A stretch of DNA of 64,000 bases from Candidatus Ryanbacteria bacterium RIFCSPLOWO2_12_FULL_44_26 (GTDB taxonomy: Bacteria; Patescibacteriota; Minisyncoccia; Ryanbacterales; HO2-45-13): contig MHOA01000007.1 of NCBI GenBank assembly GCA_001821765.1, positions 9,565-73,564 of the forward strand, given 5' to 3'. Below, in pieces: positions 1 to 64,000 of the stretch (position 1 is the first letter of the stretch; each line of letters starts with the position of its first letter). Under the pieces are notes generated by a model, which did no database searches, was not told the origin of the DNA, and worked only from the letters and a program-made list of their open reading frames with translations. A program made the position numbers and the translations under genes.

Positions 1-7
1 CGCGGGA

Positions 8-730
8 GTGTGCCAGCCGTTTTTTCTAAAGGCTATAAAGTTTGTAAGCGATATGATTTACGGCATGCTGCGGTTTTCTCTCAGGCGATATGCCCGGGAT
101 TATGCATGGCGCGTGATTGTGCGCTCCACCCGCGCGCACGTATTTATGCTCACTTTTTTTATTGCTGAAGAGACCGTTGGCTGTGAGCTTAAGCAAATGC
201 TTGCAGAGAAGTTACGTGACGCGCGGATGCGGCGGCATATTGAATATATCGCCGCAACAAGCAGAAAACACCGCGCGATTTTTGAGCGCATTATGTTTTC
301 TCTTGGGAGCGTTACGGCTGAATATGTGCCGCTTACGCAGGGAGATGTCATTCTCAAAACGAGATCAATGTTTGGAGAAGATTCCTATGAATTTTTTCTC
401 GCCGCAGCTATACTTTTTAAGCAGGAAGATGTTGAAAGTTTGCTGTCGTACGCGCGAGCTCTCGGCAGCATCGGCTTTTTTGATGTACGTGCATTGCTCA
501 GCGACATTGTTCAGGACGAAAAGATATATATAAAACAAGCGCGGAAAGAACTTGCTATACTTGCATCATTCCGAGAACGCGCTTTGCTTTTTAAGCTGGC
601 AAAGCGGATACAACGCCCATCACGCATTGCGTCGGTGAGCGTCGTCGCAAGGCGCCTTTTTACGATAACCCGTCACCCATTTTTTCTTTTTGTTTTATGG
701 TCAGCGAAATTACGCCTCCCATTGGTTTGA
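8..730 (+). CDS. hypothetical protein (5' end may lie upstream of window)
   Basis: ORF beginning with GTG at the window edge; upstream in-frame codons have no stop; no recognisable motifs. Confidence 0.3.
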   Translation: MCQPFFLKAIKFVSDMIYGMLRFSLRRYARDYAWRVIVRSTRAHVFMLTFFIAEETVGCELKQMLAEKLRDARMRRHIEYIAATSRKHRAIFERIMFSLGSVTAEYVPLTQGDVILKTRSMFGEDSYEFFLAAAILFKQEDVESLLSYARALGSIGFFDVRALLSDIVQDEKIYIKQARKELAILASFRERALLFKLAKRIQRPSRIASVSVVARRLFTITRHPFFLFVLWSAKLRLPLV

Positions 731-1959
731 AAGCGCTTCTCATGGATGCTTTGAAGGCGCCATTTTTTCCGCGCTCGGTGTTTTCCCGGCTTTCTTGCCA
801 CAGATCGATATGTTACCGAACAGTAGTTCCTTTTCTTGTTATCATCGGCATTGTGTGGATTCATATCCACAGCTTTCTTTTGTTCCGAGATCCGATATGG
901 AGCGATGCCTCACGTTGGATTCTTTACACGTTGCTTTTTGCGGCTTTTCCCGTCGTTGTATGGTTTGGAGTTTCTCTTTTTCTCAAAAGAGTGTTCTGGA
1001 TATTCTCGGTCGATTTGCCTCTCCGGTTTTTCGAAGTGGCCGTTTTCAACTTCGTTATAGTATGGGCAATGTTGCCTCTTTTTGACATTCCGCATCTTTT
1101 TTTGCCCATTCTTCTTCTTTCTTTCCCCTTTTTTGGCACTCATCCTTTTCATTTTTCTCTTATTATTGCCGCGGTCGCCATTTCTCTTGAGTTTTTTGTT
1201 TTTCTGCGGGTGTGGCTGCGGGCGCGCGTCTTGTGGGCGCTCCTTGCATCGCTCGCCGTGCTTCCGTTTGCGAAAATCGTTTTAGAAGACCTTGGGTTTC
1301 TCGTTGAAGAGTTTGTGTGGCGGTCTGGTTGGATCAGAGGAAAATACGACGACTCTGTTTTTGGATTTATTGTTGCTGTTCCTCTGCAGGCAAGTTTGAT
1401 CGTATGGAGAGGGCTTGAGGTTGGATGGTCTCGCGCAAAAATCGCAAGCGCAGTTTTTCTGCTTTCTGCGGCATCTTTCGGTATTGGGTTTGCTACGCTA
1501 CGCAACGTAACGCCCATTTTCCCGGGTTACGCGACCGACTCGGGCTTTCTTGACTCATCCGATGGAGTCTCAAAAACAGAGGATTTTGTGTTTGAGGATT
1601 CGGTGGTGTTCCCGTTTGATCCGTTACTCGAGCCCATCGGAGAGCTTCGCTGCATCGTGCAGTTTCTTGAAGGGACGCATCGCGCAGAAAAAAAACGAGG
1701 CTCGCCGAAGGCGCGTTGCGATTTTGCGCCGGGACCTGATGTCGGAGAAGGCGAATATGCCTTCAAAGGAGACACATGGGAAGAACTTGAAGGAGAAGCG
1801 CGTATGGTGACGCGCTGGAAAGATCCAGAATTACTTCGGATGCTCACCCCGCGTAATAACGACGTTCGGATTCATGTCGAGACAGCGCCGGGCGACCGCG
1901 CAGTATTCAGCGGCGTCTGGATTGATTGGACGCCTCTTGGAAATGGGCGCACGCCATGA
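697..1959 (+). CDS. hypothetical polytopic membrane protein with acidic C-terminal soluble domain
   Basis: First ~240 aa strongly hydrophobic with multiple predicted helices, followed by a soluble D/E-rich tail; true start probably an internal Met since the ORF overlaps the previous one. Confidence 0.4.
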   Translation: MVSEITPPIGLKALLMDALKAPFFPRSVFSRLSCHRSICYRTVVPFLVIIGIVWIHIHSFLLFRDPIWSDASRWILYTLLFAAFPVVVWFGVSLFLKRVFWIFSVDLPLRFFEVAVFNFVIVWAMLPLFDIPHLFLPILLLSFPFFGTHPFHFSLIIAAVAISLEFFVFLRVWLRARVLWALLASLAVLPFAKIVLEDLGFLVEEFVWRSGWIRGKYDDSVFGFIVAVPLQASLIVWRGLEVGWSRAKIASAVFLLSAASFGIGFATLRNVTPIFPGYATDSGFLDSSDGVSKTEDFVFEDSVVFPFDPLLEPIGELRCIVQFLEGTHRAEKKRGSPKARCDFAPGPDVGEGEYAFKGDTWEELEGEARMVTRWKDPELLRMLTPRNNDVRIHVETAPGDRAVFSGVWIDWTPLGNGRTP

Positions 1960-2276
1960 GAGTTTTATAGTTGCTCTTGCGTTTATGGTTACTGGAGTGG
2001 AGCTTGTGTGCAACGACGGTGCATGGTAGTTAATATTTGGCGTTCTCTTAAGCGACGAGCGAGCGGCAGGAGCACAGGCGCTCATCTTTTGAGGACATTC
2101 GTGCTTTGCCAGATTATCTTCATACTTGTTTACTTGAGCATTAGCGCGAGAAGTAGTGCATATATGACAGCACGTGACATAATATAGAGAAAATCGGCGC
2201 CTTGGAAGCAGTTGTGCCAGAGCTGCGATTTACATCGCATATTGCATGAGAGATTGAGTAGTCAAGAGAGGCGCTT

Positions 2277-2642
2277 ATGCACAAGAAAGAACGAATTTCA
2301 TTGGCACTTGAGTTTTTTTCTTCTCAAAAAATCCTCGAAGGCGGTTTTGTTGTATTTCTTGATGTATTTCGGACAGAGTTGCAAAGCAAGAGGATTGCTG
2401 TGCCGCCGGAGCTTGATGAGATTTTTAAGGAAGAGCATGAACGTGTTGGTTTGAACGATACGGTTTCGAAGCATCTTGCCGCGCCGTGTCGATTACGCTT
2501 TCTCGAGAGAAACTGCCGGAAAATTATCAGCCGTGCGCGGAGGACATGGTTACGGCACATTCTTGCAGGACTCTCAAAACATGCACATACATACACGTTT
2601 CGGTCCTTGCTTGTGCCTCTTCGGCTCTACGCTCTTTTTTGA
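2277..2642 (+). CDS. hypothetical small protein
   Basis: 121-aa ORF in an otherwise empty ~700 bp gap; no motifs. Confidence 0.2.
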   Translation: MHKKERISLALEFFSSQKILEGGFVVFLDVFRTELQSKRIAVPPELDEIFKEEHERVGLNDTVSKHLAAPCRLRFLERNCRKIISRARRTWLRHILAGLSKHAHTYTFRSLLVPLRLYALF

Positions 2643-2663
2643 TCGTGTGTTAGAGTCAGGGGC

Positions 2664-3674
2664 ATGGATGCAATAAAGGTGTATACGACCCGAATCCCCG
2701 GATTTTTGCTTGCGCGGGCGCTTCGCCGGTTTGGCATTTGTTCTGGGCGAGTTAAGATTTCTTCCGCGCCGTTTTCAGAAAAGAGTGCTGCCGAGCCCGT
2801 TGCAATTTTAATTCAGCCAGGAGGCATACAAGCGCTTGAGCAACTCGGCGTCTCGCCTAATGTTCTTTATAAAAAAGGGGCGCGCATTGTACGCGGCGTT
2901 ATCTTTGATAAAAGAGCGAAAACGCTTTTATCGTTCGATACCCGTCAGTTTCCGGCAATGCCCGCAGGGTGCAGTATAGAACTTGAGGAGCTGCGTACGG
3001 TATGTGCGCCTGAAAGTTTCGAGTTCTCTATGCAGGCGGGAGTAGCAGAAAAGCACATGTGGAGTTTTACTCCGTGTCCGGGGATATTTTTACGCGTTGT
3101 CCGTGGTGAATTGTATGATCCAGCAAGGCAGATTATATGGGACCTGCCCGGAGCGCATATCGGAGTTGCGCCGCTTGCGCGCAGAAAGATCCTTTTATGG
3201 AGCATCCCGAAGCAGAGTGTCATGAAAGATTTTGAAGAATCGGTTGCTCGCACGCAACTCGACTTCACTTTGCAAAAGCGTAACTTTATTTTTCTTGCCA
3301 TTGGTGACCTTCTTTATGAGCGGTGGTTTCCTCTTGCGAATGTAGGGTATCGGCCTTCATGGGACGGAGAACATCTTCACTGGGGAGCGTCATCGCTTCG
3401 TCTCCATCCACTAACCGGTCAGTTTGTGAGTTATTGGGCATTGCAAGCTCAATGGCTTGCCCGGGAGATTGCGACGAAAGGGTCGCTTACCGCTGAACTT
3501 GCACGCGAGCTTGACAGAAGAAATCAAAGAATGTTTTGGTCGCACAAAAGAGCGCTCAATTATTATCTAAAACCAAATGTTTTTTGGAAATCAGTATTTC
3601 GGCCGTATGCATTTGCTATGCGTCATTTTCCTTTCCTTAAAAGGCGTGTTATAAAAAAACTCGCCTTGCTTTGA
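2664..3674 (+). CDS. hypothetical protein
   Basis: 336-aa ORF; no confidently recognisable family motifs. Confidence 0.35.
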   Translation: MDAIKVYTTRIPGFLLARALRRFGICSGRVKISSAPFSEKSAAEPVAILIQPGGIQALEQLGVSPNVLYKKGARIVRGVIFDKRAKTLLSFDTRQFPAMPAGCSIELEELRTVCAPESFEFSMQAGVAEKHMWSFTPCPGIFLRVVRGELYDPARQIIWDLPGAHIGVAPLARRKILLWSIPKQSVMKDFEESVARTQLDFTLQKRNFIFLAIGDLLYERWFPLANVGYRPSWDGEHLHWGASSLRLHPLTGQFVSYWALQAQWLAREIATKGSLTAELARELDRRNQRMFWSHKRALNYYLKPNVFWKSVFRPYAFAMRHFPFLKRRVIKKLALL

Positions 3675-3905
3675 AGCCATGCCCGTAAGGTTGGTTATTT
3701 TTATCAAACCTGCATAGACCTTGCTGCTTTTGTATTTACCTTTTGTAAGTTATATGAACTTGAGCGGCTTGGCGGCGCGGATATGTTTGATATTATTGGA
3801 AGCCCGCGTGAAACGGGTATAAAAACTGACATGATAACTCACTTGAAAAGAAAAACTGTCTTCTATACTATAGGGTATAATGTTGAATCAGCACGTTGAT
3901 GGTAT

Positions 3906-6410
3906 ATGAAATTATTTACATCACTTTTTAAACGGGATACATCAACAGATACCACGCAGGGTGATATTGTTGACGATGGGTTTGTTTCAGAAACAGATGT
4001 CGTCCTGATGGAGGAAACCGACACAGTAGAGCAAAGCGGAGGTTTGACGTTCCAGAGTATTGCGCGCTGGGCGCTCTATCTTCTTATATTGTTTTTGCCG
4101 ATTTGGTTTTTGCCGGCGACCATTTTCCCTGTTGAGATGAACAAAGCCTTTCTTGCGCTTGCGCTTTCACTCATTGCGCTTGTGGCATGGATTGGAAGAA
4201 GCCTGCAAGAGGGCAGGATAACAGTGGCGCGGTCTCCCGTTATTTGGACGTTTGCGGCTTTTATTGTTGTATGGCTGGTTGCGTCGCTGTTTTCACAAAA
4301 TATATCCTTGTCGCTTTTTGGCTTTGGCGGCGAACCAACAACACTCATTACGTTCATAGCGGGGGGGCTTATGCTTTTTCTTATACCTTCCGTCCTTACC
4401 AATAAAGAACATTTGGTAAAAGCATATGTTATTATTCTTTTGTCTGCCCTGCTTGTTTTTGTATGGTTTTTCCTAAGGAGCATTTTGGATATACCGCTTT
4501 TTGGTGAGCGGGCGTTTAACACCATCGGTTCCTGGAATGGACTCGGCGCCTTTACGGGTTTTGTTTTGGCGATTGTTTTTCCGTTTTTAGGAGCCGCTTC
4601 CGCGCATATTTTTCGCAAGATAGCATTCATATTTTTAATCATCGGCTTTCTTGCAACGCTTGTGATCAATCTTTTGTGGGCTTGGGCCGGTATCGGTGTT
4701 GTTGCTCTTATATTTTTCTCTCTTTATTTTTCTACTGGAAGGCGGCGTTCACCCCTGTTTGTTGTGACGTTTCTCCTTATTATTACGTCTATTCTTTTCG
4801 TGTTGCTGAATAGTCCTTTAAGATCAATAGCTGAAAACTTTGGAGCAACGGCTGAAGTGGTTCCATCATTTGAAGGGACATTGAAGGTTGCAAAAAGCGT
4901 ACTTGAAACCTCGCCTGTTTTCGGTTTCGGCCCCAATACATTCGGGCTTGCGTGGGAAAAATTTAAGCCGCAAGGCGTGTTGTTCACGCCGTTTTGGAAT
5001 GTGCGGTTTAATCAGGGAAGCGGGACAGTTGCCACTATTCTTGTAGAAGGCGGGATTGCCGGAGCGGTGTTTTTTCTGATTTTCTTGGGCCTGCTTCTTG
5101 TAAGCGGCATCAAGGCAATTACGAAAAACCCCTATAGCGATGAAGATATATGGGACAGCGCCCTGTTGAGTTCCTTTTTCAGCGCAACGCTGTTTCTTTT
5201 TTTCTTGTGGTTTGTTTATCCGGTAAATGTTACGCTCGTCCTGCTGTCATTTGTTGTCGCCGGGCTTTTCATTGCCTCCGCGACGTTTGTTGGAGTTGGG
5301 AAAGTGTCAACAGTGTATCTATTTTCAAGCGTGACGAAGGGGTTTGTGGCCTCACTTGCGATGATAGTGACCGTAATCGTTTCGGTTATTGGTTTGTATT
5401 TTGGGACGGCAAAGTATGTGTCACATATTTTTTACCGCAGCGGTCTTGATATATATAATACTGAAGGGTCAATCAATAGCGCTCAAAACAAGATACAACG
5501 GGGTATTGAATTTTATGGGGAACAAGACAGATATTGGAGAACGCTTGCGGAGCTGGAGATTGTTAAGATGAACCGGGCTTTGAATGTGCAGGATATTTCA
5601 GAAGCGGAGAGAGCAAGCAGATTTCAAAATGCCCTTGGGCGATCAATTGAGTACGGAAGAAAAGCCGCTGAAATAAACGGCGCTGATCCGCAGAACTGGA
5701 GGGTGCTGGGCAGAGTATATGAAACCGCGATTCCATTTATTGACGGCGCCGAGAGCTTTGCTGTCCAGCATTATACAAAGGCAAGGGAGTTTTCTCCGCG
5801 CGATCCCTCTCTTGCCGCCGATCTTGCGCGCACGCATCTTAGCGCTGCCAACGCCATCATACAGAGAAGCGGTGATGTGGATTCACCGCAGGCGGCAGAA
5901 AAACGCAAAAGTGCCGTTAAGTTTCTTGAAGAGACACTTGTGCTAAAGAATGATTATGCTTCAGCCCATTTTCTCTTGGCCCAGCTTTACGCGTTTGAGG
6001 GAAGAACAAGTGAGGCGATCCAGCGTGCGGCAACGGCCTTTCAATTAGTTCCGCAGGACGTTGGTGTCGCATTTCAACTTGGCGTGCTTCATTACCAGGC
6101 CGGAGATTTCCAAAGCGCCAAGTTCGCATTTGAGCGCGCTATAACTTTAAATGAAAAATATTCGAATGCAAGATACTTCTTAGGCTTGATCCTTGCTACG
6201 GAAGGGGACACCAACGGCGCAATTGAGCAATTTGAGAACATCATTCAACTCAATCCCGGGAATGAAGAGATAAGGAGTATATTAACCAATCTCAAGAGCG
6301 AGAAAGACGCGCTGGAGGGTATTGTTCCTCCAGCCGTTTCGCCCGAGGATCGCCTTTCTCCTCCAATAGATGAGCCGAGCAGAGAAACAGGAGATGTAGA
6401 CATAGAATAA
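3906..6410 (+). CDS. O-antigen ligase-like (Wzy_C) polytopic membrane protein with C-terminal TPR repeats
   Basis: ~12 predicted TM helices including the SGTVATILVEGGIAG stretch typical of the WaaL/Wzy_C family; C-terminal ~250 aa composed of TPR-like repeats (AHFLLAQLYAFEGRTSEAI, AFQLGVLHYQAGDFQSA, YFLGLILATEGDTNGAI). Confidence 0.6.
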   Translation: MKLFTSLFKRDTSTDTTQGDIVDDGFVSETDVVLMEETDTVEQSGGLTFQSIARWALYLLILFLPIWFLPATIFPVEMNKAFLALALSLIALVAWIGRSLQEGRITVARSPVIWTFAAFIVVWLVASLFSQNISLSLFGFGGEPTTLITFIAGGLMLFLIPSVLTNKEHLVKAYVIILLSALLVFVWFFLRSILDIPLFGERAFNTIGSWNGLGAFTGFVLAIVFPFLGAASAHIFRKIAFIFLIIGFLATLVINLLWAWAGIGVVALIFFSLYFSTGRRRSPLFVVTFLLIITSILFVLLNSPLRSIAENFGATAEVVPSFEGTLKVAKSVLETSPVFGFGPNTFGLAWEKFKPQGVLFTPFWNVRFNQGSGTVATILVEGGIAGAVFFLIFLGLLLVSGIKAITKNPYSDEDIWDSALLSSFFSATLFLFFLWFVYPVNVTLVLLSFVVAGLFIASATFVGVGKVSTVYLFSSVTKGFVASLAMIVTVIVSVIGLYFGTAKYVSHIFYRSGLDIYNTEGSINSAQNKIQRGIEFYGEQDRYWRTLAELEIVKMNRALNVQDISEAERASRFQNALGRSIEYGRKAAEINGADPQNWRVLGRVYETAIPFIDGAESFAVQHYTKAREFSPRDPSLAADLARTHLSAANAIIQRSGDVDSPQAAEKRKSAVKFLEETLVLKNDYASAHFLLAQLYAFEGRTSEAIQRAATAFQLVPQDVGVAFQLGVLHYQAGDFQSAKFAFERAITLNEKYSNARYFLGLILATEGDTNGAIEQFENIIQLNPGNEEIRSILTNLKSEKDALEGIVPPAVSPEDRLSPPIDEPSRETGDVDIE

Positions 6411-6414
6411 CACC

Positions 6415-8085
6415 GTGAACATTTTTCACTTGTTTAAGAGTGAGCAACAAGGAGTGCATGCCGCTGCACTCCTTTTAGCGCTCGCTTCCGTTGTCAACGC
6501 GTTGCTTGCTCTTTTGAGAGATCGGCTGCTTGCCGGGCAGTTCGGCGCATCAGCTGAACTTGATATATACTATGCTGCCTTTCGTGTCCCTGACATTATT
6601 TATGCGTTTGCTCTTCTGTTTGTGGCTTCAACAGCTTTTATTCCGGTGTTCCTTGAACATCGCCAGCAATCGAGCAGCAGCGCAAAAGAGTTGCTGGATG
6701 CGGCGTTTACCTCCTTTTTCCTTGCTGTTGGATTATTGGTATTTATGGCGTATCTCCTGCTCCCGTTTGTTATTCCTTATACAGTACCGGGCTTTGATGC
6801 CGAGTCGCGTACCACGGTGTTGAAACTCGCATCGGTGCTGTTGCTTTCTCCGCTTCTTTTGGGGCTTTCTAATCTTGTTGCCGGAGTCATCCAATCATTT
6901 AAGAGATTTTTTATTTATGCCTTAAGTCCCGTTTTTTATAACATTGGCATTATCATAGGAATTCTGTTTTTCTTGCCGCGGTTTGGGCTTACCGGGCTGG
7001 TGTGGGGCGTGATATTGGGAGCATTCATGCATTTTCTTATTCAAGTGCCTAGTCTCATTACGCTCGGTTATTTTCCTTTTTTTAATAAAGTGTTTAAAAA
7101 AGGTGTTGGTAAGATTATTCGGCTTTCATTCCCCCGCGCGCTGGCGCTTTCTTTTCATCAACTTACATTTTTTGCCATCACTGCTATTGCGTCTACCCTC
7201 GGCGCAGGCGCTATCGCCGTTTTTCAGCTCTCATATAACTTACAATCGTTGCCGCTTGCGATTGTGGGGCTTTCGTATAGTGTTGCGGCGTTTCCAACGC
7301 TCTCCGAGCTCTCTCTTGCAAAAGAGCGCAGCATGTTCTTTCGGCAGTTTACCTCTGTAGTTCGTCACATTCTTTTTTGGACTGTTCCGATAAGCTTTCT
7401 TTTTATTGTGCTCCGCGCGCACATTGTTCGTGTTGTTCTTGGGAGCGGCGCGTTTGACTGGATTGATACACGTCTTACCGCCGCAAGCCTTCTGCTTTTC
7501 AGTTTTGGTATTGTAGCGCAAAGTTTGATCCATTTTTTCGTGCGTTCTTATTACGCGCTTGGGAGAACGCGCGAACCGGTTATGTATAACTTCTTTGGGT
7601 TTGCGTTGATCGTGCTGTTTTCCGTGGCGTTTTTGTATATGGCAAACACCTTTCCTTTATTGAAGCACTTTTTCATGAGTTTGCTGCGTGTTGAGGATCT
7701 TCGTGGAGTCGGCATTCTCGTCCTCCCGCTTGCGTACGTGCTCGGCACAACAGTGAATGCCTTTTTACTGATTTATTCTCTTTGGCATACTGACAAAGGA
7801 GAGGAAAAATGGGAGCTGCGGCGGGCGTTTAGGGAGATATTCGGGGCCGGTATGGTTATGGCCGTTGTAACATTTATTATGCTACGCGTGTTTGCCTCCT
7901 TTTTGAATATCAACACGTTTTTTGGAGTGTTGTTGCACGGCTTGCTTTCGGGGACGATTGGTATTGTTGCCGGCATTTGGCTGCTAAAGCATATGCGTAA
8001 TCGCGAGATGGAAGAGGTGATCGGTGCGTTTAAGAGCCGGTTTTGGAGAAAAAAACCGTTACAGCCGGAAACAGAACACCTCTAA
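6415..8085 (+). CDS. murJ: lipid II flippase MurJ (MviN family)
   Basis: N-terminal motif ...GASAELDIYYAAFRVPDIIYAFALLFVASTAFIPVF matches the MurJ consensus (DAFFVAF.P......F.EGAFS.AFVP); ~14 TM helices; 556 aa. Confidence 0.7.
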   Translation: MNIFHLFKSEQQGVHAAALLLALASVVNALLALLRDRLLAGQFGASAELDIYYAAFRVPDIIYAFALLFVASTAFIPVFLEHRQQSSSSAKELLDAAFTSFFLAVGLLVFMAYLLLPFVIPYTVPGFDAESRTTVLKLASVLLLSPLLLGLSNLVAGVIQSFKRFFIYALSPVFYNIGIIIGILFFLPRFGLTGLVWGVILGAFMHFLIQVPSLITLGYFPFFNKVFKKGVGKIIRLSFPRALALSFHQLTFFAITAIASTLGAGAIAVFQLSYNLQSLPLAIVGLSYSVAAFPTLSELSLAKERSMFFRQFTSVVRHILFWTVPISFLFIVLRAHIVRVVLGSGAFDWIDTRLTAASLLLFSFGIVAQSLIHFFVRSYYALGRTREPVMYNFFGFALIVLFSVAFLYMANTFPLLKHFFMSLLRVEDLRGVGILVLPLAYVLGTTVNAFLLIYSLWHTDKGEEKWELRRAFREIFGAGMVMAVVTFIMLRVFASFLNINTFFGVLLHGLLSGTIGIVAGIWLLKHMRNREMEEVIGAFKSRFWRKKPLQPETEHL

Positions 8086-8128
8086 TTTATATTGGTTGGT
8101 TTTATAAGAATATCGAAAGCGCGAGGAA

Positions 8129-9922
8129 ATGGAACAATTAAGCAACATCCGGAATTTTTCTATTATCAGTCACATTGACCACGGTAAAAGCACGCTCGCC
8201 GACAGATTTTTGGAATTGACGCATACCGTGGATGCGCGCCATATGCGTGCACAGATGCTGGATACCATGGATCTTGAGCGGGAACGCGGTATTACCATAA
8301 AAATGCAGCCTGTTAGGATGAACTACAAATTAAAAACTGCAAACTATATATTAAATCTGATTGACACCCCCGGCCACATTGATTTTTCTTATGAAGTCTC
8401 CCGGGCCCTTGCGGCCTGTGAGGGGGCGATTTTGCTTGTTGACGCGTCTCAAGGAGTGCAGGCGCAGACATTGTCGCATTTTCATGTCGCGCGCTCTCTT
8501 CAGCTGCCGCTTCTTCCCGTAATAAATAAAATTGATTTATCTTACGCGAATGTGGAAGGGGCTAAAGAGGAACTGACAACTCTCGGATTTAAAAGAGAGG
8601 ACATCCACAAGGTTTCTGCGAGAGAAAACATAGGTGTTGAGGAGTTATTGGAAAAAGTGCTCCATAAGATACCGCCGCCGAAAAGCACGGGGGAAATTCC
8701 CCGCGCATTAATATTTGATTCGTTATACGATGAGCATGGCGGTGTGATAGCGTACGTTCGCATTTTTGACGGAGCTATAAAAAAGGGCGACAAACTGTTT
8801 CTTTTAGCCGCTGGAAAGCAGTGTGAGGCAAAAGAAGTTGGTTTTTTTACTCCGGCCAGAAAGCCGGCTGGCATCCTTGCAGCCGGCGAGATTGGGTATG
8901 TGGTAACGGGACTGAAGTCAATGGATGCGGTGAGGATTGGAGATACCATCACCGCTTTGCCGGCCGCAAGTCGTTATAATGTAAAGCCGCTTGGCGGATA
9001 TAAAGAGCCGAAGCCGGTTGTGTGGGCGAGTTTTTTTCCGGAAACGGCAGGTGTATTTGTTCAGCTGGGAGATGCGTTGAAAAAACTGCGTTTAAATGAT
9101 GCCGCGCTTGCTTTTGAGGAATGTTCCACCAGTTTTCTGGGAAGGGGGTATCAATGCGGATTTTTAGGGGCACTGCATCTCGAAATAGTCGCTGAACGCC
9201 TCCGCCGTGAATTTGGTCTTTCTTTTATTATAACAGCTCCGTCTGTTAGTTATCGGGTATATATAAAAGGCCAACGAAAGATTATTGTTTCTCCTCACTT
9301 GTTTCCCCCAAAAGGAGCAGCCGATAAAGTTGAGGAGCCGATTATAAGAGCTACAATTATTATTCCCGAACGGCACGTTGCGTCTGTTTTGAAATTGAAT
9401 CAGAGGTTTGAGATGCATGTCGGGGATATGGAATCATTTGGCGCCGAGCGGCTTATGGTGCAAGCAACGATGCCGCTTAGAACGTTTGTGAAAGATTTTT
9501 TTGACACGCTCCATAGCGTGACATCCGGCTATGCTTCTATACATTACGAGCACGCCAGCTGGCAGGAAACCGAGCTTATTCGAATAGACGTTGCGGTAGC
9601 CGGTGACGTTGTGGAAGCGTTAAGCCGTGTTGTTTCTCCTGCGTCGGCAGTGCGGGAGGCCAAATCTGTTGTAACGGCGCTGAAAGACATTCTTCCAAAA
9701 GAGCAGTTTGAGGTCAAGATTCAGGCTATTTGTAACGGAAGGATCATAGCCTCCGAGAGACTGTCGCCCCTTAAAAAGGATGTCACAGGTTATCTTTACG
9801 GAGGAGACAGGACCCGCAAGATGAAATTATGGAAAAAACAAAAAGAAGGCAAGAAAAAGTTAAAGGGAAAAGGGAAAGTGCATATTTCAACAGAGACATT
9901 TCTAAAACTTCTCCGAAAGTAG
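8129..9922 (+). CDS. lepA: translation elongation factor 4 (LepA)
   Basis: NFSIISHIDHGKST G1 motif, DTPGHIDF G3, NKID G4, 597 aa with LepA-specific C-terminal domain; lysine-rich tail. Confidence 0.9.
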   Translation: MEQLSNIRNFSIISHIDHGKSTLADRFLELTHTVDARHMRAQMLDTMDLERERGITIKMQPVRMNYKLKTANYILNLIDTPGHIDFSYEVSRALAACEGAILLVDASQGVQAQTLSHFHVARSLQLPLLPVINKIDLSYANVEGAKEELTTLGFKREDIHKVSARENIGVEELLEKVLHKIPPPKSTGEIPRALIFDSLYDEHGGVIAYVRIFDGAIKKGDKLFLLAAGKQCEAKEVGFFTPARKPAGILAAGEIGYVVTGLKSMDAVRIGDTITALPAASRYNVKPLGGYKEPKPVVWASFFPETAGVFVQLGDALKKLRLNDAALAFEECSTSFLGRGYQCGFLGALHLEIVAERLRREFGLSFIITAPSVSYRVYIKGQRKIIVSPHLFPPKGAADKVEEPIIRATIIIPERHVASVLKLNQRFEMHVGDMESFGAERLMVQATMPLRTFVKDFFDTLHSVTSGYASIHYEHASWQETELIRIDVAVAGDVVEALSRVVSPASAVREAKSVVTALKDILPKEQFEVKIQAICNGRIIASERLSPLKKDVTGYLYGGDRTRKMKLWKKQKEGKKKLKGKGKVHISTETFLKLLRK

Positions 9923-10068
9923 TGTTTGCGAAAGAGCGTGGACTTAAAAAAGAAACGGGATAATGGTAAAGCCAATCATCCCAATAATAGCTGCAATAGA
10001 AATCACCATCCAGATGACGTGAAATTTTTTCCTTTTTTGCTTCATATTTCCTGTAGTATGATGAAAAT

Positions 10069-10452
10069 ATGAGTTTGTTTCAAGAGCATCGGAGATGGCA
10101 TAAGTTGTTGGGTTCCCGCCCGGTTTCGGTTGTTTTATGGGCGGTTATACTGGTGCTTTCAGTAAAAGTGATTGGGGTATATCTCGAAATTCGCGACATA
10201 AAAGATATTGTTTCTGAAACAGAAAATGAAATTGTTTCACTTCAGGCAAGAACCTCGGATTTTAAAGACAAGGTTGCCATGATAAAAGAAGGAAAGGGCG
10301 TTGAAAAGGAGGTGCGCACGCGTTTTAATATGAAAAAATCCGGTGAAAACACCGTAGTTATTGTTGAAGATGCCGAGAGTGGAAAGGAGCTTGAGCAGCG
10401 CAAAGAAACGGCAGGACTGTTTGCTTGGCTTAAGTCGCTATTGGGATTTTAA
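10069..10452 (+). CDS. septum formation initiator family protein (FtsB/DivIC-like)
   Basis: 127 aa, single N-terminal TM, then coiled-coil heptads and a VRTRFNMKKSGENTVVIVED segment resembling the conserved FtsB/DivIC C-terminal box. Confidence 0.5.
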   Translation: MSLFQEHRRWHKLLGSRPVSVVLWAVILVLSVKVIGVYLEIRDIKDIVSETENEIVSLQARTSDFKDKVAMIKEGKGVEKEVRTRFNMKKSGENTVVIVEDAESGKELEQRKETAGLFAWLKSLLGF

Positions 10453-10457
10453 GGGGA

Positions 10458-11039
10458 TTGATTATGAAGAAGATATTATATATCGGCGTGGTAGTTGTAC
10501 TGCTTACCGCTGGTATTGCGTTTATGTATAGTGCATTGCCCGTAGCAATGGTTGATGGAGAACGCATACTGTACCGCGATTTTCGCAGATATATACACGC
10601 TGTTGAACGGTTCGAGAAAAGCTCTGAAGTATTTGGCGAACTAATACCGAGCGGCTTTAAGTTTGCGGAGTTGTCGGATAAAGAGCTTTCCCGGGCAGTG
10701 CTTACACAGCTGATTACCGATAAAGTCCTTGCTGACGCGCTTGAACATGAGTTTGATCCGACAGTGAAAAAAGATCTTACTCTTTATTTGCAGGAAGTTA
10801 TTGGCGGAAAAGATACAGCGGCGCTTCAGACTGCATCCCGGCAGATTTTCGGACTTAACTTTAACATGTTAAACAGAATGATACTTTTGCCGAAAGCGCG
10901 GGAAAATGTATTGCGCTCGGTTGTAGAAACACAGGGCGCTCATTACAATGAGTGGGTTGCTGATCATCTTACTGCCGCCACTGTGAGGGTTTATTTTCTT
11001 CCGTATCGGTGGCAAAATGGAACGTTGGTGGATAAATAA
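10458..11039 (+). CDS. hypothetical membrane-anchored protein (possibly SurA-N-like chaperone domain)
   Basis: N-terminal TM helix followed by a soluble helical domain; weak resemblance to the SurA N-terminal domain only. Confidence 0.35.
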   Translation: MIMKKILYIGVVVVLLTAGIAFMYSALPVAMVDGERILYRDFRRYIHAVERFEKSSEVFGELIPSGFKFAELSDKELSRAVLTQLITDKVLADALEHEFDPTVKKDLTLYLQEVIGGKDTAALQTASRQIFGLNFNMLNRMILLPKARENVLRSVVETQGAHYNEWVADHLTAATVRVYFLPYRWQNGTLVDK

Positions 11040-11044
11040 CGTTT

Positions 11045-11118
11045 GCGGAATTAGTTTAATGGCAGAACACGACCTTCCCAAGGTTGAGGCACGGGTTCGA
11101 TTCCCGTATTCCGCACCA
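11045..11118 (+). tRNA. tRNA-Gly (anticodon CCC)
   Basis: Cloverleaf read by hand: acceptor GCGGAAT/ATTCCGC, D-arm GTTT/GAAC, anticodon stem CGACC/GGTTG with loop TTCCCAA, T-arm ACGGG-TTCGATT-CCCGT, discriminator A plus encoded CCA. Confidence 0.8.
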
Positions 11119-11181
11119 AGATTGTACAGGCAGGAATTTTGCCCACTGATTTGGTGGGCAAAATTCCTGCCTGTACAATCT
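11119..11181. terminator. 28-bp perfect inverted repeat (bidirectional terminator-like hairpin) between convergent tRNAs
   Basis: AGATTGTACAGGCAGGAATTTTGCCCAC - TGATTTG - GTGGGCAAAATTCCTGCCTGTACAATCT; lies exactly between the 3' ends of tRNA-Gly (+) and tRNA-Thr (-). Confidence 0.55.
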
Positions 11182-11257
11182 TGGAGCCGATGGTCGGATT
11201 TGAACCGACGACCTATCCCTTACGAGGGGATTGCTCTACCAGCTGAGCTACATCGGC
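11182..11257 (-). tRNA. tRNA-Thr (anticodon CGT)
   Basis: Reverse complement folds as GCCGATG acceptor, GCTC/GAGC D-stem, ATCCC/GGGAT anticodon stem with loop CTCGTAA, GTCGG-TTCAAAT-CCGAC T-arm, CCA encoded. Confidence 0.8.
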
Positions 11258-11438
11258 AAATGATTTTTCGGGACTGTGTTGCTAAGCTACTGCGGTATAA
11301 CATGTGAGAGCAAAAGCATTGTTTTGCAGCTTACAAAGAGCATATTCTACAAGACAACACTACCGTAGCATAAAAGTTACTGTAGTTAAATCCCTTGCAG
11401 CTCTTCCTTATTTATGTGAAAAGCGTTACCATAGTTTC

Positions 11439-12534
11439 ATGGATCAGATGGAAAAGGCAGTTGAAGCGTTACAGGATAAAATCCGCCTCACGGCGGACTG
11501 TCTTTGACCTGTCCGTAAAACAAGAGGAGTTGCACAAGTTAGAGCAGGAAACACAAAAGGAGGGATTCTGGCGTGATCAAAAGCACGCGCAAGAGTTAAC
11601 GAGCCGAATTGCTGAACTGAAAGAAGACTGCACAAGATGGGAAAAGTTACAAAAGGACACCTCCGAATTGCTTGAGCTCGCAGCGCTCCATGACGAATCT
11701 CTGGCTGGTGATATAGAAGATCGTTATAACGCTCTTTACAAAGAATACGTTGATGCTGAAAAGAAACTCTTTCTTTCCGGCCCCCACGACAAAGGTAGCA
11801 CAGTCGTTTCGCTGTATGCAGGCGCTGGTGGGCAGGATGCCGAAGAGTGGGCTGCGATCTTGTATAGGATGTATACGCGGGTTTCTGAGCGGAAGGGTTG
11901 GAGACACACAATACTTCACGAACATAGAAACGAACACGGGGGGTTAAAAAACGCAACGATTGAGATGATAGGGCCATATGCCTACGGGCTTTTAAAAAAA
12001 GAGCGTGGAGTGCATCGTTTGGTGCGCATATCGCCTTATTCTGCAAAGAAATTGCGCCATACAAGCTTTGCCTTTGTGGAAGTGCTCCCAGTGTTTACGG
12101 AAACTGGTAATATAGATATAAAAGCAGAGGATCTTGATGTATCCTTTGCGCGCTCTTCCGGCCCGGGGGGACAAAATGTGAATAAACGTTCCACCGCAGT
12201 TCGTTTGATGCATAAACCCACTGGCATACAGGTGCATGTTGATTCCGGGCGTTCGCAGTCGGGTAATAGGGAAAAGGCGCTTAAAATTCTTGAAGCAAAA
12301 CTGATGCATGTTATGGAAACAACGAAAAAGAAGGAAGTCGAATCCATTAAAGGAGCAAATCCGGTAAAAATTGAATGGGGCAACCAGATCCGCTCGTACG
12401 TTTTTCATCCCTATAAACTTGTAAAAGATCACCGGACCAATGTTGAAACGTCCAGCGTTGATGAGGTGCTTGATGGAGTTATTGATGCATTTATTGATGC
12501 GGAAATTAGACTGGAAGTGGGGACAAAAAAGTAA
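11439..12534 (+). CDS. prfB: peptide chain release factor 2, with programmed +1 ribosomal frameshift at codon 23
   Basis: Frame 0 encodes MDQMEKAVEALQDKIRLTADCL then UGA. The +1 frame continues DLSVKQEELHKLEQ... with the RF2 hallmarks SPY (SPF-type) tripeptide and GGQ (SGPGGQNVNK). The two tracked ORFs (11304..11507 and 11395..12534) are halves of one gene. Confidence 0.9.
11499..11508 (+). promoter_or_regulatory. prfB autoregulatory +1 frameshift site (CUU UGA C)
   Basis: TGT CTT TGA C with the canonical slippery CUU followed by in-frame UGA and C; a GGCGGA Shine-Dalgarno-like element lies a few nt upstream. Confidence 0.85.
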
Positions 12535-12737
12535 AAGCCCAAAAGCAACCCCGCCATTTTTTGCGAGAGTACATATGATAACAAGCAGAACAATTATTCA
12601 TAACAAAAGCGCAACAGGGTGTCTTGTCCGTCAAAGGATGAGCTCTGCACACACGCACCTCGCGAGGCGTAGAGCGGTAAAAAATGCTTGGGGTGTTCAG
12701 GGTTTCATTTTCACTGCCATTTAATAAATTTTTACAC

Positions 12738-13418
12738 ATGATATACTTTGAAAACGTTTCAAAAATCTATAATGCAATTTCCGTAGCTCTTGAGAATATT
12801 ACGTTTTCTGTTGAGCCGAAAGAGTTTGTTTCTCTTGTCGGGCAGTCAGGCGCGGGGAAGACAACGCTTATTAAGCTGCTGCTTGCCGAAGAATACCCAA
12901 CGGAGGGGAGCGTGTTTTTTGAATCGTTGGACGTTCATCGGCTCCTTTCCGAAGAGCTTCCTATGGTTAGAAGGCGCATGGGTACTATTTTTCAGGATTT
13001 TAAACTGCTCCCCGCCAAGACCGCTTATGAAAATATTGCCTTTGCTATGGAGGCTTCCGGGAGAACCAATGAAGAGATAGCGTCGGACGTTCCGCAAATT
13101 CTGGAACTCGTTGGGCTCTCGGACAAGGCGGATAACTTCCCACACGAGCTTTCAGGCGGCGAAAAACAGCGCGTTTCCATTGCCCGCGCGCTTATTAACC
13201 GGCCGGACGTGATTATTGCGGATGAGCCGACCGGAAACCTTGATCCATTAAACGCCTGGGAAATCGTGCGGTTGTTGGGTAAAATTAACGATCTGGGAAC
13301 GACGGTGCTTCTCGCGACGCATGATAAGGATGTTATTAATGCCATAGGAAAGCGCGTTGTTACCATGGAAAAAGGAAAGATCATACGCGATGAAAAAAAA
13401 GGGAGATACGTGTTATAA
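12738..13418 (+). CDS. ftsE: cell division ATP-binding protein FtsE
   Basis: Walker [10 protein letters not shown], signature [15 protein letters not shown], Walker [13 protein letters not shown]; ~226 aa; immediately followed by ftsX. Confidence 0.85.
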
Positions 13419-13421
13419 ACT

Positions 13422-14327
13422 ATGATTGTTACCTATATCGGAAGAGTTATCAAAGCGGGATTTACCAGTTTTTGGAGGAACGGTTCTGTTTCTTTTGCAT
13501 CCATTCTTGTTATGGTGCTTGCGCTTTTTATGATAGGAAGCCTTCTTTTTTCCCAAGTATTGTTAAGAGCAACACTGGATGCGGTAAAAGGCAAGATTGA
13601 TATAAGCGTGTATTTTAAGGCAACAGCGTTGGAAGGTGAAATTGCGAGCTTGCAAGCTTCTCTCGCGGCGCTTCCGGAGGTTTCGGAGATAGAATATATT
13701 TCCCGGGAGGATTCGCTCGCGATATTTAGAGAAAGGCACCAAAATAACGCTCTTATCTCGAGTTCACTTGAAGAGCTTGGTGAAAATCCGCTTGGAGCGG
13801 CACTCAATATTCGCGCAAAAAACCCCCAGCATTATGAAAACATTGCTCTGTTTCTTGAAGAGGGCAATTTTCCCGTTATCGATAAAGTAAATTACCGAAA
13901 GAACAAGCTTGTTATTGACCGCCTCACCGCGATTATTTCAGGGTCGCAGAAAGTCGGCATCGGAATTACCGTTGTTCTGGGAGCCATCGCGATGCTCATC
14001 GTGTTTAACACGATTCGGCTTGCGATTTTTACGTCAAAAACCGAAATAGAGATCATGAAACTGGTTGGAGCTTCGCGGCGCTATATCCGCTCGCCCTATC
14101 TGGTGGAAGGGTTTTTATACGGTGCAGTAGCGAGCATTGTTACAACGCTGCTGTTCTGGCCGCTTACGTATTGGCTGAGTCCTCGTGCGGTGCAGTTTTT
14201 CGGGTTTGATTTATATTTGTACTATATTGCCAATATTTTTCAGTTCTTTCTTCTTTTGTTCCTCTCCGGCGTCATTCTTGGAGTATTTTCCAGTTTTATT
14301 GCAACAAGGCGATATTTGAAGGTGTAG
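13422..14327 (+). CDS. ftsX: cell division permease FtsX
   Basis: 301 aa, N-terminal TM, large extracytoplasmic loop, three C-terminal TMs; 4 bp after the ftsE stop. Confidence 0.8.
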
Positions 14328-14394
14328 AAGATAAAGGTTTTTTCTGTTTATAGGGGGGGTTGCAAAAAAATTGAATAGAGTGTAGAGTAGTACA

Positions 14395-14420
14395 CAAAAA
14401 CCGCATGGTGCGGTTTTTGT
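14395..14420 (+). terminator. intrinsic terminator after ftsX
   Basis: AAAAACCGCA-TGG-TGCGGTTTTTGTGTT hairpin flanked by A and T tracts. Confidence 0.55.
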
Positions 14421-14443
14421 GTTCTTCGAAAAAGGAGAAAGAG

Positions 14444-16126
14444 ATGAAGTTGGCAATGAAATTGTTGGTTGCCGTCGCGCTCATCGTGTGCGCGTCAGCC
14501 GAGGCGCGCGCCCAGGCGGGTACGCTTCCGCTCGATCACTTCATGTGCTACAAGGCGAAGCCGCCCAAGGGCACGCCAAAGTTCGTGCCGATCTCCGAAG
14601 TCATGCTCTGGGATCAGTTCGAGCGCGTAACCTTCGAGGTCAAGAAGCCGCTTGGCATCTGCAATCCGGCGCAGAAGTTTGAAGAACCGGTCTACGATGC
14701 CAAAACGCACCTGAAGGCGTACGCCATCAAGGCGATGCGCGACTCGGCAAAGCCAACCGAGCGCGAGTCGCTTGTGAAGGATCAGTTTCACAGGAACGGC
14801 CTTCGCATGTTGACCAAGCGCGCGCAGATTCTGCTCGTGCCGACGAGCAAGGATCTCGGCAATGTCGTGCCGCCTCCGCCGGATCCCGCGACGCACGTGG
14901 TGGATCACTTCATGTGCTACAAGGCGAAGCCGCCCAAGGGCATGAAGTGGGACAAGGTGACTGGAGTGAAGGTGGAGGACCAATTCCTTCAGCCAAAGCT
15001 CTACAATCTTCTACCGCGCTGGCTCTGCAACCCGGCCGACAAGTACTGGCAAGGCAAAGTTGAACCGCGGCACATTCCGCAGAGACATTTGCTTTGCTAC
15101 ATTGCGCGCCCCGCAAAGGGTCAGCCAAAGCATGAGCCGCGGCGCGTGAGTGTCAACAACCAGTTCGGCTCCGAGGTACTGGATACGGTCAAGGAAGATA
15201 TCTTCTGCATCCCCGCGGAGAAGGAGATCATTGTCCCTCAGCCGACCTGCGGCGACAACGCCGTCAATCAGGCAAGTGAGCAGTGCGACGGCGCTGACGA
15301 CAACGCATGCCCAGGCCAGTGCAAGCCGGATTGCACTTGTCCAACGACGGAGCCATTCTGTGGCGACGGTACGGTGAATCAGCCGAGCGAAGAATGCGAT
15401 CCCCCGGGATCGGTATGTGCTGGTGGGTTCGGCATTTGCAGTACAGACTGCAAGTGCAATGAGACAGACATCTTCTCGGCCACCACCGCTCAGGTGGAGG
15501 TGCGCTTTCCAAACGGCGCATCTGAAATCATCAATATGTCTGGGCCGACGACTGTAGAGGTTCGGCTTGGAGGTATCAGCGACATGGATGGTGACGGTCG
15601 TGAGGAGGTTGAGACCGAGATGCTGCAGCTCGAGCTCACGGGCACAAGCCCAATGCTTGGGCCGGTGAATGTTCGTCTGAATCCGACCATGCCGAGCCGC
15701 GGCATGATCAAGGAGCAGACGAACAATACGCCGGGCGTACTTGATCTGCCGCCGCTTGCGCCGTCAGGGTTGGCTGACTCGTTTTTCGATGTGTTCTTTG
15801 ACATCGAAGTGGCGGGCCAGACCCTGCACAATCAGCAGCCGAAGCACATGCGGACCGTGATCACGCACAAGCCGCCGGCGGAAGGCGAGACCTACGAGGA
15901 CCCGACGCCGATCGAGCTTTATGATGAGAACGGCCGGCCGACTGGTATCACGTTGGTCGGCGCGCACCACACACCCAATCCACCGCATGATCTTTGCGGC
16001 AACGGGCGAGTGGATCCGGGGGAGCTCTGCGACTGGTCGGCGAACCCGCCGACTTGCGCGTGTTCTACACTGGTGGTGGTCGGTTCCTGCGGGAACGATT
16101 GCCGGACCTGCTACGGCTGTCCGTAG
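14444..16126 (+). CDS. secreted cysteine-rich repeat protein (Myxococcus-type CxxCG.G...GE.CD repeats), on a high-GC island
   Basis: RBS AAAGGAGAAAGAG then ATG; signal peptide MKLAMKLLVAVALIVCASAEARAQA; three copies of the HFMCYKAKPPKG / LLCYIARPAKG motif; repeats CGDNAVNQASEQCDGADDN, CGDGTVNQPSEECD, CGNGRVDPGELCD; GC content far above flanks. Confidence 0.6.
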   Translation: MKLAMKLLVAVALIVCASAEARAQAGTLPLDHFMCYKAKPPKGTPKFVPISEVMLWDQFERVTFEVKKPLGICNPAQKFEEPVYDAKTHLKAYAIKAMRDSAKPTERESLVKDQFHRNGLRMLTKRAQILLVPTSKDLGNVVPPPPDPATHVVDHFMCYKAKPPKGMKWDKVTGVKVEDQFLQPKLYNLLPRWLCNPADKYWQGKVEPRHIPQRHLLCYIARPAKGQPKHEPRRVSVNNQFGSEVLDTVKEDIFCIPAEKEIIVPQPTCGDNAVNQASEQCDGADDNACPGQCKPDCTCPTTEPFCGDGTVNQPSEECDPPGSVCAGGFGICSTDCKCNETDIFSATTAQVEVRFPNGASEIINMSGPTTVEVRLGGISDMDGDGREEVETEMLQLELTGTSPMLGPVNVRLNPTMPSRGMIKEQTNNTPGVLDLPPLAPSGLADSFFDVFFDIEVAGQTLHNQQPKHMRTVITHKPPAEGETYEDPTPIELYDENGRPTGITLVGAHHTPNPPHDLCGNGRVDPGELCDWSANPPTCACSTLVVVGSCGNDCRTCYGCP

Positions 16127-16252
16127 CGAGCCAACACGGCCACTTTCTCCTAAATTAAACTTGGCGGTCCGACCGCCAAATCAGCCCCGGGGCGCATCCC
16201 ACGCGCCTCGGGGTATTTTTTTGATATTGATGCTGTACTGTAGATGGTTTCC

Positions 16253-16797
16253 TTAGACGCGGCTATAAGCTATAAGCCGGGAAAGGAGCGGCTGATATGC
16301 TGTATGCAATGTTTGCGTCGGTTTCGGTTTTGGCGTTGCGGCTTCTCTCGCCGCCGGCGCCGGTTTCAAAGGACTGCGCTTGTTCAATAGTTCCCAGCGA
16401 TCCAGCGTGCGTTTGACCGAAAACAGGCTTACTACAATTCCATCGTTGAGTAGCCCTCGATGGACAACTTCTGCGCTTCGTTTGACCTTCTTTCTCTTTT
16501 CTATGATTGTCCAAATCATTTCCTGTGATAATTCCTTTGGGTGATGATGAGGCCGTGATGATTGTGTGGTATCCGCTGCCATCCTCCGGTCGGGTCTTTT
16601 TTGTACCATTGTACTATTGTCCCTTGTGCATAACCCAGATGACAAGCGGCCTTTCTGGCACTCCAGTCCCTGTATTTTACGAGGCGGACTGCCTCCATGC
16701 GAACAAGAGGCATCTTGGGATTGGTTGTATATGGCATATGCATATATTCTTGCACAGGGTGATTCCAAGCTGTTGAACCATAACGGGGGGTTGACAT
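16253..16797 (-). pseudogene. transposase/integrase N-terminal remnant (IS481/IS3-like, HTH domains only, frameshifted, DDE core absent)
   Basis: Two HTH-like segments: AVRLVKYRDWSARKAACHLGYAQGTIVQWYKK and, in another frame, ELSQEMIWTIIEKRKKVKRSAEVVHRGLLNDGIVVSLFSVKRTLDRWELL. No catalytic domain follows. The ORF track splits it into 16516..16797 and the C-terminal part of 16253..17089. Confidence 0.45.
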
Positions 16798-16896
16798 AGC
16801 TATAATAGCATGCTACACTCCTTCCCAGTCGCACTTTATATAACCTGCCTATGAGGTCAATGACCAGTAGGCCAATAAATAGAAGGAGGGCCAGTA

Positions 16897-17436
16897 ATGG
16901 CGCCAAGTAACGATTTTCCTCCGCTCGATCTCGTTTTCCGTCGCGTCCAAAGGCGCGACAAGCCGGGCCAGAAGCAATGGCAGGCTTGCCGAAAGGGGAA
17001 TACTGCCACTGTTGTCTACACTCCGGACGACACCTCTCCTGATCCGGAAGCCGAGAACGAGCGGTGGCGGTGCGAGGAGGGACGGACAATCTTCAACGGG
17101 AATGACCTGCAGATTGTCTCGGTACATCTGCAGGAAAAGCTCCTCACCTATGGGGAGGTGGTGAAGCTTTGTTTCGAGCTCGTCGAACGCGGGAACGGCA
17201 AAGGAAAAAGCTGGCAGGCGCGCCGGAATGAAAACGGTGTCACCACCATTTTCGTCCCGGACAAGCGCGGCCCGCAACCGACCTCCTCGGACACGTTCTG
17301 GGAGGGGACGGTATCCTTTCTCGTTTACCGGAGTGATAATGGTTTACTCCGGATCGTCGCTGTTCAACTTGCCAAGGAGTTGATCAGTGAACGCGGAAAA
17401 CGGCGCCGTGATCGGAAGAAGGCGGCCAAGGTGTAG
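16897..17436 (+). CDS. hypothetical protein (high-GC island cargo)
   Basis: 179-aa ORF with the same elevated GC as 14444..16126; basic C-terminus; no motifs recognised. Confidence 0.4.
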   Translation: MAPSNDFPPLDLVFRRVQRRDKPGQKQWQACRKGNTATVVYTPDDTSPDPEAENERWRCEEGRTIFNGNDLQIVSVHLQEKLLTYGEVVKLCFELVERGNGKGKSWQARRNENGVTTIFVPDKRGPQPTSSDTFWEGTVSFLVYRSDNGLLRIVAVQLAKELISERGKRRRDRKKAAKV

Positions 17437-17441
17437 CATGT

Positions 17442-17482
17442 GCCCCGGGTGTGGTTTGAACCACGCTCGGGGCAATTTTTTA
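17442..17482 (+). terminator. imperfect hairpin plus T-tract at the right island boundary
   Basis: GCCCCGGGTGTGG-TTTGAA-CCACGCTCGGGGC followed by AATTTTTTATT. Confidence 0.35.
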
Positions 17483-17784
17483 TTATCGCATTATTCTTTT
17501 CCGAACAATTTTCTAAGTTTCGTTCCCGCTTGCTCAAGAATTTGTTTTTGATTTTTTTGGATGAATTTTTCCCGTAGATAATGATGTTTTTTGCTTTCCG
17601 CGCCATAGCATTTCGGTTTTACGTGATGTTATATTTTAATTTTTAACTTGGATAGTTATCAACAATGTTTCTCGACAGGAAGTAATACATATATTACCCT
17701 TAAAAAAGGCGATGTTCGTTTCCTTCGTTCCATGGCTCGAGGGAGGGTTCCAATATATGATTGTGCCCTAAAAACCCAATAGCT

Positions 17785-17830
17785 GGGCCGCCCAACTCGC
17801 AACCCTTGGGCGGCCCTTTTTATTTGTTTT
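17785..17830 (+). terminator. strong orphan intrinsic terminator in non-coding stretch
   Basis: Perfect 11-bp stem GGGCCGCCCAA/TTGGGCGGCCC with 10-nt loop, followed by TTTTTATTTGTTTT; no convincing upstream CDS. Confidence 0.5.
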
Positions 17831-18181
17831 ACTTTCATGTTCTTGAGCGTATGAGAGCAAACTTTCGTTATGAGCAGGAAATCGGTTTCTTGCTGTTGCC
17901 GATAGACATTTCTTCTTTGAATGTTATAGGCGCAAAACCGGAATCTTTGAGGCGTGCGCTTAAAAGACCTTCAAACTGCCCGGGCACACTTGAGTGGAAA
18001 TAGCGAGCTTCATTTGGTAATGGTTTTTTCAAACCACGGGTAATAACGGACTACTTTCTAATTCATCGGCTTCAACCCCTTCCTCTCATAATATCTCTGG
18101 ATTGAAAACTGGCTTGTCTTTGAAGAAAAACTCAAAATAAAAAATCTTTATAGTGCACAACTATTATGTTACATTCAAACT

Positions 18182-20257
18182 ATGCGGTATCTCAAAACCC
18201 ATTGGAAAGTAATAATCGTGGCGTTCTTTAGCGTATGGGCGGTATCGCGCACAATGAGCAATCATATTCTGTTTCTCTACGAGGCCCAGAAGTCCAATAT
18301 TGTTGTAGATCGAAATGGAAACGAAATTCTCATAAAACCAAACACTAAGGGGCACTATATGCGCCCCGTGGAGTCTGTTCCCGATGAGTTCTCAAAACAA
18401 CTCATAGCAAAAGAAGATCGCTTTTTCTACTACCATTTAGGGGTAAACCCTGTCAGCATCGTTCGTAGCCTTGCGAGCTATATTTTTACAAGCCGTTTTT
18501 CGGGGTCAAGCACGATTACCCAACAACTCGTTAAAAACCTCCTGGGCAATGAAAATGAGAGAAACATAAAAAATAAACTTGTGGAGATGCTGTATGCAGT
18601 AAGCCTTGAACTAAATACATCAAAAAAAGATATCCTCCAAATGTATTTTGACTCAGCATATTTCGGGAATCAATCCGAGGGCATTGTTGAGGCCTCAAAA
18701 TTCTACTTTGACAAAAATACTCAATCTTTAAGTACAATCGAGACTCTCCAGTTGCTTGCAACTTTAAACTACCCAGCAGATGGGCCACGGACACGCAGAA
18801 ACGATGAACGGGTTCTCGCCCTCGCAAGTCGTTTTGAACTCGAAATAGATGGGCAGACTTTAGCTGACACGCCGGATCCTACATATCAACGAAAGAGTGA
18901 AAATATATTTGAGCTCTTTTCCCTCTACAACTGCGAGACCTCGTGCAAACTCAGTATCGATAGCAATCTTACAAGCACTCTTCGAGAAGTACTTAAGAGA
19001 CATTTAGAAGGTCCGGCGTACGAGAGTGTAAAAAACGGCGCAATCGTTGTTATACGGCTGGACAAGACTAAAAATACAAACGAAATTCTGGCCATAGTAG
19101 GATCTCCATACCCTCATGTATCGCGCGATGGATATCAAATCAATATGGCAACCAGGCCGCGTCCCATAGGATCTACATCAAAACCATTTATATACGCAAA
19201 AGCTTTTGAGTCAGGAGCTCGACCTTATACAATTGTCGAGGACAGAGAATACAAGTACGACATTGGTACAGGATTTGCATTTTATCCAAAAAACTATGAT
19301 GGCAAATACCACGGCCCTGTTACTTTTCATTATGCACTCGCAAATAGTCTTAACGTGCCCGCGGTACGTGTATTGCAGTACGTGGGACTTGAAAACTTTG
19401 CGGAATTTTTAAGAGAAAAACTCGATTTTCGACCACAACAAGAACTCGAACAATATCAATTGAGTATTGCTCTTGGTGGACTTGAGATGGATTTACTTGA
19501 TCTTGCTCAATACTTCACCATTTTTCCAAATGAAGGAATACTAAAGCCACTTGCCATCAGCGAAAATCAATATCCAGAATTGCCAATGATGACACAACCC
19601 ATTATAGGAAGAGAGGCCTTTGATTCTGCTTATGCTCAGTTGGTGACAAAAGTGCTTTCTGATCGGACAACGGGCGTCGATCAGTTTGGTCTCAAAAGTA
19701 ACTTAAATTTACCAACACAAAACTATGCTGTAAAAACAGGCACGACATATGATTACCACGATAGTTGGACAATTGGCTATACACCTGATTTTGTCGTTGG
19801 TGTTTGGCTTGGCAACAGTGATAATACGGCAATGGAACACCTTTCAGGATCGGTTGGTGCTGGGAAAATCTGGCACGATGCGATGAATATTCTTCTAAAC
19901 TCTCCGTATAATTCAAGCAGGCAATTTAACTTTGATGAGGTTGTAGAGTATTGGGATGAAAATACCATAGAATACGGGCTTTGGGGAGATGATTACGAAT
20001 CAATAAAAAGACTCCTCGATTATGAAAGCCTTGTTTTAGAGCCTCACCATGGTGATACGTTGCAATTGGAAAAAGGAATGAAAGTGCCTTTCAGCGCAAG
20101 CGAGGTGGCACGTTGGTACGTCAATGGCGCTCTTATTGGGACGGAATCACAGATAACATGGGAGCCACAATCTGAAGGAAGTTTTAACATCACCGCAGAG
20201 AGTTTCGATGGAACAATAGAACGTTTAACGATATCAATTACTGCGAGAGGATTCTAG
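18182..20257 (+). CDS. class A penicillin-binding protein (transglycosylase + transpeptidase), PbpC-like with extra C-terminal domain
   Basis: GT51 motifs EDRFFYYHLGVNP and GSSTITQQLVKN; transpeptidase SxxK (GSTSKPF), KTGTT; ~170-aa C-terminal extension after KTG as in PBP1C. Confidence 0.8.
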   Translation: MRYLKTHWKVIIVAFFSVWAVSRTMSNHILFLYEAQKSNIVVDRNGNEILIKPNTKGHYMRPVESVPDEFSKQLIAKEDRFFYYHLGVNPVSIVRSLASYIFTSRFSGSSTITQQLVKNLLGNENERNIKNKLVEMLYAVSLELNTSKKDILQMYFDSAYFGNQSEGIVEASKFYFDKNTQSLSTIETLQLLATLNYPADGPRTRRNDERVLALASRFELEIDGQTLADTPDPTYQRKSENIFELFSLYNCETSCKLSIDSNLTSTLREVLKRHLEGPAYESVKNGAIVVIRLDKTKNTNEILAIVGSPYPHVSRDGYQINMATRPRPIGSTSKPFIYAKAFESGARPYTIVEDREYKYDIGTGFAFYPKNYDGKYHGPVTFHYALANSLNVPAVRVLQYVGLENFAEFLREKLDFRPQQELEQYQLSIALGGLEMDLLDLAQYFTIFPNEGILKPLAISENQYPELPMMTQPIIGREAFDSAYAQLVTKVLSDRTTGVDQFGLKSNLNLPTQNYAVKTGTTYDYHDSWTIGYTPDFVVGVWLGNSDNTAMEHLSGSVGAGKIWHDAMNILLNSPYNSSRQFNFDEVVEYWDENTIEYGLWGDDYESIKRLLDYESLVLEPHHGDTLQLEKGMKVPFSASEVARWYVNGALIGTESQITWEPQSEGSFNITAESFDGTIERLTISITARGF

Positions 20258-23200
20258 CGCGCCTCTTTTACAGTAAATAGTTCTCCGCGAGTTCTACCGA
20301 AGTTTTCAGGAAAGTACATTTCACTTGCGACGGCAGGCAGATGGTGAAATGTTCCAGGAACAAGGGCACGTACAAAATATTCATATTCGTATACACCGGG
20401 AGCAAGGCGTTCTTTGAAGAGAAAGGCGCGATCATCATGTAACTCATCTGCATCCGGGTAGAGAGGAGATACGATTTTTACTTGCCTGCCATAAAAATCG
20501 TCTTCGAGTTCACCTTCAACGGCTGGAGAAACGGCAGGCCCGTCCAGTCTAAAGAATCGACGAAATGACGACCAAATATTTGCAAGACCGGGATTACTCA
20601 ACATACCGACCCCGCCCTCATAATAATCGTCGTTATAGTAATTATCATAGTAGTAATCATTTCCAGGAAATTCACTTTGTAGAGATTGATCTTCTGTGGC
20701 GAGACTCAAATTCACAATCTCCATACCAGCAGGAATGTAATCTTCAATCGACACAAAGTTTCTCTGATGCGGGGTAGCGATCACAAGACGAACCCTAAGC
20801 ATATCTCCCTGAGTAGCTTCGAGTATTGGGGTTTCTCTTTCCTCATCATCAACTCTATAGAACTCACGAGTTACGGAAAAGCCTTCATCACGAGGTGGAA
20901 TATTTTCCACGGGCAAGTAATATTTCAGCAGGATGTCGTAGTAGTAATTATTTGGCATCTCGTTTTTGTTTGTCTTTGTCAAAGTAAACGACCTCAATTT
21001 TCCAAGACCTAGGTCTTGGGTGGAAATAAACTTTGTGAACGTCTTAAAAATTGAATCTTTTTTGAAAGTAAAGGTTGCTTGTGGGTTTGTATCGAGAGAA
21101 AGATTAAGATCAAACTCTGACTCGGTTTCCTGTTTCCATAAGAGAAAATCGGTAAATGCATCGACAACGGCAATAGTATTATTCGTAGAACCCCATGCGC
21201 CATCTTTCGCCCTGCTTCGCAAGATCCACCGCAGTACTTTATCAATCACTGGATTATCACGCTCATCAACAGCTAATGCTTTTAGATACAGTGCGGTGTC
21301 TTTAACTGGAGTTTCATAAAATTGATAGAGTGTATTTGCTACATTCGGCCTTATCGATGCTCCTCGAGAATCAATAACAAGTTTATTCTCAAGCGCGGTG
21401 AAGACATTGTTCGCGAGATCCTGGGAAGCACTACCCGATAGAATGAGAGCTAAATATGTAAGACTTGTGTTTGAAGCTTTCTCGCTCACATACTGCTGAT
21501 TACGAGCAAGCGTTAAAGTCTTGTTTCGTATTTCCCCGTCATAGTTGTGGCCATAAATACGAGAAAGCGTGTAATCGCTCAAAATAACAAGATCGTTGTT
21601 ATCCCGAAGCTCATTTTTTTGACGAAGTTGCCCGCGAAGAAATGTTCCTGCACGATCGATCCGCGAAGCATCAATGTCGTAGCCGGCTTCTTTAAGATCT
21701 ACTAAGGCAGTTACGACATGAAGGGTTAGATAGTAATTAGAGGGCATGCCCTTGTAATATGAAAACCCTCCGTCTGATGATTGATTTTCATATAGCCGTG
21801 CAAGACCAATACGAACCACATCGTCAGGAGAATAGGTTTGCCCCTCAAATGTTACATTATCAAGTGTGAATGCATCACCAATGTTTTTTAGAGAGAGCCC
21901 ACGCCTGAGAATACCAAGAGCGCTTAACTTGCTTGCGATCTGCTCACTACAACCGTATGGGTATTCAACCAGGTAATTAAGAGCATCGGAAAGGAATACA
22001 GCAAGTGTAGCGCTAGTTTTTACTTCAAGACCACCACGATCAGGAATAACATTCGGGGGTAGATATATATACTCTCGTGTTGTTGCAACGTCCGTATATG
22101 CTGCGGTTGCAACTGATTCATACGTATTGTTTCGTGTGATGCTTATCGAATTCTCGACGGTATCCTCGTAGTCACTGTTCTTGGCAGAAACGATGAATGT
22201 ATGCGATCCATCCTGTACTGCTTGTGGTGCTTCAACTGGGAAATACACGGTCATAGAGTCATGTGCATTCAATGTTATTGAGAGTTCCTTCTTCCCAGTC
22301 AGAATAAGGCCGCCACCTTCAAGAGAGACGTCGAGTTTCTGGCGATTCTCTGTTTCATTAAATACTTGGGCACCAATGAAGAACGCGTCACCCGGGACAA
22401 TAAAGCGGGGTCTTAGTGGCACTACTGTCACTTCCTTCTGCGCCTTAAATTCCCGATACCCAACACCGACTTTGGAATCTTTTGTGATACCAACAGATTC
22501 GATTTGCCACGTTGTTAAGTTATCCGGCAAGATGAATGAAACTCTTGCTCGACCGCTTGTATCAGTGCGAACTATGCCCTCCCAATATGCGGTGTCTTTG
22601 AATACACCTCGTTTTTTCTTTGCCGGATCCTCACCGCCGCCGCTACCACCTTTCGTGCCAGTGGGTATATCAACTTCGTGTAATATATTTTTAATATTTG
22701 AAGCGGTACTCACCGTGAGCGGAGTTCCTCGATAGAAAAAGAGTACTGGGTTCTTCTTTGGATTTCCCTTGAGCGCGAGTACACTCATATCAACAACTGC
22801 AAGAGAAACCTCCGTCTCTAACGATCTGCCAAATTTATCCTTTGTTTCAACGTTGAGCTCAACCGTTTCCCCAGGAAGATAACTATTTTTATTGGACTGA
22901 ACGTTTATATCAATTTCTCGTTCTTTTGTGTTTACTTGATATTGAATCTGATTATGTTTGATCTCTGGTTCTGGAGATAAGAGAAGAACGGAACCGAATA
23001 CATTCGGAATATGCTCATCTTTCACCTGAAATACATACTCTGTTAAATTGTTGACTATAGAAATAATCTCATAGTGAAATACCTTGCCGCGCTCAAGGGT
23101 TACAAGAGCTTTTGCACGCTCATATGGAGACTTGATAATTATTTTTACTTGATCGCCAACATTAACCTCCGCCTTATTTGTTGCAAGTTCGAGCGTTTCG

Positions 23201-26200
23201 TTATTGGTTGGTCGTATGCTTACACTTCCTCTTCCCGAGACATAAAGATCGTATGTTGCAACAACGCGGTTACCACGATCATCATTCCCTGCTACAAAAA
23301 CCTCATATTCTCCTGGCGTTTCAAGAGAAAACTCATAAGAAGCGTCCCCATTTCCGTTCGTCCTGAGAGTTGTCTTTTTGACGGTCTCTTTTTTCTGTTC
23401 GGTTCTATAGTAATAGTTGCCATCTACTTCCCGACGCTTAAACGACTCCCAAGTAACTTTCTTAATCTCAAGCTCGAGCCCGCCAACTGATATTGGCGCA
23501 CCCTTCACATCGACAGTTTTTATACGTGCCGTTGTGCTTTCGTTTTGACCGAGAAAACTTCGATCAAGATTAATGCCTGTGTAGTGCCCCCCGCGGTGAA
23601 CAATGAATGATTTTTGAGTCGAAATAGATTGGCCATTCCTATTCCTTACCGTTACGTTGAGTGTGAATATCTTGCTTCTTACACTTTCCTCTTCTTTAAA
23701 TAACTTTTCAAAATCAAGCTTCTGTTCAAGCGACGCACTCCCGTCAGTTCCAAGAGGAACACTGCCTCGTAAGATGTATGTATCACCATAATAGCCATCA
23801 AACCCGTAGTACCAGGGATTCCCGAACCTAAAGTATTGATCACGGTAACGGTCAAAAAAGAAGTCCTGACTTGAAAGCGAGTATTCAACAGTCCCGCTCT
23901 CCACTGGAACGCCAAAGAAGTATTCAGCATTCACAGCGATATGAGCAGTATCGCCCGCAACATATTCTTCTTGATTGGTTTTTGCTTCAACATTAAACGC
24001 TGCGGGTACGTACTCTTCTACATCAAACGACACGTAACCACCGAGTGCCGAGATAGAGTACGTTCCAAGTGGGGCATTTGCGTCCAATGTGAAATTGGCA
24101 GTAAATGTTCCGTATTCACTTACATCTACAGACTGCTTGGAGACAGTTTCATACTTGCTATTTCGGATTTCTATTTCTGCTTTCTTGCCACGATATATCT
24201 CATACTCATCATCATATCCAAGACGAAAGATTCCTTTAATAAAGACCTGGTGGCCCGGGCGGTAAATAGGGCGGTCCGTATAGAGATACGTTCGTTCAGC
24301 AGCCTGAGCAGTTGATGCGTACTGTAGCTTATCGTAACTAGAGGCGACAATCGCGCTGTCACCACCCTTTCGAACGATGGCAGCCATAAGATTATCGAAC
24401 GTATTCGTAAGTGCAATACCATCGTTACCTGTAAAGTAAGAGCCGACGGCTTCCTGATTTTTGCGATAGAGAGTCACTTGTGCACCAGCGACTGGGGCAA
24501 GACTCCCAATTTCGGAAACCCAATAGAGATTTTGTGGGGTTTGTGATAATAAAACATTCGTTAACACATCTTTGCTCGCGGAAGCGCTACCAAAGTCTCG
24601 CCGCTCAATTTTTTTCTCTTGGACCGCAAGGTGTGTTATGGAAAGATATGATTTTTCATAAAGCGCCTGGTCAACCCTCTCCTCATACTTTCTCTCTTGT
24701 GCATTCCATATGCGGTGCACTCTCCTATAATCAGGGTGACTAAACGTTAAAACATAGTGCCCGAGCGAGTCTCCGATATAATTCTTGAGATTGACTTGGA
24801 AGTAACTACGTGACCAGTATTTCCTTGGTAAATTGATGCGATCTTGAATTGTGTTTATACAATTCAATGTACTTGGTGGCGACGTAATTTCTGGTCTGTC
24901 TTCGATATACGATAACATTACTTCTGGTGAGACTTCGCATATGTGTAAGTTGACGTATTCTAGGTTATCTGAAGCAAAGGTCAGTTTTGTACGTCCCGGA
25001 GAAGTAATGTTGTACATGCCTTGCATCTGATAGAAGGTACGATCAAACGAAGTCAATTTGCCACTCGTGAAGCTTACCTTTCTCGATATACTTTGACCAA
25101 AATCATCAAGAAGATTCAATGTGATTTCATAGGGAAACTCGGGCACAAGACCGTACAAGATTGTGTTTTCAAACTGCCCAACCTCACATGCAACCTCCGA
25201 GGTTTTCTCGCGTACCCTATATGGCCCGTACCAATTCCACAATCCGATAGTCACATTACTCTTAACGCGCTCGTAAAAAACTTCTTCATCAGGAACAGTG
25301 AGCGGGTTTGATGTGCAGACCTTTAATGCCTTCAAATCAGCGCCCTGAGCACCACTTTCGGGAGAAGTTTTGTATATAACAAGATCGGGGAACGTTTTAA
25401 CGGTTCTCGTTATTGTTTCTGCGTTGAGTTGTAACCCGGCTGTATTGTATATGCGCTTAAATTCTATAGATATTGATTGTCCGCGTTGCAATTTTGACTC
25501 GTCAAATTTGATAGAAACCCGCTTTCTATCTGGAACTTTTTCACAATTACTACCGTATGAGACTTCCTCGCCCGCATCTGGTTCGCGGCATTTCTCGCCA
25601 TATTCGATACTTGAAATGTGATCCGCCGAAATGAAACTCGCATCCTTATCTATATCTTCAAAAAATGAAACCCAAATCTTTCCTTGGGGATCAAAAAGAT
25701 CTGATTCAGCAAACTGTGTGCGAGGCGATTCAGCCGATACCGTGTCTATAATGTCTGTCGTTTGCATTGCTCCCGCACGTACCTGATTGAGGTCTATATC
25801 TCCTTCAAGTGGATATGCTTTCTTTAAAGTATACGTGTACCCAGTATTAAAATCCCAAAATTGTTTACGCCCATGCTGATCAGCTTCGTTGTAAATCTCA
25901 AGTATTGATTTATCGAGTTTGCGTATTCGCTTTCCAGATGCATCATCATGTACAAACCGAGATCCATAAGAAGCGATAAAATTAACCCGATCATTCCCAC
26001 GCTTTAGAGTAAGTTCGCCTTTCGTTCGCTCGATATTGATCGGTTGATTAAAAACAATGCGAATTGGTTCGTTATATAATGTTTTCGAACTATTATGATT
26101 TTGTGGGATCTCACCTTCATAACGGAGTGGCCATGTAATAAATGCATACTCTTTTTCGTTTACCGAAAGACCATCCGTTGAAACAAAGCCAGACTTCACA

Positions 26201-26895
26201 CGGACCGTGTAGTGAGACGAACGCTGCAGGCGACTCTCTGGAATAAACTGTAGATCACGTGTCGTAATCCATTTGAATTTACCAGGAGTTGTTGGATGTA
26301 TCTCGACAGGAATATTTTCTTCAGACAAAACATCAAGCGCGGTAAGGGGAACCATTGGCCTATTAAATATAATTGTTATTTCGGAGTATTCCGACGCTTC
26401 CGACCCTCCTGCAGGAAAAATGGATATTACCTTCGGATCTTCATCCGCAAGAAAGTCCTTTTCGAGGCGTATTTCGTTCGTTGCCAGAATAACTGTATAG
26501 TATTTTCCAAGTTCAAGTTTCTCTTTCGGTTGATACACCAGCTCGTCATCCTTATTGCCAGCCCTCCAATCACCAGCAACAGCGGGCTCGAACGTCACTT
26601 TAGTGCTTGCTTCGGCGACGTTGAATTTGATGCCTTCGGGTAACCGCACCACAATAGCAGCGCTTTGTGAGATTTTATCCGGAACAAGCGTATAAATTTC
26701 TTCGTACCCGCCCTGTAGATTGCCTCCGTATTTTTGGAATATAAAAAAACCGCCGATGACGATTACCGCAAACACACCTAAAACCACTTCCCATTTTTTG
26801 AGGTGAAAATGATGTGGTTCTGGTGTTTGCACTTGGGCGGGAATGTTGGGTTGAGGTGGATTTACTGGCAAGCTAAGTCCTGTCGACTCATCCAT
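20254..26895 (-). CDS. alpha-2-macroglobulin family protein (bacterial A2M-like, 2213 aa, membrane-anchored)
   Basis: N-terminal TM anchor; YPYGCSEQ thioester-type CxEQ motif in the expected C-terminal third; very long MG-domain-like beta-rich body; size typical of bacterial A2M (YfhM-like) homologues. Confidence 0.6.
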   Translation of the reverse strand: MDESTGLSLPVNPPQPNIPAQVQTPEPHHFHLKKWEVVLGVFAVIVIGGFFIFQKYGGNLQGGYEEIYTLVPDKISQSAAIVVRLPEGIKFNVAEASTKVTFEPAVAGDWRAGNKDDELVYQPKEKLELGKYYTVILATNEIRLEKDFLADEDPKVISIFPAGGSEASEYSEITIIFNRPMVPLTALDVLSEENIPVEIHPTTPGKFKWITTRDLQFIPESRLQRSSHYTVRVKSGFVSTDGLSVNEKEYAFITWPLRYEGEIPQNHNSSKTLYNEPIRIVFNQPINIERTKGELTLKRGNDRVNFIASYGSRFVHDDASGKRIRKLDKSILEIYNEADQHGRKQFWDFNTGYTYTLKKAYPLEGDIDLNQVRAGAMQTTDIIDTVSAESPRTQFAESDLFDPQGKIWVSFFEDIDKDASFISADHISSIEYGEKCREPDAGEEVSYGSNCEKVPDRKRVSIKFDESKLQRGQSISIEFKRIYNTAGLQLNAETITRTVKTFPDLVIYKTSPESGAQGADLKALKVCTSNPLTVPDEEVFYERVKSNVTIGLWNWYGPYRVREKTSEVACEVGQFENTILYGLVPEFPYEITLNLLDDFGQSISRKVSFTSGKLTSFDRTFYQMQGMYNITSPGRTKLTFASDNLEYVNLHICEVSPEVMLSYIEDRPEITSPPSTLNCINTIQDRINLPRKYWSRSYFQVNLKNYIGDSLGHYVLTFSHPDYRRVHRIWNAQERKYEERVDQALYEKSYLSITHLAVQEKKIERRDFGSASASKDVLTNVLLSQTPQNLYWVSEIGSLAPVAGAQVTLYRKNQEAVGSYFTGNDGIALTNTFDNLMAAIVRKGGDSAIVASSYDKLQYASTAQAAERTYLYTDRPIYRPGHQVFIKGIFRLGYDDEYEIYRGKKAEIEIRNSKYETVSKQSVDVSEYGTFTANFTLDANAPLGTYSISALGGYVSFDVEEYVPAAFNVEAKTNQEEYVAGDTAHIAVNAEYFFGVPVESGTVEYSLSSQDFFFDRYRDQYFRFGNPWYYGFDGYYGDTYILRGSVPLGTDGSASLEQKLDFEKLFKEEESVRSKIFTLNVTVRNRNGQSISTQKSFIVHRGGHYTGINLDRSFLGQNESTTARIKTVDVKGAPISVGGLELEIKKVTWESFKRREVDGNYYYRTEQKKETVKKTTLRTNGNGDASYEFSLETPGEYEVFVAGNDDRGNRVVATYDLYVSGRGSVSIRPTNNETLELATNKAEVNVGDQVKIIIKSPYERAKALVTLERGKVFHYEIISIVNNLTEYVFQVKDEHIPNVFGSVLLLSPEPEIKHNQIQYQVNTKEREIDINVQSNKNSYLPGETVELNVETKDKFGRSLETEVSLAVVDMSVLALKGNPKKNPVLFFYRGTPLTVSTASNIKNILHEVDIPTGTKGGSGGGEDPAKKKRGVFKDTAYWEGIVRTDTSGRARVSFILPDNLTTWQIESVGITKDSKVGVGYREFKAQKEVTVVPLRPRFIVPGDAFFIGAQVFNETENRQKLDVSLEGGGLILTGKKELSITLNAHDSMTVYFPVEAPQAVQDGSHTFIVSAKNSDYEDTVENSISITRNNTYESVATAAYTDVATTREYIYLPPNVIPDRGGLEVKTSATLAVFLSDALNYLVEYPYGCSEQIASKLSALGILRRGLSLKNIGDAFTLDNVTFEGQTYSPDDVVRIGLARLYENQSSDGGFSYYKGMPSNYYLTLHVVTALVDLKEAGYDIDASRIDRAGTFLRGQLRQKNELRDNNDLVILSDYTLSRIYGHNYDGEIRNKTLTLARNQQYVSEKASNTSLTYLALILSGSASQDLANNVFTALENKLVIDSRGASIRPNVANTLYQFYETPVKDTALYLKALAVDERDNPVIDKVLRWILRSRAKDGAWGSTNNTIAVVDAFTDFLLWKQETESEFDLNLSLDTNPQATFTFKKDSIFKTFTKFISTQDLGLGKLRSFTLTKTNKNEMPNNYYYDILLKYYLPVENIPPRDEGFSVTREFYRVDDEERETPILEATQGDMLRVRLVIATPHQRNFVSIEDYIPAGMEIVNLSLATEDQSLQSEFPGNDYYYDNYYNDDYYEGGVGMLSNPGLANIWSSFRRFFRLDGPAVSPAVEGELEDDFYGRQVKIVSPLYPDADELHDDRAFLFKERLAPGVYEYEYFVRALVPGTFHHLPAVASEMYFPENFGRTRGELFTVKEAR

Positions 26896-27157
26896 GTAAT
26901 TTATTATCCTTCAAAATCAAAAACTATTCTAGGAACTGAGCGAACATTGTCTTCACTCCTCAAGAGGGTTCACGGAATGGCGAATCTTAATTCAATAACC
27001 TACCCAAATTGTCTATCCTACAAATCCTTATTTTCCCTTTGGATACGGCTCGCAGCCGGTATGTGATGACGGAAGAGTATCGTGTAGTTCCTCGATGCTC
27101 CTCGAGCGGGAGAACCTATCACGAGTTGGTCTTTCGGCTGTGCTCATAGCCAAAGTC

Positions 27158-27424
27158 CTAGCTCAAGTTATTGATTAAGTTTAATTTCTTTTCTCTACGC
27201 CAACCTTTGAATTCCCTTTCTCGTCTTCGGGCCTCAACTAAAGTTTTAAAATTTTCTGAGTACACAAGTATAACTGGTCGCCTAATTTTTGTGTATTGTG
27301 CGCCGCGTTTTGATTCGTTGTGCTGTTTGATTCGTTTTTCCAGATTATTAGTACACCCAACGTAAAGCGACCTGTCGGCACATTCTAAAATGTAGACGAA
27401 ATAATTCATACTATTTTTTGGCAC
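27158..27424 (-). CDS. GIY-YIG nuclease superfamily protein
   Basis: YFVYILECADRSLYVGCTNNLEKRIKQHN...RRPVILVYSE...EARRREREFKGW matches the ~90-aa standalone GIY-YIG (UPF0213-like) family nearly position by position. Confidence 0.8.
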   Translation of the reverse strand: MPKNSMNYFVYILECADRSLYVGCTNNLEKRIKQHNESKRGAQYTKIRRPVILVYSENFKTLVEARRREREFKGWRREKKLNLINNLS

Positions 27425-27611
27425 CTCGTTTCACCCCTCGGTCTGAGAAACCTCGGGATCGAAGACTCAGTGTCTTCGTCGCTTTTATTATTAAAAAGGC
27501 AGAAGGCTCTGATGAGCGGAATAATGCATCCCTCACATTCGTTCGGGAACTTCTCCTCGCTTTTGATTTAGAAGGTCGAAGACACTGAGACGAGTGTAGC
27601 GAGTCGAAGTG

Positions 27612-27682
27612 CTGCCGGGCTAGGATTCGAACCTAGGTGACGACGTCCAGAGCGTCGCATCCTACCGCTAGATGACCCGGCA
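27612..27682 (-). tRNA. tRNA-Gln (anticodon CTG)
   Basis: Reverse complement: acceptor TGCCGGG/CCCGGCA (U1:A72 as in bacterial tRNA-Gln), anticodon stem GCGAC/GTCGT with loop CUCUGGA, T-arm CTAGG-TTCGAAT-CCTAG; CCA not encoded. Confidence 0.7.
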
Positions 27683-28105
27683 ATGACACACTACACATTA
27701 ACAAATATTTTAATGAATAGAAATACTTGGTTTAATAATCAAAAATCCATTGGTAACATTCATTAAAAAAGAAAAAGAGCTCAGGTAAAGCATTGCCCTA
27801 AGCCATCTTATCTTCTTTGAGGCGGAGGACGTCTTTTAGCAGATGTATAAAGATTTATCTGTCAGACTGTAAGCGCGGCTACACCTTACCGCCCACCCCA
27901 TAGCGCATCTAGCGGGGATTACGCATCCGGCATTAACATTTACTTATCACATGTACTGCCGCTTTTCTTCCAGTGGTTCCTGTTTCTGGATTTTTTGGTT
28001 TATAGAGAGGAAATAGCTTAACAAATTTATTGAGTCTGTTACACTAAATGACAGCGTAGGCGCGCTTCTTATTTGTAATTTGTAATAAAGTGGCATAAGA
28101 ACATT

Positions 28106-29467
28106 ATGTATCAACAAGTAAGATCTGCGCTGGTTGTGATAATTTTGGCAACGGTAGGCATATTGGCTCTTGGTGGTATTTATTTTTATCAAAACAAGGC
28201 CGAACAGGTAAAGACACGGCGAATAGAGACGCTTCGGGAAACGCTTGAACGGGAAGCGAAAACAGGAGTGGACGGGCAAATATTACCTGACGATTTTCCT
28301 ACACCCGCCCCTGATCATCGTGAAGCTGGCAAAAACGAGAACAGCGGGAAGGAAATTGTCATCCCCCCTGTAAGTGAACCACTCAACCATTTAAAAATAA
28401 GGGAGATCATCGCGAAAAGTGTCCAGTGGTTTAAGGAAGCCCAGGAACAAAGCGGCCATTTTCGCTATGAATACGCGCCATTTATGAATATATATGGAAG
28501 CGATGATAATATTGTTCGGCAAAGCGGAGCGCTTTACATACTTGGGGAGGTTTTCATAAGAGATCATAACAACAGATACACTCTTAAAGATACTTTAGAA
28601 AATGCTATATCGTATTTTACAGAAAGAACAGCGGAAGGTGAGTTAGATGGAACAACGTTTCTGTGTATTACAGATGGCGGCAATAACAGATGTACGCTCG
28701 GCACTTCAGGTTTGGCGCTCGTTGGAATTCTGGATTTGATTAAGAAACATCCTGAACTGGAAAGTCAGTACCGGCCGTTGATTGGTGGATATGCGAGTTA
28801 TATACTCGCCATGAAAAAGCCCAACGAAGGGTTTCGCGGGTATTATTATTTTGCAGGAGATCAAACGGCGAGCGAGTCGCCTTTTTCCAACGGAGAGGCG
28901 TTTTTAGCGCTGGTGAGATATTACGAAAATTATCCCTCTGACGAAGTCAAAACTGTCATTGATGATGCTTTTGATTACTTTAACACACAATACCGCCAGC
29001 AATGGGACGGCAACTTTTACCTTTGGGGGATGATGGCCATAAAGGATTTATATCGTGAAAATCTTAAACAGCAATATGTTGATTTCGTAAAAGAGTATAC
29101 GGACTGGCGGATTAGCGGACATAAGTCCAAACGACTTTCTGACCACAACAGGTGTGCTTACATTGAGGGGGTTATAAGCGCCTATTCTGTTTTAGAACCG
29201 GTTATCAATGATGATGAAAAACAGTATTACATTGAAGAAATAAATTTCTGGCTTTCTCAAAGCAGTAACTTGCAAGTGAAGGAACATGATACGCTTGACA
29301 TACACGCCGGCGGGGAGCGTACTGTCCTTAAGATAAAAAATCCCGAAAGGGCTGTTGGCGGATTTTTAACGGGATTGGGAAACCCCCTGCAAAGGATTGA
29401 TTTTACCCAGCACTGTTTAAGCTCCTATTTGCAGAAGCTGGTTGATATAGATAAAGAAGCCCTGTAG
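28106..29467 (+). CDS. hypothetical membrane-anchored extracytoplasmic protein
   Basis: N-terminal TM, then a 400-aa aromatic-rich domain with no confidently recognised motif. Confidence 0.4.
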   Translation: MYQQVRSALVVIILATVGILALGGIYFYQNKAEQVKTRRIETLRETLEREAKTGVDGQILPDDFPTPAPDHREAGKNENSGKEIVIPPVSEPLNHLKIREIIAKSVQWFKEAQEQSGHFRYEYAPFMNIYGSDDNIVRQSGALYILGEVFIRDHNNRYTLKDTLENAISYFTERTAEGELDGTTFLCITDGGNNRCTLGTSGLALVGILDLIKKHPELESQYRPLIGGYASYILAMKKPNEGFRGYYYFAGDQTASESPFSNGEAFLALVRYYENYPSDEVKTVIDDAFDYFNTQYRQQWDGNFYLWGMMAIKDLYRENLKQQYVDFVKEYTDWRISGHKSKRLSDHNRCAYIEGVISAYSVLEPVINDDEKQYYIEEINFWLSQSSNLQVKEHDTLDIHAGGERTVLKIKNPERAVGGFLTGLGNPLQRIDFTQHCLSSYLQKLVDIDKEAL

Positions 29468-29523
29468 ATTTCTCGCCGCAAGAGTTTTAAAAGCCGCGTT
29501 TTTATGTATGATATACATATAAA

Positions 29524-30282
29524 ATGCAGCAAAATTACTTTGAACTAACCAAAGCAATCGCGTTGAGTGATTTTAAGCTTCGATATCACGGATCAGTTCT
29601 TGGTATTTTCTGGTCGTTTTTAAAGCCTCTTTTAACGTTCGGTGTCTTGTATCTTGTTTTCTCGGTGTTTATACGTTTTGACATAGAAAATTATGCTCTG
29701 TATCTGCTTCTCGGAATCATACTTTGGAATTTTTTTGCTGAAGCGACCATCCTTTCTCTCAACAGCCTTGCCGGCAAAGCGCCCGTTATTAAAAAGATCG
29801 CATTCCCAAGGAGCATCATTATTGTTTCCTCAACGCTGACGGCTCTTTTAAGTTTCTTTTTTAATATTGTTGTTTTTGGAATCTTTTTTCTTTTCTCGGA
29901 TTTATCTTTATCTATTTCAGCGCTTTTATTTGTTATATTTACTGTTTGCCTTTATTTTGTTGCGCTTGGGACGAGTTTTTTTATTTCGGCTTTAAACGCA
30001 AAGTTTAAGGATGTTCGCCATATCTGGGAAGTGCTTTTACAGCTCGGATTTTGGCTCACTCCTATTATTTATACGGTGAGCATGATTCCCGAGAAACTGC
30101 ATTGGTTTGTGTATCTAAATCCCATGACTCGGGTGATCCAGTATTCACGTGAGGCAATTTTGCAGCAGAAGGTTTCTAATCTAGATGGAGTGTTTGCACT
30201 TTTTTTAATGACCCTCATTATTTTTTTTATTGGCTACTATGTTTATAAAAAACGGTCGCCCTATTTTGCCGAAGAACTCTAA
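29524..30282 (+). CDS. wzm: ABC-2 type polysaccharide export permease (Wzm/TagG-like)
   Basis: N-terminal LSDFKLRYHGSVLGIFWSFLKPLL signature of the ABC-2/Wzm family; 6 TM helices; 252 aa. Confidence 0.75.
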   Translation: MQQNYFELTKAIALSDFKLRYHGSVLGIFWSFLKPLLTFGVLYLVFSVFIRFDIENYALYLLLGIILWNFFAEATILSLNSLAGKAPVIKKIAFPRSIIIVSSTLTALLSFFFNIVVFGIFFLFSDLSLSISALLFVIFTVCLYFVALGTSFFISALNAKFKDVRHIWEVLLQLGFWLTPIIYTVSMIPEKLHWFVYLNPMTRVIQYSREAILQQKVSNLDGVFALFLMTLIIFFIGYYVYKKRSPYFAEEL

Positions 30283-30292
30283 TTAAATAACT

Positions 30293-30309
30293 AGACACCA
30301 GGTGTTTAA
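30293..30309. repeat. palindromic repeat copy 1 (ACACC-A-GGTGTTTAA), 21 nt upstream of RAYT start
   Basis: Self-complementary CACC-A-GGTG core shared with the copies at 30500-30522 and 30997-31011. Confidence 0.6.
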
Positions 30310-30499
30310 TAAATTAAAATAATAGCGGTATGCGCAAAATACAATTTGTTCCGGGTGAGTATTATCATGTGTATAGTAGGGGAAACGATAAATGTACTAT
30401 TTTTCGTTCTCACTACGACTACGCACGGTTTTTATTTCTCATTCTTTACTTTCAGTCGCCGTTTTCGGTATATAACGTCGGCAATGCTGCTGCTTATTT

Positions 30500-30522
30500 T
30501 ATTAAACACCAGGTGTTTAATA
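30500..30522. repeat. palindromic repeat copy 2 (perfect 11-1-11 palindrome TATTAAACACC-A-GGTGTTTAATA) inside the RAYT CDS
   Basis: Encodes FIKHQVFNI within the transposase reading frame. Confidence 0.6.
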
Positions 30523-30996
30523 TACGTGGTTCGAGAAAGGAGCAACTTTTCAAAAATCGTCTTGTGTCGTTGGTTAACTTCACTCAAATGCCAAATCACT
30601 TTCATTTGACTTTACTCGAGCGAGTGAAAAATGGAATTTCCTCTTATATGCAGCGTGTTTTAAATGCGTATGCGAAATATTTTAATACCCGCTATGAAAG
30701 ATCTGGGCATCTTTTTGAAGCGCCATTTCAAGCCGTGCATATAGAAGACAACGAACAACTTCTTTATCTCTCGGCATATGTTCATCGGAATCAACGCGAG
30801 ATTAAGAAGTGGAAGAATAGAGAACACCTTTATCCATGGTCGAGCTATCAAGACTATATTAGAGAGAATCGTTGGGGCGAACTCATTGAGCCGGGAATTG
30901 TATTAAAGCAATTTTCGAGTAAAAGTGAGTATAAAGATTTTGTTGAGACAAGTGGTGCAAAGGACAAATTACCTGATGATGTTTTTATCGACTATC

Positions 30997-31011
30997 AAAC
31001 ACCAGGTGTTT
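30997..31011. repeat. palindromic repeat copy 3 (AAACACC-A-GGTGTTT) forming the last codons and stop of the RAYT CDS
   Basis: CAA ACA CCA GGT GTT TAA = QTPGV-stop. Confidence 0.6.
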
Positions 31012-31030
31012 AATTAATGAATATTGTTTA

Positions 31031-31765
31031 ATGTTTATGGTTGAGGTTGCGATAAAAGTTGAACATCTTACCAAAGAGTTTAAAATTCCCCACGAGAGGC
31101 GTGACAGGTTAAAAGAACATTTTGTTCACCTGTTTCGTCCGCTAAAATATGAAACATTTAAGGCATTAGACGATGTTTCATTGGAAGTGAAAAAAGGCGA
31201 GTTTCTTGGTATCATTGGTCCAAATGGTGCGGGCAAATCCACATTATTAAAACTCATTGCCGGTGTTTTAAAACCAGACGCAGGATCGATTACAGTAAAT
31301 GGCAGAATATCGCCCTTTTTGGAGCTAGGGGTCGGTTTTGAGCCTGAACTTTCAGGAAAGGATAACGTATTTTTGTACGGCGTTCTTTTAGGCATTTCGC
31401 GAAAAGAAATCAAAGAGCGATATAATACCATTGTTGCATTTGCGGAACTTGAGCGATTTATGGATCAAAAGGTAAAAAACTATTCTTCGGGGATGCAGAT
31501 GCGCCTCGCTTTCGCGATTACTGCCCACGTCGATGCTGATATTCTTCTTGTGGATGAGGCACTTGTTGTTGGGGATGAGAGTTTTCAACAAAAATGTCTT
31601 CAGACAATGGATCGGCTGAGTGAGGAGGGGAAAACAATTATTTTTGTTTCTCACGATCTTGATCAGGTAATCGACTTATGTATTTCCGCACTACTTATTA
31701 CCAATGGAAAGGTTCGATGTAGTGGCACTAGTGAGGATGTAGCTAAGATTTATCTAGCTCAATAA
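31031..31765 (+). CDS. wzt: ABC transporter ATP-binding protein, polysaccharide/teichoic-acid export type (Wzt/TagH-like, no C-terminal carbohydrate-binding domain)
   Basis: Walker A GPNGAGKST, signature YSSGMQMRLAFA, Walker B ILLVDEAL, H-loop SHDL. Confidence 0.8.
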   Translation: MFMVEVAIKVEHLTKEFKIPHERRDRLKEHFVHLFRPLKYETFKALDDVSLEVKKGEFLGIIGPNGAGKSTLLKLIAGVLKPDAGSITVNGRISPFLELGVGFEPELSGKDNVFLYGVLLGISRKEIKERYNTIVAFAELERFMDQKVKNYSSGMQMRLAFAITAHVDADILLVDEALVVGDESFQQKCLQTMDRLSEEGKTIIFVSHDLDQVIDLCISALLITNGKVRCSGTSEDVAKIYLAQ

Positions 31766-31772
31766 GGGTTTT

Positions 31773-32699
31773 ATGTCCTTTGTTTTTAATGTAATTGTAA
31801 AAATTGAAAAAGGCACACAGGGTAACCCTGCTCGCCAGTATCTAGGAAGATTTATACGTTTTATTTTCCCCAAATTTTGGTTTTCGACATTTTTAATGAG
31901 ATTAATCGAAGAATGGCGCAGGACTATTTCTGTTACCGTGCAAGGTAAATCAATGTATGTCAATCTTAAGGATAAGGGAGTTTCACTGTCACTTTACCGT
32001 GATCACATCTGGGAACCTTATGAAACATCGCTTTTATTAAAATTACTTAAACAGAAAATGACTTTTGTCGATATTGGGGCTAATATCGGTTATTACACAG
32101 TTTTGGCTTCCGATGCTGTTGGGCCCCAAGGAAGAGTTTTTGCTTTTGAACCAGATCCAGTTAACCTCGACTTACTTAGAAAAAATATACGGATTAATCA
32201 TTGTTCCAATATTATCATTGAACCAAGAGCAGTGTCAGACAAATCAGGGCATGGTCAACTCTACTTATCTAAAATTTATTTCGGAGATCATAGAATATAT
32301 AAGTCGCACGATAATGAGATTTACAATTTAGGAGTAGAACGAAGTACAATATCTATCGGAGAAGTTGCTTTAGATGAATATTATGACATAAATCCAAAAG
32401 GAATAGATGTGGTAAAAATGGATATTCAAGGCGCTGAGTATAAAGCGTTGCAGGGCATGAAAGAGACACTTAAGAAAAATAAAGATATTATCATGGTTAG
32501 TGAATTCTGGCCTCATGGATTGTTTCAGGCGGGCGCTAACCCTAACACCTTTTTGCAAGAACTTGTTGACCTTGGATTTATGATCTACGACTTTGCTATC
32601 TTATGTAAAATTCCTGTTTCACCAAAGGTAGTTCTTACTCGCTTGAAAGGAACAGAGCACACCGATTTACTTTTTATACGTCGTATTTTAAATGTATAG
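31773..32699 (+). CDS. FkbM family methyltransferase
   Basis: FVDIGANIGYYTV...RVFAFEPDPVNLDLL matches the FkbM (TIGR01444) core. Confidence 0.75.
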   Translation: MSFVFNVIVKIEKGTQGNPARQYLGRFIRFIFPKFWFSTFLMRLIEEWRRTISVTVQGKSMYVNLKDKGVSLSLYRDHIWEPYETSLLLKLLKQKMTFVDIGANIGYYTVLASDAVGPQGRVFAFEPDPVNLDLLRKNIRINHCSNIIIEPRAVSDKSGHGQLYLSKIYFGDHRIYKSHDNEIYNLGVERSTISIGEVALDEYYDINPKGIDVVKMDIQGAEYKALQGMKETLKKNKDIIMVSEFWPHGLFQAGANPNTFLQELVDLGFMIYDFAILCKIPVSPKVVLTRLKGTEHTDLLFIRRILNV

Positions 32700-32747
32700 T
32701 GCGCTAGCTCCTTATCAAAGGATATCGGGAATGATTGGTTAAACTTT

Positions 32748-33353
32748 ATGGAGTGGAAGGATTTTTATACTAAAAAAGAAGTAACGCCGCATTTTGTTCT
32801 AGAAAATATTTGCGTCCATCGAGCACTCCTCACAGAGATTTTTAAGGAGCGGCCCCGAGCGGTGCTCGAAGTAGGTATTGGAACAGGAACAATGAGTGCC
32901 TTCCTGTCCTTATCTGGCATAGAATGTATTGGGGTTGATAATAACGACGCAATCGTAACAGCGGCGAATGGTGTTAATAAAATCTTAGGAGCGCACGCAA
33001 TTTTTCATAAAGCCGATGCATCATCTTTACCATTCAAAAATCTCTATTTTGACATCGTATTCTCTCAGGGTTTTTTTGAGCATTTTACGGATGACGCGAT
33101 AATAATTTTTTTACGAGAACAATTGCGTGTGGGAAAGAAGGTTATATTGAGTGTTCCTAACAACTTCTATCCAAAAAAAGATATTGGGAATGAACGTCTG
33201 CTAACAAAAGAATACTGGGATGGGTTTTTAAGTAGTAATTTCAGGATGCTTTACTCGACCAATTATTATGAATTTTCCAAAGAAGTTGCTGGTTGGTGGA
33301 ACAAAAAAATTGAAAGAGCGCTTGTTATGTATATGGCTAAGATATCTTTATGA
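32748..33353 (+). CDS. class I SAM-dependent methyltransferase
   Basis: VLEVGIGTGTMSAFLSL glycine-rich motif I, acidic motif II GVDNND. Confidence 0.6.
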   Translation: MEWKDFYTKKEVTPHFVLENICVHRALLTEIFKERPRAVLEVGIGTGTMSAFLSLSGIECIGVDNNDAIVTAANGVNKILGAHAIFHKADASSLPFKNLYFDIVFSQGFFEHFTDDAIIIFLREQLRVGKKVILSVPNNFYPKKDIGNERLLTKEYWDGFLSSNFRMLYSTNYYEFSKEVAGWWNKKIERALVMYMAKISL

Positions 33354-34510
33354 GGATTGGAGTAGATGTTAGACCGCTACATATTGCTACCTCACGTACT
33401 CGTGGCATCGGAATCTATGTTGCTAATTTAGTCCAAGAATTAAAAAAGTATCAAGCGTATGAAATCGTGCCGTATGCACAATCAAACGCCGTTGTTGATT
33501 TTTTGAGGAGAGAAACGTCCTTTAGGTCCCGAAGACGTACTTTATATAGGATGGAACGCGCCGAATGGCTTATACGGTCGCTTTTTATAAAACATAAAGC
33601 GAAGAAAGATCATATTAGCATCTTTCACTCGACGGATCCGCTGAGTGTTTTACCGCCCTCGAGATTTTATAGGGCAGTTGCGACGGTCTACGATATTATC
33701 CCCCTTTTATTTGAGGAAGACTTCAAACATAAAAATTTTTATGGGCGCTATTTATATAAACGTGCTCTTCAACAATTAAAAAAAATGGATAAAATTATAA
33801 CTTTATCGTATACCTCCCGTGAAGACATTCATCATGTCTTAAGAATTCCGAGAGAGAAGATTGTACCGATTTACCTCGGAGTAGCCCCGTATTTTAAACC
33901 CACCAATGACCACAATCAGGTCTTGCGAGTAAAAGAGAAATACGGTGTCAAGGGAAAATATATCCTCAATGTCGGTGGTGTTGATCATAGAAAAAATATT
34001 ATACGACTCCTTGAGGCTTATTCCCTCCTATCTAAAAAGGGTTACAAAGAAAAAGTTTATCTTGTACAGGTTGGTGGAGACATAGAACTAAACTTACATC
34101 AACGATCTAAAATTTTTAACAAGATGCAAGAACTTAAGCTGGATAAGTCGGTTATCTTCTGTGGCGCTGTTGATACCGCTGATTTAGTTGTCTTGTATAA
34201 TGGAGCAGAACTCCTTTCTTTTCCCTCTCTTTATGAAGGGTTTGGTCTTCCCCTAATTGAAGCTATGGCTTGTGGTACACCTGTGGTTACCTCTAACGTG
34301 CCTTCACTTAAAGAAATTTCCGGAGATGCGGCAGTCTTTGTCAATCCAATGAATACTGAGGACATATCAATTGGTATTCTAAAGTTGTTATCTGATAATG
34401 ATCTTAGGAAATCTCTAAAAGAAAAGGGGTTAAAACGAGCGGCAAACTTTACATGGGAGAAAACGGCACAGGAAACTGCGAAAGTATACGAAGAAATACT
34501 GACCACGTGA
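33350..34510 (+). CDS. glycosyltransferase family 4 (GT-B, group 1)
   Basis: C-terminal SLYEGFGLPLIEAMACGTPVVTSN (EX7E-type motif). Confidence 0.8.
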   Translation: MRIGVDVRPLHIATSRTRGIGIYVANLVQELKKYQAYEIVPYAQSNAVVDFLRRETSFRSRRRTLYRMERAEWLIRSLFIKHKAKKDHISIFHSTDPLSVLPPSRFYRAVATVYDIIPLLFEEDFKHKNFYGRYLYKRALQQLKKMDKIITLSYTSREDIHHVLRIPREKIVPIYLGVAPYFKPTNDHNQVLRVKEKYGVKGKYILNVGGVDHRKNIIRLLEAYSLLSKKGYKEKVYLVQVGGDIELNLHQRSKIFNKMQELKLDKSVIFCGAVDTADLVVLYNGAELLSFPSLYEGFGLPLIEAMACGTPVVTSNVPSLKEISGDAAVFVNPMNTEDISIGILKLLSDNDLRKSLKEKGLKRAANFTWEKTAQETAKVYEEILTT

Positions 34511-35689
34511 TTGATCGTTGCTATGAACATTCTCTTTATTAGTCCCTCTCCGCCATCACGATTTCATCGGATTAGAACATTAAATCTCATAAAATATCTT
34601 AGTTTGTCTCATAAGATATATTTAGTATCGCTTACCTTCGAGAGAGAAAATGATACAAAAGAATATGAGCCATTTTGTCAGGAACTTAAATTAGTCTATC
34701 AGCCAAAAGCGAAAGCTCTCGCCAACTCGGCTCTTTTTTTGTTTACTCCAGTCCCATTGGAGGTTGCCTACTGCCGAAATAAAAAAATGAATTCAACCGT
34801 GAAAGAAATGATGAAAGAAAAAAGAATTGATCTCATCTATATTAAACGCCTACGCGCTGCCCAATTCGTTGATCCAGAAACTACCATTCCCGTCGTTCTT
34901 GATACCACCGATGCGATGAGCCGATATTACCGAGAAGCTACAAAGAGCGCTCCCTGGTACCGGAAGCCCCTCTTCCTTGAGGAGCAATTCAAGTACCGCC
35001 TCTATGAAAAACGAATGTCTCGAGCATTTAAGAACTGGGTGGTATGCTCGCCTGTCGAGCTGGAATATCTAAAGAGGCGAACATCGGCCGATGTAAAATT
35101 TTTTCTTGTTCCTAATGGTGTTGATACTGATTTCTATACGCCGACGGATTTTGCGCCAGAGCGACACTCCATACTTTTGAGTGGTCTTATGGATAAATTT
35201 GTAAATATAGAGGCTGCTCAATATTTTATAAAAGATATTTTGCCAGCGATTTTAGAGAAAATTCCTGATGTCAAGCTCTATATCGTTGGTCCCAATCCAC
35301 CGCTATCCCTAAGGAAATTGGCTCGCCATAATATTATAATCACTGGAGGAGTAGAGGACTTAAGAGGATATATATCAAGGAGCAAAGTTGTCGTGGTACC
35401 AATAAAGACAGGGACAGGAACTAGAAATAAAATACTCCAATCATGGGCAATGGCAAGGCCAGTGGTGACGACTTCTAAGGGGCTTCAAGGTCTTAAAGCC
35501 ATTGACAACGAGCATGTTTTTGTGGCTGATGATCCCAAATTGTTCGCCGACAAAATTATAATGCTTCTCAAAGATGATACTCTCCAGAAAGAACTGATCC
35601 AAAATTCACTTAAACTTGTAGAAGAAAAATATGCCATGAAAACAATAGTTGACGAACTAAACACCATCCTCCAACGTGTGGCTTCTTGA
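34511..35689 (+). CDS. glycosyltransferase family 4-like (GT-B)
   Basis: C-terminal GT-B donor-binding region KTGTGTRNKILQSWAMARPVVTT; start adjacent to previous stop. Confidence 0.65.
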   Translation: MIVAMNILFISPSPPSRFHRIRTLNLIKYLSLSHKIYLVSLTFERENDTKEYEPFCQELKLVYQPKAKALANSALFLFTPVPLEVAYCRNKKMNSTVKEMMKEKRIDLIYIKRLRAAQFVDPETTIPVVLDTTDAMSRYYREATKSAPWYRKPLFLEEQFKYRLYEKRMSRAFKNWVVCSPVELEYLKRRTSADVKFFLVPNGVDTDFYTPTDFAPERHSILLSGLMDKFVNIEAAQYFIKDILPAILEKIPDVKLYIVGPNPPLSLRKLARHNIIITGGVEDLRGYISRSKVVVVPIKTGTGTRNKILQSWAMARPVVTTSKGLQGLKAIDNEHVFVADDPKLFADKIIMLLKDDTLQKELIQNSLKLVEEKYAMKTIVDELNTILQRVAS

Positions 35690-36734
35690 TATCATTGTCG
35701 TTCTTGGGGGCTTTTCTCTCGCCTACGGCCTTCGTGAATTTGCCCTGCCTCTTCCTTCGATCCAGCCGTTATCTTTCTACTCTTCTTTTATTATTGCCTC
35801 GGTTGTAGCTTTTGTGTTTTCTTTCACCTTTTTTGGAGTTTACGACAGAAAAAGAGTGCTTCTGTCACTTTCATATTTGGTTGATTTTTTAAAAGGGCTT
35901 TTTCTTTGGGGTGCCTTTGTAGTGGCTTTTTCCTATTTTACAAGAACTGATTATTCAAGAGCGGTGGTCATTATGTTTTTCGCTTCAGCTTCCGGTTTCG
36001 CGTATATATCGCGCTTTTTTCTTGCGTGGCGTCTCTCGCGAGCTACGAAAGAAAATGGGGATACGGAAATCAAAAACACGATAAGTGAAATGGTTCGTCT
36101 TTCAAGAGTTTCTTCCGATGAGCTTTCGTTATTGGAAGGATTGCGTGTGCGCAGAATACCGGGCGCGTTTTATTTCATCACAAAGCGCATTATTGATATA
36201 GTGTTTGCGATCATTGGTCTTTTGTTTACTGTATTACTGTTTCCGCTGATCTCTTTTTTTATCCGGAAAGACAGCCCGGGGAAAACACTTATAAAGCAGG
36301 ACAGGATTGGATTGAATGGAAAAAAGTTTGTGATTTATAAGTTCCGGACGATGAAAATCGAAACGCCGCTTTATGAACAATCTCCAAGAGATAGCGGCGA
36401 CAGCAGGATAACAAAAGCAGGGAGAGCGCTGAGAAAGTATAGTATAGATGAGTTTCCTCAATTCTGGAATGTTTTAAAGGGAGATATGAGTGTCGTTGGC
36501 CCGAGGCCGGAAATGCCTTTTGTTGCGGAAAGGTATAACGAGTGGCAGAAAATCAGACTTACAGTAAAGCCCGGCATTACCGGAGCATGGCAAATATTGG
36601 GAAGGAAAGATATCCCGCTTGAAGAGAATTTGGAATACGACATTTATTACGTTTTCCACCAATCGTTGTTTTTGGATCTTGCAATCATTTTAAAAACCGT
36701 TCCTCATCTTTTGTTTCCGCGCGGAGCATATTAA
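35676..36734 (+). CDS. undecaprenyl-phosphate sugar phosphotransferase (bacterial sugar transferase, WbaP/WcaJ-like)
   Basis: KRIIDIVFAIIGL...KFRTM...DEFPQFWNVLKGDMSVVGPRPE...KPGITGAWQ are the hallmark PF02397 motifs. Confidence 0.8.
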   Translation: MWLLDIIVVLGGFSLAYGLREFALPLPSIQPLSFYSSFIIASVVAFVFSFTFFGVYDRKRVLLSLSYLVDFLKGLFLWGAFVVAFSYFTRTDYSRAVVIMFFASASGFAYISRFFLAWRLSRATKENGDTEIKNTISEMVRLSRVSSDELSLLEGLRVRRIPGAFYFITKRIIDIVFAIIGLLFTVLLFPLISFFIRKDSPGKTLIKQDRIGLNGKKFVIYKFRTMKIETPLYEQSPRDSGDSRITKAGRALRKYSIDEFPQFWNVLKGDMSVVGPRPEMPFVAERYNEWQKIRLTVKPGITGAWQILGRKDIPLEENLEYDIYYVFHQSLFLDLAIILKTVPHLLFPRGAY

Positions 36735-36744
36735 ACTGTAAGAT

Positions 36745-38379
36745 ATGCATTTGAAGGATTATATCATTGAAAGCCTTTTTGTATTGCTTATTTTTATTCC
36801 CGCCTTTTTCTATGGCGGGCGCTCAAACACGGCACTATTCCTCTTTTTTGCTTTGTTAGCAGCGGCCGTTTTTTTTCAACGAAACTCGTTTATACCGCCC
36901 CACGTCCAGCATCCGTTTTGGATTTTTTTTGTTTTTCTTATATGGGTCATTATTCAAACAATTTTTTTCTCGCGCGTTCCTTACATATCTTCGCAGCTTT
37001 TTCTGCCGTTTGCCGGAGCCGGAATGCTGTATCTTGTTGGACTAAAAATCAGAAGAGCGGTTTTTGCCCCGATGCTTGTTGCCGGCGCCGCAGTGCTTGT
37101 TGTTATTGGCCTTATCTTTTTTATACAATCAGAAAACTTTTCATATCTGCGCCTTATATCAACGTTTTTCCATCATAACGGTTTTTCGGGATTTCTCATT
37201 TTACTAGCCACCCTTTCAGTATGGTTTGCGCTTTCCAATAGACCAAGCGTTCCAATACTTGCGTTCTTCGCGGCGTTTCTCATTATCACCGGATTTATTC
37301 TTACATTCTCGCGCGGGGGATACATCAGTTTGGGTGTTTCGTTACTTATATTTTTAATCATATTATGGAAGTCCTCGCTTGCAACGAAATGGTATATAGG
37401 GAAACTCGGGATTTTAGCACTCCTTATTATATTAAGCATCGGCGCCGCATATGGCATTTTTTCTTTCAAAGGAATACAAGCGCGGCGCGCGGCAATCGCG
37501 GAAGCAGGAACGGAAGAAAAAGTAAAAGTCGCCGCTCCCCACGAATTTGAAAGGCCCGGTGAGACTGGATTGACAGCGCGGCTTTATTATATGAGGCACG
37601 CGTTCCTTTTATTTAAGGAAAGGCCGCTTACCGGTTTTGGCCTCGGGTCGTTTGGCACGGAAGCCAGAAAAGTGCAAGACGATGTTCGTTTTTTCAGCAG
37701 TGATCCTCATAATCTCTATCTTCGGTTTGCTTCAGAACTCGGTGTTATTGGAATAGGCCTTTTCCTTATTTTTATTGTGTGGATACTCGCTATCGGTTTA
37801 CGGTACCTGTTGCAAAATAAGGAGGATCTGTTATACGGCGCTTTTTATGCGGGATTTGTTGGCATGCTGATACATAACGGCGGGGACGTTGATTTTCAAT
37901 TTCCTGCCAACATCTTTCTTCTTTTTGCTATAAGCTCGATTCTGTCAAATCCTGCTTCTCAATCAACCACGCTGGTGGCGCCGGCGCGGTTATGGAAGTT
38001 GGGAGTTTGGGGGAGTACAATAATCTTATTCATCGCCTCTGTATTCGTGTTGCTTGATAAAATCCCTGTTCAGCAAAACGAAAGAGTTGTTGAACTTCGC
38101 CGAGCGTATTTGTTAAGCCAGGAAGGCAGTTTTTCAGAAGCAGAAAAGTCATACAAAAAAGCGCTTCAGCTCGCACCTTACAAAGACCTTGAGCCTGTTT
38201 TTGGCCTTGTTGATATATATATGCAGGCAGGGCAATTGTCGCAAGCCAAATCCGTTGCAGAAGATGCTATAAAACGTTTTCCCGCTGAAGCGCTCGATGC
38301 TCCTATTTGGGTTGATCCGGCCAAAGAGGCAATAAAAAAACAGGTTCTGTTGCTGCAAAATTTTGTGGAAGGATTATAA
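36745..38379 (+). CDS. O-antigen ligase-like (Wzy_C) membrane protein with C-terminal TPR
   Basis: TFSRGGYISLG and FGLGSFG motifs typical of Wzy_C; ~12 TMs; C-terminal TPR-like repeats. Confidence 0.6.
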   Translation: MHLKDYIIESLFVLLIFIPAFFYGGRSNTALFLFFALLAAAVFFQRNSFIPPHVQHPFWIFFVFLIWVIIQTIFFSRVPYISSQLFLPFAGAGMLYLVGLKIRRAVFAPMLVAGAAVLVVIGLIFFIQSENFSYLRLISTFFHHNGFSGFLILLATLSVWFALSNRPSVPILAFFAAFLIITGFILTFSRGGYISLGVSLLIFLIILWKSSLATKWYIGKLGILALLIILSIGAAYGIFSFKGIQARRAAIAEAGTEEKVKVAAPHEFERPGETGLTARLYYMRHAFLLFKERPLTGFGLGSFGTEARKVQDDVRFFSSDPHNLYLRFASELGVIGIGLFLIFIVWILAIGLRYLLQNKEDLLYGAFYAGFVGMLIHNGGDVDFQFPANIFLLFAISSILSNPASQSTTLVAPARLWKLGVWGSTIILFIASVFVLLDKIPVQQNERVVELRRAYLLSQEGSFSEAEKSYKKALQLAPYKDLEPVFGLVDIYMQAGQLSQAKSVAEDAIKRFPAEALDAPIWVDPAKEAIKKQVLLLQNFVEGL

Positions 38380-38411
38380 TATAAAGTATTATTTATAATC
38401 GGTTATTTTTT

Positions 38412-39203
38412 ATGAGAATCACCATAAAAGATGCGCTCAATATCTCAATTATTATCATACTGCTTGTTGGGGCTTATGGCGTTTGGAATTTTGTGCGCTC
38501 ATATGCTGAAAGCATTGATCCTTCATCTTTGCGCAGTTTTACTGTTACGGGAGAAGGGAAAACTGTGGCTGTTCCTGATGTGGCGATATTTCATTTTAGT
38601 ATCATCACAGAGGGCGGAACGGATCTCGGGGGCTTGCAGTCAAAGAATATAAAAGATGCAAATAGCGCTATTGCGTTTGTGAAATCTGAAGGTGTTGACA
38701 GCAAGGACATCAAAACAACAAGCTATAACATACAGCCGAGGTATCAGTATTATGATTGCCGTATCTACGGGCCGCTTGGGGAAGGGAGCGCTGAACCGTG
38801 TCCGCCGCCTAAGATAGTTGGCTACACGGTCACGCAAGCAGTGCAGGTGAAGGTAAGAGATTTTGATAAAACGGGGAATATTCTTTCCGGCGTTGTTGAT
38901 AGAGGAGCAAACGATGTTTCCGGGCTCACTTTTACCGTTGACGATCCGACGGAACCGGAAACTCAGGCGAGAACTGAAGCAATCGCCAAGGCAAAGGAAA
39001 AAGCGCAGGCGGTTGCAACAGCAGGCGGCTTTCGGCTTGGCAAACTTATTTCAATTGACGAGGGGTTCTATGCGCCCGTGCCTTATTATAAACTTGGTGT
39101 TGGGGGTGAGGTTGCCAGCAGAGCGGACACTACTCCTCCATCAATTGAGCCCGGCTCGGAGGAGGTGAGAGTAAATGTGACTCTCCGGTTTGCTATTGAA
39201 TAA
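38412..39203 (+). CDS. SIMPL domain protein (DUF541 family)
   Basis: N-terminal TM/signal; the TVTGEGKTVAVPDVAIFHFSI...GYTVTQAVQVKVRDFDK...GLTFTVDDP layout matches the SIMPL family. Confidence 0.6.
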   Translation: MRITIKDALNISIIIILLVGAYGVWNFVRSYAESIDPSSLRSFTVTGEGKTVAVPDVAIFHFSIITEGGTDLGGLQSKNIKDANSAIAFVKSEGVDSKDIKTTSYNIQPRYQYYDCRIYGPLGEGSAEPCPPPKIVGYTVTQAVQVKVRDFDKTGNILSGVVDRGANDVSGLTFTVDDPTEPETQARTEAIAKAKEKAQAVATAGGFRLGKLISIDEGFYAPVPYYKLGVGGEVASRADTTPPSIEPGSEEVRVNVTLRFAIE

Positions 39204-39238
39204 AAACCATCACCACAATAGGGTTTACACGGCGAGCT

Positions 39239-40339
39239 GTGTTTTCATTGTTTATGTTGGAGTATGCAAAAACATATACTGTTGAGAGTGTTACAGCGGG
39301 GCATCCGGATAAGATTTGTGATCAGATTTCCGATGCTATTTTGGATGCATGCCTTCGTCAGGATTCCCAAAGCCGCGTTGCCATAGAATCATTCGGTGCA
39401 CACGGTCTTTTGGTGATTGGAGGAGAGGTGACAACGGACGCGAAAGTTGATGTTAAGAACATTGCTAAAGATGTTTATAAAGATGTTGGGTATGACGATG
39501 CAATTAATATCATTACCAATGTTGTTGCGCAATCGCCAGACATCGCGCAAGGCGTGGACACCGGAGGAGCCGGAGACCAGGGAATTATGTACGGTTATGC
39601 AACGGATGAGACAGAAGAGTTTTTACCAAAAGGCGTTGTACTGGCGCACAAGCTTGTGAAGGGGCTTGAACGATTGCGCGTAAGCGGTGCAGTCCCTTGG
39701 CTTGGTCCTGACGGAAAGTCTCAAGTAACAATGGAAGGGGGAAAAACCAAAGCGATTCTTATAGCCTGCCAGCATGCCGAAGATGTTTCTCTTAAAGAAA
39801 TCCGCCAGACAATTACCGATAAACTTATTCAACCGTTTATAGGTGATGTTTCCCATACCGAAATACTCGTAAATCCAACCGGAAAGTTTGTACGAGGCGG
39901 TTTTGCCGCAGACACGGGTCTTACCGGAAGAAAAATCATGGTAGATACCTATGGAGGCCTTATTCCTCACGGCGGAGGGTGTTTTTCAGGGAAAGATCCC
40001 ACTAAAGTTGATCGCTCCGCTGCTTACATGGCGCGATTTGCGGCAAAAAATATTGTAGCGGCCGGGCATGCAAAGAGGTGTCTTATATCAGTTTCATACG
40101 CTATCGGGCGCGCAGAACCATTGATGGTGGAGGCAATAAACGAAAAAGGGGAAGACCTCGCATCGTTCGTAAAAGAGCTGTTTGATTTTCGTCCATTGGC
40201 AATCATTGAGCGGTTGAATCTCCGTCGTCCCATCTATCGCCAAACCGCTTCCTACGGACATTTTGGAAGGGAGGGCTTTCCGTGGGAGGAGATTGTTTTG
40301 CAGTTTCCAAAGAAACGCTTCTTAAGGGGTTATATATAA
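39239..40339 (+). CDS. metK: S-adenosylmethionine synthetase (bacterial type)
   Basis: GHPDKICDQISD, GAGDQGIMYGYA, GGGCFSGKDPTKVDRSAAY, ASYGHFGR align with E. coli MetK along the full length; start may be the internal Met at 39254. Confidence 0.9.
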   Translation: MFSLFMLEYAKTYTVESVTAGHPDKICDQISDAILDACLRQDSQSRVAIESFGAHGLLVIGGEVTTDAKVDVKNIAKDVYKDVGYDDAINIITNVVAQSPDIAQGVDTGGAGDQGIMYGYATDETEEFLPKGVVLAHKLVKGLERLRVSGAVPWLGPDGKSQVTMEGGKTKAILIACQHAEDVSLKEIRQTITDKLIQPFIGDVSHTEILVNPTGKFVRGGFAADTGLTGRKIMVDTYGGLIPHGGGCFSGKDPTKVDRSAAYMARFAAKNIVAAGHAKRCLISVSYAIGRAEPLMVEAINEKGEDLASFVKELFDFRPLAIIERLNLRRPIYRQTASYGHFGREGFPWEEIVLQFPKKRFLRGYI

Positions 40340-40343
40340 TGGT

Positions 40344-40751
40344 ATGTCGTATGAAATTCTTAAGCATACGGCGGATATAAGGTTGCATGTAACAGCCAAT
40401 TCGTATAAATATTTGCTGTCTGAAGCCTTAGCTGGCGTATGTAATACACTGAAGGAGCATGTTGACAAGTCAAGTCCGGAAATCGTAAGAAATGCTATTG
40501 TTGAGTCGGCAGACAGAACAGCGCTGTTGGTTGATTTCTTAAATGAAGCACTCGCACTTGCGCACATTAATAAGGAAGTCTATATCGGAGTTATTTTCAC
40601 ACATTTTTCAGATACAGCCCTCCGAGCCCAATTAACCGGTCGAGGGGTATCAGGCTTTGATAGAGATATTAAAGCGGTGACATACCACGAGGCCGAGGTT
40701 TTGCAAAATGAGGAAGGGAAGTGGGAAGTAACGCTTGTTTTTGATATTTAA
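40344..40751 (+). CDS. archease
   Basis: MSYEILKHTADIRLHV N-terminus and ~135-aa length typical of archease (PF01951), the RtcB activator. Confidence 0.75.
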   Translation: MSYEILKHTADIRLHVTANSYKYLLSEALAGVCNTLKEHVDKSSPEIVRNAIVESADRTALLVDFLNEALALAHINKEVYIGVIFTHFSDTALRAQLTGRGVSGFDRDIKAVTYHEAEVLQNEEGKWEVTLVFDI

Positions 40752-40759
40752 GGTGTTGC

Positions 40760-41290
40760 ATGAAAAAACGCGTTTTTGTGGCGATAGGCATTTCAGAGGA
40801 GCTGAAGGGTAGAATTTCTCAGTGGCAAAATAAATTTTCAACACTACCAGTCAGATGGATCGGGAAAAAGAATTTACACGTCACGATTATCCCGCCATGG
40901 TATGAGGAAAACGTGGAAAAAGTAAAACAGGCGATACAAGAAGCTGTATGTCATGTCGGTTTTTTTGATTTGCAATTTCATCGGATAACATTCGGTCCCA
41001 GCCAGAATCGTCCGCGTCTTATCTGGATAGAAGGACCCAGCCCTAAAAAGCTTATTGATCTTACAATGAAGCTCGAAAAAGTGTTGAGAAAAAAAAGCGA
41101 AAGACGCTCTTTTCTTTTGCATCTTACCGTCGCGAGGTTTAAGCCGGAAATATACTCAACATTTTCCATAAAGCAACTGGATGAAAAAGTTTTATGGAAT
41201 GAAAAAGTGGCATCAGTTGTTCTTATGGAATCGCGTCTTTTAAAAGGCGGGGCTGACTACGAATCAATAGCCGCATGTTCACTACAATAA
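40760..41290 (+). CDS. RNA 2',3'-cyclic phosphodiesterase / 2'-5' RNA ligase (2H family, ThpR/LigT-like)
   Basis: Two H-x-T motifs (LHVTII and LHLTVARF) at the expected spacing; 176 aa. Confidence 0.7.
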   Translation: MKKRVFVAIGISEELKGRISQWQNKFSTLPVRWIGKKNLHVTIIPPWYEENVEKVKQAIQEAVCHVGFFDLQFHRITFGPSQNRPRLIWIEGPSPKKLIDLTMKLEKVLRKKSERRSFLLHLTVARFKPEIYSTFSIKQLDEKVLWNEKVASVVLMESRLLKGGADYESIAACSLQ

Positions 41291-41294
41291 ATGT

Positions 41295-42701
41295 ATGTTT
41301 ACAAAAAAAGATTTAAAGAGAATCAGTGATATTCTTTGGGAGATTCCAAAAAGCTATCGAAGCGATATGCGTGTTCCAGCGCGGCTCTATAGTTCCGAAA
41401 AAATGCTTGAGGATATTTTCCGCGACCGCTCTGTTGAACAATTGGTCAATGTTTCCACACTGCTCGGCATTCAAAAATACGCCATTGCCATGCCTGATAT
41501 TCATGAGGGCTACGGTTTTCCTATAGGAGGCGTTGCCGCCTTTGACGTTGAAGAGGGCATTATCTCCCCCGGGTCGGTTGGGTACGATATCAATTGCGGT
41601 GTGCGGTTGCTGCGGTCCGAGAAATCTTTTCCTGAAGTAAAACCAGCTCTCGAGGCGCTGGGGCTTTCCATTTATCAGGAAGTTCCCTCCGGTGTTGGAA
41701 GGAGCGGGAGATTAAAACTGAAAGGAAAAGATCTTGATTCGGTTCTCATGGGAGGAGCGCAAAGCGTCATTGCCATGGGATATGGGGAAGAAGAAGATAT
41801 GACGCATGTTGAATCTGAAGGCTGGCTTGAACATGCAGCCCCGGATTGTGTTTCGGAGCGTGCAAAAAAAAGAGGGCATGATCAACTCGGCACCATGGGA
41901 GCCGGAAATCATTTTGTTGAGGTGGGGCGCATTGAACGGATTTTTGATAAAACAACTGCACAAGCGCTTCATCTTTTTGAAAACCAGGTTACGATTCTTA
42001 TCCATACGGGTTCCCGGGGGCTTGGACATCAGGTTGCGACGGATTACATCACAACTATGATGAAAGTTATGCCGAAGTACGGTATTACGCTTCCAGACAG
42101 AGAGCTTGCCTGCGCGCCGTTTAGATCTGACGAGGGGAAAAATTATTTTTCCGCAATGGCTGCAAGCGCGAATTTTGCCTGGGCCAACAGACAACTCATT
42201 ACACACGAAGTTCGGCATGCCTGGAATCATGTGTTCGGACAAACGGGAGGGACGCTACACGTTGTGTATGATGTTGCTCACAACATTGCAAAACTTGAGG
42301 AGCATGAAATTTCTCAAGAAAAGAAAAATGTTGTTGTTCACAGAAAAGGCGCGACGCGCGCTTTTCCAAATCAGCCGGTGCTTATTCCCGGAAGCATGGG
42401 GACCGCTTCTTATGTGCTGATTGGAGGAGAAAAATCATTAGAGGAAAGTTTCGGATCAACGTGTCACGGCGCCGGAAGAAGAATGTCCAGAACACAGGCG
42501 CGAAAGACGATTCGCGGTTCGGTGTTAAAGGAAGAACTCAAACAACAGGGGATTGTGATAAATGCTGGATCGTTTCCCTCTCTTGCAGAGGAAGCGCCCA
42601 GCGCTTACAAAGACGTTGACGCAGTTGTTGATGTGGTGCATCAAGCCGGTATCGCAAAAAAAGTTGCGCGTCTAAGACCCATTGCTGTTATTAAGGGATA
42701 G
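41295..42701 (+). CDS. rtcB: RNA-splicing ligase RtcB (3'-phosphate/5'-hydroxyl nucleic acid ligase)
   Basis: GYDINCGVRLL, GTMGAGNHFVEV, IHTGSRGLGHQVA, HNIAKLE, STCHGAGRRMSR conserved RtcB metal/GTP-binding motifs; 468 aa. Confidence 0.9.
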   Translation: MFTKKDLKRISDILWEIPKSYRSDMRVPARLYSSEKMLEDIFRDRSVEQLVNVSTLLGIQKYAIAMPDIHEGYGFPIGGVAAFDVEEGIISPGSVGYDINCGVRLLRSEKSFPEVKPALEALGLSIYQEVPSGVGRSGRLKLKGKDLDSVLMGGAQSVIAMGYGEEEDMTHVESEGWLEHAAPDCVSERAKKRGHDQLGTMGAGNHFVEVGRIERIFDKTTAQALHLFENQVTILIHTGSRGLGHQVATDYITTMMKVMPKYGITLPDRELACAPFRSDEGKNYFSAMAASANFAWANRQLITHEVRHAWNHVFGQTGGTLHVVYDVAHNIAKLEEHEISQEKKNVVVHRKGATRAFPNQPVLIPGSMGTASYVLIGGEKSLEESFGSTCHGAGRRMSRTQARKTIRGSVLKEELKQQGIVINAGSFPSLAEEAPSAYKDVDAVVDVVHQAGIAKKVARLRPIAVIKG

Positions 42702-42945
42702 TATGTTACATTTTTAACGCGAGCAGATGTTGTGATGGTTTCGCATCAACGTTTCGCTCGGCTCTGTTTTTTTAAAAAAAACTACAAAGCCGTCTTTTTG
42801 AAATAAAGGACGGTTTTTTTTCTTTACGCACTAATAAGTTCCGGAGCGGCCTTTTCAGGACAGCGGGAAGTCTGATATTGAAGAGCTCTTGACAAGCAAT
42901 CCGGATCTATGCTTTCTTATAAAATTAAAAGCTTGAAAAGACTTG

Positions 42946-43018
42946 GGTACGGACGCCGAGCAAAGCCCTTAAAAGGCTTGGTTTCCCCAAATTCGGCGTC
43001 CGTACCCAGGTTTTTTTT
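42946..43018 (+). terminator. long-stem hairpin plus T8 tract downstream of rtcB
   Basis: GGGTACGGACGCCGAG...(30 nt with inner AAGCC/GGCTT hairpin)...TTCGGCGTCCGTACCC followed by AGGTTTTTTTT. Confidence 0.45.
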
Positions 43019-43165
43019 AATCCCGGGAGGGCGCCCAAGGGTGTATTAACTTTTCCTCCATTATAACAACTTGACAAAGAAATGGAAATTTTCTGTAGTG
43101 TATAGTCAAATTTGACAGCATATATTGTATGTGGTTTTTTCTTGGAAAAACTGTGTACAACTATT

Positions 43166-43200
43166 GACATATATTGGCGTGACTACTACACTATAGGTAA
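43166..43200 (+). promoter_or_regulatory. putative sigma70-like promoter for the leader at 43214
   Basis: TTGACA - 17 nt - TACACT; a second TTGACA lies ~50 nt further upstream. Confidence 0.3.
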
Positions 43201-43213
43201 CAATTCAATAAAA

Positions 43214-43338
43214 GTGTCTTTGAGGGGAAACCAAGACAGAGCAGAGTGAAAGAAATTTATGGTTTCCCATAAAGGAAAGACAAATGTAAAAAGGCCAACC
43301 TTTGGTTTAAAGACCAAGGGTTGGTCTTTTTGTTTTTT
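43214..43338 (+). ncRNA. candidate structured 5' leader RNA, copy A (P1 hairpin GGGGAAACC/GGTTTCCC plus intrinsic terminator), unclassified
   Basis: GTGTCTTTGAGGGGAAACC...ATGGTTTCCC then the AGGCCAACCTTTGG...CCAAGGGTTGGTCT hairpin and TTTTTGTTTTTT. A homologous copy sits at 50491-50642. Confidence 0.5.
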
Positions 43339-43473
43339 ATCCGATTCCAGTGAGATGCAGGTTTCTTAAATGTTTCCTTTTAGGAAATCTGAATTTGGCT
43401 GGAATCACTGCCCATGGGCGGACGGCCAATGCAAAGGTCGAACACACATTAAAGGATAAACGATATTGAACCT

Positions 43474-44151
43474 ATGTTGAAAAAAATCTTTGTAGGACAC
43501 ATGACGTTTATCATGTCGTTGGGTCTTTTTGCGGTCCCGGCGCTTGCCAATAACTGGAGCAATGACGTCACTGTTGAAAACAACAATGGCGCCGTTGTAA
43601 ACAATTGGGTTGGCGCATTTGCCAGCACTGGCAGTAACGATGCCAACGGCGGATACGCCGGAGGCGCTGGAAACGGCGGCAATGCCGGAAACGGAAACGG
43701 AAGCAGCAACGACGAAAACAGCGCTGATGGCGGAAACGGCGGTGACGGCGGAAACGGCGGTGATATTCTCACCGGTTTTGCAGTTGCTGTCGCTGGTGTG
43801 ACGAACAACGTGAACTGGAATAAAACAGAAGTGGAGCCATGCGACTGCAGTGAGCATAATCACGACAACGACGTTCGCGTCAGAAACAACAATGGCGCCG
43901 AGGTAGGAAATGAAGTGCTCGCTAAAGCCAAGACCGGTAAAAACAATTCTAACGGCGGCGATACCGGTAACGGCGCAGGAAACGGCGGCAATGCCGGAGA
44001 CGGCGATGGCAGCAGCAATGACGGCAATAACGCCGATGGCGGCAATGCCGGAGACGGCGGCATGGGAGGTATCATTACGACACTCGATGCTCTTTCAGAA
44101 GTGTCAGTCGTAAATGTTATCAACCGAAACGTCACACGCATTCGACGTTAA
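43474..44151 (+). CDS. secreted Gly/Asn/Asp-rich repeat protein
   Basis: Signal peptide MLKKIFVGHMTFIMSLGLFAVPALA; two ~100-aa internal repeats (V.NNNGA.V.N....A...TG.N..NGG...GNGGNAG.G.GSSND.N.ADGGN.GDGG). Confidence 0.6.
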   Translation: MLKKIFVGHMTFIMSLGLFAVPALANNWSNDVTVENNNGAVVNNWVGAFASTGSNDANGGYAGGAGNGGNAGNGNGSSNDENSADGGNGGDGGNGGDILTGFAVAVAGVTNNVNWNKTEVEPCDCSEHNHDNDVRVRNNNGAEVGNEVLAKAKTGKNNSNGGDTGNGAGNGGNAGDGDGSSNDGNNADGGNAGDGGMGGIITTLDALSEVSVVNVINRNVTRIRR

Positions 44152-44273
44152 GTTTCTTGGAGGATGGAAATAACTTCATAGGGTTATTTCCTCCTTCAGG
44201 CAAGGTTTGGATCGTGGTCCAAACCTTGCCGTGAGGGAGATCTTTAAAAGCATTACGGCTTTAAAACGAACTC

Positions 44274-44903
44274 ATGAGCAAACAACGGAAAGCACCAGGT
44301 AATAATTTTATACTTGCAGGGCTGGCAGTGATGATCGTGCTGATTCCAGTAAAAACGTTGGCGTTTTTTGAGAACATTGATGTGAATGATTTTTTTTCTT
44401 GGGGCGATGAAGCGATTGTGATCACGAATAAAGTAGAAGCCACTGCAAACACGGGAGGCAATACGGCTAAAGAAGGAAAGATAAACACGGGGAGCGCGAA
44501 AGCATCGGTCGTTGTGGAAACAAAGACAGACGATGACATAACAGAAGTTGATGTTGTGGTTACCGTTGAAGGTGAGGCAACTTCTACAAAGCAAGAGATA
44601 CGGGCAGGCAATGTAACGGTTCAAGCTGAAGCAGGAAGCACCGCATCCGTTGACGTATATGTGAAGGAGGTGAGTTCAAACAGAGAGGAGCAATTTTTTG
44701 ATGGAGCGTTGCCGTTACCGCTTACCGGAGAAGATGAGGCGGCGGATACTTCAGAAGAAGATATTGGTACGTCAGAGAAAAGCAATGAGTTACCAAAAGA
44801 AGCGCCGGCCGGCATTGATAAGAAAAAGGGATTTATTGGCCATATCATTGTTTCATTAACATCATTTATACAACATGTATTTTCATTTTTTACATTTACA
44901 TAG
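44274..44903 (+). CDS. secreted repeat protein (membrane-anchored N-terminus, acidic C-terminus)
   Basis: N-terminal TM/signal, ATANTGGNTAKEG...TGSAKASVV motifs related to the neighbouring genes. Confidence 0.5.
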   Translation: MSKQRKAPGNNFILAGLAVMIVLIPVKTLAFFENIDVNDFFSWGDEAIVITNKVEATANTGGNTAKEGKINTGSAKASVVVETKTDDDITEVDVVVTVEGEATSTKQEIRAGNVTVQAEAGSTASVDVYVKEVSSNREEQFFDGALPLPLTGEDEAADTSEEDIGTSEKSNELPKEAPAGIDKKKGFIGHIIVSLTSFIQHVFSFFTFT

Positions 44904-47751
44904 AGTTAAAAAAGAACGCGTACCCGCATTGCTTTTGATTGCAACGCTTTCAATAAGTTATTCGGTTTTACCTTTATTTTCCTTGTCTGCGGAAGGAACA
45001 GAAGGAGCGACAACAGATCAATCAACAGAGGAAGTTGTCACAACTAATGTCAATGAATCTCCAGCGCCTTTAGAAGAGCAAGGAAGTAATGAGGTGACGG
45101 CGGGAAATGCTTCCGAACCCAACGCAAGTGATGTAGGGGAAGATACAGTGATAGAAACGGGCGATGCTGTAGCCGGAGCTGATGTGGTAAACGAGGTAAA
45201 TACTAATACGATCAGTTCCGAAAATTCCGGCCAAGACGGGACAACCAACGAAGGTGACGGAGATGCTGGCGGTAGCGAAGAAGCAGTAAATGCCACTTCT
45301 ACCACTCCAGCAGCACAAGATCAGAATGACCCTTCTTTAAATACGGATTTTATAGAAAACAATGCGACATCCACCCCCCATCTGTCAGATAACATGCAAG
45401 ATCCTAACGCATCTACCCTTGATGTTTCTGATGGTGATATGGCTGCTACAAATACTGCCCCATTGATCATAACATCGGACAATACCAATGAAGCAGCAGT
45501 TTCAAATGCCGTAGAGACTGGAGCTGGAACGGGTTCCAATGAAGCAAGCAATAATGGAGGAAATGTCGTCATTGATACGGGCGATGCCTACGCCAGCGCA
45601 AATGTTGCCAATATTGTAAACAGCAACTTTATCGGCGCTGAAGGGTTTTTCAATATACTGACGGTGTTTGGAGCAATGTTTGGTGATATTGAGATGGAGT
45701 ATGGTAGTTCCGCGCTTTGCAGTACGTTCGGATGCGATATCTCGGTGCTGGATCTTTTAAATAGAAATAGTGCCTTGGTGGAGAATACCGTTGAGGCAAA
45801 TGCAGTGACCGGTGAGAATACCGCCAGCAACAATGGGGGGGATGTGACGATTGCCACCGGCGATGCTTATGCGGCCGCAAACGTCGTCAATTTTGTAAAT
45901 ACCAATGTCGTAAGCGCGCATTTTCTCTCGTTTATTTTAAACGCGTTTGGACCATGGGTCGGCGATTTAGTCCTTCCCCCCGCTTCCTCTTTTGAAGAAG
46001 AGGGGAGCTTAGGATGTCCCAACTGTTTTGGAGAGGTGAGTGTTGCCAACGACAATACGGTCGACATTGAAAATGGCGTTGCTGCCGGAGCCGATACCGG
46101 TTCTAACAGCGCAAATGGCGGCGATGGTGACGGCGGAACAATTACAACAGGAAATGCTGTAGCTGAAGCAAATGTGATGACTGTTGCAAATATGAATATT
46201 TTCGGGAACAACTCCATTCTTATTTTCATACGCACTCAAGGACGATGGAGCGGCAACATTTTTAGTCTTCCACCGGGTGTTGAGGTTATTAAAACCGACA
46301 GCGGTTTTATTCTTGACGGTATGGGTATTTTCTCAAATGCCTCAACCGTTTTGGGGAATGCTTCCGTTGCGCTGAACGCGGCGAATGAGAATAGCGCAAC
46401 AATTGTAAATCAAGTGAGCGCCAACGCATCAACTGGTTCTAATACGGCGAACGCCAATGGCGGAGAAACTTCCATCACTACGGGAAACGCCTATGCGGCT
46501 GCTAACGTGATAAATTTTGCAAACATCAATGTGGTAAGCCGTAACTGGCTGCTTGCCATTGTCAATGTTTTTGGAGACTGGAACGGAGATCTCGCGTTTG
46601 GAAGACCGGATTTATGGATTGGAGAATCTGCGACCCCTTCCTCGGTGCCGCTTGAAGCCGGTTCAACGATCGTATACACCTTTACCTATCGGAATAACGG
46701 CAATGCCGCTGCTACCGGGGTGAGTATCACCGATGTGTTTGGTCCCCACTTAACTTTCCTTGACAGCGGCGGCGGGAATACCGGTGTTGCGGGTCAAATA
46801 AGCTGGGATATCGGCACGGTTGAGCCGGGCGAGTACGGCACGGTTTCCTACACCATGCAAGTGCCCACGCCCAGCAACGTTCCGGAAGGCCAAAATAGGT
46901 GGGTGACGAATACCGTATCTATAACCGCGTTTGAGGATGATGTAAGTACAGCAGACAACACCGATTCGCTCACTTTTAATGTATACGAAAGAAATTACGA
47001 TGTTTCCAAAACTCATTACTATCCTGATTTGAAGATTGAGAAAAGAAGAATTGGAGGGGGGATTGTCCTTCCGGGGGATAAAGTGGATTACGTGGTCGCC
47101 ATCTATAATCAAGGAATTGGATCTGCATATGATGTTGTTGTTGAAGATATCATGAAGGATCCGAATGGCGGAGTTGTCAGCGAACAGATGTGGGATTTGG
47201 GAGAGGTGTTTCCTGACGAGCGGATTACCCTTGATTACACCATAGAGCTTGCATCAAATGCGCCATATGGAACATACATCAATATCGCTCAGGCAAAAGG
47301 GTTGATGCCGTATGGAGGAGCGATGCTTCCTTATTATTCAGGCTATGGAACACAGGAACTTGAAGTGGGAGGCGTTGGAGGAGGTGAAACCGTTGAATTC
47401 GTGCCCCCACCAGAAAGCGTTCAACAGGATAGCGAGACGGTATTGGCGCTTGACGAAGCAAGTGTTGGCGAAACCCCTGTTCCCATCGTTGCTGCTGTTG
47501 TAGCAGGCGCAGATGGCGGGGGAGAAAACCCCGAGGGCAATGGATTTGAAAAGGTGTTTTTTGACCACGTGAATGTGGCTCAAGTGCACTCCTATCCTGA
47601 ATATATCATTGAAAAGAAGCATAAAGGCCTTGCTATGGCGGCCGTTCCGTTCCTCTTTGAATCTGCTTGGTCGGCATTGGCAGCTTTATTAGCGCTTCTT
47701 TTCGCGCTTTTCCTGTATTGGTTGATGCGCCAAAGAGAGATCAGGAAATAG
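44875..47751 (+). CDS. large surface protein with five ~40-aa ANTG.N.A.NNGG...TGDA.A.ANV.N.VN.N repeats, two DUF11-like domains and a C-terminal hydrophobic anchor
   Basis: Signal peptide; repeats at aa ~90, 215, 300, 385, 500; DUF11 (TIGR01451-like) segments PLEAGSTIVYTFTYRNNGNAAATGVSITDVF... and GDKVDYVVAIYNQGIGSAYDVVVEDI...; C-terminal AAVPFLFESAWSALAALLALLFALFLYWLMRQREIRK. Confidence 0.6.
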   Translation: MYFHFLHLHRVKKERVPALLLIATLSISYSVLPLFSLSAEGTEGATTDQSTEEVVTTNVNESPAPLEEQGSNEVTAGNASEPNASDVGEDTVIETGDAVAGADVVNEVNTNTISSENSGQDGTTNEGDGDAGGSEEAVNATSTTPAAQDQNDPSLNTDFIENNATSTPHLSDNMQDPNASTLDVSDGDMAATNTAPLIITSDNTNEAAVSNAVETGAGTGSNEASNNGGNVVIDTGDAYASANVANIVNSNFIGAEGFFNILTVFGAMFGDIEMEYGSSALCSTFGCDISVLDLLNRNSALVENTVEANAVTGENTASNNGGDVTIATGDAYAAANVVNFVNTNVVSAHFLSFILNAFGPWVGDLVLPPASSFEEEGSLGCPNCFGEVSVANDNTVDIENGVAAGADTGSNSANGGDGDGGTITTGNAVAEANVMTVANMNIFGNNSILIFIRTQGRWSGNIFSLPPGVEVIKTDSGFILDGMGIFSNASTVLGNASVALNAANENSATIVNQVSANASTGSNTANANGGETSITTGNAYAAANVINFANINVVSRNWLLAIVNVFGDWNGDLAFGRPDLWIGESATPSSVPLEAGSTIVYTFTYRNNGNAAATGVSITDVFGPHLTFLDSGGGNTGVAGQISWDIGTVEPGEYGTVSYTMQVPTPSNVPEGQNRWVTNTVSITAFEDDVSTADNTDSLTFNVYERNYDVSKTHYYPDLKIEKRRIGGGIVLPGDKVDYVVAIYNQGIGSAYDVVVEDIMKDPNGGVVSEQMWDLGEVFPDERITLDYTIELASNAPYGTYINIAQAKGLMPYGGAMLPYYSGYGTQELEVGGVGGGETVEFVPPPESVQQDSETVLALDEASVGETPVPIVAAVVAGADGGGENPEGNGFEKVFFDHVNVAQVHSYPEYIIEKKHKGLAMAAVPFLFESAWSALAALLALLFALFLYWLMRQREIRK

Positions 47752-47787
47752 TTGATTTTTTTGCGCAATAGTAGTAAGGTAAGAGGC

Positions 47788-50334
47788 ATGAAAAGACCAC
47801 TGTTTTTAGCATTATTGTTCGTTGGCATTTTCATTTTCTCTGCCGGCTCGGCTGAAGGCGTTTTGAGAGGGGATACAGAACGCCTTGTTCAAACGGAACG
47901 GCCTTTGTATCGCGCAGGTGAAGTCATTATCAAACGGAAAGGAGAAGCATGGTTTGAGCGCGTATCTGTTGCTTCTGGAGAAGATGTTACAGGAGCCCTT
48001 CGGCGTTTTCGAGGGAGAAGTGACATTGAATATGCAGAGCCAAACTATATTGCCCGTGCATTTTTTACACCCAACGACCCTTATTATTCATATCAGTGGC
48101 ATTTAGATAATGCCGTTTACGGCGGCATTGAGACTGAACAGGCTTGGGATATTGCGCGAGGGAACGGGGTGACGATTGCCGTTGTTGACACCGGCGTTGC
48201 ATATGAAAATAACGGGTCTTTCTATAAAAAAGCGCCAGATCTTGTGAATACCGCTTTTACTGCCGGCTTCGATTTTGTAAATAACGATACACACCCGAAC
48301 GATGACAACGGTCACGGTACTCACGTAACCGGCACGCTTGCACAAAGCACTGATAACAATACCGGCGTTGCAGGAGTTGCCTTTCAAGCAAGCATTATGC
48401 CGGTCAAAGTGCTTGATAGTCGGGGGAGCGGCACGTATGCGGACGTGGCGGATGGCATTCGATGGGCGGCTGATAACGGGGCTACGGTTGTTAATCTTTC
48501 GCTTGGCGGACCGACGCCCGCAACGTATTTAGAAAGCGCTATACGGTACGCTTATGAGAAAGGAGTTACCATTGTAGCGGCATCAGGAAATGACGGCGCA
48601 GGTGTTGTGTCGTATCCGGCCGCGTATGATGATTATGTCATTGCCGTTGGCGCGACGCGTTTTGATGAAGCGCGCGCTCCATATTCTAATTACGGCTCTG
48701 CTCTTGATATTGTCGCTCCCGGCGGAGACCTTTCAGTTGATCAAAATGGTGATGGCTACGGCGACGGAGTGTTACAGCAAACATTCAACAACCGTCCCTA
48801 CAGCTTCGGCTACTTCTTTTATCAGGGGACCTCAATGGCCACACCGCATATTGCAGGCGTTGCGGCGCTTGTGATCTCCAGCGGCATTGCGACAACTCCC
48901 GATCAAGTGCGGCTGGCTTTACAGTCAACGGCTGATGACTTGGGAGATTCTGGCCGAGATGATATGTTTGGCTGGGGAATCGTTAACGCCGGAGCAGCTC
49001 TTGGCTATACTACAGGGCCGGCAGATAATCCTCCCTCGGTTGCGATAACATCTCCTGCTGCAAACGCAACCGTTGAGGGCACGATCAACATTTTAGCCGC
49101 TGCGACGGATGACAACGGAATTGACAAAGTTGATTTTTATGCTGACGGCGCACCTATTGGCGCTGATACTGCTTTTCCATATGAAATTTCGTGGAATTCA
49201 GCAAGTGTTGCTGATGGTTCGCACGCGCTGAAGGTTGTTGCCGTTGATACTGTTGGTCAAACCGCAGAGCATTTGATATATGTTATTGTTGACAACATTA
49301 ATAATCCGCCGGTTGCTAACGCAGGCCCCGATCAGTCATTGATGGATTCCAATGATGACGGCGTTGAATCAGTTGCCCTCAACGGCTCCGGTTCCAGCGA
49401 TCCGGATGGCGGAATTGCGGCGTACGAATGGAGGGAGGGATCGAATATTCTTGGAACGTCGCCAATCATTACTCCAACTTTTGTGGTGGGCATTCATGTA
49501 GTAACACTGACGGTTGTTGATGATAAAGGCGCGGCAGGAAGTGATGATGTTACTGTGGAGGTATTGGCATATCAAAACATGTTGCCTGTTGCCAACGCCG
49601 GATCTGATAAAACGGTTACTGACAATGACAATAATGGTTCGGAGCCGGTGACCTTGGACGGCTCTGGTTCCTACGATCCGGATGGTTCTATTGTTGCCTT
49701 TGAATGGAAAGAAGGGCCGAGTGTTTTTGGAACATCAGCGCTGATAGTAAAAGACTTTGCAGTAGGCATTCATACAGTAACGCTTACTGTGACCGATGAT
49801 AAAGGGGCGGCGTCTTTAGATGAGGTTGTCGTTACGGTAAACCCAAAGCCGAGCGGGCCGACCACGATGTTTTTTGATGATTTTGAAGGGGGAAACCCCG
49901 CTACTCACTGGACAGAGTCAGGTGATGGCAACTGGACTATTGAGCAACCGGCAGAGCGCAATATTTCCGGCCACGCCTCCGGCAATCTCGTTGCACACGC
50001 TGATCAGTGCAGCAGCGCTCAAGGGTGTGTTTTGACGCTGAAGGACGCCATTGATCTAAGCGGTTATTCAAGCGCATCGCTTCAATTCTGGAGGTATGTG
50101 GATCGCTCGCTTGATAATGGTGAGTTTTTAAAAGTGGAGCTTTACAATGGGAGTTCGTGGGACACGGTTTTTTACTGGACGTACCGATCGGGCGCCGATG
50201 ACAAGTGGTACTATAAAACCGTTGATCTTTCCGGTTATCTGGTGAATACCTTTAAAGTGCGCTTTACGTCAAAAGAAAACAGCAACGGCGAAGACACTGA
50301 AATTGACGACGTGCTCATTGAAGCATTGCTATAG
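47788..50334 (+). CDS. subtilisin-like serine protease (peptidase S8) with tandem PKD-like domains and a C-terminal beta-sandwich domain
   Basis: RBS AAGGTAAGAGG; signal peptide; catalytic triad motifs VAVVDTGV (Asp), HGTHVTGT (His), GTSMATPHIAGVAAL (Ser); three repeats beginning P(P/V)ANAG(P/S)D. Confidence 0.8.
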   Translation: MKRPLFLALLFVGIFIFSAGSAEGVLRGDTERLVQTERPLYRAGEVIIKRKGEAWFERVSVASGEDVTGALRRFRGRSDIEYAEPNYIARAFFTPNDPYYSYQWHLDNAVYGGIETEQAWDIARGNGVTIAVVDTGVAYENNGSFYKKAPDLVNTAFTAGFDFVNNDTHPNDDNGHGTHVTGTLAQSTDNNTGVAGVAFQASIMPVKVLDSRGSGTYADVADGIRWAADNGATVVNLSLGGPTPATYLESAIRYAYEKGVTIVAASGNDGAGVVSYPAAYDDYVIAVGATRFDEARAPYSNYGSALDIVAPGGDLSVDQNGDGYGDGVLQQTFNNRPYSFGYFFYQGTSMATPHIAGVAALVISSGIATTPDQVRLALQSTADDLGDSGRDDMFGWGIVNAGAALGYTTGPADNPPSVAITSPAANATVEGTINILAAATDDNGIDKVDFYADGAPIGADTAFPYEISWNSASVADGSHALKVVAVDTVGQTAEHLIYVIVDNINNPPVANAGPDQSLMDSNDDGVESVALNGSGSSDPDGGIAAYEWREGSNILGTSPIITPTFVVGIHVVTLTVVDDKGAAGSDDVTVEVLAYQNMLPVANAGSDKTVTDNDNNGSEPVTLDGSGSYDPDGSIVAFEWKEGPSVFGTSALIVKDFAVGIHTVTLTVTDDKGAASLDEVVVTVNPKPSGPTTMFFDDFEGGNPATHWTESGDGNWTIEQPAERNISGHASGNLVAHADQCSSAQGCVLTLKDAIDLSGYSSASLQFWRYVDRSLDNGEFLKVELYNGSSWDTVFYWTYRSGADDKWYYKTVDLSGYLVNTFKVRFTSKENSNGEDTEIDDVLIEALL

Positions 50335-50490
50335 GCGCCTTTTTACGCTTGATTGTGGGGCTTGCTATTTCCTTCATAAAGCAGTAAGGTTACGGTGGTG
50401 TTCGTTCCGCCAAAGCAGACTGCTTAAAAGCAAATCGTTTGCTGGGCAAGGTGCTTTGGGAGCGAATTGAAACAAATATATAATATTAGT

Positions 50491-50642
50491 GTGTCTTTTA
50501 AGGGGAAACCGAAGACGCCGGTGTTTTTGTGAAGCTTAAAGAACCGTTTCAGCGGACAGCGCATGGTTTCTCCTTTCAGACTCTTTCTAAGGGATAAAAA
50601 GCCAGCCTTTGCTTTCCATGCTGAAGGGTGGCTTTTTGTTTG
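50491..50642 (+). ncRNA. candidate structured 5' leader RNA, copy B (same motif as 43214-43338)
   Basis: GTGTCTTTTAAGGGGAAACCGAAGAC...CATGGTTTCTCC then the AGCCAGCCTTTGC...GAAGGGTGGCT hairpin and TTTTTGTTTGG. Confidence 0.5.
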
Positions 50643-50730
50643 GCAGCTTGGTATGTATATCGCTGTTGTTTCGGAAGTGAAAAGATTTATTGTAAACCGT
50701 TTATCGTTTTGATTCCCGAGGTCATGTTTT

Positions 50731-52281
50731 ATGGTGGATAAGATTATCCAATATTCAAAAAGGTATTTGTTTGAGTGGAGCATATTTGTTGCACAACTCA
50801 AGGCGACGGTTATTGCGGTATTCCCATTTCTTAGATCCATTCATATATCCGAGGAGGTTTCCCTAGATTTTCAAAACAGCGATGATTATCTTTTTCTTGC
50901 TTTCGTTCACAGTGTTAAAAAACACATACATATTGAGACCGTTTCGCTGATGACTGTGGTGTTCACGCTGTTCTTTGGGGCCGTGTACGGCGCGGTACAA
51001 TTTTTTCACGTTCCGGGACTGGTTGTGATATCCAGCATTGTTGCTTTTTTTTATTTGGTCTTGATGGCGTTTAAACTCTGGATTGTTTATCACGGCGTGT
51101 CCTATCCGCTGATCGATTTTTCGAAAAAGGAGATTGAGCATATAAACGACGATGATTTGCCTCTCTATACCATATTAATTCCTCTATACAGAGAAGCCGA
51201 AGTAGCTGACCAAGTCATAAAAGCGATGTCCGCCATAGATTATCCAAAAGACAAGCTGGATATTATCATCACACTAGAAAAATATGATGCGGAAACTCTT
51301 TCAGCTCTTAAAAAGTCAGGTCTGCCTTCCCATTTCAAGACGCTGATACTGCCCGATGTATGTCCTAAAACAAAGCCGAAAGCGCTGAATGTCGCTTTTC
51401 TTGAGGCAATGGGTGAGTTTTTAGTCATCTACGATGCTGAAACTGTTCCTGATGCGGATCAGCTTAAAAAAGCGTATCTTGCGTTTCGATCACATCCGGA
51501 TATTGCGTGTTTCCAAACCCGCCTTGAACATTACAATGCAAACCATAATATATTGACAAAACTTTTTAATACCGAATACTCTTTCCACTACGATCTCTTT
51601 TTGCCCGGTTTGCAAAAGCATAATTTTCCCGTTCCGCTTTCAGGTCACAGCATTCACTTCAGGCGTCACGTCATAGAGAAGATAGGAGCGTGGGATCCGT
51701 ATAATGTAACGGAAGATTGCGATATCGGAATTCGGCTGTATCGTCAGGGGTTTAAGACGGGAATGATGAATTCAGTGACTTATGAAGAGGCCACCTGTAC
51801 GTTAAAAAGCTGGACTATCCAAAGAACAAGATGGATGAAGGGGTTTATCCAGACAAGCATTGTGCATTTGAGGCATCCGTTGCGCTTTAAACAGGAAGTG
51901 GGAGGGTGGAGAAATTTTTTCGTTTTTTTATTAACCGTGCCCGGGACGGTGGCGGTTAACATTCTTAATTTAGTGCTATGGGTGATTCTTGTCATATGGC
52001 TTGTCATGCACTCTTCGTTCATTCAAACGCTCTATCCGCAGCCGGTCCTTTATATGTCAGGGGTTGCATTTATCGTCGGCAGTTTCATATTTACGTACCT
52101 CAATCTGCTTGGGGCCTACCGGAGGAAAAAGTTTTATTTGGTAAAGTACGGCATGCTCACGCCAATATATTGGGTGATGATTGCTATAGCAACCACACGC
52201 GCAGCATTACAGATTATAAAGAATCCTCACGGATGGGAAAAGACAAAACACGGCTCGCACTTATCAAAACAATCCGGCTAG
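50731..52281 (+). CDS. processive family-2 glycosyltransferase (cellulose synthase / CslA / NodC-like), membrane-integrated
   Basis: D, DxD (YDAE), TED (VTEDCD) and QRTRW (QxxRW) motifs; TM helices at both ends. Confidence 0.7.
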   Translation: MVDKIIQYSKRYLFEWSIFVAQLKATVIAVFPFLRSIHISEEVSLDFQNSDDYLFLAFVHSVKKHIHIETVSLMTVVFTLFFGAVYGAVQFFHVPGLVVISSIVAFFYLVLMAFKLWIVYHGVSYPLIDFSKKEIEHINDDDLPLYTILIPLYREAEVADQVIKAMSAIDYPKDKLDIIITLEKYDAETLSALKKSGLPSHFKTLILPDVCPKTKPKALNVAFLEAMGEFLVIYDAETVPDADQLKKAYLAFRSHPDIACFQTRLEHYNANHNILTKLFNTEYSFHYDLFLPGLQKHNFPVPLSGHSIHFRRHVIEKIGAWDPYNVTEDCDIGIRLYRQGFKTGMMNSVTYEEATCTLKSWTIQRTRWMKGFIQTSIVHLRHPLRFKQEVGGWRNFFVFLLTVPGTVAVNILNLVLWVILVIWLVMHSSFIQTLYPQPVLYMSGVAFIVGSFIFTYLNLLGAYRRKKFYLVKYGMLTPIYWVMIAIATTRAALQIIKNPHGWEKTKHGSHLSKQSG

Positions 52282-52292
52282 ATTAAAAACGT

Positions 52293-54116
52293 ATGCTAAA
52301 GCGCACCACACAAACAACGTTGTCAGCAAAACTAGCAAGAACAGAGGTTCTGTTGTTTGCTGCTGTATTGGTTATCGGATCGCTGTATGCATGGTATGTC
52401 TACGAGCTTGGGTTTACCTTGTTTCTTGTTGACCAAAATGCCCATTTAAATATTTCACGCCTTATCATTGACAGTTTAACGCCTGGAATCAGTCAGATCG
52501 GTTTTTGGCCCCCGCTTCTCCATATACTCATGATTCCGTTTTCGTTCATTGATGTGCTGTATCAAAGCGGTCTTGCCGCCCCTTTTGCGCTGGTGCCGGT
52601 TTTAGGAGTGGGGGCGCTTTTTCTTTATAAACTGCTGTTTCTTTTTACAAAAAGAAAAGCAGCAGGTGTTCTGGGCGCGTTTCTGTTTGTTTCTAATCCG
52701 TACGTGCTTTACTACTCTGTAACGCCAATGACCGAAGCGCTTTTCATATCATCCCTCTTTATTGTCGCGTATTTTCTTGCACACTGGTTGGTTACAGAGC
52801 AATTTTCTTCACTATTATATCTCGGTATATCTATAACGCTTGCAGGCCTTGCCCGCTTTGAGGGATTTCTGCTCGTTCCGATCGCGGTAGTTATTGTTGT
52901 TCTAAAACTAGTATTGCAAAAGAAACACTATCATGAGATTGAGGCGCTGCTTATTTTGTTCGGGCTGATAGCGGTGCTCGGAGGCGTCTTTACTGTTATG
53001 TACGGATGGGTATTTACGGGTGATCCGTTTGCATTTCTCAATAACCCCTTTTCCCCCCAAGCTCAACAGCGGGACTACTTTTTACCATCCAAACACAGCA
53101 TTGTAAATTCATTTCTGTATCTTCTTTACGCTTTATACCACCTGATAGGAAAAACCTTAGGTCTGCTTGCAATAGGTGCATTTGCGGCGCTGCTGTTCTT
53201 GCTTAGAAACAACCGTTTTAATTTTATTGCCGTAAGTTTGGTGCTGATAAGCCCCTTCTTTTTTGACTGGTTTGCCCTTTTTCAGGGCAGCGCTCTTATT
53301 TATGTCCCGGACCTGCCTCCCTTCGGAGAGTTTGCGAACGAGCGATATGGTCTTTATCCGTTCGGGTTCACGGTCTTTGCGGCAGGAATGTTTGTATATT
53401 TTTTGTATGAGCGGGCGCTGTCGCAAAGGGTACTTTGGCCTGTGACTGCAATCGCGACGGGCTTGATCATGGGGCTTCTTTTTTGGAATAGCGCCTTACT
53501 TTTTTATAACGTAACCTATGCGGACACGTTTAAGGTTATCCAAATGTCCGGTAAGGGTTCATTAATACCGGATCAGAGAGAACTTGCGTTGGCGTTGAGG
53601 GGTCAGTATGATTACGGGAAGATTTTGCTTATGCGCGCTATGCAGAACCACATAACCGTTACGGCACAAATTCCGCTCAAGAGCTATATTGTTGAAAGCA
53701 ATTACCCTTACTTCGATGAAGCGCTGGAACTGCCGTGGTTTTTTGCGCGATGGGTGGTTATGTATAACCCCGACATAGCGGTTGTGGAGTGGAGGAAGGA
53801 AAACGAACGCATTTCGGCTCGCTGGGCAAATTCGGATGAATTTCGTGAAGCATATGAGCTTGTTTTTGAAAACGAATCCGAACGTTTATACCGTTTAAGG
53901 GAAGATGTTGTAAGAAAAAAAGCCGCGATGATTGGTATGGATGCATCAACTATTCCTTCATTGAATCCTGATATGGTTCGGTGGGAAACAAGGACGGTAT
54001 ATGCTGAAATTACAGGGAAGTTGAGAGTTTACTATGAGGGGATCATGGTGAAAGCTGACGAAGCAAAGACGTTAGGTTTTGAGATGCAAACCGATGAGGA
54101 TGCTGAAGATAATTGA
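52293..54116 (+). CDS. GT-C fold-like polytopic membrane protein (PMT/ArnT-like putative glycosyltransferase)
   Basis: ~12 TM helices over the first 420 aa, then a soluble C-terminal domain; architecture only, no catalytic motif confirmed. Confidence 0.4.
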   Translation: MLKRTTQTTLSAKLARTEVLLFAAVLVIGSLYAWYVYELGFTLFLVDQNAHLNISRLIIDSLTPGISQIGFWPPLLHILMIPFSFIDVLYQSGLAAPFALVPVLGVGALFLYKLLFLFTKRKAAGVLGAFLFVSNPYVLYYSVTPMTEALFISSLFIVAYFLAHWLVTEQFSSLLYLGISITLAGLARFEGFLLVPIAVVIVVLKLVLQKKHYHEIEALLILFGLIAVLGGVFTVMYGWVFTGDPFAFLNNPFSPQAQQRDYFLPSKHSIVNSFLYLLYALYHLIGKTLGLLAIGAFAALLFLLRNNRFNFIAVSLVLISPFFFDWFALFQGSALIYVPDLPPFGEFANERYGLYPFGFTVFAAGMFVYFLYERALSQRVLWPVTAIATGLIMGLLFWNSALLFYNVTYADTFKVIQMSGKGSLIPDQRELALALRGQYDYGKILLMRAMQNHITVTAQIPLKSYIVESNYPYFDEALELPWFFARWVVMYNPDIAVVEWRKENERISARWANSDEFREAYELVFENESERLYRLREDVVRKKAAMIGMDASTIPSLNPDMVRWETRTVYAEITGKLRVYYEGIMVKADEAKTLGFEMQTDEDAEDN

Positions 54117-54141
54117 CGATATCAGTAATATCATTATCACG

Positions 54142-57100
54142 ATGAGTACAAATATATCTACACCACTGACAAAAACGTTCGTACGCCCGCTTTGTGCTGT
54201 AGCATTTTTTGTGTTTTTCGGTCTTGTCTTTGCCGGTGTTGCAGATGCGCATGAGATGCGCATCAACACCGGAGGCCTCTCCTTCGTTGATACCGGCGGC
54301 AACACTTGGGAAGCCGATGCGCATTTCAACACCGGCAACACCTTCTCCACCGCTGCTGCGATCAGCAACACGGCCGATGACCTGCTCTATCAGACCGAGC
54401 GGTGGGATGATGCGCCCGCCCCAGAGCTTGCGTATGCCATTCCCGTAGCAAACGGCGATTACATGGTTACCCTCCACTTTGCAGAAATCTGGTCAGGAGC
54501 TTTTTCCATCGGTGCACGGGTGTTCGATGTAGGGATGGAAGGAATCACCGTCTTAGACAATATTGATATCTATGCCGAGGCCGGAGCAAACACCGCGCTT
54601 ACAAAAACCTTTACTGCCACCGTCACCGACGGCGCATTGGACATACTTTTTACCCATGTAGTCCAGAATCCCAAGATCGCTGGGATTGAGGTGATGGAAC
54701 ATGAGGAAGAGACGCACCTTATGCATGTGGTGGCGGGTCCTGATCAAACCGTAGTGGATGATGACGGTGATGGCGCCGAATTAGTCACGCTGGATGCAGG
54801 TGATTCCCACACCCATGCGTTTGGCGAAACAATTGTAAGCTGGGTTTGGGCGGAAGGCGTCGAAACCATTGGCACAACTGAAGTCATCACCGCACCTTTT
54901 TCGGTCGGTGTCCATGAAATTTTGCTTGTTGCAACAGATAGTGCAGGAAATACCGGCAGCGATGCGGTAATGGTCACAGTGCTTGCGCCGAACGATGTAC
55001 CCGGCCTTGCCGGCTATTATTTTGATTTTACCGGCACCCCGCTTACATCCATACCGGATGTAAGCGCCCTGCAAGCCGACTGGGCGCAAATAGAGCCAAA
55101 TCTTAATTATGATGCGACATCAGGAAATTTTGCTGGAACTCCTTTTAGCGAAAACTTTGCCGCCCGCTATACGGGATTTATAGATATTCCGGTTGGCGGA
55201 TCATACGGCTTCGCGATAGAAAGCGATGACGGCTCGCGGCTTTTTATAGACGACGCGCTTTTGATCAACAATGACGGACTCCATGCGATGAAGAAGATGT
55301 CCGCGGTCAGCGCGTTATCTGCCGGGATGCATAAGGTTATGATTGAATTTTTTGAGGCAAGCGGGCAAGCAGGATTGAAATTTTACTGGACGCCTCCTGC
55401 GATAGCAGAGCAGATTGTTCCTTCAAGCGCGTTGTTTTATGAATATCCAGCGCTCCTCCCCGTCATCAATGTTATTGATCCTCTTTCAGGGCCCGAGGTC
55501 GGCGGCAATAAAGTAACGATAAACGGTTTTGGGTTTATTTTTTCTGTAGATGAAACAACGGTCAATTTCGGGGGAACAGCGCTTACGGGGAGCAGCCTTA
55601 CGATTATTGACGAAAATACTATAGAGGTTATTGCACCTGCGGGAATCGGAACGGTAGCGGTAAGCGTGGCAACGCCAAATAGCGTAAGCAAAGGAGAAAA
55701 TTATCTTTATATCGAAGATGCTCCGCCGCCCGTTCTGTTTACGAGCGGGACGCTCTTTTCAGGTATTAATGGCCCGACAAGCCTTGCTTTTGGACCTGAC
55801 GGCAAGCTCTATGTAGGAACGCAGTTCGGGACAGTATGGGTGTTAACGCTTGATGATAATCTCAACGTCATTAATTCCTATTCTACCGGCATCATTCAGG
55901 ATTCAGAGTCGACGTTTCGGAGTATTCTTGGCATCGCCTTTAATCCTTTAGATGATCCTTTAAACCCAAAGCTCTATGTGGCGCACAGCTTTCTTTTTCA
56001 TGGAGACGATATTGATTTTTATAAAGGAAAAATAAGCACCTTGAGCGGTCCCGGTTTAAGCGTTAAAGAAGACATTATCACGGGTCTTCCGGTTTCCGAT
56101 CACGATCACGGCATGAACGGCATGGAATTCGGAATGAAAGGGGAAATGTATATTCAAGTCGGAGGCAATACCAATGCCGGTGTCCCGGGAGTGCTCAGTT
56201 CTTCGGGGGAGCTGGATGAAGGGGCGCTTTCAGCGGCCACGCTGGTTGCCCATCTTGAGCGGGAAAATTTTGATGGGAATGTCACTCATAACTCAGCGGG
56301 GGAGCAAACTGGAGGGTTTGATGTTGAGGTTTTTGCTTCCGGTTTTCGCAACCCCTATGATTTGGTTCTGCATTCTAACGGAGGGCTCTATGGAACTGAC
56401 AACGGCCCGAACTTCGGGTATGGAGGGAAATCAACCGGGTGCGCGGCAGAAGGCCCTGACCCTGAAGAGCCTGACGAGCTCAATCTCATTGTTGAGAATG
56501 GATATTATGGCCACGCAAATCGTCTGCGCGGAGCAAGCGATCCTCGGCAGTGCGTGTGGCGCAGTATCTTTGAGCCGAGCGACGCGCAATATACCGCTCC
56601 CATGACAACATTCACCCCATCTACCAATGGCATTACCGAATATCGCTCAAACACCTTCGGCGGGCAATTAAAGGGCCATCTGCTTGCCTCGCGCTGGGAA
56701 GGGGAGCTCTATGACGTTGAGCTTTCAGGTGATGGCAAGAGCGTGGCAAGCCAAAACATCTTAACGCCGCAGGGGGGTCTTGATGTAACGACTGGTCCTG
56801 ATGGAACGATTTTCATCGCCCAACATCTGGCTGGTAAGATTATTTATCATAAGCCCAGTGAACCCGTCCCTTCCGTTCCTCATATTATATCGGCAACACC
56901 CTACCGAGGTCCGCTGACCGGAGAACGAACAGCGCTTATTACCGGTTCTGGGCTTAATGCGGGCGGTATGGCCATGGTCACGTTTGGAGGAAAAAATTGT
57001 CCAACCGTTTCTGTTACATCAACAGCTATAAAGTGCATGGTTCCAGCCGGCGACGCGCCGGGAGCGGTAGACATAGTGGTAACTACCGCAGGCATGACCG

Positions 57101-58557
57101 CCGTTCTTCCCGGGGGATATACCTATATGGATTCAACACTTCCGCCTCCGCCGCCCTTGGTTGGCAAGTGGTTTGCCAAGGTGCCGCTTCCCATTGCAAT
57201 CGGTGAGATGTCGGCTGCGGCGATTGGAGATTTTGTTTATGTGCTGGCTGGTCACGGCGAAGGCGCATATAACGATACGCTCTACCGGTATGATACGATG
57301 CAAAATGTCTGGGAGAGTATGGCGCCGCAGACGGTAGCCCCGTTGGCGGATCACGCAGCTGTTGAGGTTATTAACGGGAAGATATATATGTTTGGCGGGA
57401 TTTTACCTCCGGGGGAAGGAGAATCAAACACACTTGCGATTTATAATCCTGTCACGGATGCATGGTCGCTTGGTTCACCCCTCATGAAAGAAGGCGTGCC
57501 GTATGGGCTTGGCTCGGTTGCATCCGGCGTTATTGGCGGAAAGCTCTATATTGCGGGAGGCATCCACGATGGGAATCTTGCCGGGAATCCAACTGACACG
57601 TTCGTGTATAATCCGGTGGCGGACATATGGACGGAACTTGCCCCAATGCCGTCCGGCAGGAATCACGCCGCTGGCGTGGGTTACAGCGGCAAGTTCTACG
57701 TTTTTAGCGGCAGGCAAGGAGAGAATGATCCAAACGAATTGACGTTTGACGATTCGTACGTGTACGATCCATCCTCTAATACATGGGGAATGCTCGCTCC
57801 CATTCCGACGCCAAGAGGCGGCATGGGAACAGCTGTTGCGCTGCTGGACGAACTTTTTGTAATTGGCGGGGAGGGCGGAGGACCGTCGTCCGGGACGTAT
57901 CCGAATGTTGAAGCGTATAATCCCGTAACAAACACATGGCGCGCACTGCCGGATCTCCCCACGCCCCGGCATGGTATTTATCCCGTGCTGGTTGGGGATG
58001 ATATCCATGTGGTCGCCGGTGGGACAATGGAGGGTCATTCCCATAGCGCAATACACGAAATGTACAATCCCTACGGTATTGATGAGCACCAAGCGCCATC
58101 AGCAGGCATCCGCATCAACACCGGCGGCCTCTCCTTCGTTGATACCGGCGGCAACACTTGGGAAGCCGATGCGCATTTCAACACCGGCAACACCTTCTCC
58201 ACCGCTGCTGCGATCAGCAACACGGCCGATGACCTGCTCTATCAGACCGAGCGGTGGGATGATACCCCAGCTCCGGAATTAGCGTATGCTATTCCGGTAG
58301 ACAATAGTCATTACGAAGTGACCCTCCATTTTGCCGAAATCTGGTCGGGCGCCTTTGCGGTTGGCGCGCGCGTGTTTGATGTGGCCATTGAAGGCGCCAC
58401 GGTTCTAGACGACTTTGACATTTATGCCGAAGCGGGAGCAAACACCGCGCTTACGAAAACCTTCCATGTTGAGGTCTCCGATGGCACGCTGAACATCCTC
58501 TTTTCCCGCGAAGTCCAAAATCCCAAGATCGCTGGGATTGAGGCGGTCAGGCACTAA
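54142..58557 (+). CDS. giant secreted carbohydrate-active multidomain protein: malectin - PA14 - IPT/TIG - sugar-dehydrogenase-like propeller - IPT - Kelch propeller - malectin
   Basis: Signal peptide at the internal Met (MSTNISTPLTKTFVRPLCAVAFFVFFGLVFAGVADA). Malectin-like domains at both ends (INTGGLSFVDTGGNTWEADAHFNTGN...LYQTERWDD...LHFAEIW...RVFDV...NPKIAGIE). PA14 (GLAGYYFDF...SDDGSRLFIDDALLINND...GLKFYW). Kelch repeats (GKIYMFGG, GKLYIAGG, GKFYVFSG). Confidence 0.65.
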   Translation: MSTNISTPLTKTFVRPLCAVAFFVFFGLVFAGVADAHEMRINTGGLSFVDTGGNTWEADAHFNTGNTFSTAAAISNTADDLLYQTERWDDAPAPELAYAIPVANGDYMVTLHFAEIWSGAFSIGARVFDVGMEGITVLDNIDIYAEAGANTALTKTFTATVTDGALDILFTHVVQNPKIAGIEVMEHEEETHLMHVVAGPDQTVVDDDGDGAELVTLDAGDSHTHAFGETIVSWVWAEGVETIGTTEVITAPFSVGVHEILLVATDSAGNTGSDAVMVTVLAPNDVPGLAGYYFDFTGTPLTSIPDVSALQADWAQIEPNLNYDATSGNFAGTPFSENFAARYTGFIDIPVGGSYGFAIESDDGSRLFIDDALLINNDGLHAMKKMSAVSALSAGMHKVMIEFFEASGQAGLKFYWTPPAIAEQIVPSSALFYEYPALLPVINVIDPLSGPEVGGNKVTINGFGFIFSVDETTVNFGGTALTGSSLTIIDENTIEVIAPAGIGTVAVSVATPNSVSKGENYLYIEDAPPPVLFTSGTLFSGINGPTSLAFGPDGKLYVGTQFGTVWVLTLDDNLNVINSYSTGIIQDSESTFRSILGIAFNPLDDPLNPKLYVAHSFLFHGDDIDFYKGKISTLSGPGLSVKEDIITGLPVSDHDHGMNGMEFGMKGEMYIQVGGNTNAGVPGVLSSSGELDEGALSAATLVAHLERENFDGNVTHNSAGEQTGGFDVEVFASGFRNPYDLVLHSNGGLYGTDNGPNFGYGGKSTGCAAEGPDPEEPDELNLIVENGYYGHANRLRGASDPRQCVWRSIFEPSDAQYTAPMTTFTPSTNGITEYRSNTFGGQLKGHLLASRWEGELYDVELSGDGKSVASQNILTPQGGLDVTTGPDGTIFIAQHLAGKIIYHKPSEPVPSVPHIISATPYRGPLTGERTALITGSGLNAGGMAMVTFGGKNCPTVSVTSTAIKCMVPAGDAPGAVDIVVTTAGMTAVLPGGYTYMDSTLPPPPPLVGKWFAKVPLPIAIGEMSAAAIGDFVYVLAGHGEGAYNDTLYRYDTMQNVWESMAPQTVAPLADHAAVEVINGKIYMFGGILPPGEGESNTLAIYNPVTDAWSLGSPLMKEGVPYGLGSVASGVIGGKLYIAGGIHDGNLAGNPTDTFVYNPVADIWTELAPMPSGRNHAAGVGYSGKFYVFSGRQGENDPNELTFDDSYVYDPSSNTWGMLAPIPTPRGGMGTAVALLDELFVIGGEGGGPSSGTYPNVEAYNPVTNTWRALPDLPTPRHGIYPVLVGDDIHVVAGGTMEGHSHSAIHEMYNPYGIDEHQAPSAGIRINTGGLSFVDTGGNTWEADAHFNTGNTFSTAAAISNTADDLLYQTERWDDTPAPELAYAIPVDNSHYEVTLHFAEIWSGAFAVGARVFDVAIEGATVLDDFDIYAEAGANTALTKTFHVEVSDGTLNILFSREVQNPKIAGIEAVRH
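54255..54690 (+). repeat. intragenic direct repeat copy 1 (malectin domain), partner at 58107-58542
   Basis: First ~160 nt and last ~35 nt are nearly identical to the partner copy; the middle is ~75% identical. Confidence 0.7.
58107..58542 (+). repeat. intragenic direct repeat copy 2 (malectin domain)
   Basis: See copy 1. Confidence 0.7.
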
Positions 58558-58646
58558 AGCGCAAATAATCTGATACACTGTCTTTGTTCTCTAGAGGAGA
58601 GAACTGTTTTGTCCATCAAGAAACATGATCATTTCGGGAAAACAAT

Positions 58647-59840
58647 ATGCAGTTTAAGAGCCCCGTAAGACTATTTATACTCCTTTTTGGTTTTATATTC
58701 ATTTTTATCGCTGTTTCAAGCGTAGTTATTGCTGTTTCTTTTTTTAATATGCTGTTGGATACCAAAAAAGAGAATAATACGCCAGCTATTTCGTATCACA
58801 GCACAGATCAGGATTCTGTTGATTCCAAATATCAAGAAGCGCCAGCTATAAAGGAAGAGAACCAGAGAACAGAACATGAGGATCAATCAGTGAAGGGGCT
58901 TGCATTGTCGTTTCCGCCGCCCCCTTCCATTCTTAGAAAACCGCTGACCGGAGAGGCATGTGAGGCGGCGATCAACTCCTCTCCCTTTTACCGTGATCCG
59001 AAATCTCAAGCCGCAAAAGCGCAAATGGCGCTTGCCACAGAGGGACGCACGGAAGACGCCGATGTATTGAGGGAAATTTCCTGTTTTCCGCAGGCTGCAT
59101 GGATTATCGGAGGTTCCCCGGCCGAAGCGCGCGCCCGCGTGGAAGAAATAAACGCTAGAGCAGCGGATCAAAATAAAATTGCGCTTTTTGTTCTTTATAA
59201 TATTCCTTCACATACGACGCCCGCATGGCGAAGCGGTTTAAAGAACGAAGTCTATCGCGATTGGGTTGGCGCCGTTGCCCAAGGAATTGGCATAAGACGG
59301 GCATGGATTGTTCTTGAGCCGGATGCGCTCCCGCTGGCCACCGGCCTTAGTTTAAACGATCAGGCAATTCGGTTAGGAGAAATACGCGATGCCGTTGAAA
59401 TACTAAAAAAACATTCTCTAAACGTTCGGGTGTATCTTGATGCAGGGCACAGTTTCTGGAAAACGCCGGATGCAATTTCAGCGTTGCTGCTGAAGGCGGG
59501 AATCGCGAGAGCGGACGGATTTATCGTGAATGTATCAAACTATCAATTACTCTCCGATGAGCTGATATTTGGTCGCGCGGTTTCGGCGCGCACGGGCAAC
59601 ACGTCATTTATTGTGGATACAAGCCGCAACGGAAACGGCCCTCCCAGCGATAAAGAATGGTGCAATGCGCGGGGACGGGCATTGGGACTGAAGCCAACAA
59701 TCAAGACTGGCGAGCCGTTGGTGGACGCTTATCTTTGGATAAAGCCCCCGGGCGAGTCGGATGGAGATTGCAACGGCGGCCCGCCAGCAGGAAAATTCTG
59801 GCTTGAGTATGCGCTTGATTTGGCACGGAACGCCCTTTAA
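58647..59840 (+). CDS. glycoside hydrolase family 6-like protein (cellulase fold), membrane-anchored; DRDC catalytic-acid motif apparently replaced
   Basis: N-terminal TM; IVLEPDALPLA, YLDAGHSFW, GFIVNVSNY, WCNARGRALGLKP, WIKPPGESDG align with GH6 signature blocks; the segment aligning to the YDLPDRDC box reads YNIPSHTT. Confidence 0.65.
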   Translation: MQFKSPVRLFILLFGFIFIFIAVSSVVIAVSFFNMLLDTKKENNTPAISYHSTDQDSVDSKYQEAPAIKEENQRTEHEDQSVKGLALSFPPPPSILRKPLTGEACEAAINSSPFYRDPKSQAAKAQMALATEGRTEDADVLREISCFPQAAWIIGGSPAEARARVEEINARAADQNKIALFVLYNIPSHTTPAWRSGLKNEVYRDWVGAVAQGIGIRRAWIVLEPDALPLATGLSLNDQAIRLGEIRDAVEILKKHSLNVRVYLDAGHSFWKTPDAISALLLKAGIARADGFIVNVSNYQLLSDELIFGRAVSARTGNTSFIVDTSRNGNGPPSDKEWCNARGRALGLKPTIKTGEPLVDAYLWIKPPGESDGDCNGGPPAGKFWLEYALDLARNAL

Positions 59841-60035
59841 GGGATGGGTATATCTTGTGGATATTTTGTGACCAAAGTGTTTATGAATTTTGGTTCATTT
59901 TTATTGACCATGAGTGTTTGGAATTGTTAAAGTTGTAATGGTAAGAACATGGCATAGAAATATCGAAATAAGAAAACTTAGATCAAGGAAATAAGAGCGC
60001 AGGTTTTTATGAATGTTGGTTTTTAATACAACTTA

Positions 60036-60090
60036 AAAAAGCGCAGGGAAACCGCTTTTCATCAAGTTCTGTACCTGCGCTTTTTTATTA
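60036..60090 (+). terminator. hairpin (large loop) plus T-tract between the GH6 gene and the next cluster
   Basis: AAAAAAGCGCAGG ...26 nt... CCTGCGCTTTTTTATT. Confidence 0.35.
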
Positions 60091-60148
60091 CTTCATTTAA
60101 ACAGAAAATATTGCCGATATCTGATTATTAAGTACTAAGTGAATTTTT

Positions 60149-61441
60149 ATGAAAAAGAATGTTGTTTTAAGTCTTATCGCGTTCGGCATAGCCATTGTGT
60201 TATTGCCATTGGTTTCAGCGTTTGAGGCGCATGTCATTAACGTAACCGCGCAGATTGATAATAATTTTCTTCTGGACCCCATTCCGGATCTGGATTTCGG
60301 GACTGCCTTTCCGCAGGAAATGCTCGATTTAACGTTTCTTGTTTCTCTCTCTGAATCAATCGCGAATTTTAATGTTGACGATGTTGAATACGTACTCCGG
60401 CAGAAACCGAAATGCGTAAATGATAACGATCCTTCCGACCATCCTCCTGTGTATGAGGACGAAAATGGCAATTTCTTCTGCCCTGAAGGATCAACAATGA
60501 TGCCATTGCTTTGCCCGTATTTATCTAAGACCGAGATTACCTTAGACGGCGATGAAGGCGAAAACGACGGCCCCGCTATACCTCCATTTCATGGACTTCC
60601 CGGACCGTGGACACTCGCCACTACTTTAGCCCACGAGACATTTGGACGCCTCATAGCGTCAGCGAATGATTCCCAAGATGAGTGGAATATTGACCTTAAA
60701 GTGCCTTGTTTTGAGGATCACTGCAGTCAGGATTGGTCTGATTTTATAAGGGATACATCGGAAAATCCCGATATTGATCCTGAAATCTACAAGCTTGATC
60801 CGCTCTTGGAGCACAGCATTTTTGGCTGTGATTTGTGGCTTGAAGTGACTGCCACATCAACCCCCCCCGGATGCGAGGAACAGCTTGATCTCATGCTGGT
60901 TTTGGACCGTTCAGGATCAATTGACGCTGGTGAGCTTACGACGCTTAAGGACGCCGCTAATTCGTTTGTTGATGCCTTAGCTCCTTCAGTAGATACAGTG
61001 CATATTGGGCAGACGAGTTTTTCTACTACTGGAAGTTTAGACCTTCATTTAACCGACGTTGCGTCTGATATACATGACGCGATAAATGCTCTGGTTTCGG
61101 GTGGATTTACCAATCTCAAAAAAGGTATTGAGCTTGCTACAGATGAACTTGATGACGCGCATGAACATGAGCGGCCGGCAACGCCCGACGTGATGGTAAT
61201 CCTCACAGATGGTTTGCCAAATAGGCCGGCCGGTGATCCCGCAGGAGATGCGGCAGCTGCCGCTGATGCCGCGCGCGCGGCAGGCATAGAAATATTCGTG
61301 GTGGGGATAGGCGTGAGCCCCGCGACTGAATCGTATCTAAAAACTGAAATTGCCGATTCAGAGGCGCATTATTTCGGTGCGGCTGATTTTGAGGATCTTG
61401 AACCGATTCTTATAGGGCTTGCGGAGTGCCCAGCGGATTAA
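60149..61441 (+). CDS. secreted protein: TasA-like N-terminal domain (AFEAHVINVTA class) fused to a von Willebrand factor A domain
   Basis: Signal/TM MKKNVVLSLIAFGIAIVLLPLVSA then FEAHVINVTAQIDN...LDFGTAFPQEML; C-terminal VWA with MIDAS DRSGS, ...TDG... Confidence 0.6.
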   Translation: MKKNVVLSLIAFGIAIVLLPLVSAFEAHVINVTAQIDNNFLLDPIPDLDFGTAFPQEMLDLTFLVSLSESIANFNVDDVEYVLRQKPKCVNDNDPSDHPPVYEDENGNFFCPEGSTMMPLLCPYLSKTEITLDGDEGENDGPAIPPFHGLPGPWTLATTLAHETFGRLIASANDSQDEWNIDLKVPCFEDHCSQDWSDFIRDTSENPDIDPEIYKLDPLLEHSIFGCDLWLEVTATSTPPGCEEQLDLMLVLDRSGSIDAGELTTLKDAANSFVDALAPSVDTVHIGQTSFSTTGSLDLHLTDVASDIHDAINALVSGGFTNLKKGIELATDELDDAHEHERPATPDVMVILTDGLPNRPAGDPAGDAAAAADAARAAGIEIFVVGIGVSPATESYLKTEIADSEAHYFGAADFEDLEPILIGLAECPAD

Positions 61442-61623
61442 GCTTCTTGCTACATTCTCTTCTTCTTTTTTAGGAGAAGAGAGACGTAGCCGGAAGATAA
61501 GGGCTGTGAATGGCGCATTAAATAATTTTTTTAAGAAGTGCGTCATCAATAGCTCTTAAGCGAGCTTTCGGTTACAAAATGGTCGATAAATTATTATTAG
61601 TTAAAGACGAATAATAATAAAAA

Positions 61624-62571
61624 ATGAAAAAAAGAATTTTACTTGCATTAGGTTCGGCAGGAGCGGCTGCAGCGATAATCCCGCTTTTTGCGGCATTTGA
61701 AGCGCATGTCATTAATGTGACTGCGAAAATTGAAAACGCTCTTCAAGTGCAGACCGAAGCAATTGAGTTTGGGACTGTTTTCCCAGAAGAAGTGCTCTTT
61801 AAGGATTTTGGCGTTCAATTGAGCGACTCCTTCAGAGAGGAAGGGCGAGTTGATGACGTTGAGTACCATATCAAGCAGAAGGATAAGCCGATAGATCCTC
61901 AAGGGAAAGTCTGTCGCGACGGCACAACAGATTGCGCGCCTGAATTACAGATATCTACCACTCAATTCTGTCACAAAAATCGTCCTACGGATCCAGGGGA
62001 TCCTGAAGATCCTTACTACGATGTCTGCTATCCAAGTCTTTGTCCGTACTTGTCAAAAGATTCGGACGATGATGAACAGGGTTCTTTAGGCAATGACAAT
62101 GACGGAAGCATTGGAGCGTTTCACCGCGCTGAATGCGATGACGGAGAGGATAATGATCTGGATGGAGATATAGATTGGCCTGATGACAATGAGTGCACAT
62201 CGAAATATGACGACGACGAAGATGAAGAAGGTCAGCAGGGATTGGTTAATGGCTATCTTGCCAAGTCCATTCAAGACATTGTAGACATCTGGACTATTGA
62301 CCTCCATGTGCCTTGCTTTAAGGGAAGCTGCGCGCAGGATAATGTCATTCCGGAGGACTACCAGCTTGACCCCCGACTTGAGCATGAAGTATTCGGATGC
62401 GATTTGTGGGTAGAGGTAACGGGAGTAAGCGAGTCAAACGGAGAAATATTGCCGCAATGCAGCGATGGTCTTAATAATGATAGTGACGAAGACATTGATT
62501 CAGCAGATTTAGGTTGTTTAGACGATAGTGGTAATTGGGATCCGACTGACGATGATGAATCGGATGCATAA
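61624..62571 (+). CDS. secreted paralogue with the same AFEAHVINVTA N-terminal domain and a D/E-rich Cys-containing C-terminal region
   Basis: MKKRILLALGSAGAAAAIIPLFAAFEAHVINVTAKIEN...IEFGTVFPEEVL; shares the WTIDLHVPCF...YQLDPRLEHEVFGCDLWVEVT block with 60149; many DxDxD stretches. Confidence 0.55.
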   Translation: MKKRILLALGSAGAAAAIIPLFAAFEAHVINVTAKIENALQVQTEAIEFGTVFPEEVLFKDFGVQLSDSFREEGRVDDVEYHIKQKDKPIDPQGKVCRDGTTDCAPELQISTTQFCHKNRPTDPGDPEDPYYDVCYPSLCPYLSKDSDDDEQGSLGNDNDGSIGAFHRAECDDGEDNDLDGDIDWPDDNECTSKYDDDEDEEGQQGLVNGYLAKSIQDIVDIWTIDLHVPCFKGSCAQDNVIPEDYQLDPRLEHEVFGCDLWVEVTGVSESNGEILPQCSDGLNNDSDEDIDSADLGCLDDSGNWDPTDDDESDA

Positions 62572-62655
62572 GAGGAATTAATATTTGATCCTCGATCACT
62601 CCGGTTCCGGCTTGCCGGGACCGGAGGATTGGGGGATTAACAAACCAAAGGTCGT

Positions 62656-63165
62656 TTGGTATATTATAAGGTCATGGACCCAGTCATGGATTTACGGAAT
62701 GTAAATCGTCAAAAACCGGAAGAAACCGCCATAAAATCAAGAAAATTTACGGGAGGCGAGAAAGTTTTGATAGGAGCAATCACCCTTGTTTTTCTTTTTG
62801 TTTTCTACGTCACGCTGGATGCCAATAAATATAAAGCGCTTGTGCGGGTGATTGAGGGTGAGGGAAGAGTCGGGGTAAATCCCACGACCGAAGCTCTAGA
62901 TTTCGGGGATCTCTCGCGCGGCACCTCCGCCGTAAGAGGAGTTGAAATAGTGAATGCCACTCCTATTCCCATGTTCATTATGGTGCTGCGGGTGGGCGGA
63001 ATTTCCGAGCTTATGGATCTTGATAAAAACAATTTTGTGCTTTCTGCCAGAGAGACCGAGCGCCTCCAGTTTACAGTCTTTATTCCTGCTTCCGCTCCGG
63101 TCGGGGAAGAATTTTCCGGTAGGGTATTCCTTTTTAAAGTTCCAGGGCCTTGGCGTAAGAGCTGA
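62656..63165 (+). CDS. hypothetical membrane-anchored protein with LDFGDLSRGTS motif (possible accessory of the SipW-dependent system)
   Basis: One TM helix, then a beta-rich 110-aa domain; it shares the LDFG motif with the paralogues. Confidence 0.4.
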   Translation: MVYYKVMDPVMDLRNVNRQKPEETAIKSRKFTGGEKVLIGAITLVFLFVFYVTLDANKYKALVRVIEGEGRVGVNPTTEALDFGDLSRGTSAVRGVEIVNATPIPMFIMVLRVGGISELMDLDKNNFVLSARETERLQFTVFIPASAPVGEEFSGRVFLFKVPGPWRKS

Positions 63166-63167
63166 GG

Positions 63168-63608
63168 ATGATAAAAAGAGCCGCTCGCGTAATCCTAAAC
63201 GCGGCTGTCTACATTTTAATAATTGTGAGTATCGTATGGGGGCTCCCTCAATTTTTGTCGTGGAAGCTGGAAACTCCTTATCCTTTAGCCGCGATTACTT
63301 CCGGCTCCATGTGGCCCGCTTTGAAAGAGGGCGATCTTGTTTTGATAAAGCGCGTCGGGAAGGATGAGATCAAAAAAAGCGACATTATCGTCTGGAAAAA
63401 CGAGCGCGGCTTTACGATCCACAGGGTTGTGGCGCTCAAGGATAAGATGCTCGTTACGAAAGGAGATGCCAACTTCGTCGAGGACGAGCCGGTGCGCTAT
63501 GAAAACGTCGTTGGCGAGGCGCTGACGTTTCGCGGCAAAACCGCGCGCATTCCGTATCTTGGATTTATTTCAGTGATGGGAGCAAACATTCTGGAATCCG
63601 CCAATTGA
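63168..63608 (+). CDS. signal peptidase I, archaeal/ER type (S26B, SipW-like)
   Basis: 146 aa, single N-terminal TM, catalytic Ser box ITSGSMWPAL, His region FTIHRVVAL, TKGDANFVEDEP box; far shorter than LepB-type SPases. Confidence 0.65.
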   Translation: MIKRAARVILNAAVYILIIVSIVWGLPQFLSWKLETPYPLAAITSGSMWPALKEGDLVLIKRVGKDEIKKSDIIVWKNERGFTIHRVVALKDKMLVTKGDANFVEDEPVRYENVVGEALTFRGKTARIPYLGFISVMGANILESAN

Positions 63609-63925
63609 ATTATTTATTGTTTATGAAACGCGCCGGAAAAAATCTGAAAAAGCGAAGCGTCACCGGGTTCAAAGAAGGACCGCGACTTTGGGATTGGGCA
63701 ATAACGGAAGAAGCCGACGGCATGATATTACGATTCGTAAAAGTGCCACGGCGCATCCGCTACGTGCCGGTAACGGATATTGTTCCTCCGGCGGCACCTT
63801 GCAGGCCAACAACCGCTGGAACCGGACATGCCTATAAAAAATCCATTGCGCTAGATCGTTCACGGAGAAGTTCCATTGCGGGAAGGATCATAAAATCGCT
63901 CTTTCAAAGGCGCTCGCTTGTCGGC

Positions 63926-64000
63926 ATGACATCGGGAGCGCTTATTATAACCGTTGCCCTTTTGCCGCTGCTTTCCGCGTTTGAAGCGCATGTCATTAAT
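63926..64000 (+). CDS. third paralogue of the AFEAHVIN secreted protein family (3' partial, runs off window)
   Basis: MTSGALIITVALLPLLSAFEAHVIN; an upstream in-frame extension to 63624 exists but the paralogues start at the signal peptide. Confidence 0.45.
   Translation, partial: MTSGALIITVALLPLLSAFEAHVIN

Follow-up and report, generated by a model that had tools for sequence, protein, structure and literature searches.

A GT2/GT-C gene pair at the core of a candidate β-glycan synthesis locus in Candidatus Ryanbacteria

Known cellulose-synthase operons carry glycanases of three families, GH8 (the BcsZ family), GH6 (the CslZ family) and GH5 (the CcsZ family) (PMC8892547, PMC9040799), and CslZ cuts chitin and peptidoglycan besides cellulose (PMC9040799). 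The described systems closest to the locus studied here are Bcs (BcsA-BcsB-BcsZ), Streptomyces CslA-GlxA-CslZ (with LpmP), clostridial CcsABZHI (10.1101/837344, PMC8892547), and the three-component systems of extracytoplasmic glycosylation (ArnC/ArnT, GtrB/GtrC, CsbB/YfhO and PgfS/PgfM). Here we compare these with four genes in a 64,000-nt stretch of a Candidatus Ryanbacteria genome (the window), which an initial annotation had read as the same functional trio as in Streptomyces. On balance we favor reading the locus as an operon-like unit for synthase-dependent β-1,4-glycan production and extracellular processing, the product most probably being a cellulose-like glucan; that the sugar is glucose is probable from the gene context.

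The four open reading frames, at 50731-52281, 52293-54116, 54142-58557 and 58647-59840, are consecutive and co-oriented on the + strand, as first annotated, and encode proteins of 516, 607, 1471 (counted from ATG) and 397 aa. The third frame can already be read from a TTG at 54079, ahead of its ATG at 54142. Every domain call made earlier was reproduced, and the features are as follows.

50456..50484, + strand: promoter-like site TTGGGA-17-TATAAT in the 396-nt gap 5' of the GT2 gene (10/12 consensus positions; a weak lead only)
50731..52281, + strand: membrane-integrated family-2 glycosyltransferase (GT2) of predicted processive type, the synthase (Pfam, motifs, AF2/Foldseek)
52293..54116, + strand: membrane glycosyltransferase of GT-C fold whose C-terminal domain (aa ~415-600) is extracytoplasmic (AF2 and Foldseek)
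54142..58557, + strand: 1471-aa multidomain protein, secreted or wall-associated, here the giant protein (Pfam; signal peptide)
54250..54726, + strand: first malectin domain of the giant protein (~83% identical to the second in amino acids)
55003..55425, + strand: PA14 carbohydrate-binding domain, aa 288-428 of the giant protein (Pfam PA14 3.5e-19)
55771..56826, + strand: GSDH-type (soluble PQQ glucose/sorbosone dehydrogenase-like) β-propeller, aa 544-895 of the giant protein (Pfam GSDH 2.6e-14)
57154..58101, + strand: six-blade Kelch propeller, aa 1005-1320 of the giant protein, not of the galactose-oxidase/GlxA type
58108..58536, + strand: second malectin domain of the giant protein (Pfam)
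58647..59840, + strand: membrane-anchored CslZ-like GH6 of a clade from Patescibacteria (CPR) with an altered active-site motif (Pfam GH6 3.8e-51)

It is the short intergenic gaps (11, 25 and 89 nt, with flanks of 396 nt upstream and 308 nt downstream) that suggest an operon-like unit. In a promoter and terminator scan of the region, site counts were not above shuffled expectation and therefore provide no operon evidence. The order GT2, GT-C, GSDH-containing giant, GH6 was also found in Candidatus Wildermuthbacteria (locus L172) and, with a degraded GH6, in locus L007; because it recurs in both, the arrangement is not a product of chance. Elsewhere in the 64-kb window no small GT2, GH8, GH5, BcsB or MshEN was found, and the window held no gene for a polyprenyl-phosphate (Und-P) sugar synthase.

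The first gene encodes a cytosolic GT-A domain placed between two N-terminal and approximately four C-terminal transmembrane (TM) helices (Pfam Glyco_trans_2_3, 1.4e-26). The signature residues D186, D235-x-E237, E328-D329 (TED) and Q364-R365-x-R367-W368 were invariant in 23 family members, as was a C-terminal W502-x-K504-T505-x-H507. With the AlphaFold2 (AF2) model (pLDDT 83.8), Foldseek returned BcsA first (1.5e-16), followed by hyaluronan synthases, PcManGT, Chs1 and CesA. BcsA is the nearest characterized synthase both by fold and by pairwise score (27.5% identity to the E. coli protein, E 1e-16). The claim of a membrane GT2 with a processive signature thus held up, and the protein grouped with the processive synthase type rather than with DPM1-like enzymes by sequence and by fold. 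We assign it to this type, with a BcsA fold and with processivity predicted from motifs and model. Three other candidates for its closest relative were set aside. CslA of the Streptomyces locus L170 is not an orthologue by pairwise comparison (22.6% identity over 310 aa, E 0.003); E. coli NfrB (~20-23% identity, E 0.002) has only the C-terminal W[DE]KTxH motif in common; and CcsA was rejected because it is a PilZ-bearing BcsA orthologue (10.1101/837344).

The locus shares with Bcs the D, DxD-type, TED and QxxRW motifs of its synthase. However, the window synthase has six TM helices against eight in BcsA and no PilZ match, the protein ending 19 residues past its last helix. CPR members of the family lack any c-di-GMP module, whereas non-CPR members have an N-terminal MshEN receptor domain instead, and the constant partner in the window and in close CPR loci is the GT-C protein, not BcsB.

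That second gene product had been called GT-C-like in the initial annotation, and its fold was confirmed by an AF2 model (pLDDT 92.3, pTM 0.90). A sequence search of the PDB gave no matches, so that the fold search alone was informative: every Foldseek match with E < 1e-3 was a GT-C enzyme, including STT3 (2.6e-7), DPY19, AglB, ArnT, ALG9/12, PglB, PMT4 and Emb. Residue D47, in a DQNAH motif where the first external-loop helix begins, was invariant in 36 sequences; an aspartate in the first external loop is likewise found in the GT-C enzymes of the three-component systems. A further likeness to those systems is that in many relatives an ArnC/PgfS/AglJ-like polyprenyl-phosphate sugar synthase accompanies the GT-C, fused to the GT2 synthase or to the GT-C itself or encoded adjacently; on the indirect evidence of these relatives, a polyprenyl-phosphate-linked sugar would be the most likely donor of this putative transferase. 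In contrast to the three-component systems, the GT-C here goes together with a processive synthase and with domains of cellulase families. Among the 120 GT-C homologues listed, 31 were fused to GH8 and 8 to LysM, and in the actinobacterial Amnibacterium (L014) an Und-P-sugar-synthase-like GT2::GT-C::GH5 fusion follows the synthase.

Linkage was counted over 16 non-redundant CPR loci, each with a GT2 that shares 50% identity or more with that of the window; a metagenome scan contributed at least three close loci. GT-C was present in all 16, directly 3' of GT2 in 15 and upstream in L005, and the GT2 and GT-C pair is the conserved core of the cluster, with GT-C the obligate partner of GT2. The other components varied: GH8 in 10/16, GH6 in 7/16, one or the other in 12/16, and a GSDH protein in 4/16. 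The wider family (38-47% identity) extended to Chloroflexota, Actinomycetota and Bacillota, and most of its members carried the MshEN domain. BcsB lay within 7 kb in 18 of these more distant loci (e.g., L009, PF03170 at 2.4e-71) and was absent from the window and every close CPR locus. GH8, the family of BcsZ, was the commonest glycanase in the sister loci. Clostridial CcsABZHI resembles the locus in being of Gram-positive type, in tethering its endoglucanase to the membrane and in having a membrane partner other than BcsB, but its synthase has PilZ, its partner CcsB has two TM helices and is not a GT-C, its glycanase is a GH5, and its acetylation genes are absent from the window locus (10.1101/837344, PMC8892547).

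The neighbors of the GT-C model raise the alternative that no polymer is made. In such a glycoconjugate pathway the GT2 would build a lipid-linked or lipid glycan, like PcManGT, a minimal mannosyltransferase of cellulose-synthase fold, and the GT-C would glycosylate proteins or teichoic-acid-like acceptors in the style of OST, PMT or YfhO; the giant protein could be its substrate. The top fold neighbors of the GT-C are indeed oligosaccharyltransferases, PcManGT (6yv7) matches the GT2 (1.3e-8 by sequence, 3e-11 by fold), and the polyprenyl-phosphate sugar synthase domains of many relatives fit the same scheme. Yet protein glycosylation has no use for the GH8 and GH5 domains fused to GT-C or for BcsB beside the synthase, and the GT2 has six TM helices with the full QxxRW and C-terminal loop motifs of translocating synthases. 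In addition, no STT3 or PMT family match of the GT-C exceeded the Pfam threshold (PMT_2 at 2.8e-4 only). We consider this pathway improbable.

The fourth gene product has one hydrophobic segment, at the N-terminus (aa 2-39), and matches M. tuberculosis Cel6 (1uoz, 3.4e-57). Outside CPR, small GH6 proteins of Streptomyces are most closely related to it, and it is 47% identical over 295 aa (E 7e-82) to P0295, encoded beside glxA-cslA in L170, in agreement with the earlier description of a membrane-anchored GH6 akin to CslZ. This closeness suggests that Gram-positive-type lineages have swapped or jointly inherited their synthase-associated glycanases. Alignment showed that LEPDAL (the catalytic-acid motif), DAGH and PGESDG are retained, and that PSHTTPAW stands where the canonical P[HQ]RDCG would, without the RDC aspartate. 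The aspartates with roles in GH6 are that of EPD (the catalytic acid), that of RDC (TrCel6A D175, TfCel6A D79) and the C-terminal one of ESDG. The missing RDC aspartate leaves the hydrolytic competence of the window enzyme uncertain. One-off decay of the active site was dismissed, as the loss is common to the ~40 closest CPR GH6 clusters, which keep the other motifs. Streptomyces CslZ, in contrast, keeps the RDC aspartate and has a lipobox instead of an N-terminal TM anchor.

A cellulase-family enzyme next to a lectin-like protein may also be read as catabolic, with the GH6 and the giant protein degrading environmental or host cellulose and the GT2/GT-C adjacency incidental. GH6, PA14, malectin and PQQ-type dehydrogenase modules are frequent in biomass-degrading systems, and CPR glycoside hydrolases are usually annotated as catabolic. 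The window GH6, however, is membrane-anchored and showed no CBM in Pfam, its closest non-CPR relatives are the synthase-associated CslZ proteins, and the four-gene unit has no sugar transporter or β-glucosidase. Moreover, synteny with GT2/GT-C holds in different CPR classes, and glycanases are found physically fused to the GT-C. A catabolic role is very unlikely.

The polymer itself may differ from a cellulose-like glucan. The same machine might make a β-1,4 amino-sugar chain (chitin-, PNAG- or ManNAc-like) or a mixed-linkage glucan, with GH6 and GH8 acting on the polymer or on peptidoglycan for passage through the wall. The best NCBIfam matches of the GT2 were PgaC/IcaA (6e-23), an XrtG-associated GT and CelA (2e-19), all far under their curated cutoffs, so that by HMM score PNAG and cellulose synthases are about equally distant, with PgaC/IcaA on top. 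The W[DE]KTxH motif shared with NfrB and the remodeled active-site motif of the GH6 clade lean the same way. Chitosanases are found among GH8 members. Together with the action of CslZ on chitin and peptidoglycan and the LysM domains on GT-C homologues, this keeps a GlcNAc-type polymer, or a role in wall remodeling, conceivable. Against such a polymer stand the position of BcsA as nearest characterized synthase by pairwise score and fold, BcsB in 18 related loci, the recruitment of three cellulase families (GH8, GH6 and GH5) and the lack of any deacetylase or amino-sugar gene in the window's four-gene unit. We regard this reading as unlikely, although it deserves more weight than a glycoconjugate pathway.

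The giant protein consists, in order, of a signal peptide, malectin, PA14, TIG, the GSDH-type propeller, TIG, the six-blade Kelch propeller and a second malectin (Pfam: Malectin x2 at 6.6e-61, PA14, TIG x2, GSDH, Kelch at 5e-34), with one hydrophobic segment, at the N-terminus (aa 11-38). The malectin, PA14, sugar-dehydrogenase-like and Kelch modules of the initial annotation were therefore all recovered. The region of malectin 2 is a 300-nt direct repeat of 54256-54555 with 85% DNA identity. In alignment with sGDH (1c9u, 3.2e-7), which covers only sGDH residues 19-250, the GSDH domain kept equivalents of the catalytic His144 and of the PQQ-binding Arg228/Asn229, as DHDHG and GFRNP. Large proteins in the corresponding place in L001/L165, L007, L171 and L172 have GSDH as the principal domain type in common with the giant protein, with only ~23% identity between the window domain and those of relatives; in L004 a GSDH-containing large protein stands after the GH6. 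PA14 also occurs in the giants of L007, L165 and L171. No Kelch or malectin was found by tblastn in 169 related loci, and the entire giant protein was accordingly discarded as a conserved component.

The Kelch propeller had been taken to be of the galactose-oxidase type, which would make the locus a homologue of Streptomyces CslA-GlxA-CslZ with a GlxA-like radical copper oxidase. The likenesses are a membrane-bound processive GT2, a small membrane-tethered GH6 without CBM that is close to the enzyme of the cslZ locus, an oxidoreductase-like GSDH module in the giant protein, and a Gram-positive-type cell envelope. Inspection for copper-oxidase ligands gave a different answer. The Kelch region has six blade motifs and zero cysteines; the Tyr-Cys cofactor is therefore impossible and the domain is no radical copper oxidase. 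The giant protein had no Pfam match to GlxA, Glyoxal_oxid_N or GO-like_E_set (PF21110, PF07250, PF09118), all three of which are present in GlxA of L170. BLASTP against GlxA gave E 0.013, at the level of Kelch repeats only, and the best solved relatives were designed SAKe six-blade propellers and KEAP1/KLHL. We thus rejected a galactose-oxidase or GlxA identity for this domain, which is also missing from related loci. With a GT2 only 22.6% identical to CslA, no GlxA, an obligate GT-C that has no counterpart in the Streptomyces trio, and no LPMO seen among the genes scanned (in contrast to the Streptomyces system with LpmP), the claim of the same functional trio fails, and homology to that system is highly improbable. 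The broader proposal of a machine for surface β-glycan deposition and remodeling fared better: its processive-type GT2, its CslZ-like GH6 and a glycanase in 12 of 16 close loci stand, and its GlxA component does not.

For the favored reading, in which a synthase makes a β-1,4-glycan that is then processed outside the cell, we propose the following sequence of events. The GT2 would polymerize a UDP-sugar at the cytosolic face and pass the chain through its own TM channel, like BcsA and hyaluronan synthase. The GT-C beside it would work on the chain as it emerges on the outer side of the membrane, most likely adding or attaching a sugar from a polyprenyl-phosphate donor, and it may also position the glycanase at the chain exit, since a glycanase is fused to GT-C in many relatives. 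The envelope being of Gram-positive type, the polymer must cross peptidoglycan; the membrane-anchored GH6 might trim or release the chain, or open the wall for it. The giant protein would bind and organize the glycan through malectin, PA14 and Kelch, and its GSDH-type propeller may oxidize sugar ends.

We found no description of a GT2/GT-C system of this kind in the open-access literature searched, an absence that is weak evidence. It is possible, and we put it forward tentatively, that the pair represents a type of synthase-dependent β-glycan secretion undescribed in that literature, widespread in Patescibacteria and also present in Chloroflexota, Actinomycetota and Bacillota. In such a system a BcsA-like synthase would have a GT-C as its obligate partner; this transferase, bearing a glycanase of its own, would use a polyprenyl-phosphate sugar to decorate, prime or anchor the growing chain. 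A processive synthase constantly paired with a GT-C, often glycanase-fused, is not known from the Bcs, Ccs, Pga/Ica and CslA systems, and would bring a new kind of accessory component into synthase-dependent polysaccharide secretion.

Patescibacteria are tiny, mostly uncultured and host-dependent, and their surface chemistry is little known; a conserved cluster for a cellulose-like glycan would be a concrete candidate for their envelope or attachment matrix, and the surface glycan possibly serves host attachment. If the proposed type of secretion system is real, the CPR GH6 clade that lacks the RDC aspartate would have a changed mechanism or substrate, and many CPR "cellulases" (GH6, GH8) would be biosynthetic accessories of a surface glycan instead of catabolic enzymes, so that GH6 and GH8 genes in CPR metagenomes would be re-read as signs of glycan biosynthesis and not of biomass degradation.

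The initial annotation had described four consecutive, co-oriented genes between positions 50731 and 59840, and both this arrangement and every domain named in it were recovered by our ORF calls and Pfam searches.

Features of the four-gene unit (one orientation; Pfam matches last)
50731-52281: GT2 synthase, 516 aa; Glyco_trans_2_3
52293-54116: GT-C protein, 607 aa; sub-threshold PMT_2 match
54142-58557: giant protein, 1471 aa; Malectin x2, PA14, TIG x2, GSDH, Kelch
58647-59840: GH6 protein, 397 aa, last of the four; GH6

The genes are separated by 11, 25 and 89 nt; the spacers on either side of the unit measure 396 nt (upstream) and 308 nt (downstream). The length of the giant protein is counted from the ATG at 54142, and its frame is open from 54079. 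The genes directly 5' of the cluster (44875-50334) encode a DUF11/CLIPPER-repeat protein of 958 aa and a subtilase of 860 aa (Big_7, PKD, MAM); a DUF11/CLIPPER protein is also encoded close to the cluster in L172 (a Candidatus Wildermuthbacteria locus) and L007, another of the compared loci (L-numbers).

Motifs and the predicted fold indicate that the first gene encodes a processive-type synthase. Residues D186, D235-x-E237, E328-D329 (TED) and Q364-R365-x-R367-W368 were invariant in 23 members of the GT2 family, as was a C-terminal W502-x-K-T-x-H507 motif. Sequence searches returned synthase-type enzymes only (PDB: E. coli BcsA, 6e-12), and the Foldseek neighbours of an AlphaFold2 model (pLDDT 83.8; two N-terminal and about four C-terminal TM helices) were BcsA (1.5e-16), hyaluronan synthases, PcManGT, Chs1 and CesA. 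These results are in line with the processive GT2 first proposed and not with a DPM1-like enzyme. Pairwise identity was 27.5% to E. coli BcsA (E 1e-16), 24% to PgaC and ~20-23% to NfrB. NCBIfam matches (PgaC/IcaA, XrtG-associated GT, CelA) all fell far under the curated cutoffs, so the family is unnamed. The closest relatives were Patescibacteria (CPR) without exception. A W[DE]KTxH C-terminal motif is common to the family and E. coli NfrB (L175 5942-8179), with an overall identity of only ~20%.

The GT-C reading of the second gene also held, as the structural model was confident (pLDDT 92.3, pTM 0.90) and its significant neighbours were all GT-C enzymes (STT3, DPY19, AglB, ArnT, ALG9/12, PglB, PMT4, Emb). 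D47, within a 'DQNAH' motif just past TM1, was invariant in 36 aligned homologues. The protein is 100% identical to a Candidatus Ryanbacteria hypothetical protein, which, with the Patescibacteria relatives of the GT2, places the host in CPR. Among the 120 GT-C homologues listed, 31 were GT-C::GH8 fusions and 8 carried LysM; L166 and L167 encode such a GH8 fusion.

Synteny was assessed in 16 non-redundant CPR loci with a GT2 at least 50% identical to that of the window.

Genes found in the CPR loci
GT-C gene: 16/16
GH8: 10/16
GH6: 7/16, one a 92-aa remnant
GH8 or GH6: 12/16
Large secreted protein with GSDH: 4/16

The GT-C gene was directly 3' of GT2 in 15 of these loci and upstream of it in L005, and the Wildermuthbacteria locus showed the same order as the window (GT2, GT-C, GSDH giant, GH6). 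Many GT2, GT-C and GH6 clusters had equally long longest contigs, implying that these contigs are shared. In the GH6 remnant (L007 17304-17582) the TM anchor survives together with 'YLDAGH' and, at the C-terminal end, 'PPGESDGTCNGGPPAGKFW', but the middle is deleted, which shows that the cluster can lose its glycanase. Among the CPR synthases, about half have an extra N-terminal GT-A domain, and other loci have a separate 313-334-aa GT2 gene; both were nearest to ArnC, PgfS, AglJ and dolichyl-phosphate hexose transferases, all of them polyprenyl-phosphate sugar synthases. It is here that a protein or lipid glycoconjugate pathway has to be weighed as a less likely rival reading, given also the STT3- and PglB-type neighbours of the GT-C protein; on the other side stand the processive-type motifs of the synthase and the glycanase domains fused to the GT-C in relatives.

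Between the GSDH giant and the variant GH6, several relatives from Paceibacterota encode a second synthase module (L165 18006-21566; L171 6212-8970; the locus of GH6 cluster P0262). A Chitin_synth_2-like GT2 is accompanied there by a UDP-glucose dehydrogenase and a polysaccharide deacetylase, and in one case a heparinase II/III domain is present as well. The pairing recalls HasA/HasB and points to a second polymer, of the uronic-acid or amino-sugar kind.

Outside CPR, the same GT2 family was found at 38-47% identity in Chloroflexota, Actinomycetota and Bacillota, usually with an N-terminal MshEN c-di-GMP receptor domain (L009, L017 and many among L009-L160) in place of the PilZ carried by BcsA; the CPR members had neither MshEN nor PilZ. 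GT-C genes often follow these GT2 genes, and BcsB was encoded within 7 kb of the GT2 family gene in 18 loci (L009: PF03170, 2.4e-71). In Amnibacterium endophyticum (L014 11342-14650), the synthase gene is directly followed by one for a single 1102-aa protein combining ArnC-like GT2, GT-C and GH5 cellulase. A catabolic locus is an improbable reading of these glycanases. Their genes lie beside that of a synthase, and the known cellulose systems use the same families: GH8 in Bcs, GH6 in Csl and GH5 in Ccs (PMC8892547, PMC9040799, 10.1101/837344).

The best solved relative of the window GH6 was M. tuberculosis Cel6 (3e-57). In a large protein search the first ~40 matches were from CPR, followed by Streptomyces GH6 proteins of 335-350 aa. 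One of these, P0295, adjoins glxA and cslA with Band_7 (StlP-like) and LPMO10 genes nearby, which identifies it as a CslZ orthologue, and it is 47% identical to the window GH6. This likeness favours the CslA-GlxA-CslZ trio of the initial annotation. However, strict homology to that system fails for the other two members: the GT2 was rejected as a CslA orthologue, with 22.6% identity (E 0.003) to genuine Streptomyces CslA, below its match to E. coli BcsA, and the Kelch domain is not GlxA.

The window GH6, a putative glycanase, keeps LEPDAL (the catalytic-acid motif), DAGH and PGESDG, but has PSHTTPAW where the canonical P[HQ]RDCG is expected. A P[DS]H[ST][ST]xxW-like replacement was present in all ~40 closest CPR clusters (P0241-P0281) with EPD and ESDG kept, and decay was therefore rejected as the cause; RDC is kept in another CPR group (L004, L006, L163, L166, L168) and in Streptomyces CslZ. 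The replacement is a change shared by the whole clade.

No cysteine occurs in the six-bladed Kelch domain of the giant protein (aa 1005-1320), which makes a Tyr-Cys cofactor impossible. The domain matched designed six-blade and KEAP1-type propellers, and aligned with the GlxA of the Streptomyces locus (L170) only at the level of repeats (E 0.013). Pfam found no GlxA, Glyoxal_oxid_N or E-set domains in the giant, whereas the real GlxA has them, and the proposed galactose-oxidase-type assignment was abandoned. Kelch and malectin were absent from all related loci. GSDH-type propellers recur at the giant-protein position (L001/L165, L007, L171, L172) or, in L004, after GH6, usually with PKD, PA14 and LamG modules. 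The window GSDH domain conserves the sGDH catalytic His and Arg-Asn pair, with only ~23% identity to those of the relatives; if any oxidoreductase has a role analogous to GlxA, this module would be the candidate. The N- and C-terminal malectin domains form a 300-nt direct repeat (54256-54555 and 58108-58407; 85% DNA and ~83% protein identity), which suggests recent intragenic duplication or gene conversion.

Elsewhere in the window, a class-A PBP gene (transglycosylase and transpeptidase; 18182-20257, +) converges with a gene for a 2213-aa bacterial alpha-2-macroglobulin (20254-26895, -), the ORF ends overlapping by 4 nt. A polysaccharide cluster of low GC content (0.38-0.40) spans 28106-38379. 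It encodes two GT4, methyltransferases of the FkbM and other types, an initiating transferase (Bac_transf), a TPR-repeat protein resembling Wzy_C/O-antigen ligases, and an ABC-2 permease and ATPase, with the ORF of an IS200-like Y1 transposase (30330-31013) between the last two genes.

Taken together, the evidence is most consistent with a synthase-dependent machine for a β-1,4-glycan. Its polymer is probably a glucan; a different β-1,4 polymer, the foremost but less likely rival, draws on the PgaC/IcaA match and the LysM-bearing GT-C homologues. The GT-C protein would be a constant accessory of the synthase, catalysing a putative GT-C reaction and also recruiting the glycanase. This reading builds on observed folds, motifs, gene order and fusions, whereas the identity of the sugar, the chemistry of the GT-C, the activity of the GH6 and what the giant protein does are inferred. 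Neither a GT2/GT-C/glycanase architecture nor a CPR cellulose-type synthase was described in the literature searched, whose limited coverage makes this weak evidence. The locus would be a case of an already known process, the synthase-dependent secretion of an exopolysaccharide or cellulose-like polymer, set apart by its GT-C partner.

Follow-up and report, generated by a model that had tools for sequence, protein, structure and literature searches.

Candidatus Ryanbacteria, an ultrasmall groundwater bacterium, is the host of a gene cassette in which the gene of a dedicated archaeal-type signal peptidase lies next to those of a small membrane protein and of several surface proteins that look like adhesins, the latter all bearing the same invariant N-terminal tag. 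The window, that is, the whole stretch of 64,000 nucleotides (64 kb) that was analysed, contains the following features:

60034..60087, + strand: terminator-like hairpin between an A-run and a T-run, setting the cassette apart from the GH6 gene upstream
60149..61441, + strand: P1, 430 aa; signal peptide, tag, Cys-rich core domain, VWA domain (ORF; family HMM 330 bits)
60218..60256, + strand: tag of P1, AFEAHVINVTAQI, residues 24-36 (motif search, logo)
60257..60868, + strand: P1 core domain (residues 37-240), a beta-sandwich bearing a Cys-rich insertion
60887..61402, + strand: VWA domain of P1, residues 247-418 (PF00092, 89.2 bits; MIDAS-type DRSGS)
61624..62571, + strand: P2, 315 aa; signal peptide, tag, core, acidic C-terminal tail (ORF; family HMM 253 bits)
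61693-61731, + strand: tag of P2 (sequence reading)
62686..63165, + strand: membrane protein, 159 aa, with a single TM helix at residues 23-45; a TTG at 62656 is the alternative start
63168..63608, + strand: archaeal/ER-type signal peptidase I, 146 aa (TIGR02228, 88.9 bits)
63926..64000, + strand: start of P3, tag-only protein (ORF open from 63605)
from 63977, + strand: tag of P3 (sequence reading)

All five open reading frames proposed by the initial annotation were recovered in an ORF check of the window. For the membrane protein, the frame and its LDFGDLSRGTS motif are present, but instead of the TTG at 62656, which gave the length of 169 aa, both the gene callers and the alignment of homologues point to the ATG at 62686 (159 aa). 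The start of P3 is ambiguous between 63605, 63623 and 63926 (gene callers, contig reading); the ORF at 63926 starts MTSGALIITVALLPLLSAFEAHVIN. The hairpin ahead of P1 has a predicted RNA folding energy of -22.7 kcal/mol (z -6.3), which none of 200 shuffles equalled, and consensus scans for promoters and terminators gave nothing above shuffled expectation. The upstream GH6 gene and the gene of a 1492-aa malectin/PA14/kelch protein were considered as members of the system and rejected, because other loci do not conserve them and this strong hairpin intervenes.

Co-occurrence and gene order were examined in 76 loci from different Patescibacteria, drawn from a species-representative genome collection. 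The peptidase is found in 61/76 loci, the membrane protein in 62/76 and the tag in 71/76, the loci that miss a component being mostly short contigs; peptidase, membrane protein and tag proteins are the only families conserved in these neighbourhoods. The co-occurrence of the gene set in related genomes, which had been put forward as a check on the first reading, is seen in most of the 76 loci. The order core, membrane protein, peptidase, tag-only protein is fixed, with several shaft-type (core) paralogues per locus and, in 43 loci, a tag-only ORF directly 3' of the peptidase gene. The core domain alone accounts for 657 representative clusters. The cassette is kept across the Patescibacteria phylum and is not annotated as a system: public records label its proteins only 'hypothetical', 'VWFA domain' or 'signal peptidase I', P1 itself appearing as 'hypothetical protein' or 'VWFA domain-containing protein' of Candidatus Ryanbacteria. 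A literature search for the tag motif gave no matches, and a search for TasA/SipW in CPR returned, as its sole relevant statement, that Patescibacteria have homologues of PF12389.

Homology links P1 and P2 over about 240 aa (34% identity, E 1e-35). Their core domain is a Cys-rich PapD/ASH-like beta-sandwich, which in P1 has six conserved cysteines, together with conserved E57, Q85-K86, K127, H148, W179, D182, E221 and GCDLW. In alignment A3 (90 sequences), N31 and K86 are invariant and E57 is conserved in at least 90%; in alignment A1, E57 and K86 are invariant and N31 reaches at least 90%. The AF2 monomer gives a confident core and an undocked tag region (pLDDT 48-68). The VWA/MIDAS fusion noticed on one paralogue is borne out in P1 by PF00092 (4.9e-25; bit-score cutoff 23.8) and by a DxSxS motif at residue 253. 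Likewise, P2 contains the D/E-rich region ascribed to another, in stretches at 0.39 and 0.33 D/E; its core domain carries a D/E- and Cys-rich insertion, and P2 has no Pfam or NCBIfam match. All three proteins had been credited with a shared N-terminus and LDFGT, and a shared block with conserved Cys had been described. The signal peptide and tag are indeed common to the three, but P3 lacks both LDFGT and the Cys-rich core: on the full contig (L001), this protein of 579-686 aa has an unrelated body and an acidic tail, and the signal peptide and AFEAHVINVTAKIE are all that it has in common with P1 and P2. In tag-only proteins, the tag is accompanied by a linker rich in Pro and by large binding modules. 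The passenger domains of the core proteins vary (VWA, SpaA-like, MopE-like), and passengers are adhesin-like (SpaA_2, VWA, LTD, CBM96, malectin, CBM_4_9, SdrD_B); some family members have MopE-type metal-binding motifs and DUF642. No C-terminal LPXTG or TM segment is present in P1, P2 or P3, which end in ...AECPAD, ...DDESDA and ...IVTEA, respectively.

The initial annotation had read the cassette as a SipW/TasA-like system. Layout, peptidase type and tag agree with this, but membership in PF12389, in TIGR04088 or in the jelly-roll fold does not. Peptidase_M73 (PF12389) gave no match at E<=1 in P1 or P2, and 0/90 family members match it; as positive controls, a TasA-like gene of another locus, L081, scored 31.6 bits, and all TasA homologues carry PF12389. 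The SipW-cognate signal models TIGR04088, TIGR04089 and TIGR04090 found nothing at E<=1 in full-length P1 or P2, nor at E<=10 in the N-terminal 245 aa of P1, in P3 and in two homologues (controls: TasA, 38 bits; L081 genes, 34.9 and 19.6 bits). The core fold is not superposable on the TasA jelly-roll (5OF1, 8AUR). With hhalign, alignment A1 paired with a 45-sequence TasA profile at 38.9% probability, the match being confined to 65 N-terminal columns. That P1 and P2 should be genuine but highly diverged TasA/camelysin (Peptidase_M73) proteins, with the jelly-roll fold of that superfamily, seems to us very unlikely. In its layout the cassette is reminiscent of the TasA system of biofilm fibres, but it consists of different proteins.

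The membrane protein consists of a variable N-region, the TM helix, an invariant LDANKY and a PapD/MSP/ASH-like Ig sandwich that holds LDFGDLSRGTS. Its fold is similar to MSP, ASH and PapD domains, and the sequence HMMs for ASH, Cep192_D2 and choice-of-anchor D stay below threshold (12-14.5 bits vs cutoffs of 27-45). The strand that follows the TM helix, equivalent to the tag, is docked confidently in the predicted model. Homology of the membrane protein to the core family, suggested by the shared LDFG pattern, was rejected (hhalign 0.3%), as was homology to TasA (0.35%); the LDFG motif is a generic sandwich pattern.

The peptidase at 63168 is of the S26B type, as first proposed: its TIGR02228 score is above the cutoff of 51.85, and the bacterial model TIGR02227 gives 45.1 bits, under the cutoff of 47. 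On the SipW equivalog NF046067 it reaches 49.9 bits, far under the cutoff of 190. A single TM lies at its N-terminus and no hydrophobic segment at its C-terminus, with Ser47 in SGSMWP, His85 in IHR and GDAN..D at residues 99-106; in 63 cassette peptidases, S45, S47, M48, W49, P50, H85, R86, G99, D100, N102 and D106 are at least 95% conserved. These motifs, read in the light of SipW and Sec11, suggest Ser-His catalysis, with His for the LepB Lys and a conserved Asp box. No LepB-type peptidase was found by box motifs in the 64-kb window, a statement on the window and not on the genome. In locus L081 the cassette adjoins a canonical TasA/SipW cassette, and both have a peptidase of their own; the two enzymes are 31% identical and score 46 bits (cassette) and 113 bits (TasA side) on the SipW equivalog. 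This twin arrangement argues for private enzyme-substrate pairs, in which the cassette peptidase would act on the tagged proteins.

The signal common to the substrates is an h-region followed by A-F-E-A-H-V-I-N-V-T-A-x-I. A six-frame translation of the window contains the tag three times, solely in P1, P2 and P3. The near-identical N-terminus reported for these proteins is confirmed, at 12-14/15 protein identity; the DNA is identical at 36-38/45 positions, with synonymous differences, which points to selection on the peptide and not to recent gene conversion. In a logo over 206 ORFs from the 76 loci, E is found in 206/206, and A(-1), F/Y, A, H, N, V, T and A each in at least 97%, as counted with a looser regex that allows variants. 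Conservation ends at about position +12 in tag-only proteins, showing the tag to be a portable module. With its 13 invariant residues, the tag lends itself directly to listing the clients of the system in any genome.

Three candidate cleavage sites remain after the conservation logos. The N-terminal peptides expected from alternative cleavage sites are AFEAHVINVTAK, FEAHVINVTAK, HVINVTAK and IENALQVQ... V-x-A is the textbook -3/-1 signal peptidase pattern, and it is here the most invariant candidate site. Cleavage after VTA would make the whole of AFEAHVINVTA a long, sequence-specific c-region, a pure sorting signal removed by the private peptidase; the substrates would be released or displayed singly, as adhesins or binding proteins, no fibre would form, and the PapD-like membrane protein would be a chaperone, holdase, anchor or peptidase cofactor. 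P1' is free of Pro, which begins at P2'; conservation in tag-only proteins stops within 2-3 residues of the site; in divergent paralogues of the core, a manual alignment places ordinary signal peptides ending in V-S-A near the same position; and the strand is invariant on both faces, as befits a peptide gripped by an enzyme. However, this would need a c-region of 9-12 residues, at or past the usual length limit, and would leave the extreme conservation of the core domain and the fixed gene order unexplained. Moreover, the closest working analogues, TasA, TapA and BsaA, all retain the conserved segment as a donor strand, and hhalign pairs FAAF of the family with WAAF of TasA, which is cleaved between A and AF. 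We consider the sorting signal a serious possibility, if on balance a doubtful one.

A cut between FEA and H would expose an N-terminal His, which might bind Cu/Zn with H148 and E221-H222 in the manner of a histidine brace, the proteins then being redox or metal-binding and not structural. E26, A27, H28 and the A at -1 are invariant, H148, E221 and H222 invariant or nearly so (H222 from the consensus), and the core is a beta-sandwich; the MopE-type motifs and DUF642 of some members and the GH6 cellulase adjoining in the window would fit as well. We nevertheless hold such a metal centre to be highly improbable.

Cleavage ahead of the tag, followed by donor-strand assembly, is the mechanism that we judge most likely, though only tentatively. 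The private peptidase would process a small set of co-encoded, Sec-exported, tag-marked proteins of two kinds, core proteins (P1, P2) and tag-only proteins (P3), with the single-pass membrane protein, whose PapD/MSP-like Ig domain faces outwards, as third conserved partner. We infer a cut directly ahead of the tag, as in TasA (between WA and AFND), that would free AFEAHVINVTA as an N-terminal beta-strand; by donor-strand complementation, this strand would enter the sandwich of the following subunit. The product would be a short heteropolymer in which a tag-only adhesin, donor without acceptor, forms the distal end, core proteins, donor and acceptor at once, form the shaft, and the uncleaved membrane protein serves as its base or anchor. 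An isopeptide lock of the BsaA type, between Asn and Lys and using N31, E57 and K86, is conceivable, but we think it unlikely.

More broadly, that the cassette is a Patescibacteria-specific surface-protein system working like the Firmicutes SipW systems (tapA-sipW-tasA; sipW-bsaABC) has, in our estimation, a little less than an even chance. A bolder proposal, which we consider rather improbable, is a new class of surface fibre, separate from TasA: a chaperone-free, donor-strand, possibly isopeptide-locked PapD/ASH-like heteropolymer, with an adhesive passenger per subunit, a tag-only lectin-like distal cap, a PapD-like membrane root and stepwise release by the peptidase, possibly a main host-attachment tool of these episymbionts. 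Work on attachment in Patescibacteria has focused on type IV pili. The cassette ties a private peptidase to surface proteins of adhesin and carbohydrate-binding type, which makes it a testable candidate for a machinery of attachment to a host or surface; the Patescibacteria in cultivation are all attached to other microbes in their way of life (PMC11623550).

In TasA, mature residues 1-11 form the donor strand, and TapA has the same strand on a different body (PMC9674648). As in tapA-sipW-tasA of Bacillus subtilis, where TasA fibres form by donor-strand exchange, a dedicated ER/archaeal-type peptidase is encoded among its substrates, their common N-terminal segment starts with A-F right after the h-region, and one different-bodied substrate (TapA there, P3 here) has the segment only. 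Unlike that system, the cassette has no PF12389/TIGR04088 membership detectable by sequence or fold; it is built on a Cys-rich PapD/ASH-like sandwich with passengers, and has an extra conserved PapD-like membrane protein and several shaft-type paralogues. Compared with SipW, its peptidase is the shorter enzyme (143-150 aa), has no hydrophobic segment at the C-terminus and reaches only 46-50 bits on the SipW model. The principle of SipW plus cognate signal would thereby come to cover both a new class of signal and a new fold of substrate.

In BsaA, residues 28-38 are the donor strand, E56 catalyses an N35-K74 bond, and the operon includes a VWA protein (PMC11580942). The sipW-bsaA-bsaB-bsaC operon of Clostridium perfringens likewise joins a SipW-type peptidase to several cognate proteins, one with VWA. 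As in BsaA, an Asn lies at about mature position 8 of the N-terminal strand, with conserved Glu and Lys downstream (N31, E57 and K86 vs N35, E56 and K74), a likeness in sequence position. Under the proposed cleavage, N31 would be the 8th mature residue, like N35. Unlike the BsaA system, the cassette has no TIGR04090 match, and no type IV pilus genes are conserved near its loci.

With the archaeal donor-strand filaments that have been compared with TasA (AbpA bundling pili, the Pyrodictium cannulae CanA/CanX, DUF1102 tubes), the likeness does not exceed that to unrelated sandwiches; a relationship in sequence was not found, and these filaments have neither a dedicated peptidase gene nor passenger domains. 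Chaperone-usher pili, which have PapD-like chaperones and donor strands in N-terminal extensions, are alike solely in the PapD/MSP/ASH fold: the cassette has no usher, there is no outer membrane, and its 'chaperone' is one-domain and membrane-anchored. Sortase-assembled Gram-positive pili differ in that their LPXTG motif is C-terminal and is read by a cysteine transpeptidase, whereas the motif here is N-terminal and the enzyme a serine signal peptidase; no sortase is conserved in the cassette loci. Like these pili, however, the cassette has modular subunits with SpaA-type and VWA domains and a dedicated membrane enzyme that would read a short invariant motif, and a tip-shaft-base organisation such as theirs is plausible for it.

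The five ORFs reported in the initial annotation are all present as described:

60149-61441, P1, a core protein of 430 aa
61624-62571, P2, a core protein of 315 aa
62656 or 62686 (start) to 63165, membrane protein
63168-63608, signal peptidase of 146 aa
at or before 63926 (start), continuing past the window end, P3, the tag-only protein

A strong hairpin (60034-60087) divides this cassette from the upstream GH6 gene. The window sequence is identical to public contigs of aquifer Candidatus Ryanbacteria MAGs (Patescibacteria), and public records describe the cassette proteins as hypothetical, VWFA-domain or signal peptidase I. P1 and P2 match each other over some 240 aa, a shared domain (E 1e-35); in addition, P1 has a VWA domain with DRSGS and P2 has acidic, Cys-rich insertions; the VWA/MIDAS fusion and the D/E-rich region first ascribed to two of three paralogues were thus recovered. 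The paralogy itself stands only in part: the N-terminus is shared by all three proteins, the 240-aa domain by P1 and P2. On contig L001, P3 has only its signal peptide and AFEAHVINVTAKIE in common with them; the rest of the protein is unrelated and has an acidic tail. Gene-calling programs place the P3 start at 63605 or 63623, not 63926, and in tag-only proteins the h-region is usually preceded by an open stretch of 20-150 aa that is rich in K/R (63605-63925 in the window, with equivalents in 40+ loci).

Several other features of the region were recorded. A 1492-aa protein with malectin, PA14, TIG, GSDH and kelch domains (54079-58557), whose malectin-like modules of about 190 aa each are nearly identical between the N- and C-terminus, is followed by the GH6 glycoside hydrolase (58647-59840), seemingly a notable neighbour for a small-genome bacterium. 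A 2213-aa ORF occupies the minus strand at 20254-26895, and GC peaks locally at 14001-16000 (0.55 vs about 0.45) around a 573-aa ORF (14405-16126). Downstream of the window, at 14000-17500 of contigs L001, L002 and L003, tandem 8xMP-family membrane-protein genes are interspersed with small ORFs; the numbers of both vary between these otherwise identical contigs from different samples, which points to a copy-number-variable array.

In a six-frame translation of the whole window (64 kb), the sequence F-E-A-H-[VIL]-[VIL]-N-[VI] has just three occurrences, one each in the P1, P2 and P3 genes. The three tag copies are identical at 36-38 of 45 nucleotides vs 12-14 of 15 amino acids and, since they differ at synonymous sites, tag identity reflects selection on the peptide. 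Over 206 ORFs the logo reads [small]-A-[F/Y]-E-A-H-[V/I]-[I/V]-N-V-T-A-x-I, with every fixed position at 97% or more; in tag-only proteins conservation stops at about +12, where a Pro-rich linker begins. The invariant N-V-T of the tag is an N-glycosylation sequon (N-x-S/T), found at 60236-60244, 61711-61719 and 63995-64000 (the last cut by the window end), its third residue being T or S in about 97% of ORFs; the sequon might be of consequence should these bacteria possess an oligosaccharyltransferase.

Scanning species-representative genomes yielded 76 loci; almost all carry a Patescibacteria label, and the few others are short contigs with Gammaproteobacteria or Bacteroidales bin labels. The gene set co-occurs in these relatives: of the 76 loci, 61 have a peptidase homologue, 62 the membrane protein and 71 the tag, and loci missing a part are mostly short contigs. 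Gene order is almost always two to five core paralogues, membrane protein, peptidase and tag-only protein (directly after the peptidase in 43 loci); all-against-all clustering of the neighbourhoods found no other conserved neighbours. The cassette lies in many Patescibacteria lineages, so far without annotation as a system.

The core domain gave 566 matches in a 90%-clustered database. Among 1.84 billion representatives it has 657 representative clusters, 282 of which reach E<=1e-30, and every named source is Patescibacteria. Stand-alone forms have no Pfam domain. In the alignment of this domain the tag is invariant, and six Cys are conserved together with E57, Q85-K86, K127, H148, W179, D182, E221 (P1 numbering) and GCDLW; neither N31 nor K86 varies in alignment A3 (90 sequences), where E57 is at least 90% conserved (invariant in alignment A1). 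Long members add SpaA_2/4, VWA, MopE-type, LTD, beta-helix, DUF642, ice-binding, LamG or PA14 domains, and tag-only proteins carry LTD, CBM96, malectin, CBM_4_9, SdrD_B/SpaA or Fn3-associated modules; both sets are architectures of surface adhesins or binding proteins.

On the archaeal-type model TIGR02228 (cutoff 51.85) the peptidase reaches 88.9 bits; it falls slightly short of the cutoff on the bacterial model and far short on the SipW equivalog, in agreement with its initial assignment to the archaeal, S26B type. S47 (SGSMWP), H85-R86 and GD100AN..D106 are kept across 63 cassette peptidases, which is the Ser/His ER-type pattern. By analogy with SipW systems, we securely infer that the peptidase is private and serves its own set of substrates, marked by the tag.

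The homology to TasA/camelysin and the TasA fold that had been proposed are, by contrast, wrong or unproven. Even under permissive thresholds, P1, P2, P3 and family members matched none of PF12389, TIGR04088, TIGR04089 and TIGR04090, whereas B. subtilis TasA, used as control, matches these TasA/SipW-signal models. A search of PDB sequences with the family profile returned nothing relevant, and the AF2 model of a core protein (pLDDT 84.5, core >90) had no Foldseek match in the PDB at E<=1e-3. An hhalign comparison with the TasA profile reached a non-significant 38.9% probability, confined to the signal peptide, AAF and first strands, exactly the resemblance initially noted by eye. TasA homologues in Patescibacteria have already been noted (PMC9245690). 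At locus L081 (CAZTQA010000003.1, 8111-16630), canonical TasA-like genes stand immediately downstream of an AFEAH cassette:

first cassette: core, membrane protein, peptidase 1, tag-only LTD protein
second set: TasA-like genes with TIGR04088 signals, peptidase 2, LTD protein starting ..TMAYFNDTE

These TasA-like genes score 34.9 and 19.6 bits on TIGR04088 and 31.6 bits on PF12389, and peptidase 2 is more SipW-like and 31% identical to peptidase 1. The two systems are parallel but distinct, and L081 is a natural control. The evidence says that the AFEAH cassette proteins are not TasA, or at most not demonstrably so; what survives of the initial interpretation is its logic: a SipW-like private peptidase, modular surface proteins cognate to it, and a new domain.

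The place of cleavage bears on what the tag does. V-T-A at the tag end is a textbook -3/-1 site with no Pro at P1', and in some loci the signal peptides of divergent core paralogues have a plain V-S-A close to it (manual alignment). At the TasA-like site, roughly one in four tag-only proteins has a non-small residue at -1. If cleavage follows V-T-A, the tag serves as a sorting signal that is then removed, and a fibre loses its donor strand; therefore assembly by strand insertion of the tag, the favoured next step, is put forward tentatively, and a role in sorting alone is judged only slightly less likely. Cleavage between FEA and H, leaving a metal centre, is unlikely. Divergent core relatives with ordinary V-S-A type signal peptides and no AFEAH, often sited after the tag-only gene (L053 10334-12307; L021 12031-13680; L034 1699-2982; L071 12881-13984; L036 15704; L022 5790; L051 13817; L070 13377; L032 6793), could be acceptor-only subunits or evidence for V-T-A cleavage of the canonical tag. 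In its 159-aa form the membrane protein has an invariant LDANKY (residues 44-49, window 62818-62835) directly after the TM helix; L-D-A fits the -3/-1 rule, and the protein might be peptidase-cleaved instead of staying anchored.

Under strand insertion, tag-only proteins would be strand donors only, core proteins would be both donors and acceptors, and an uncleaved, PapD-like membrane protein would form the base of the chain. The parts list fits such a polar chain; in the AF2 monomer the tag is not docked confidently. The donor strand of TasA is formed by its first 11 mature residues (A28-T38), the only segment that TapA has in common with it (PMC9674648). In C. perfringens BsaA, whose operon also encodes a VWA protein, donor-strand N35 is locked to K74 by E56 (PMC11580942); a TasA-like cut before A24 would place N31 eighth in the mature protein here, the position that N35 has in BsaA.
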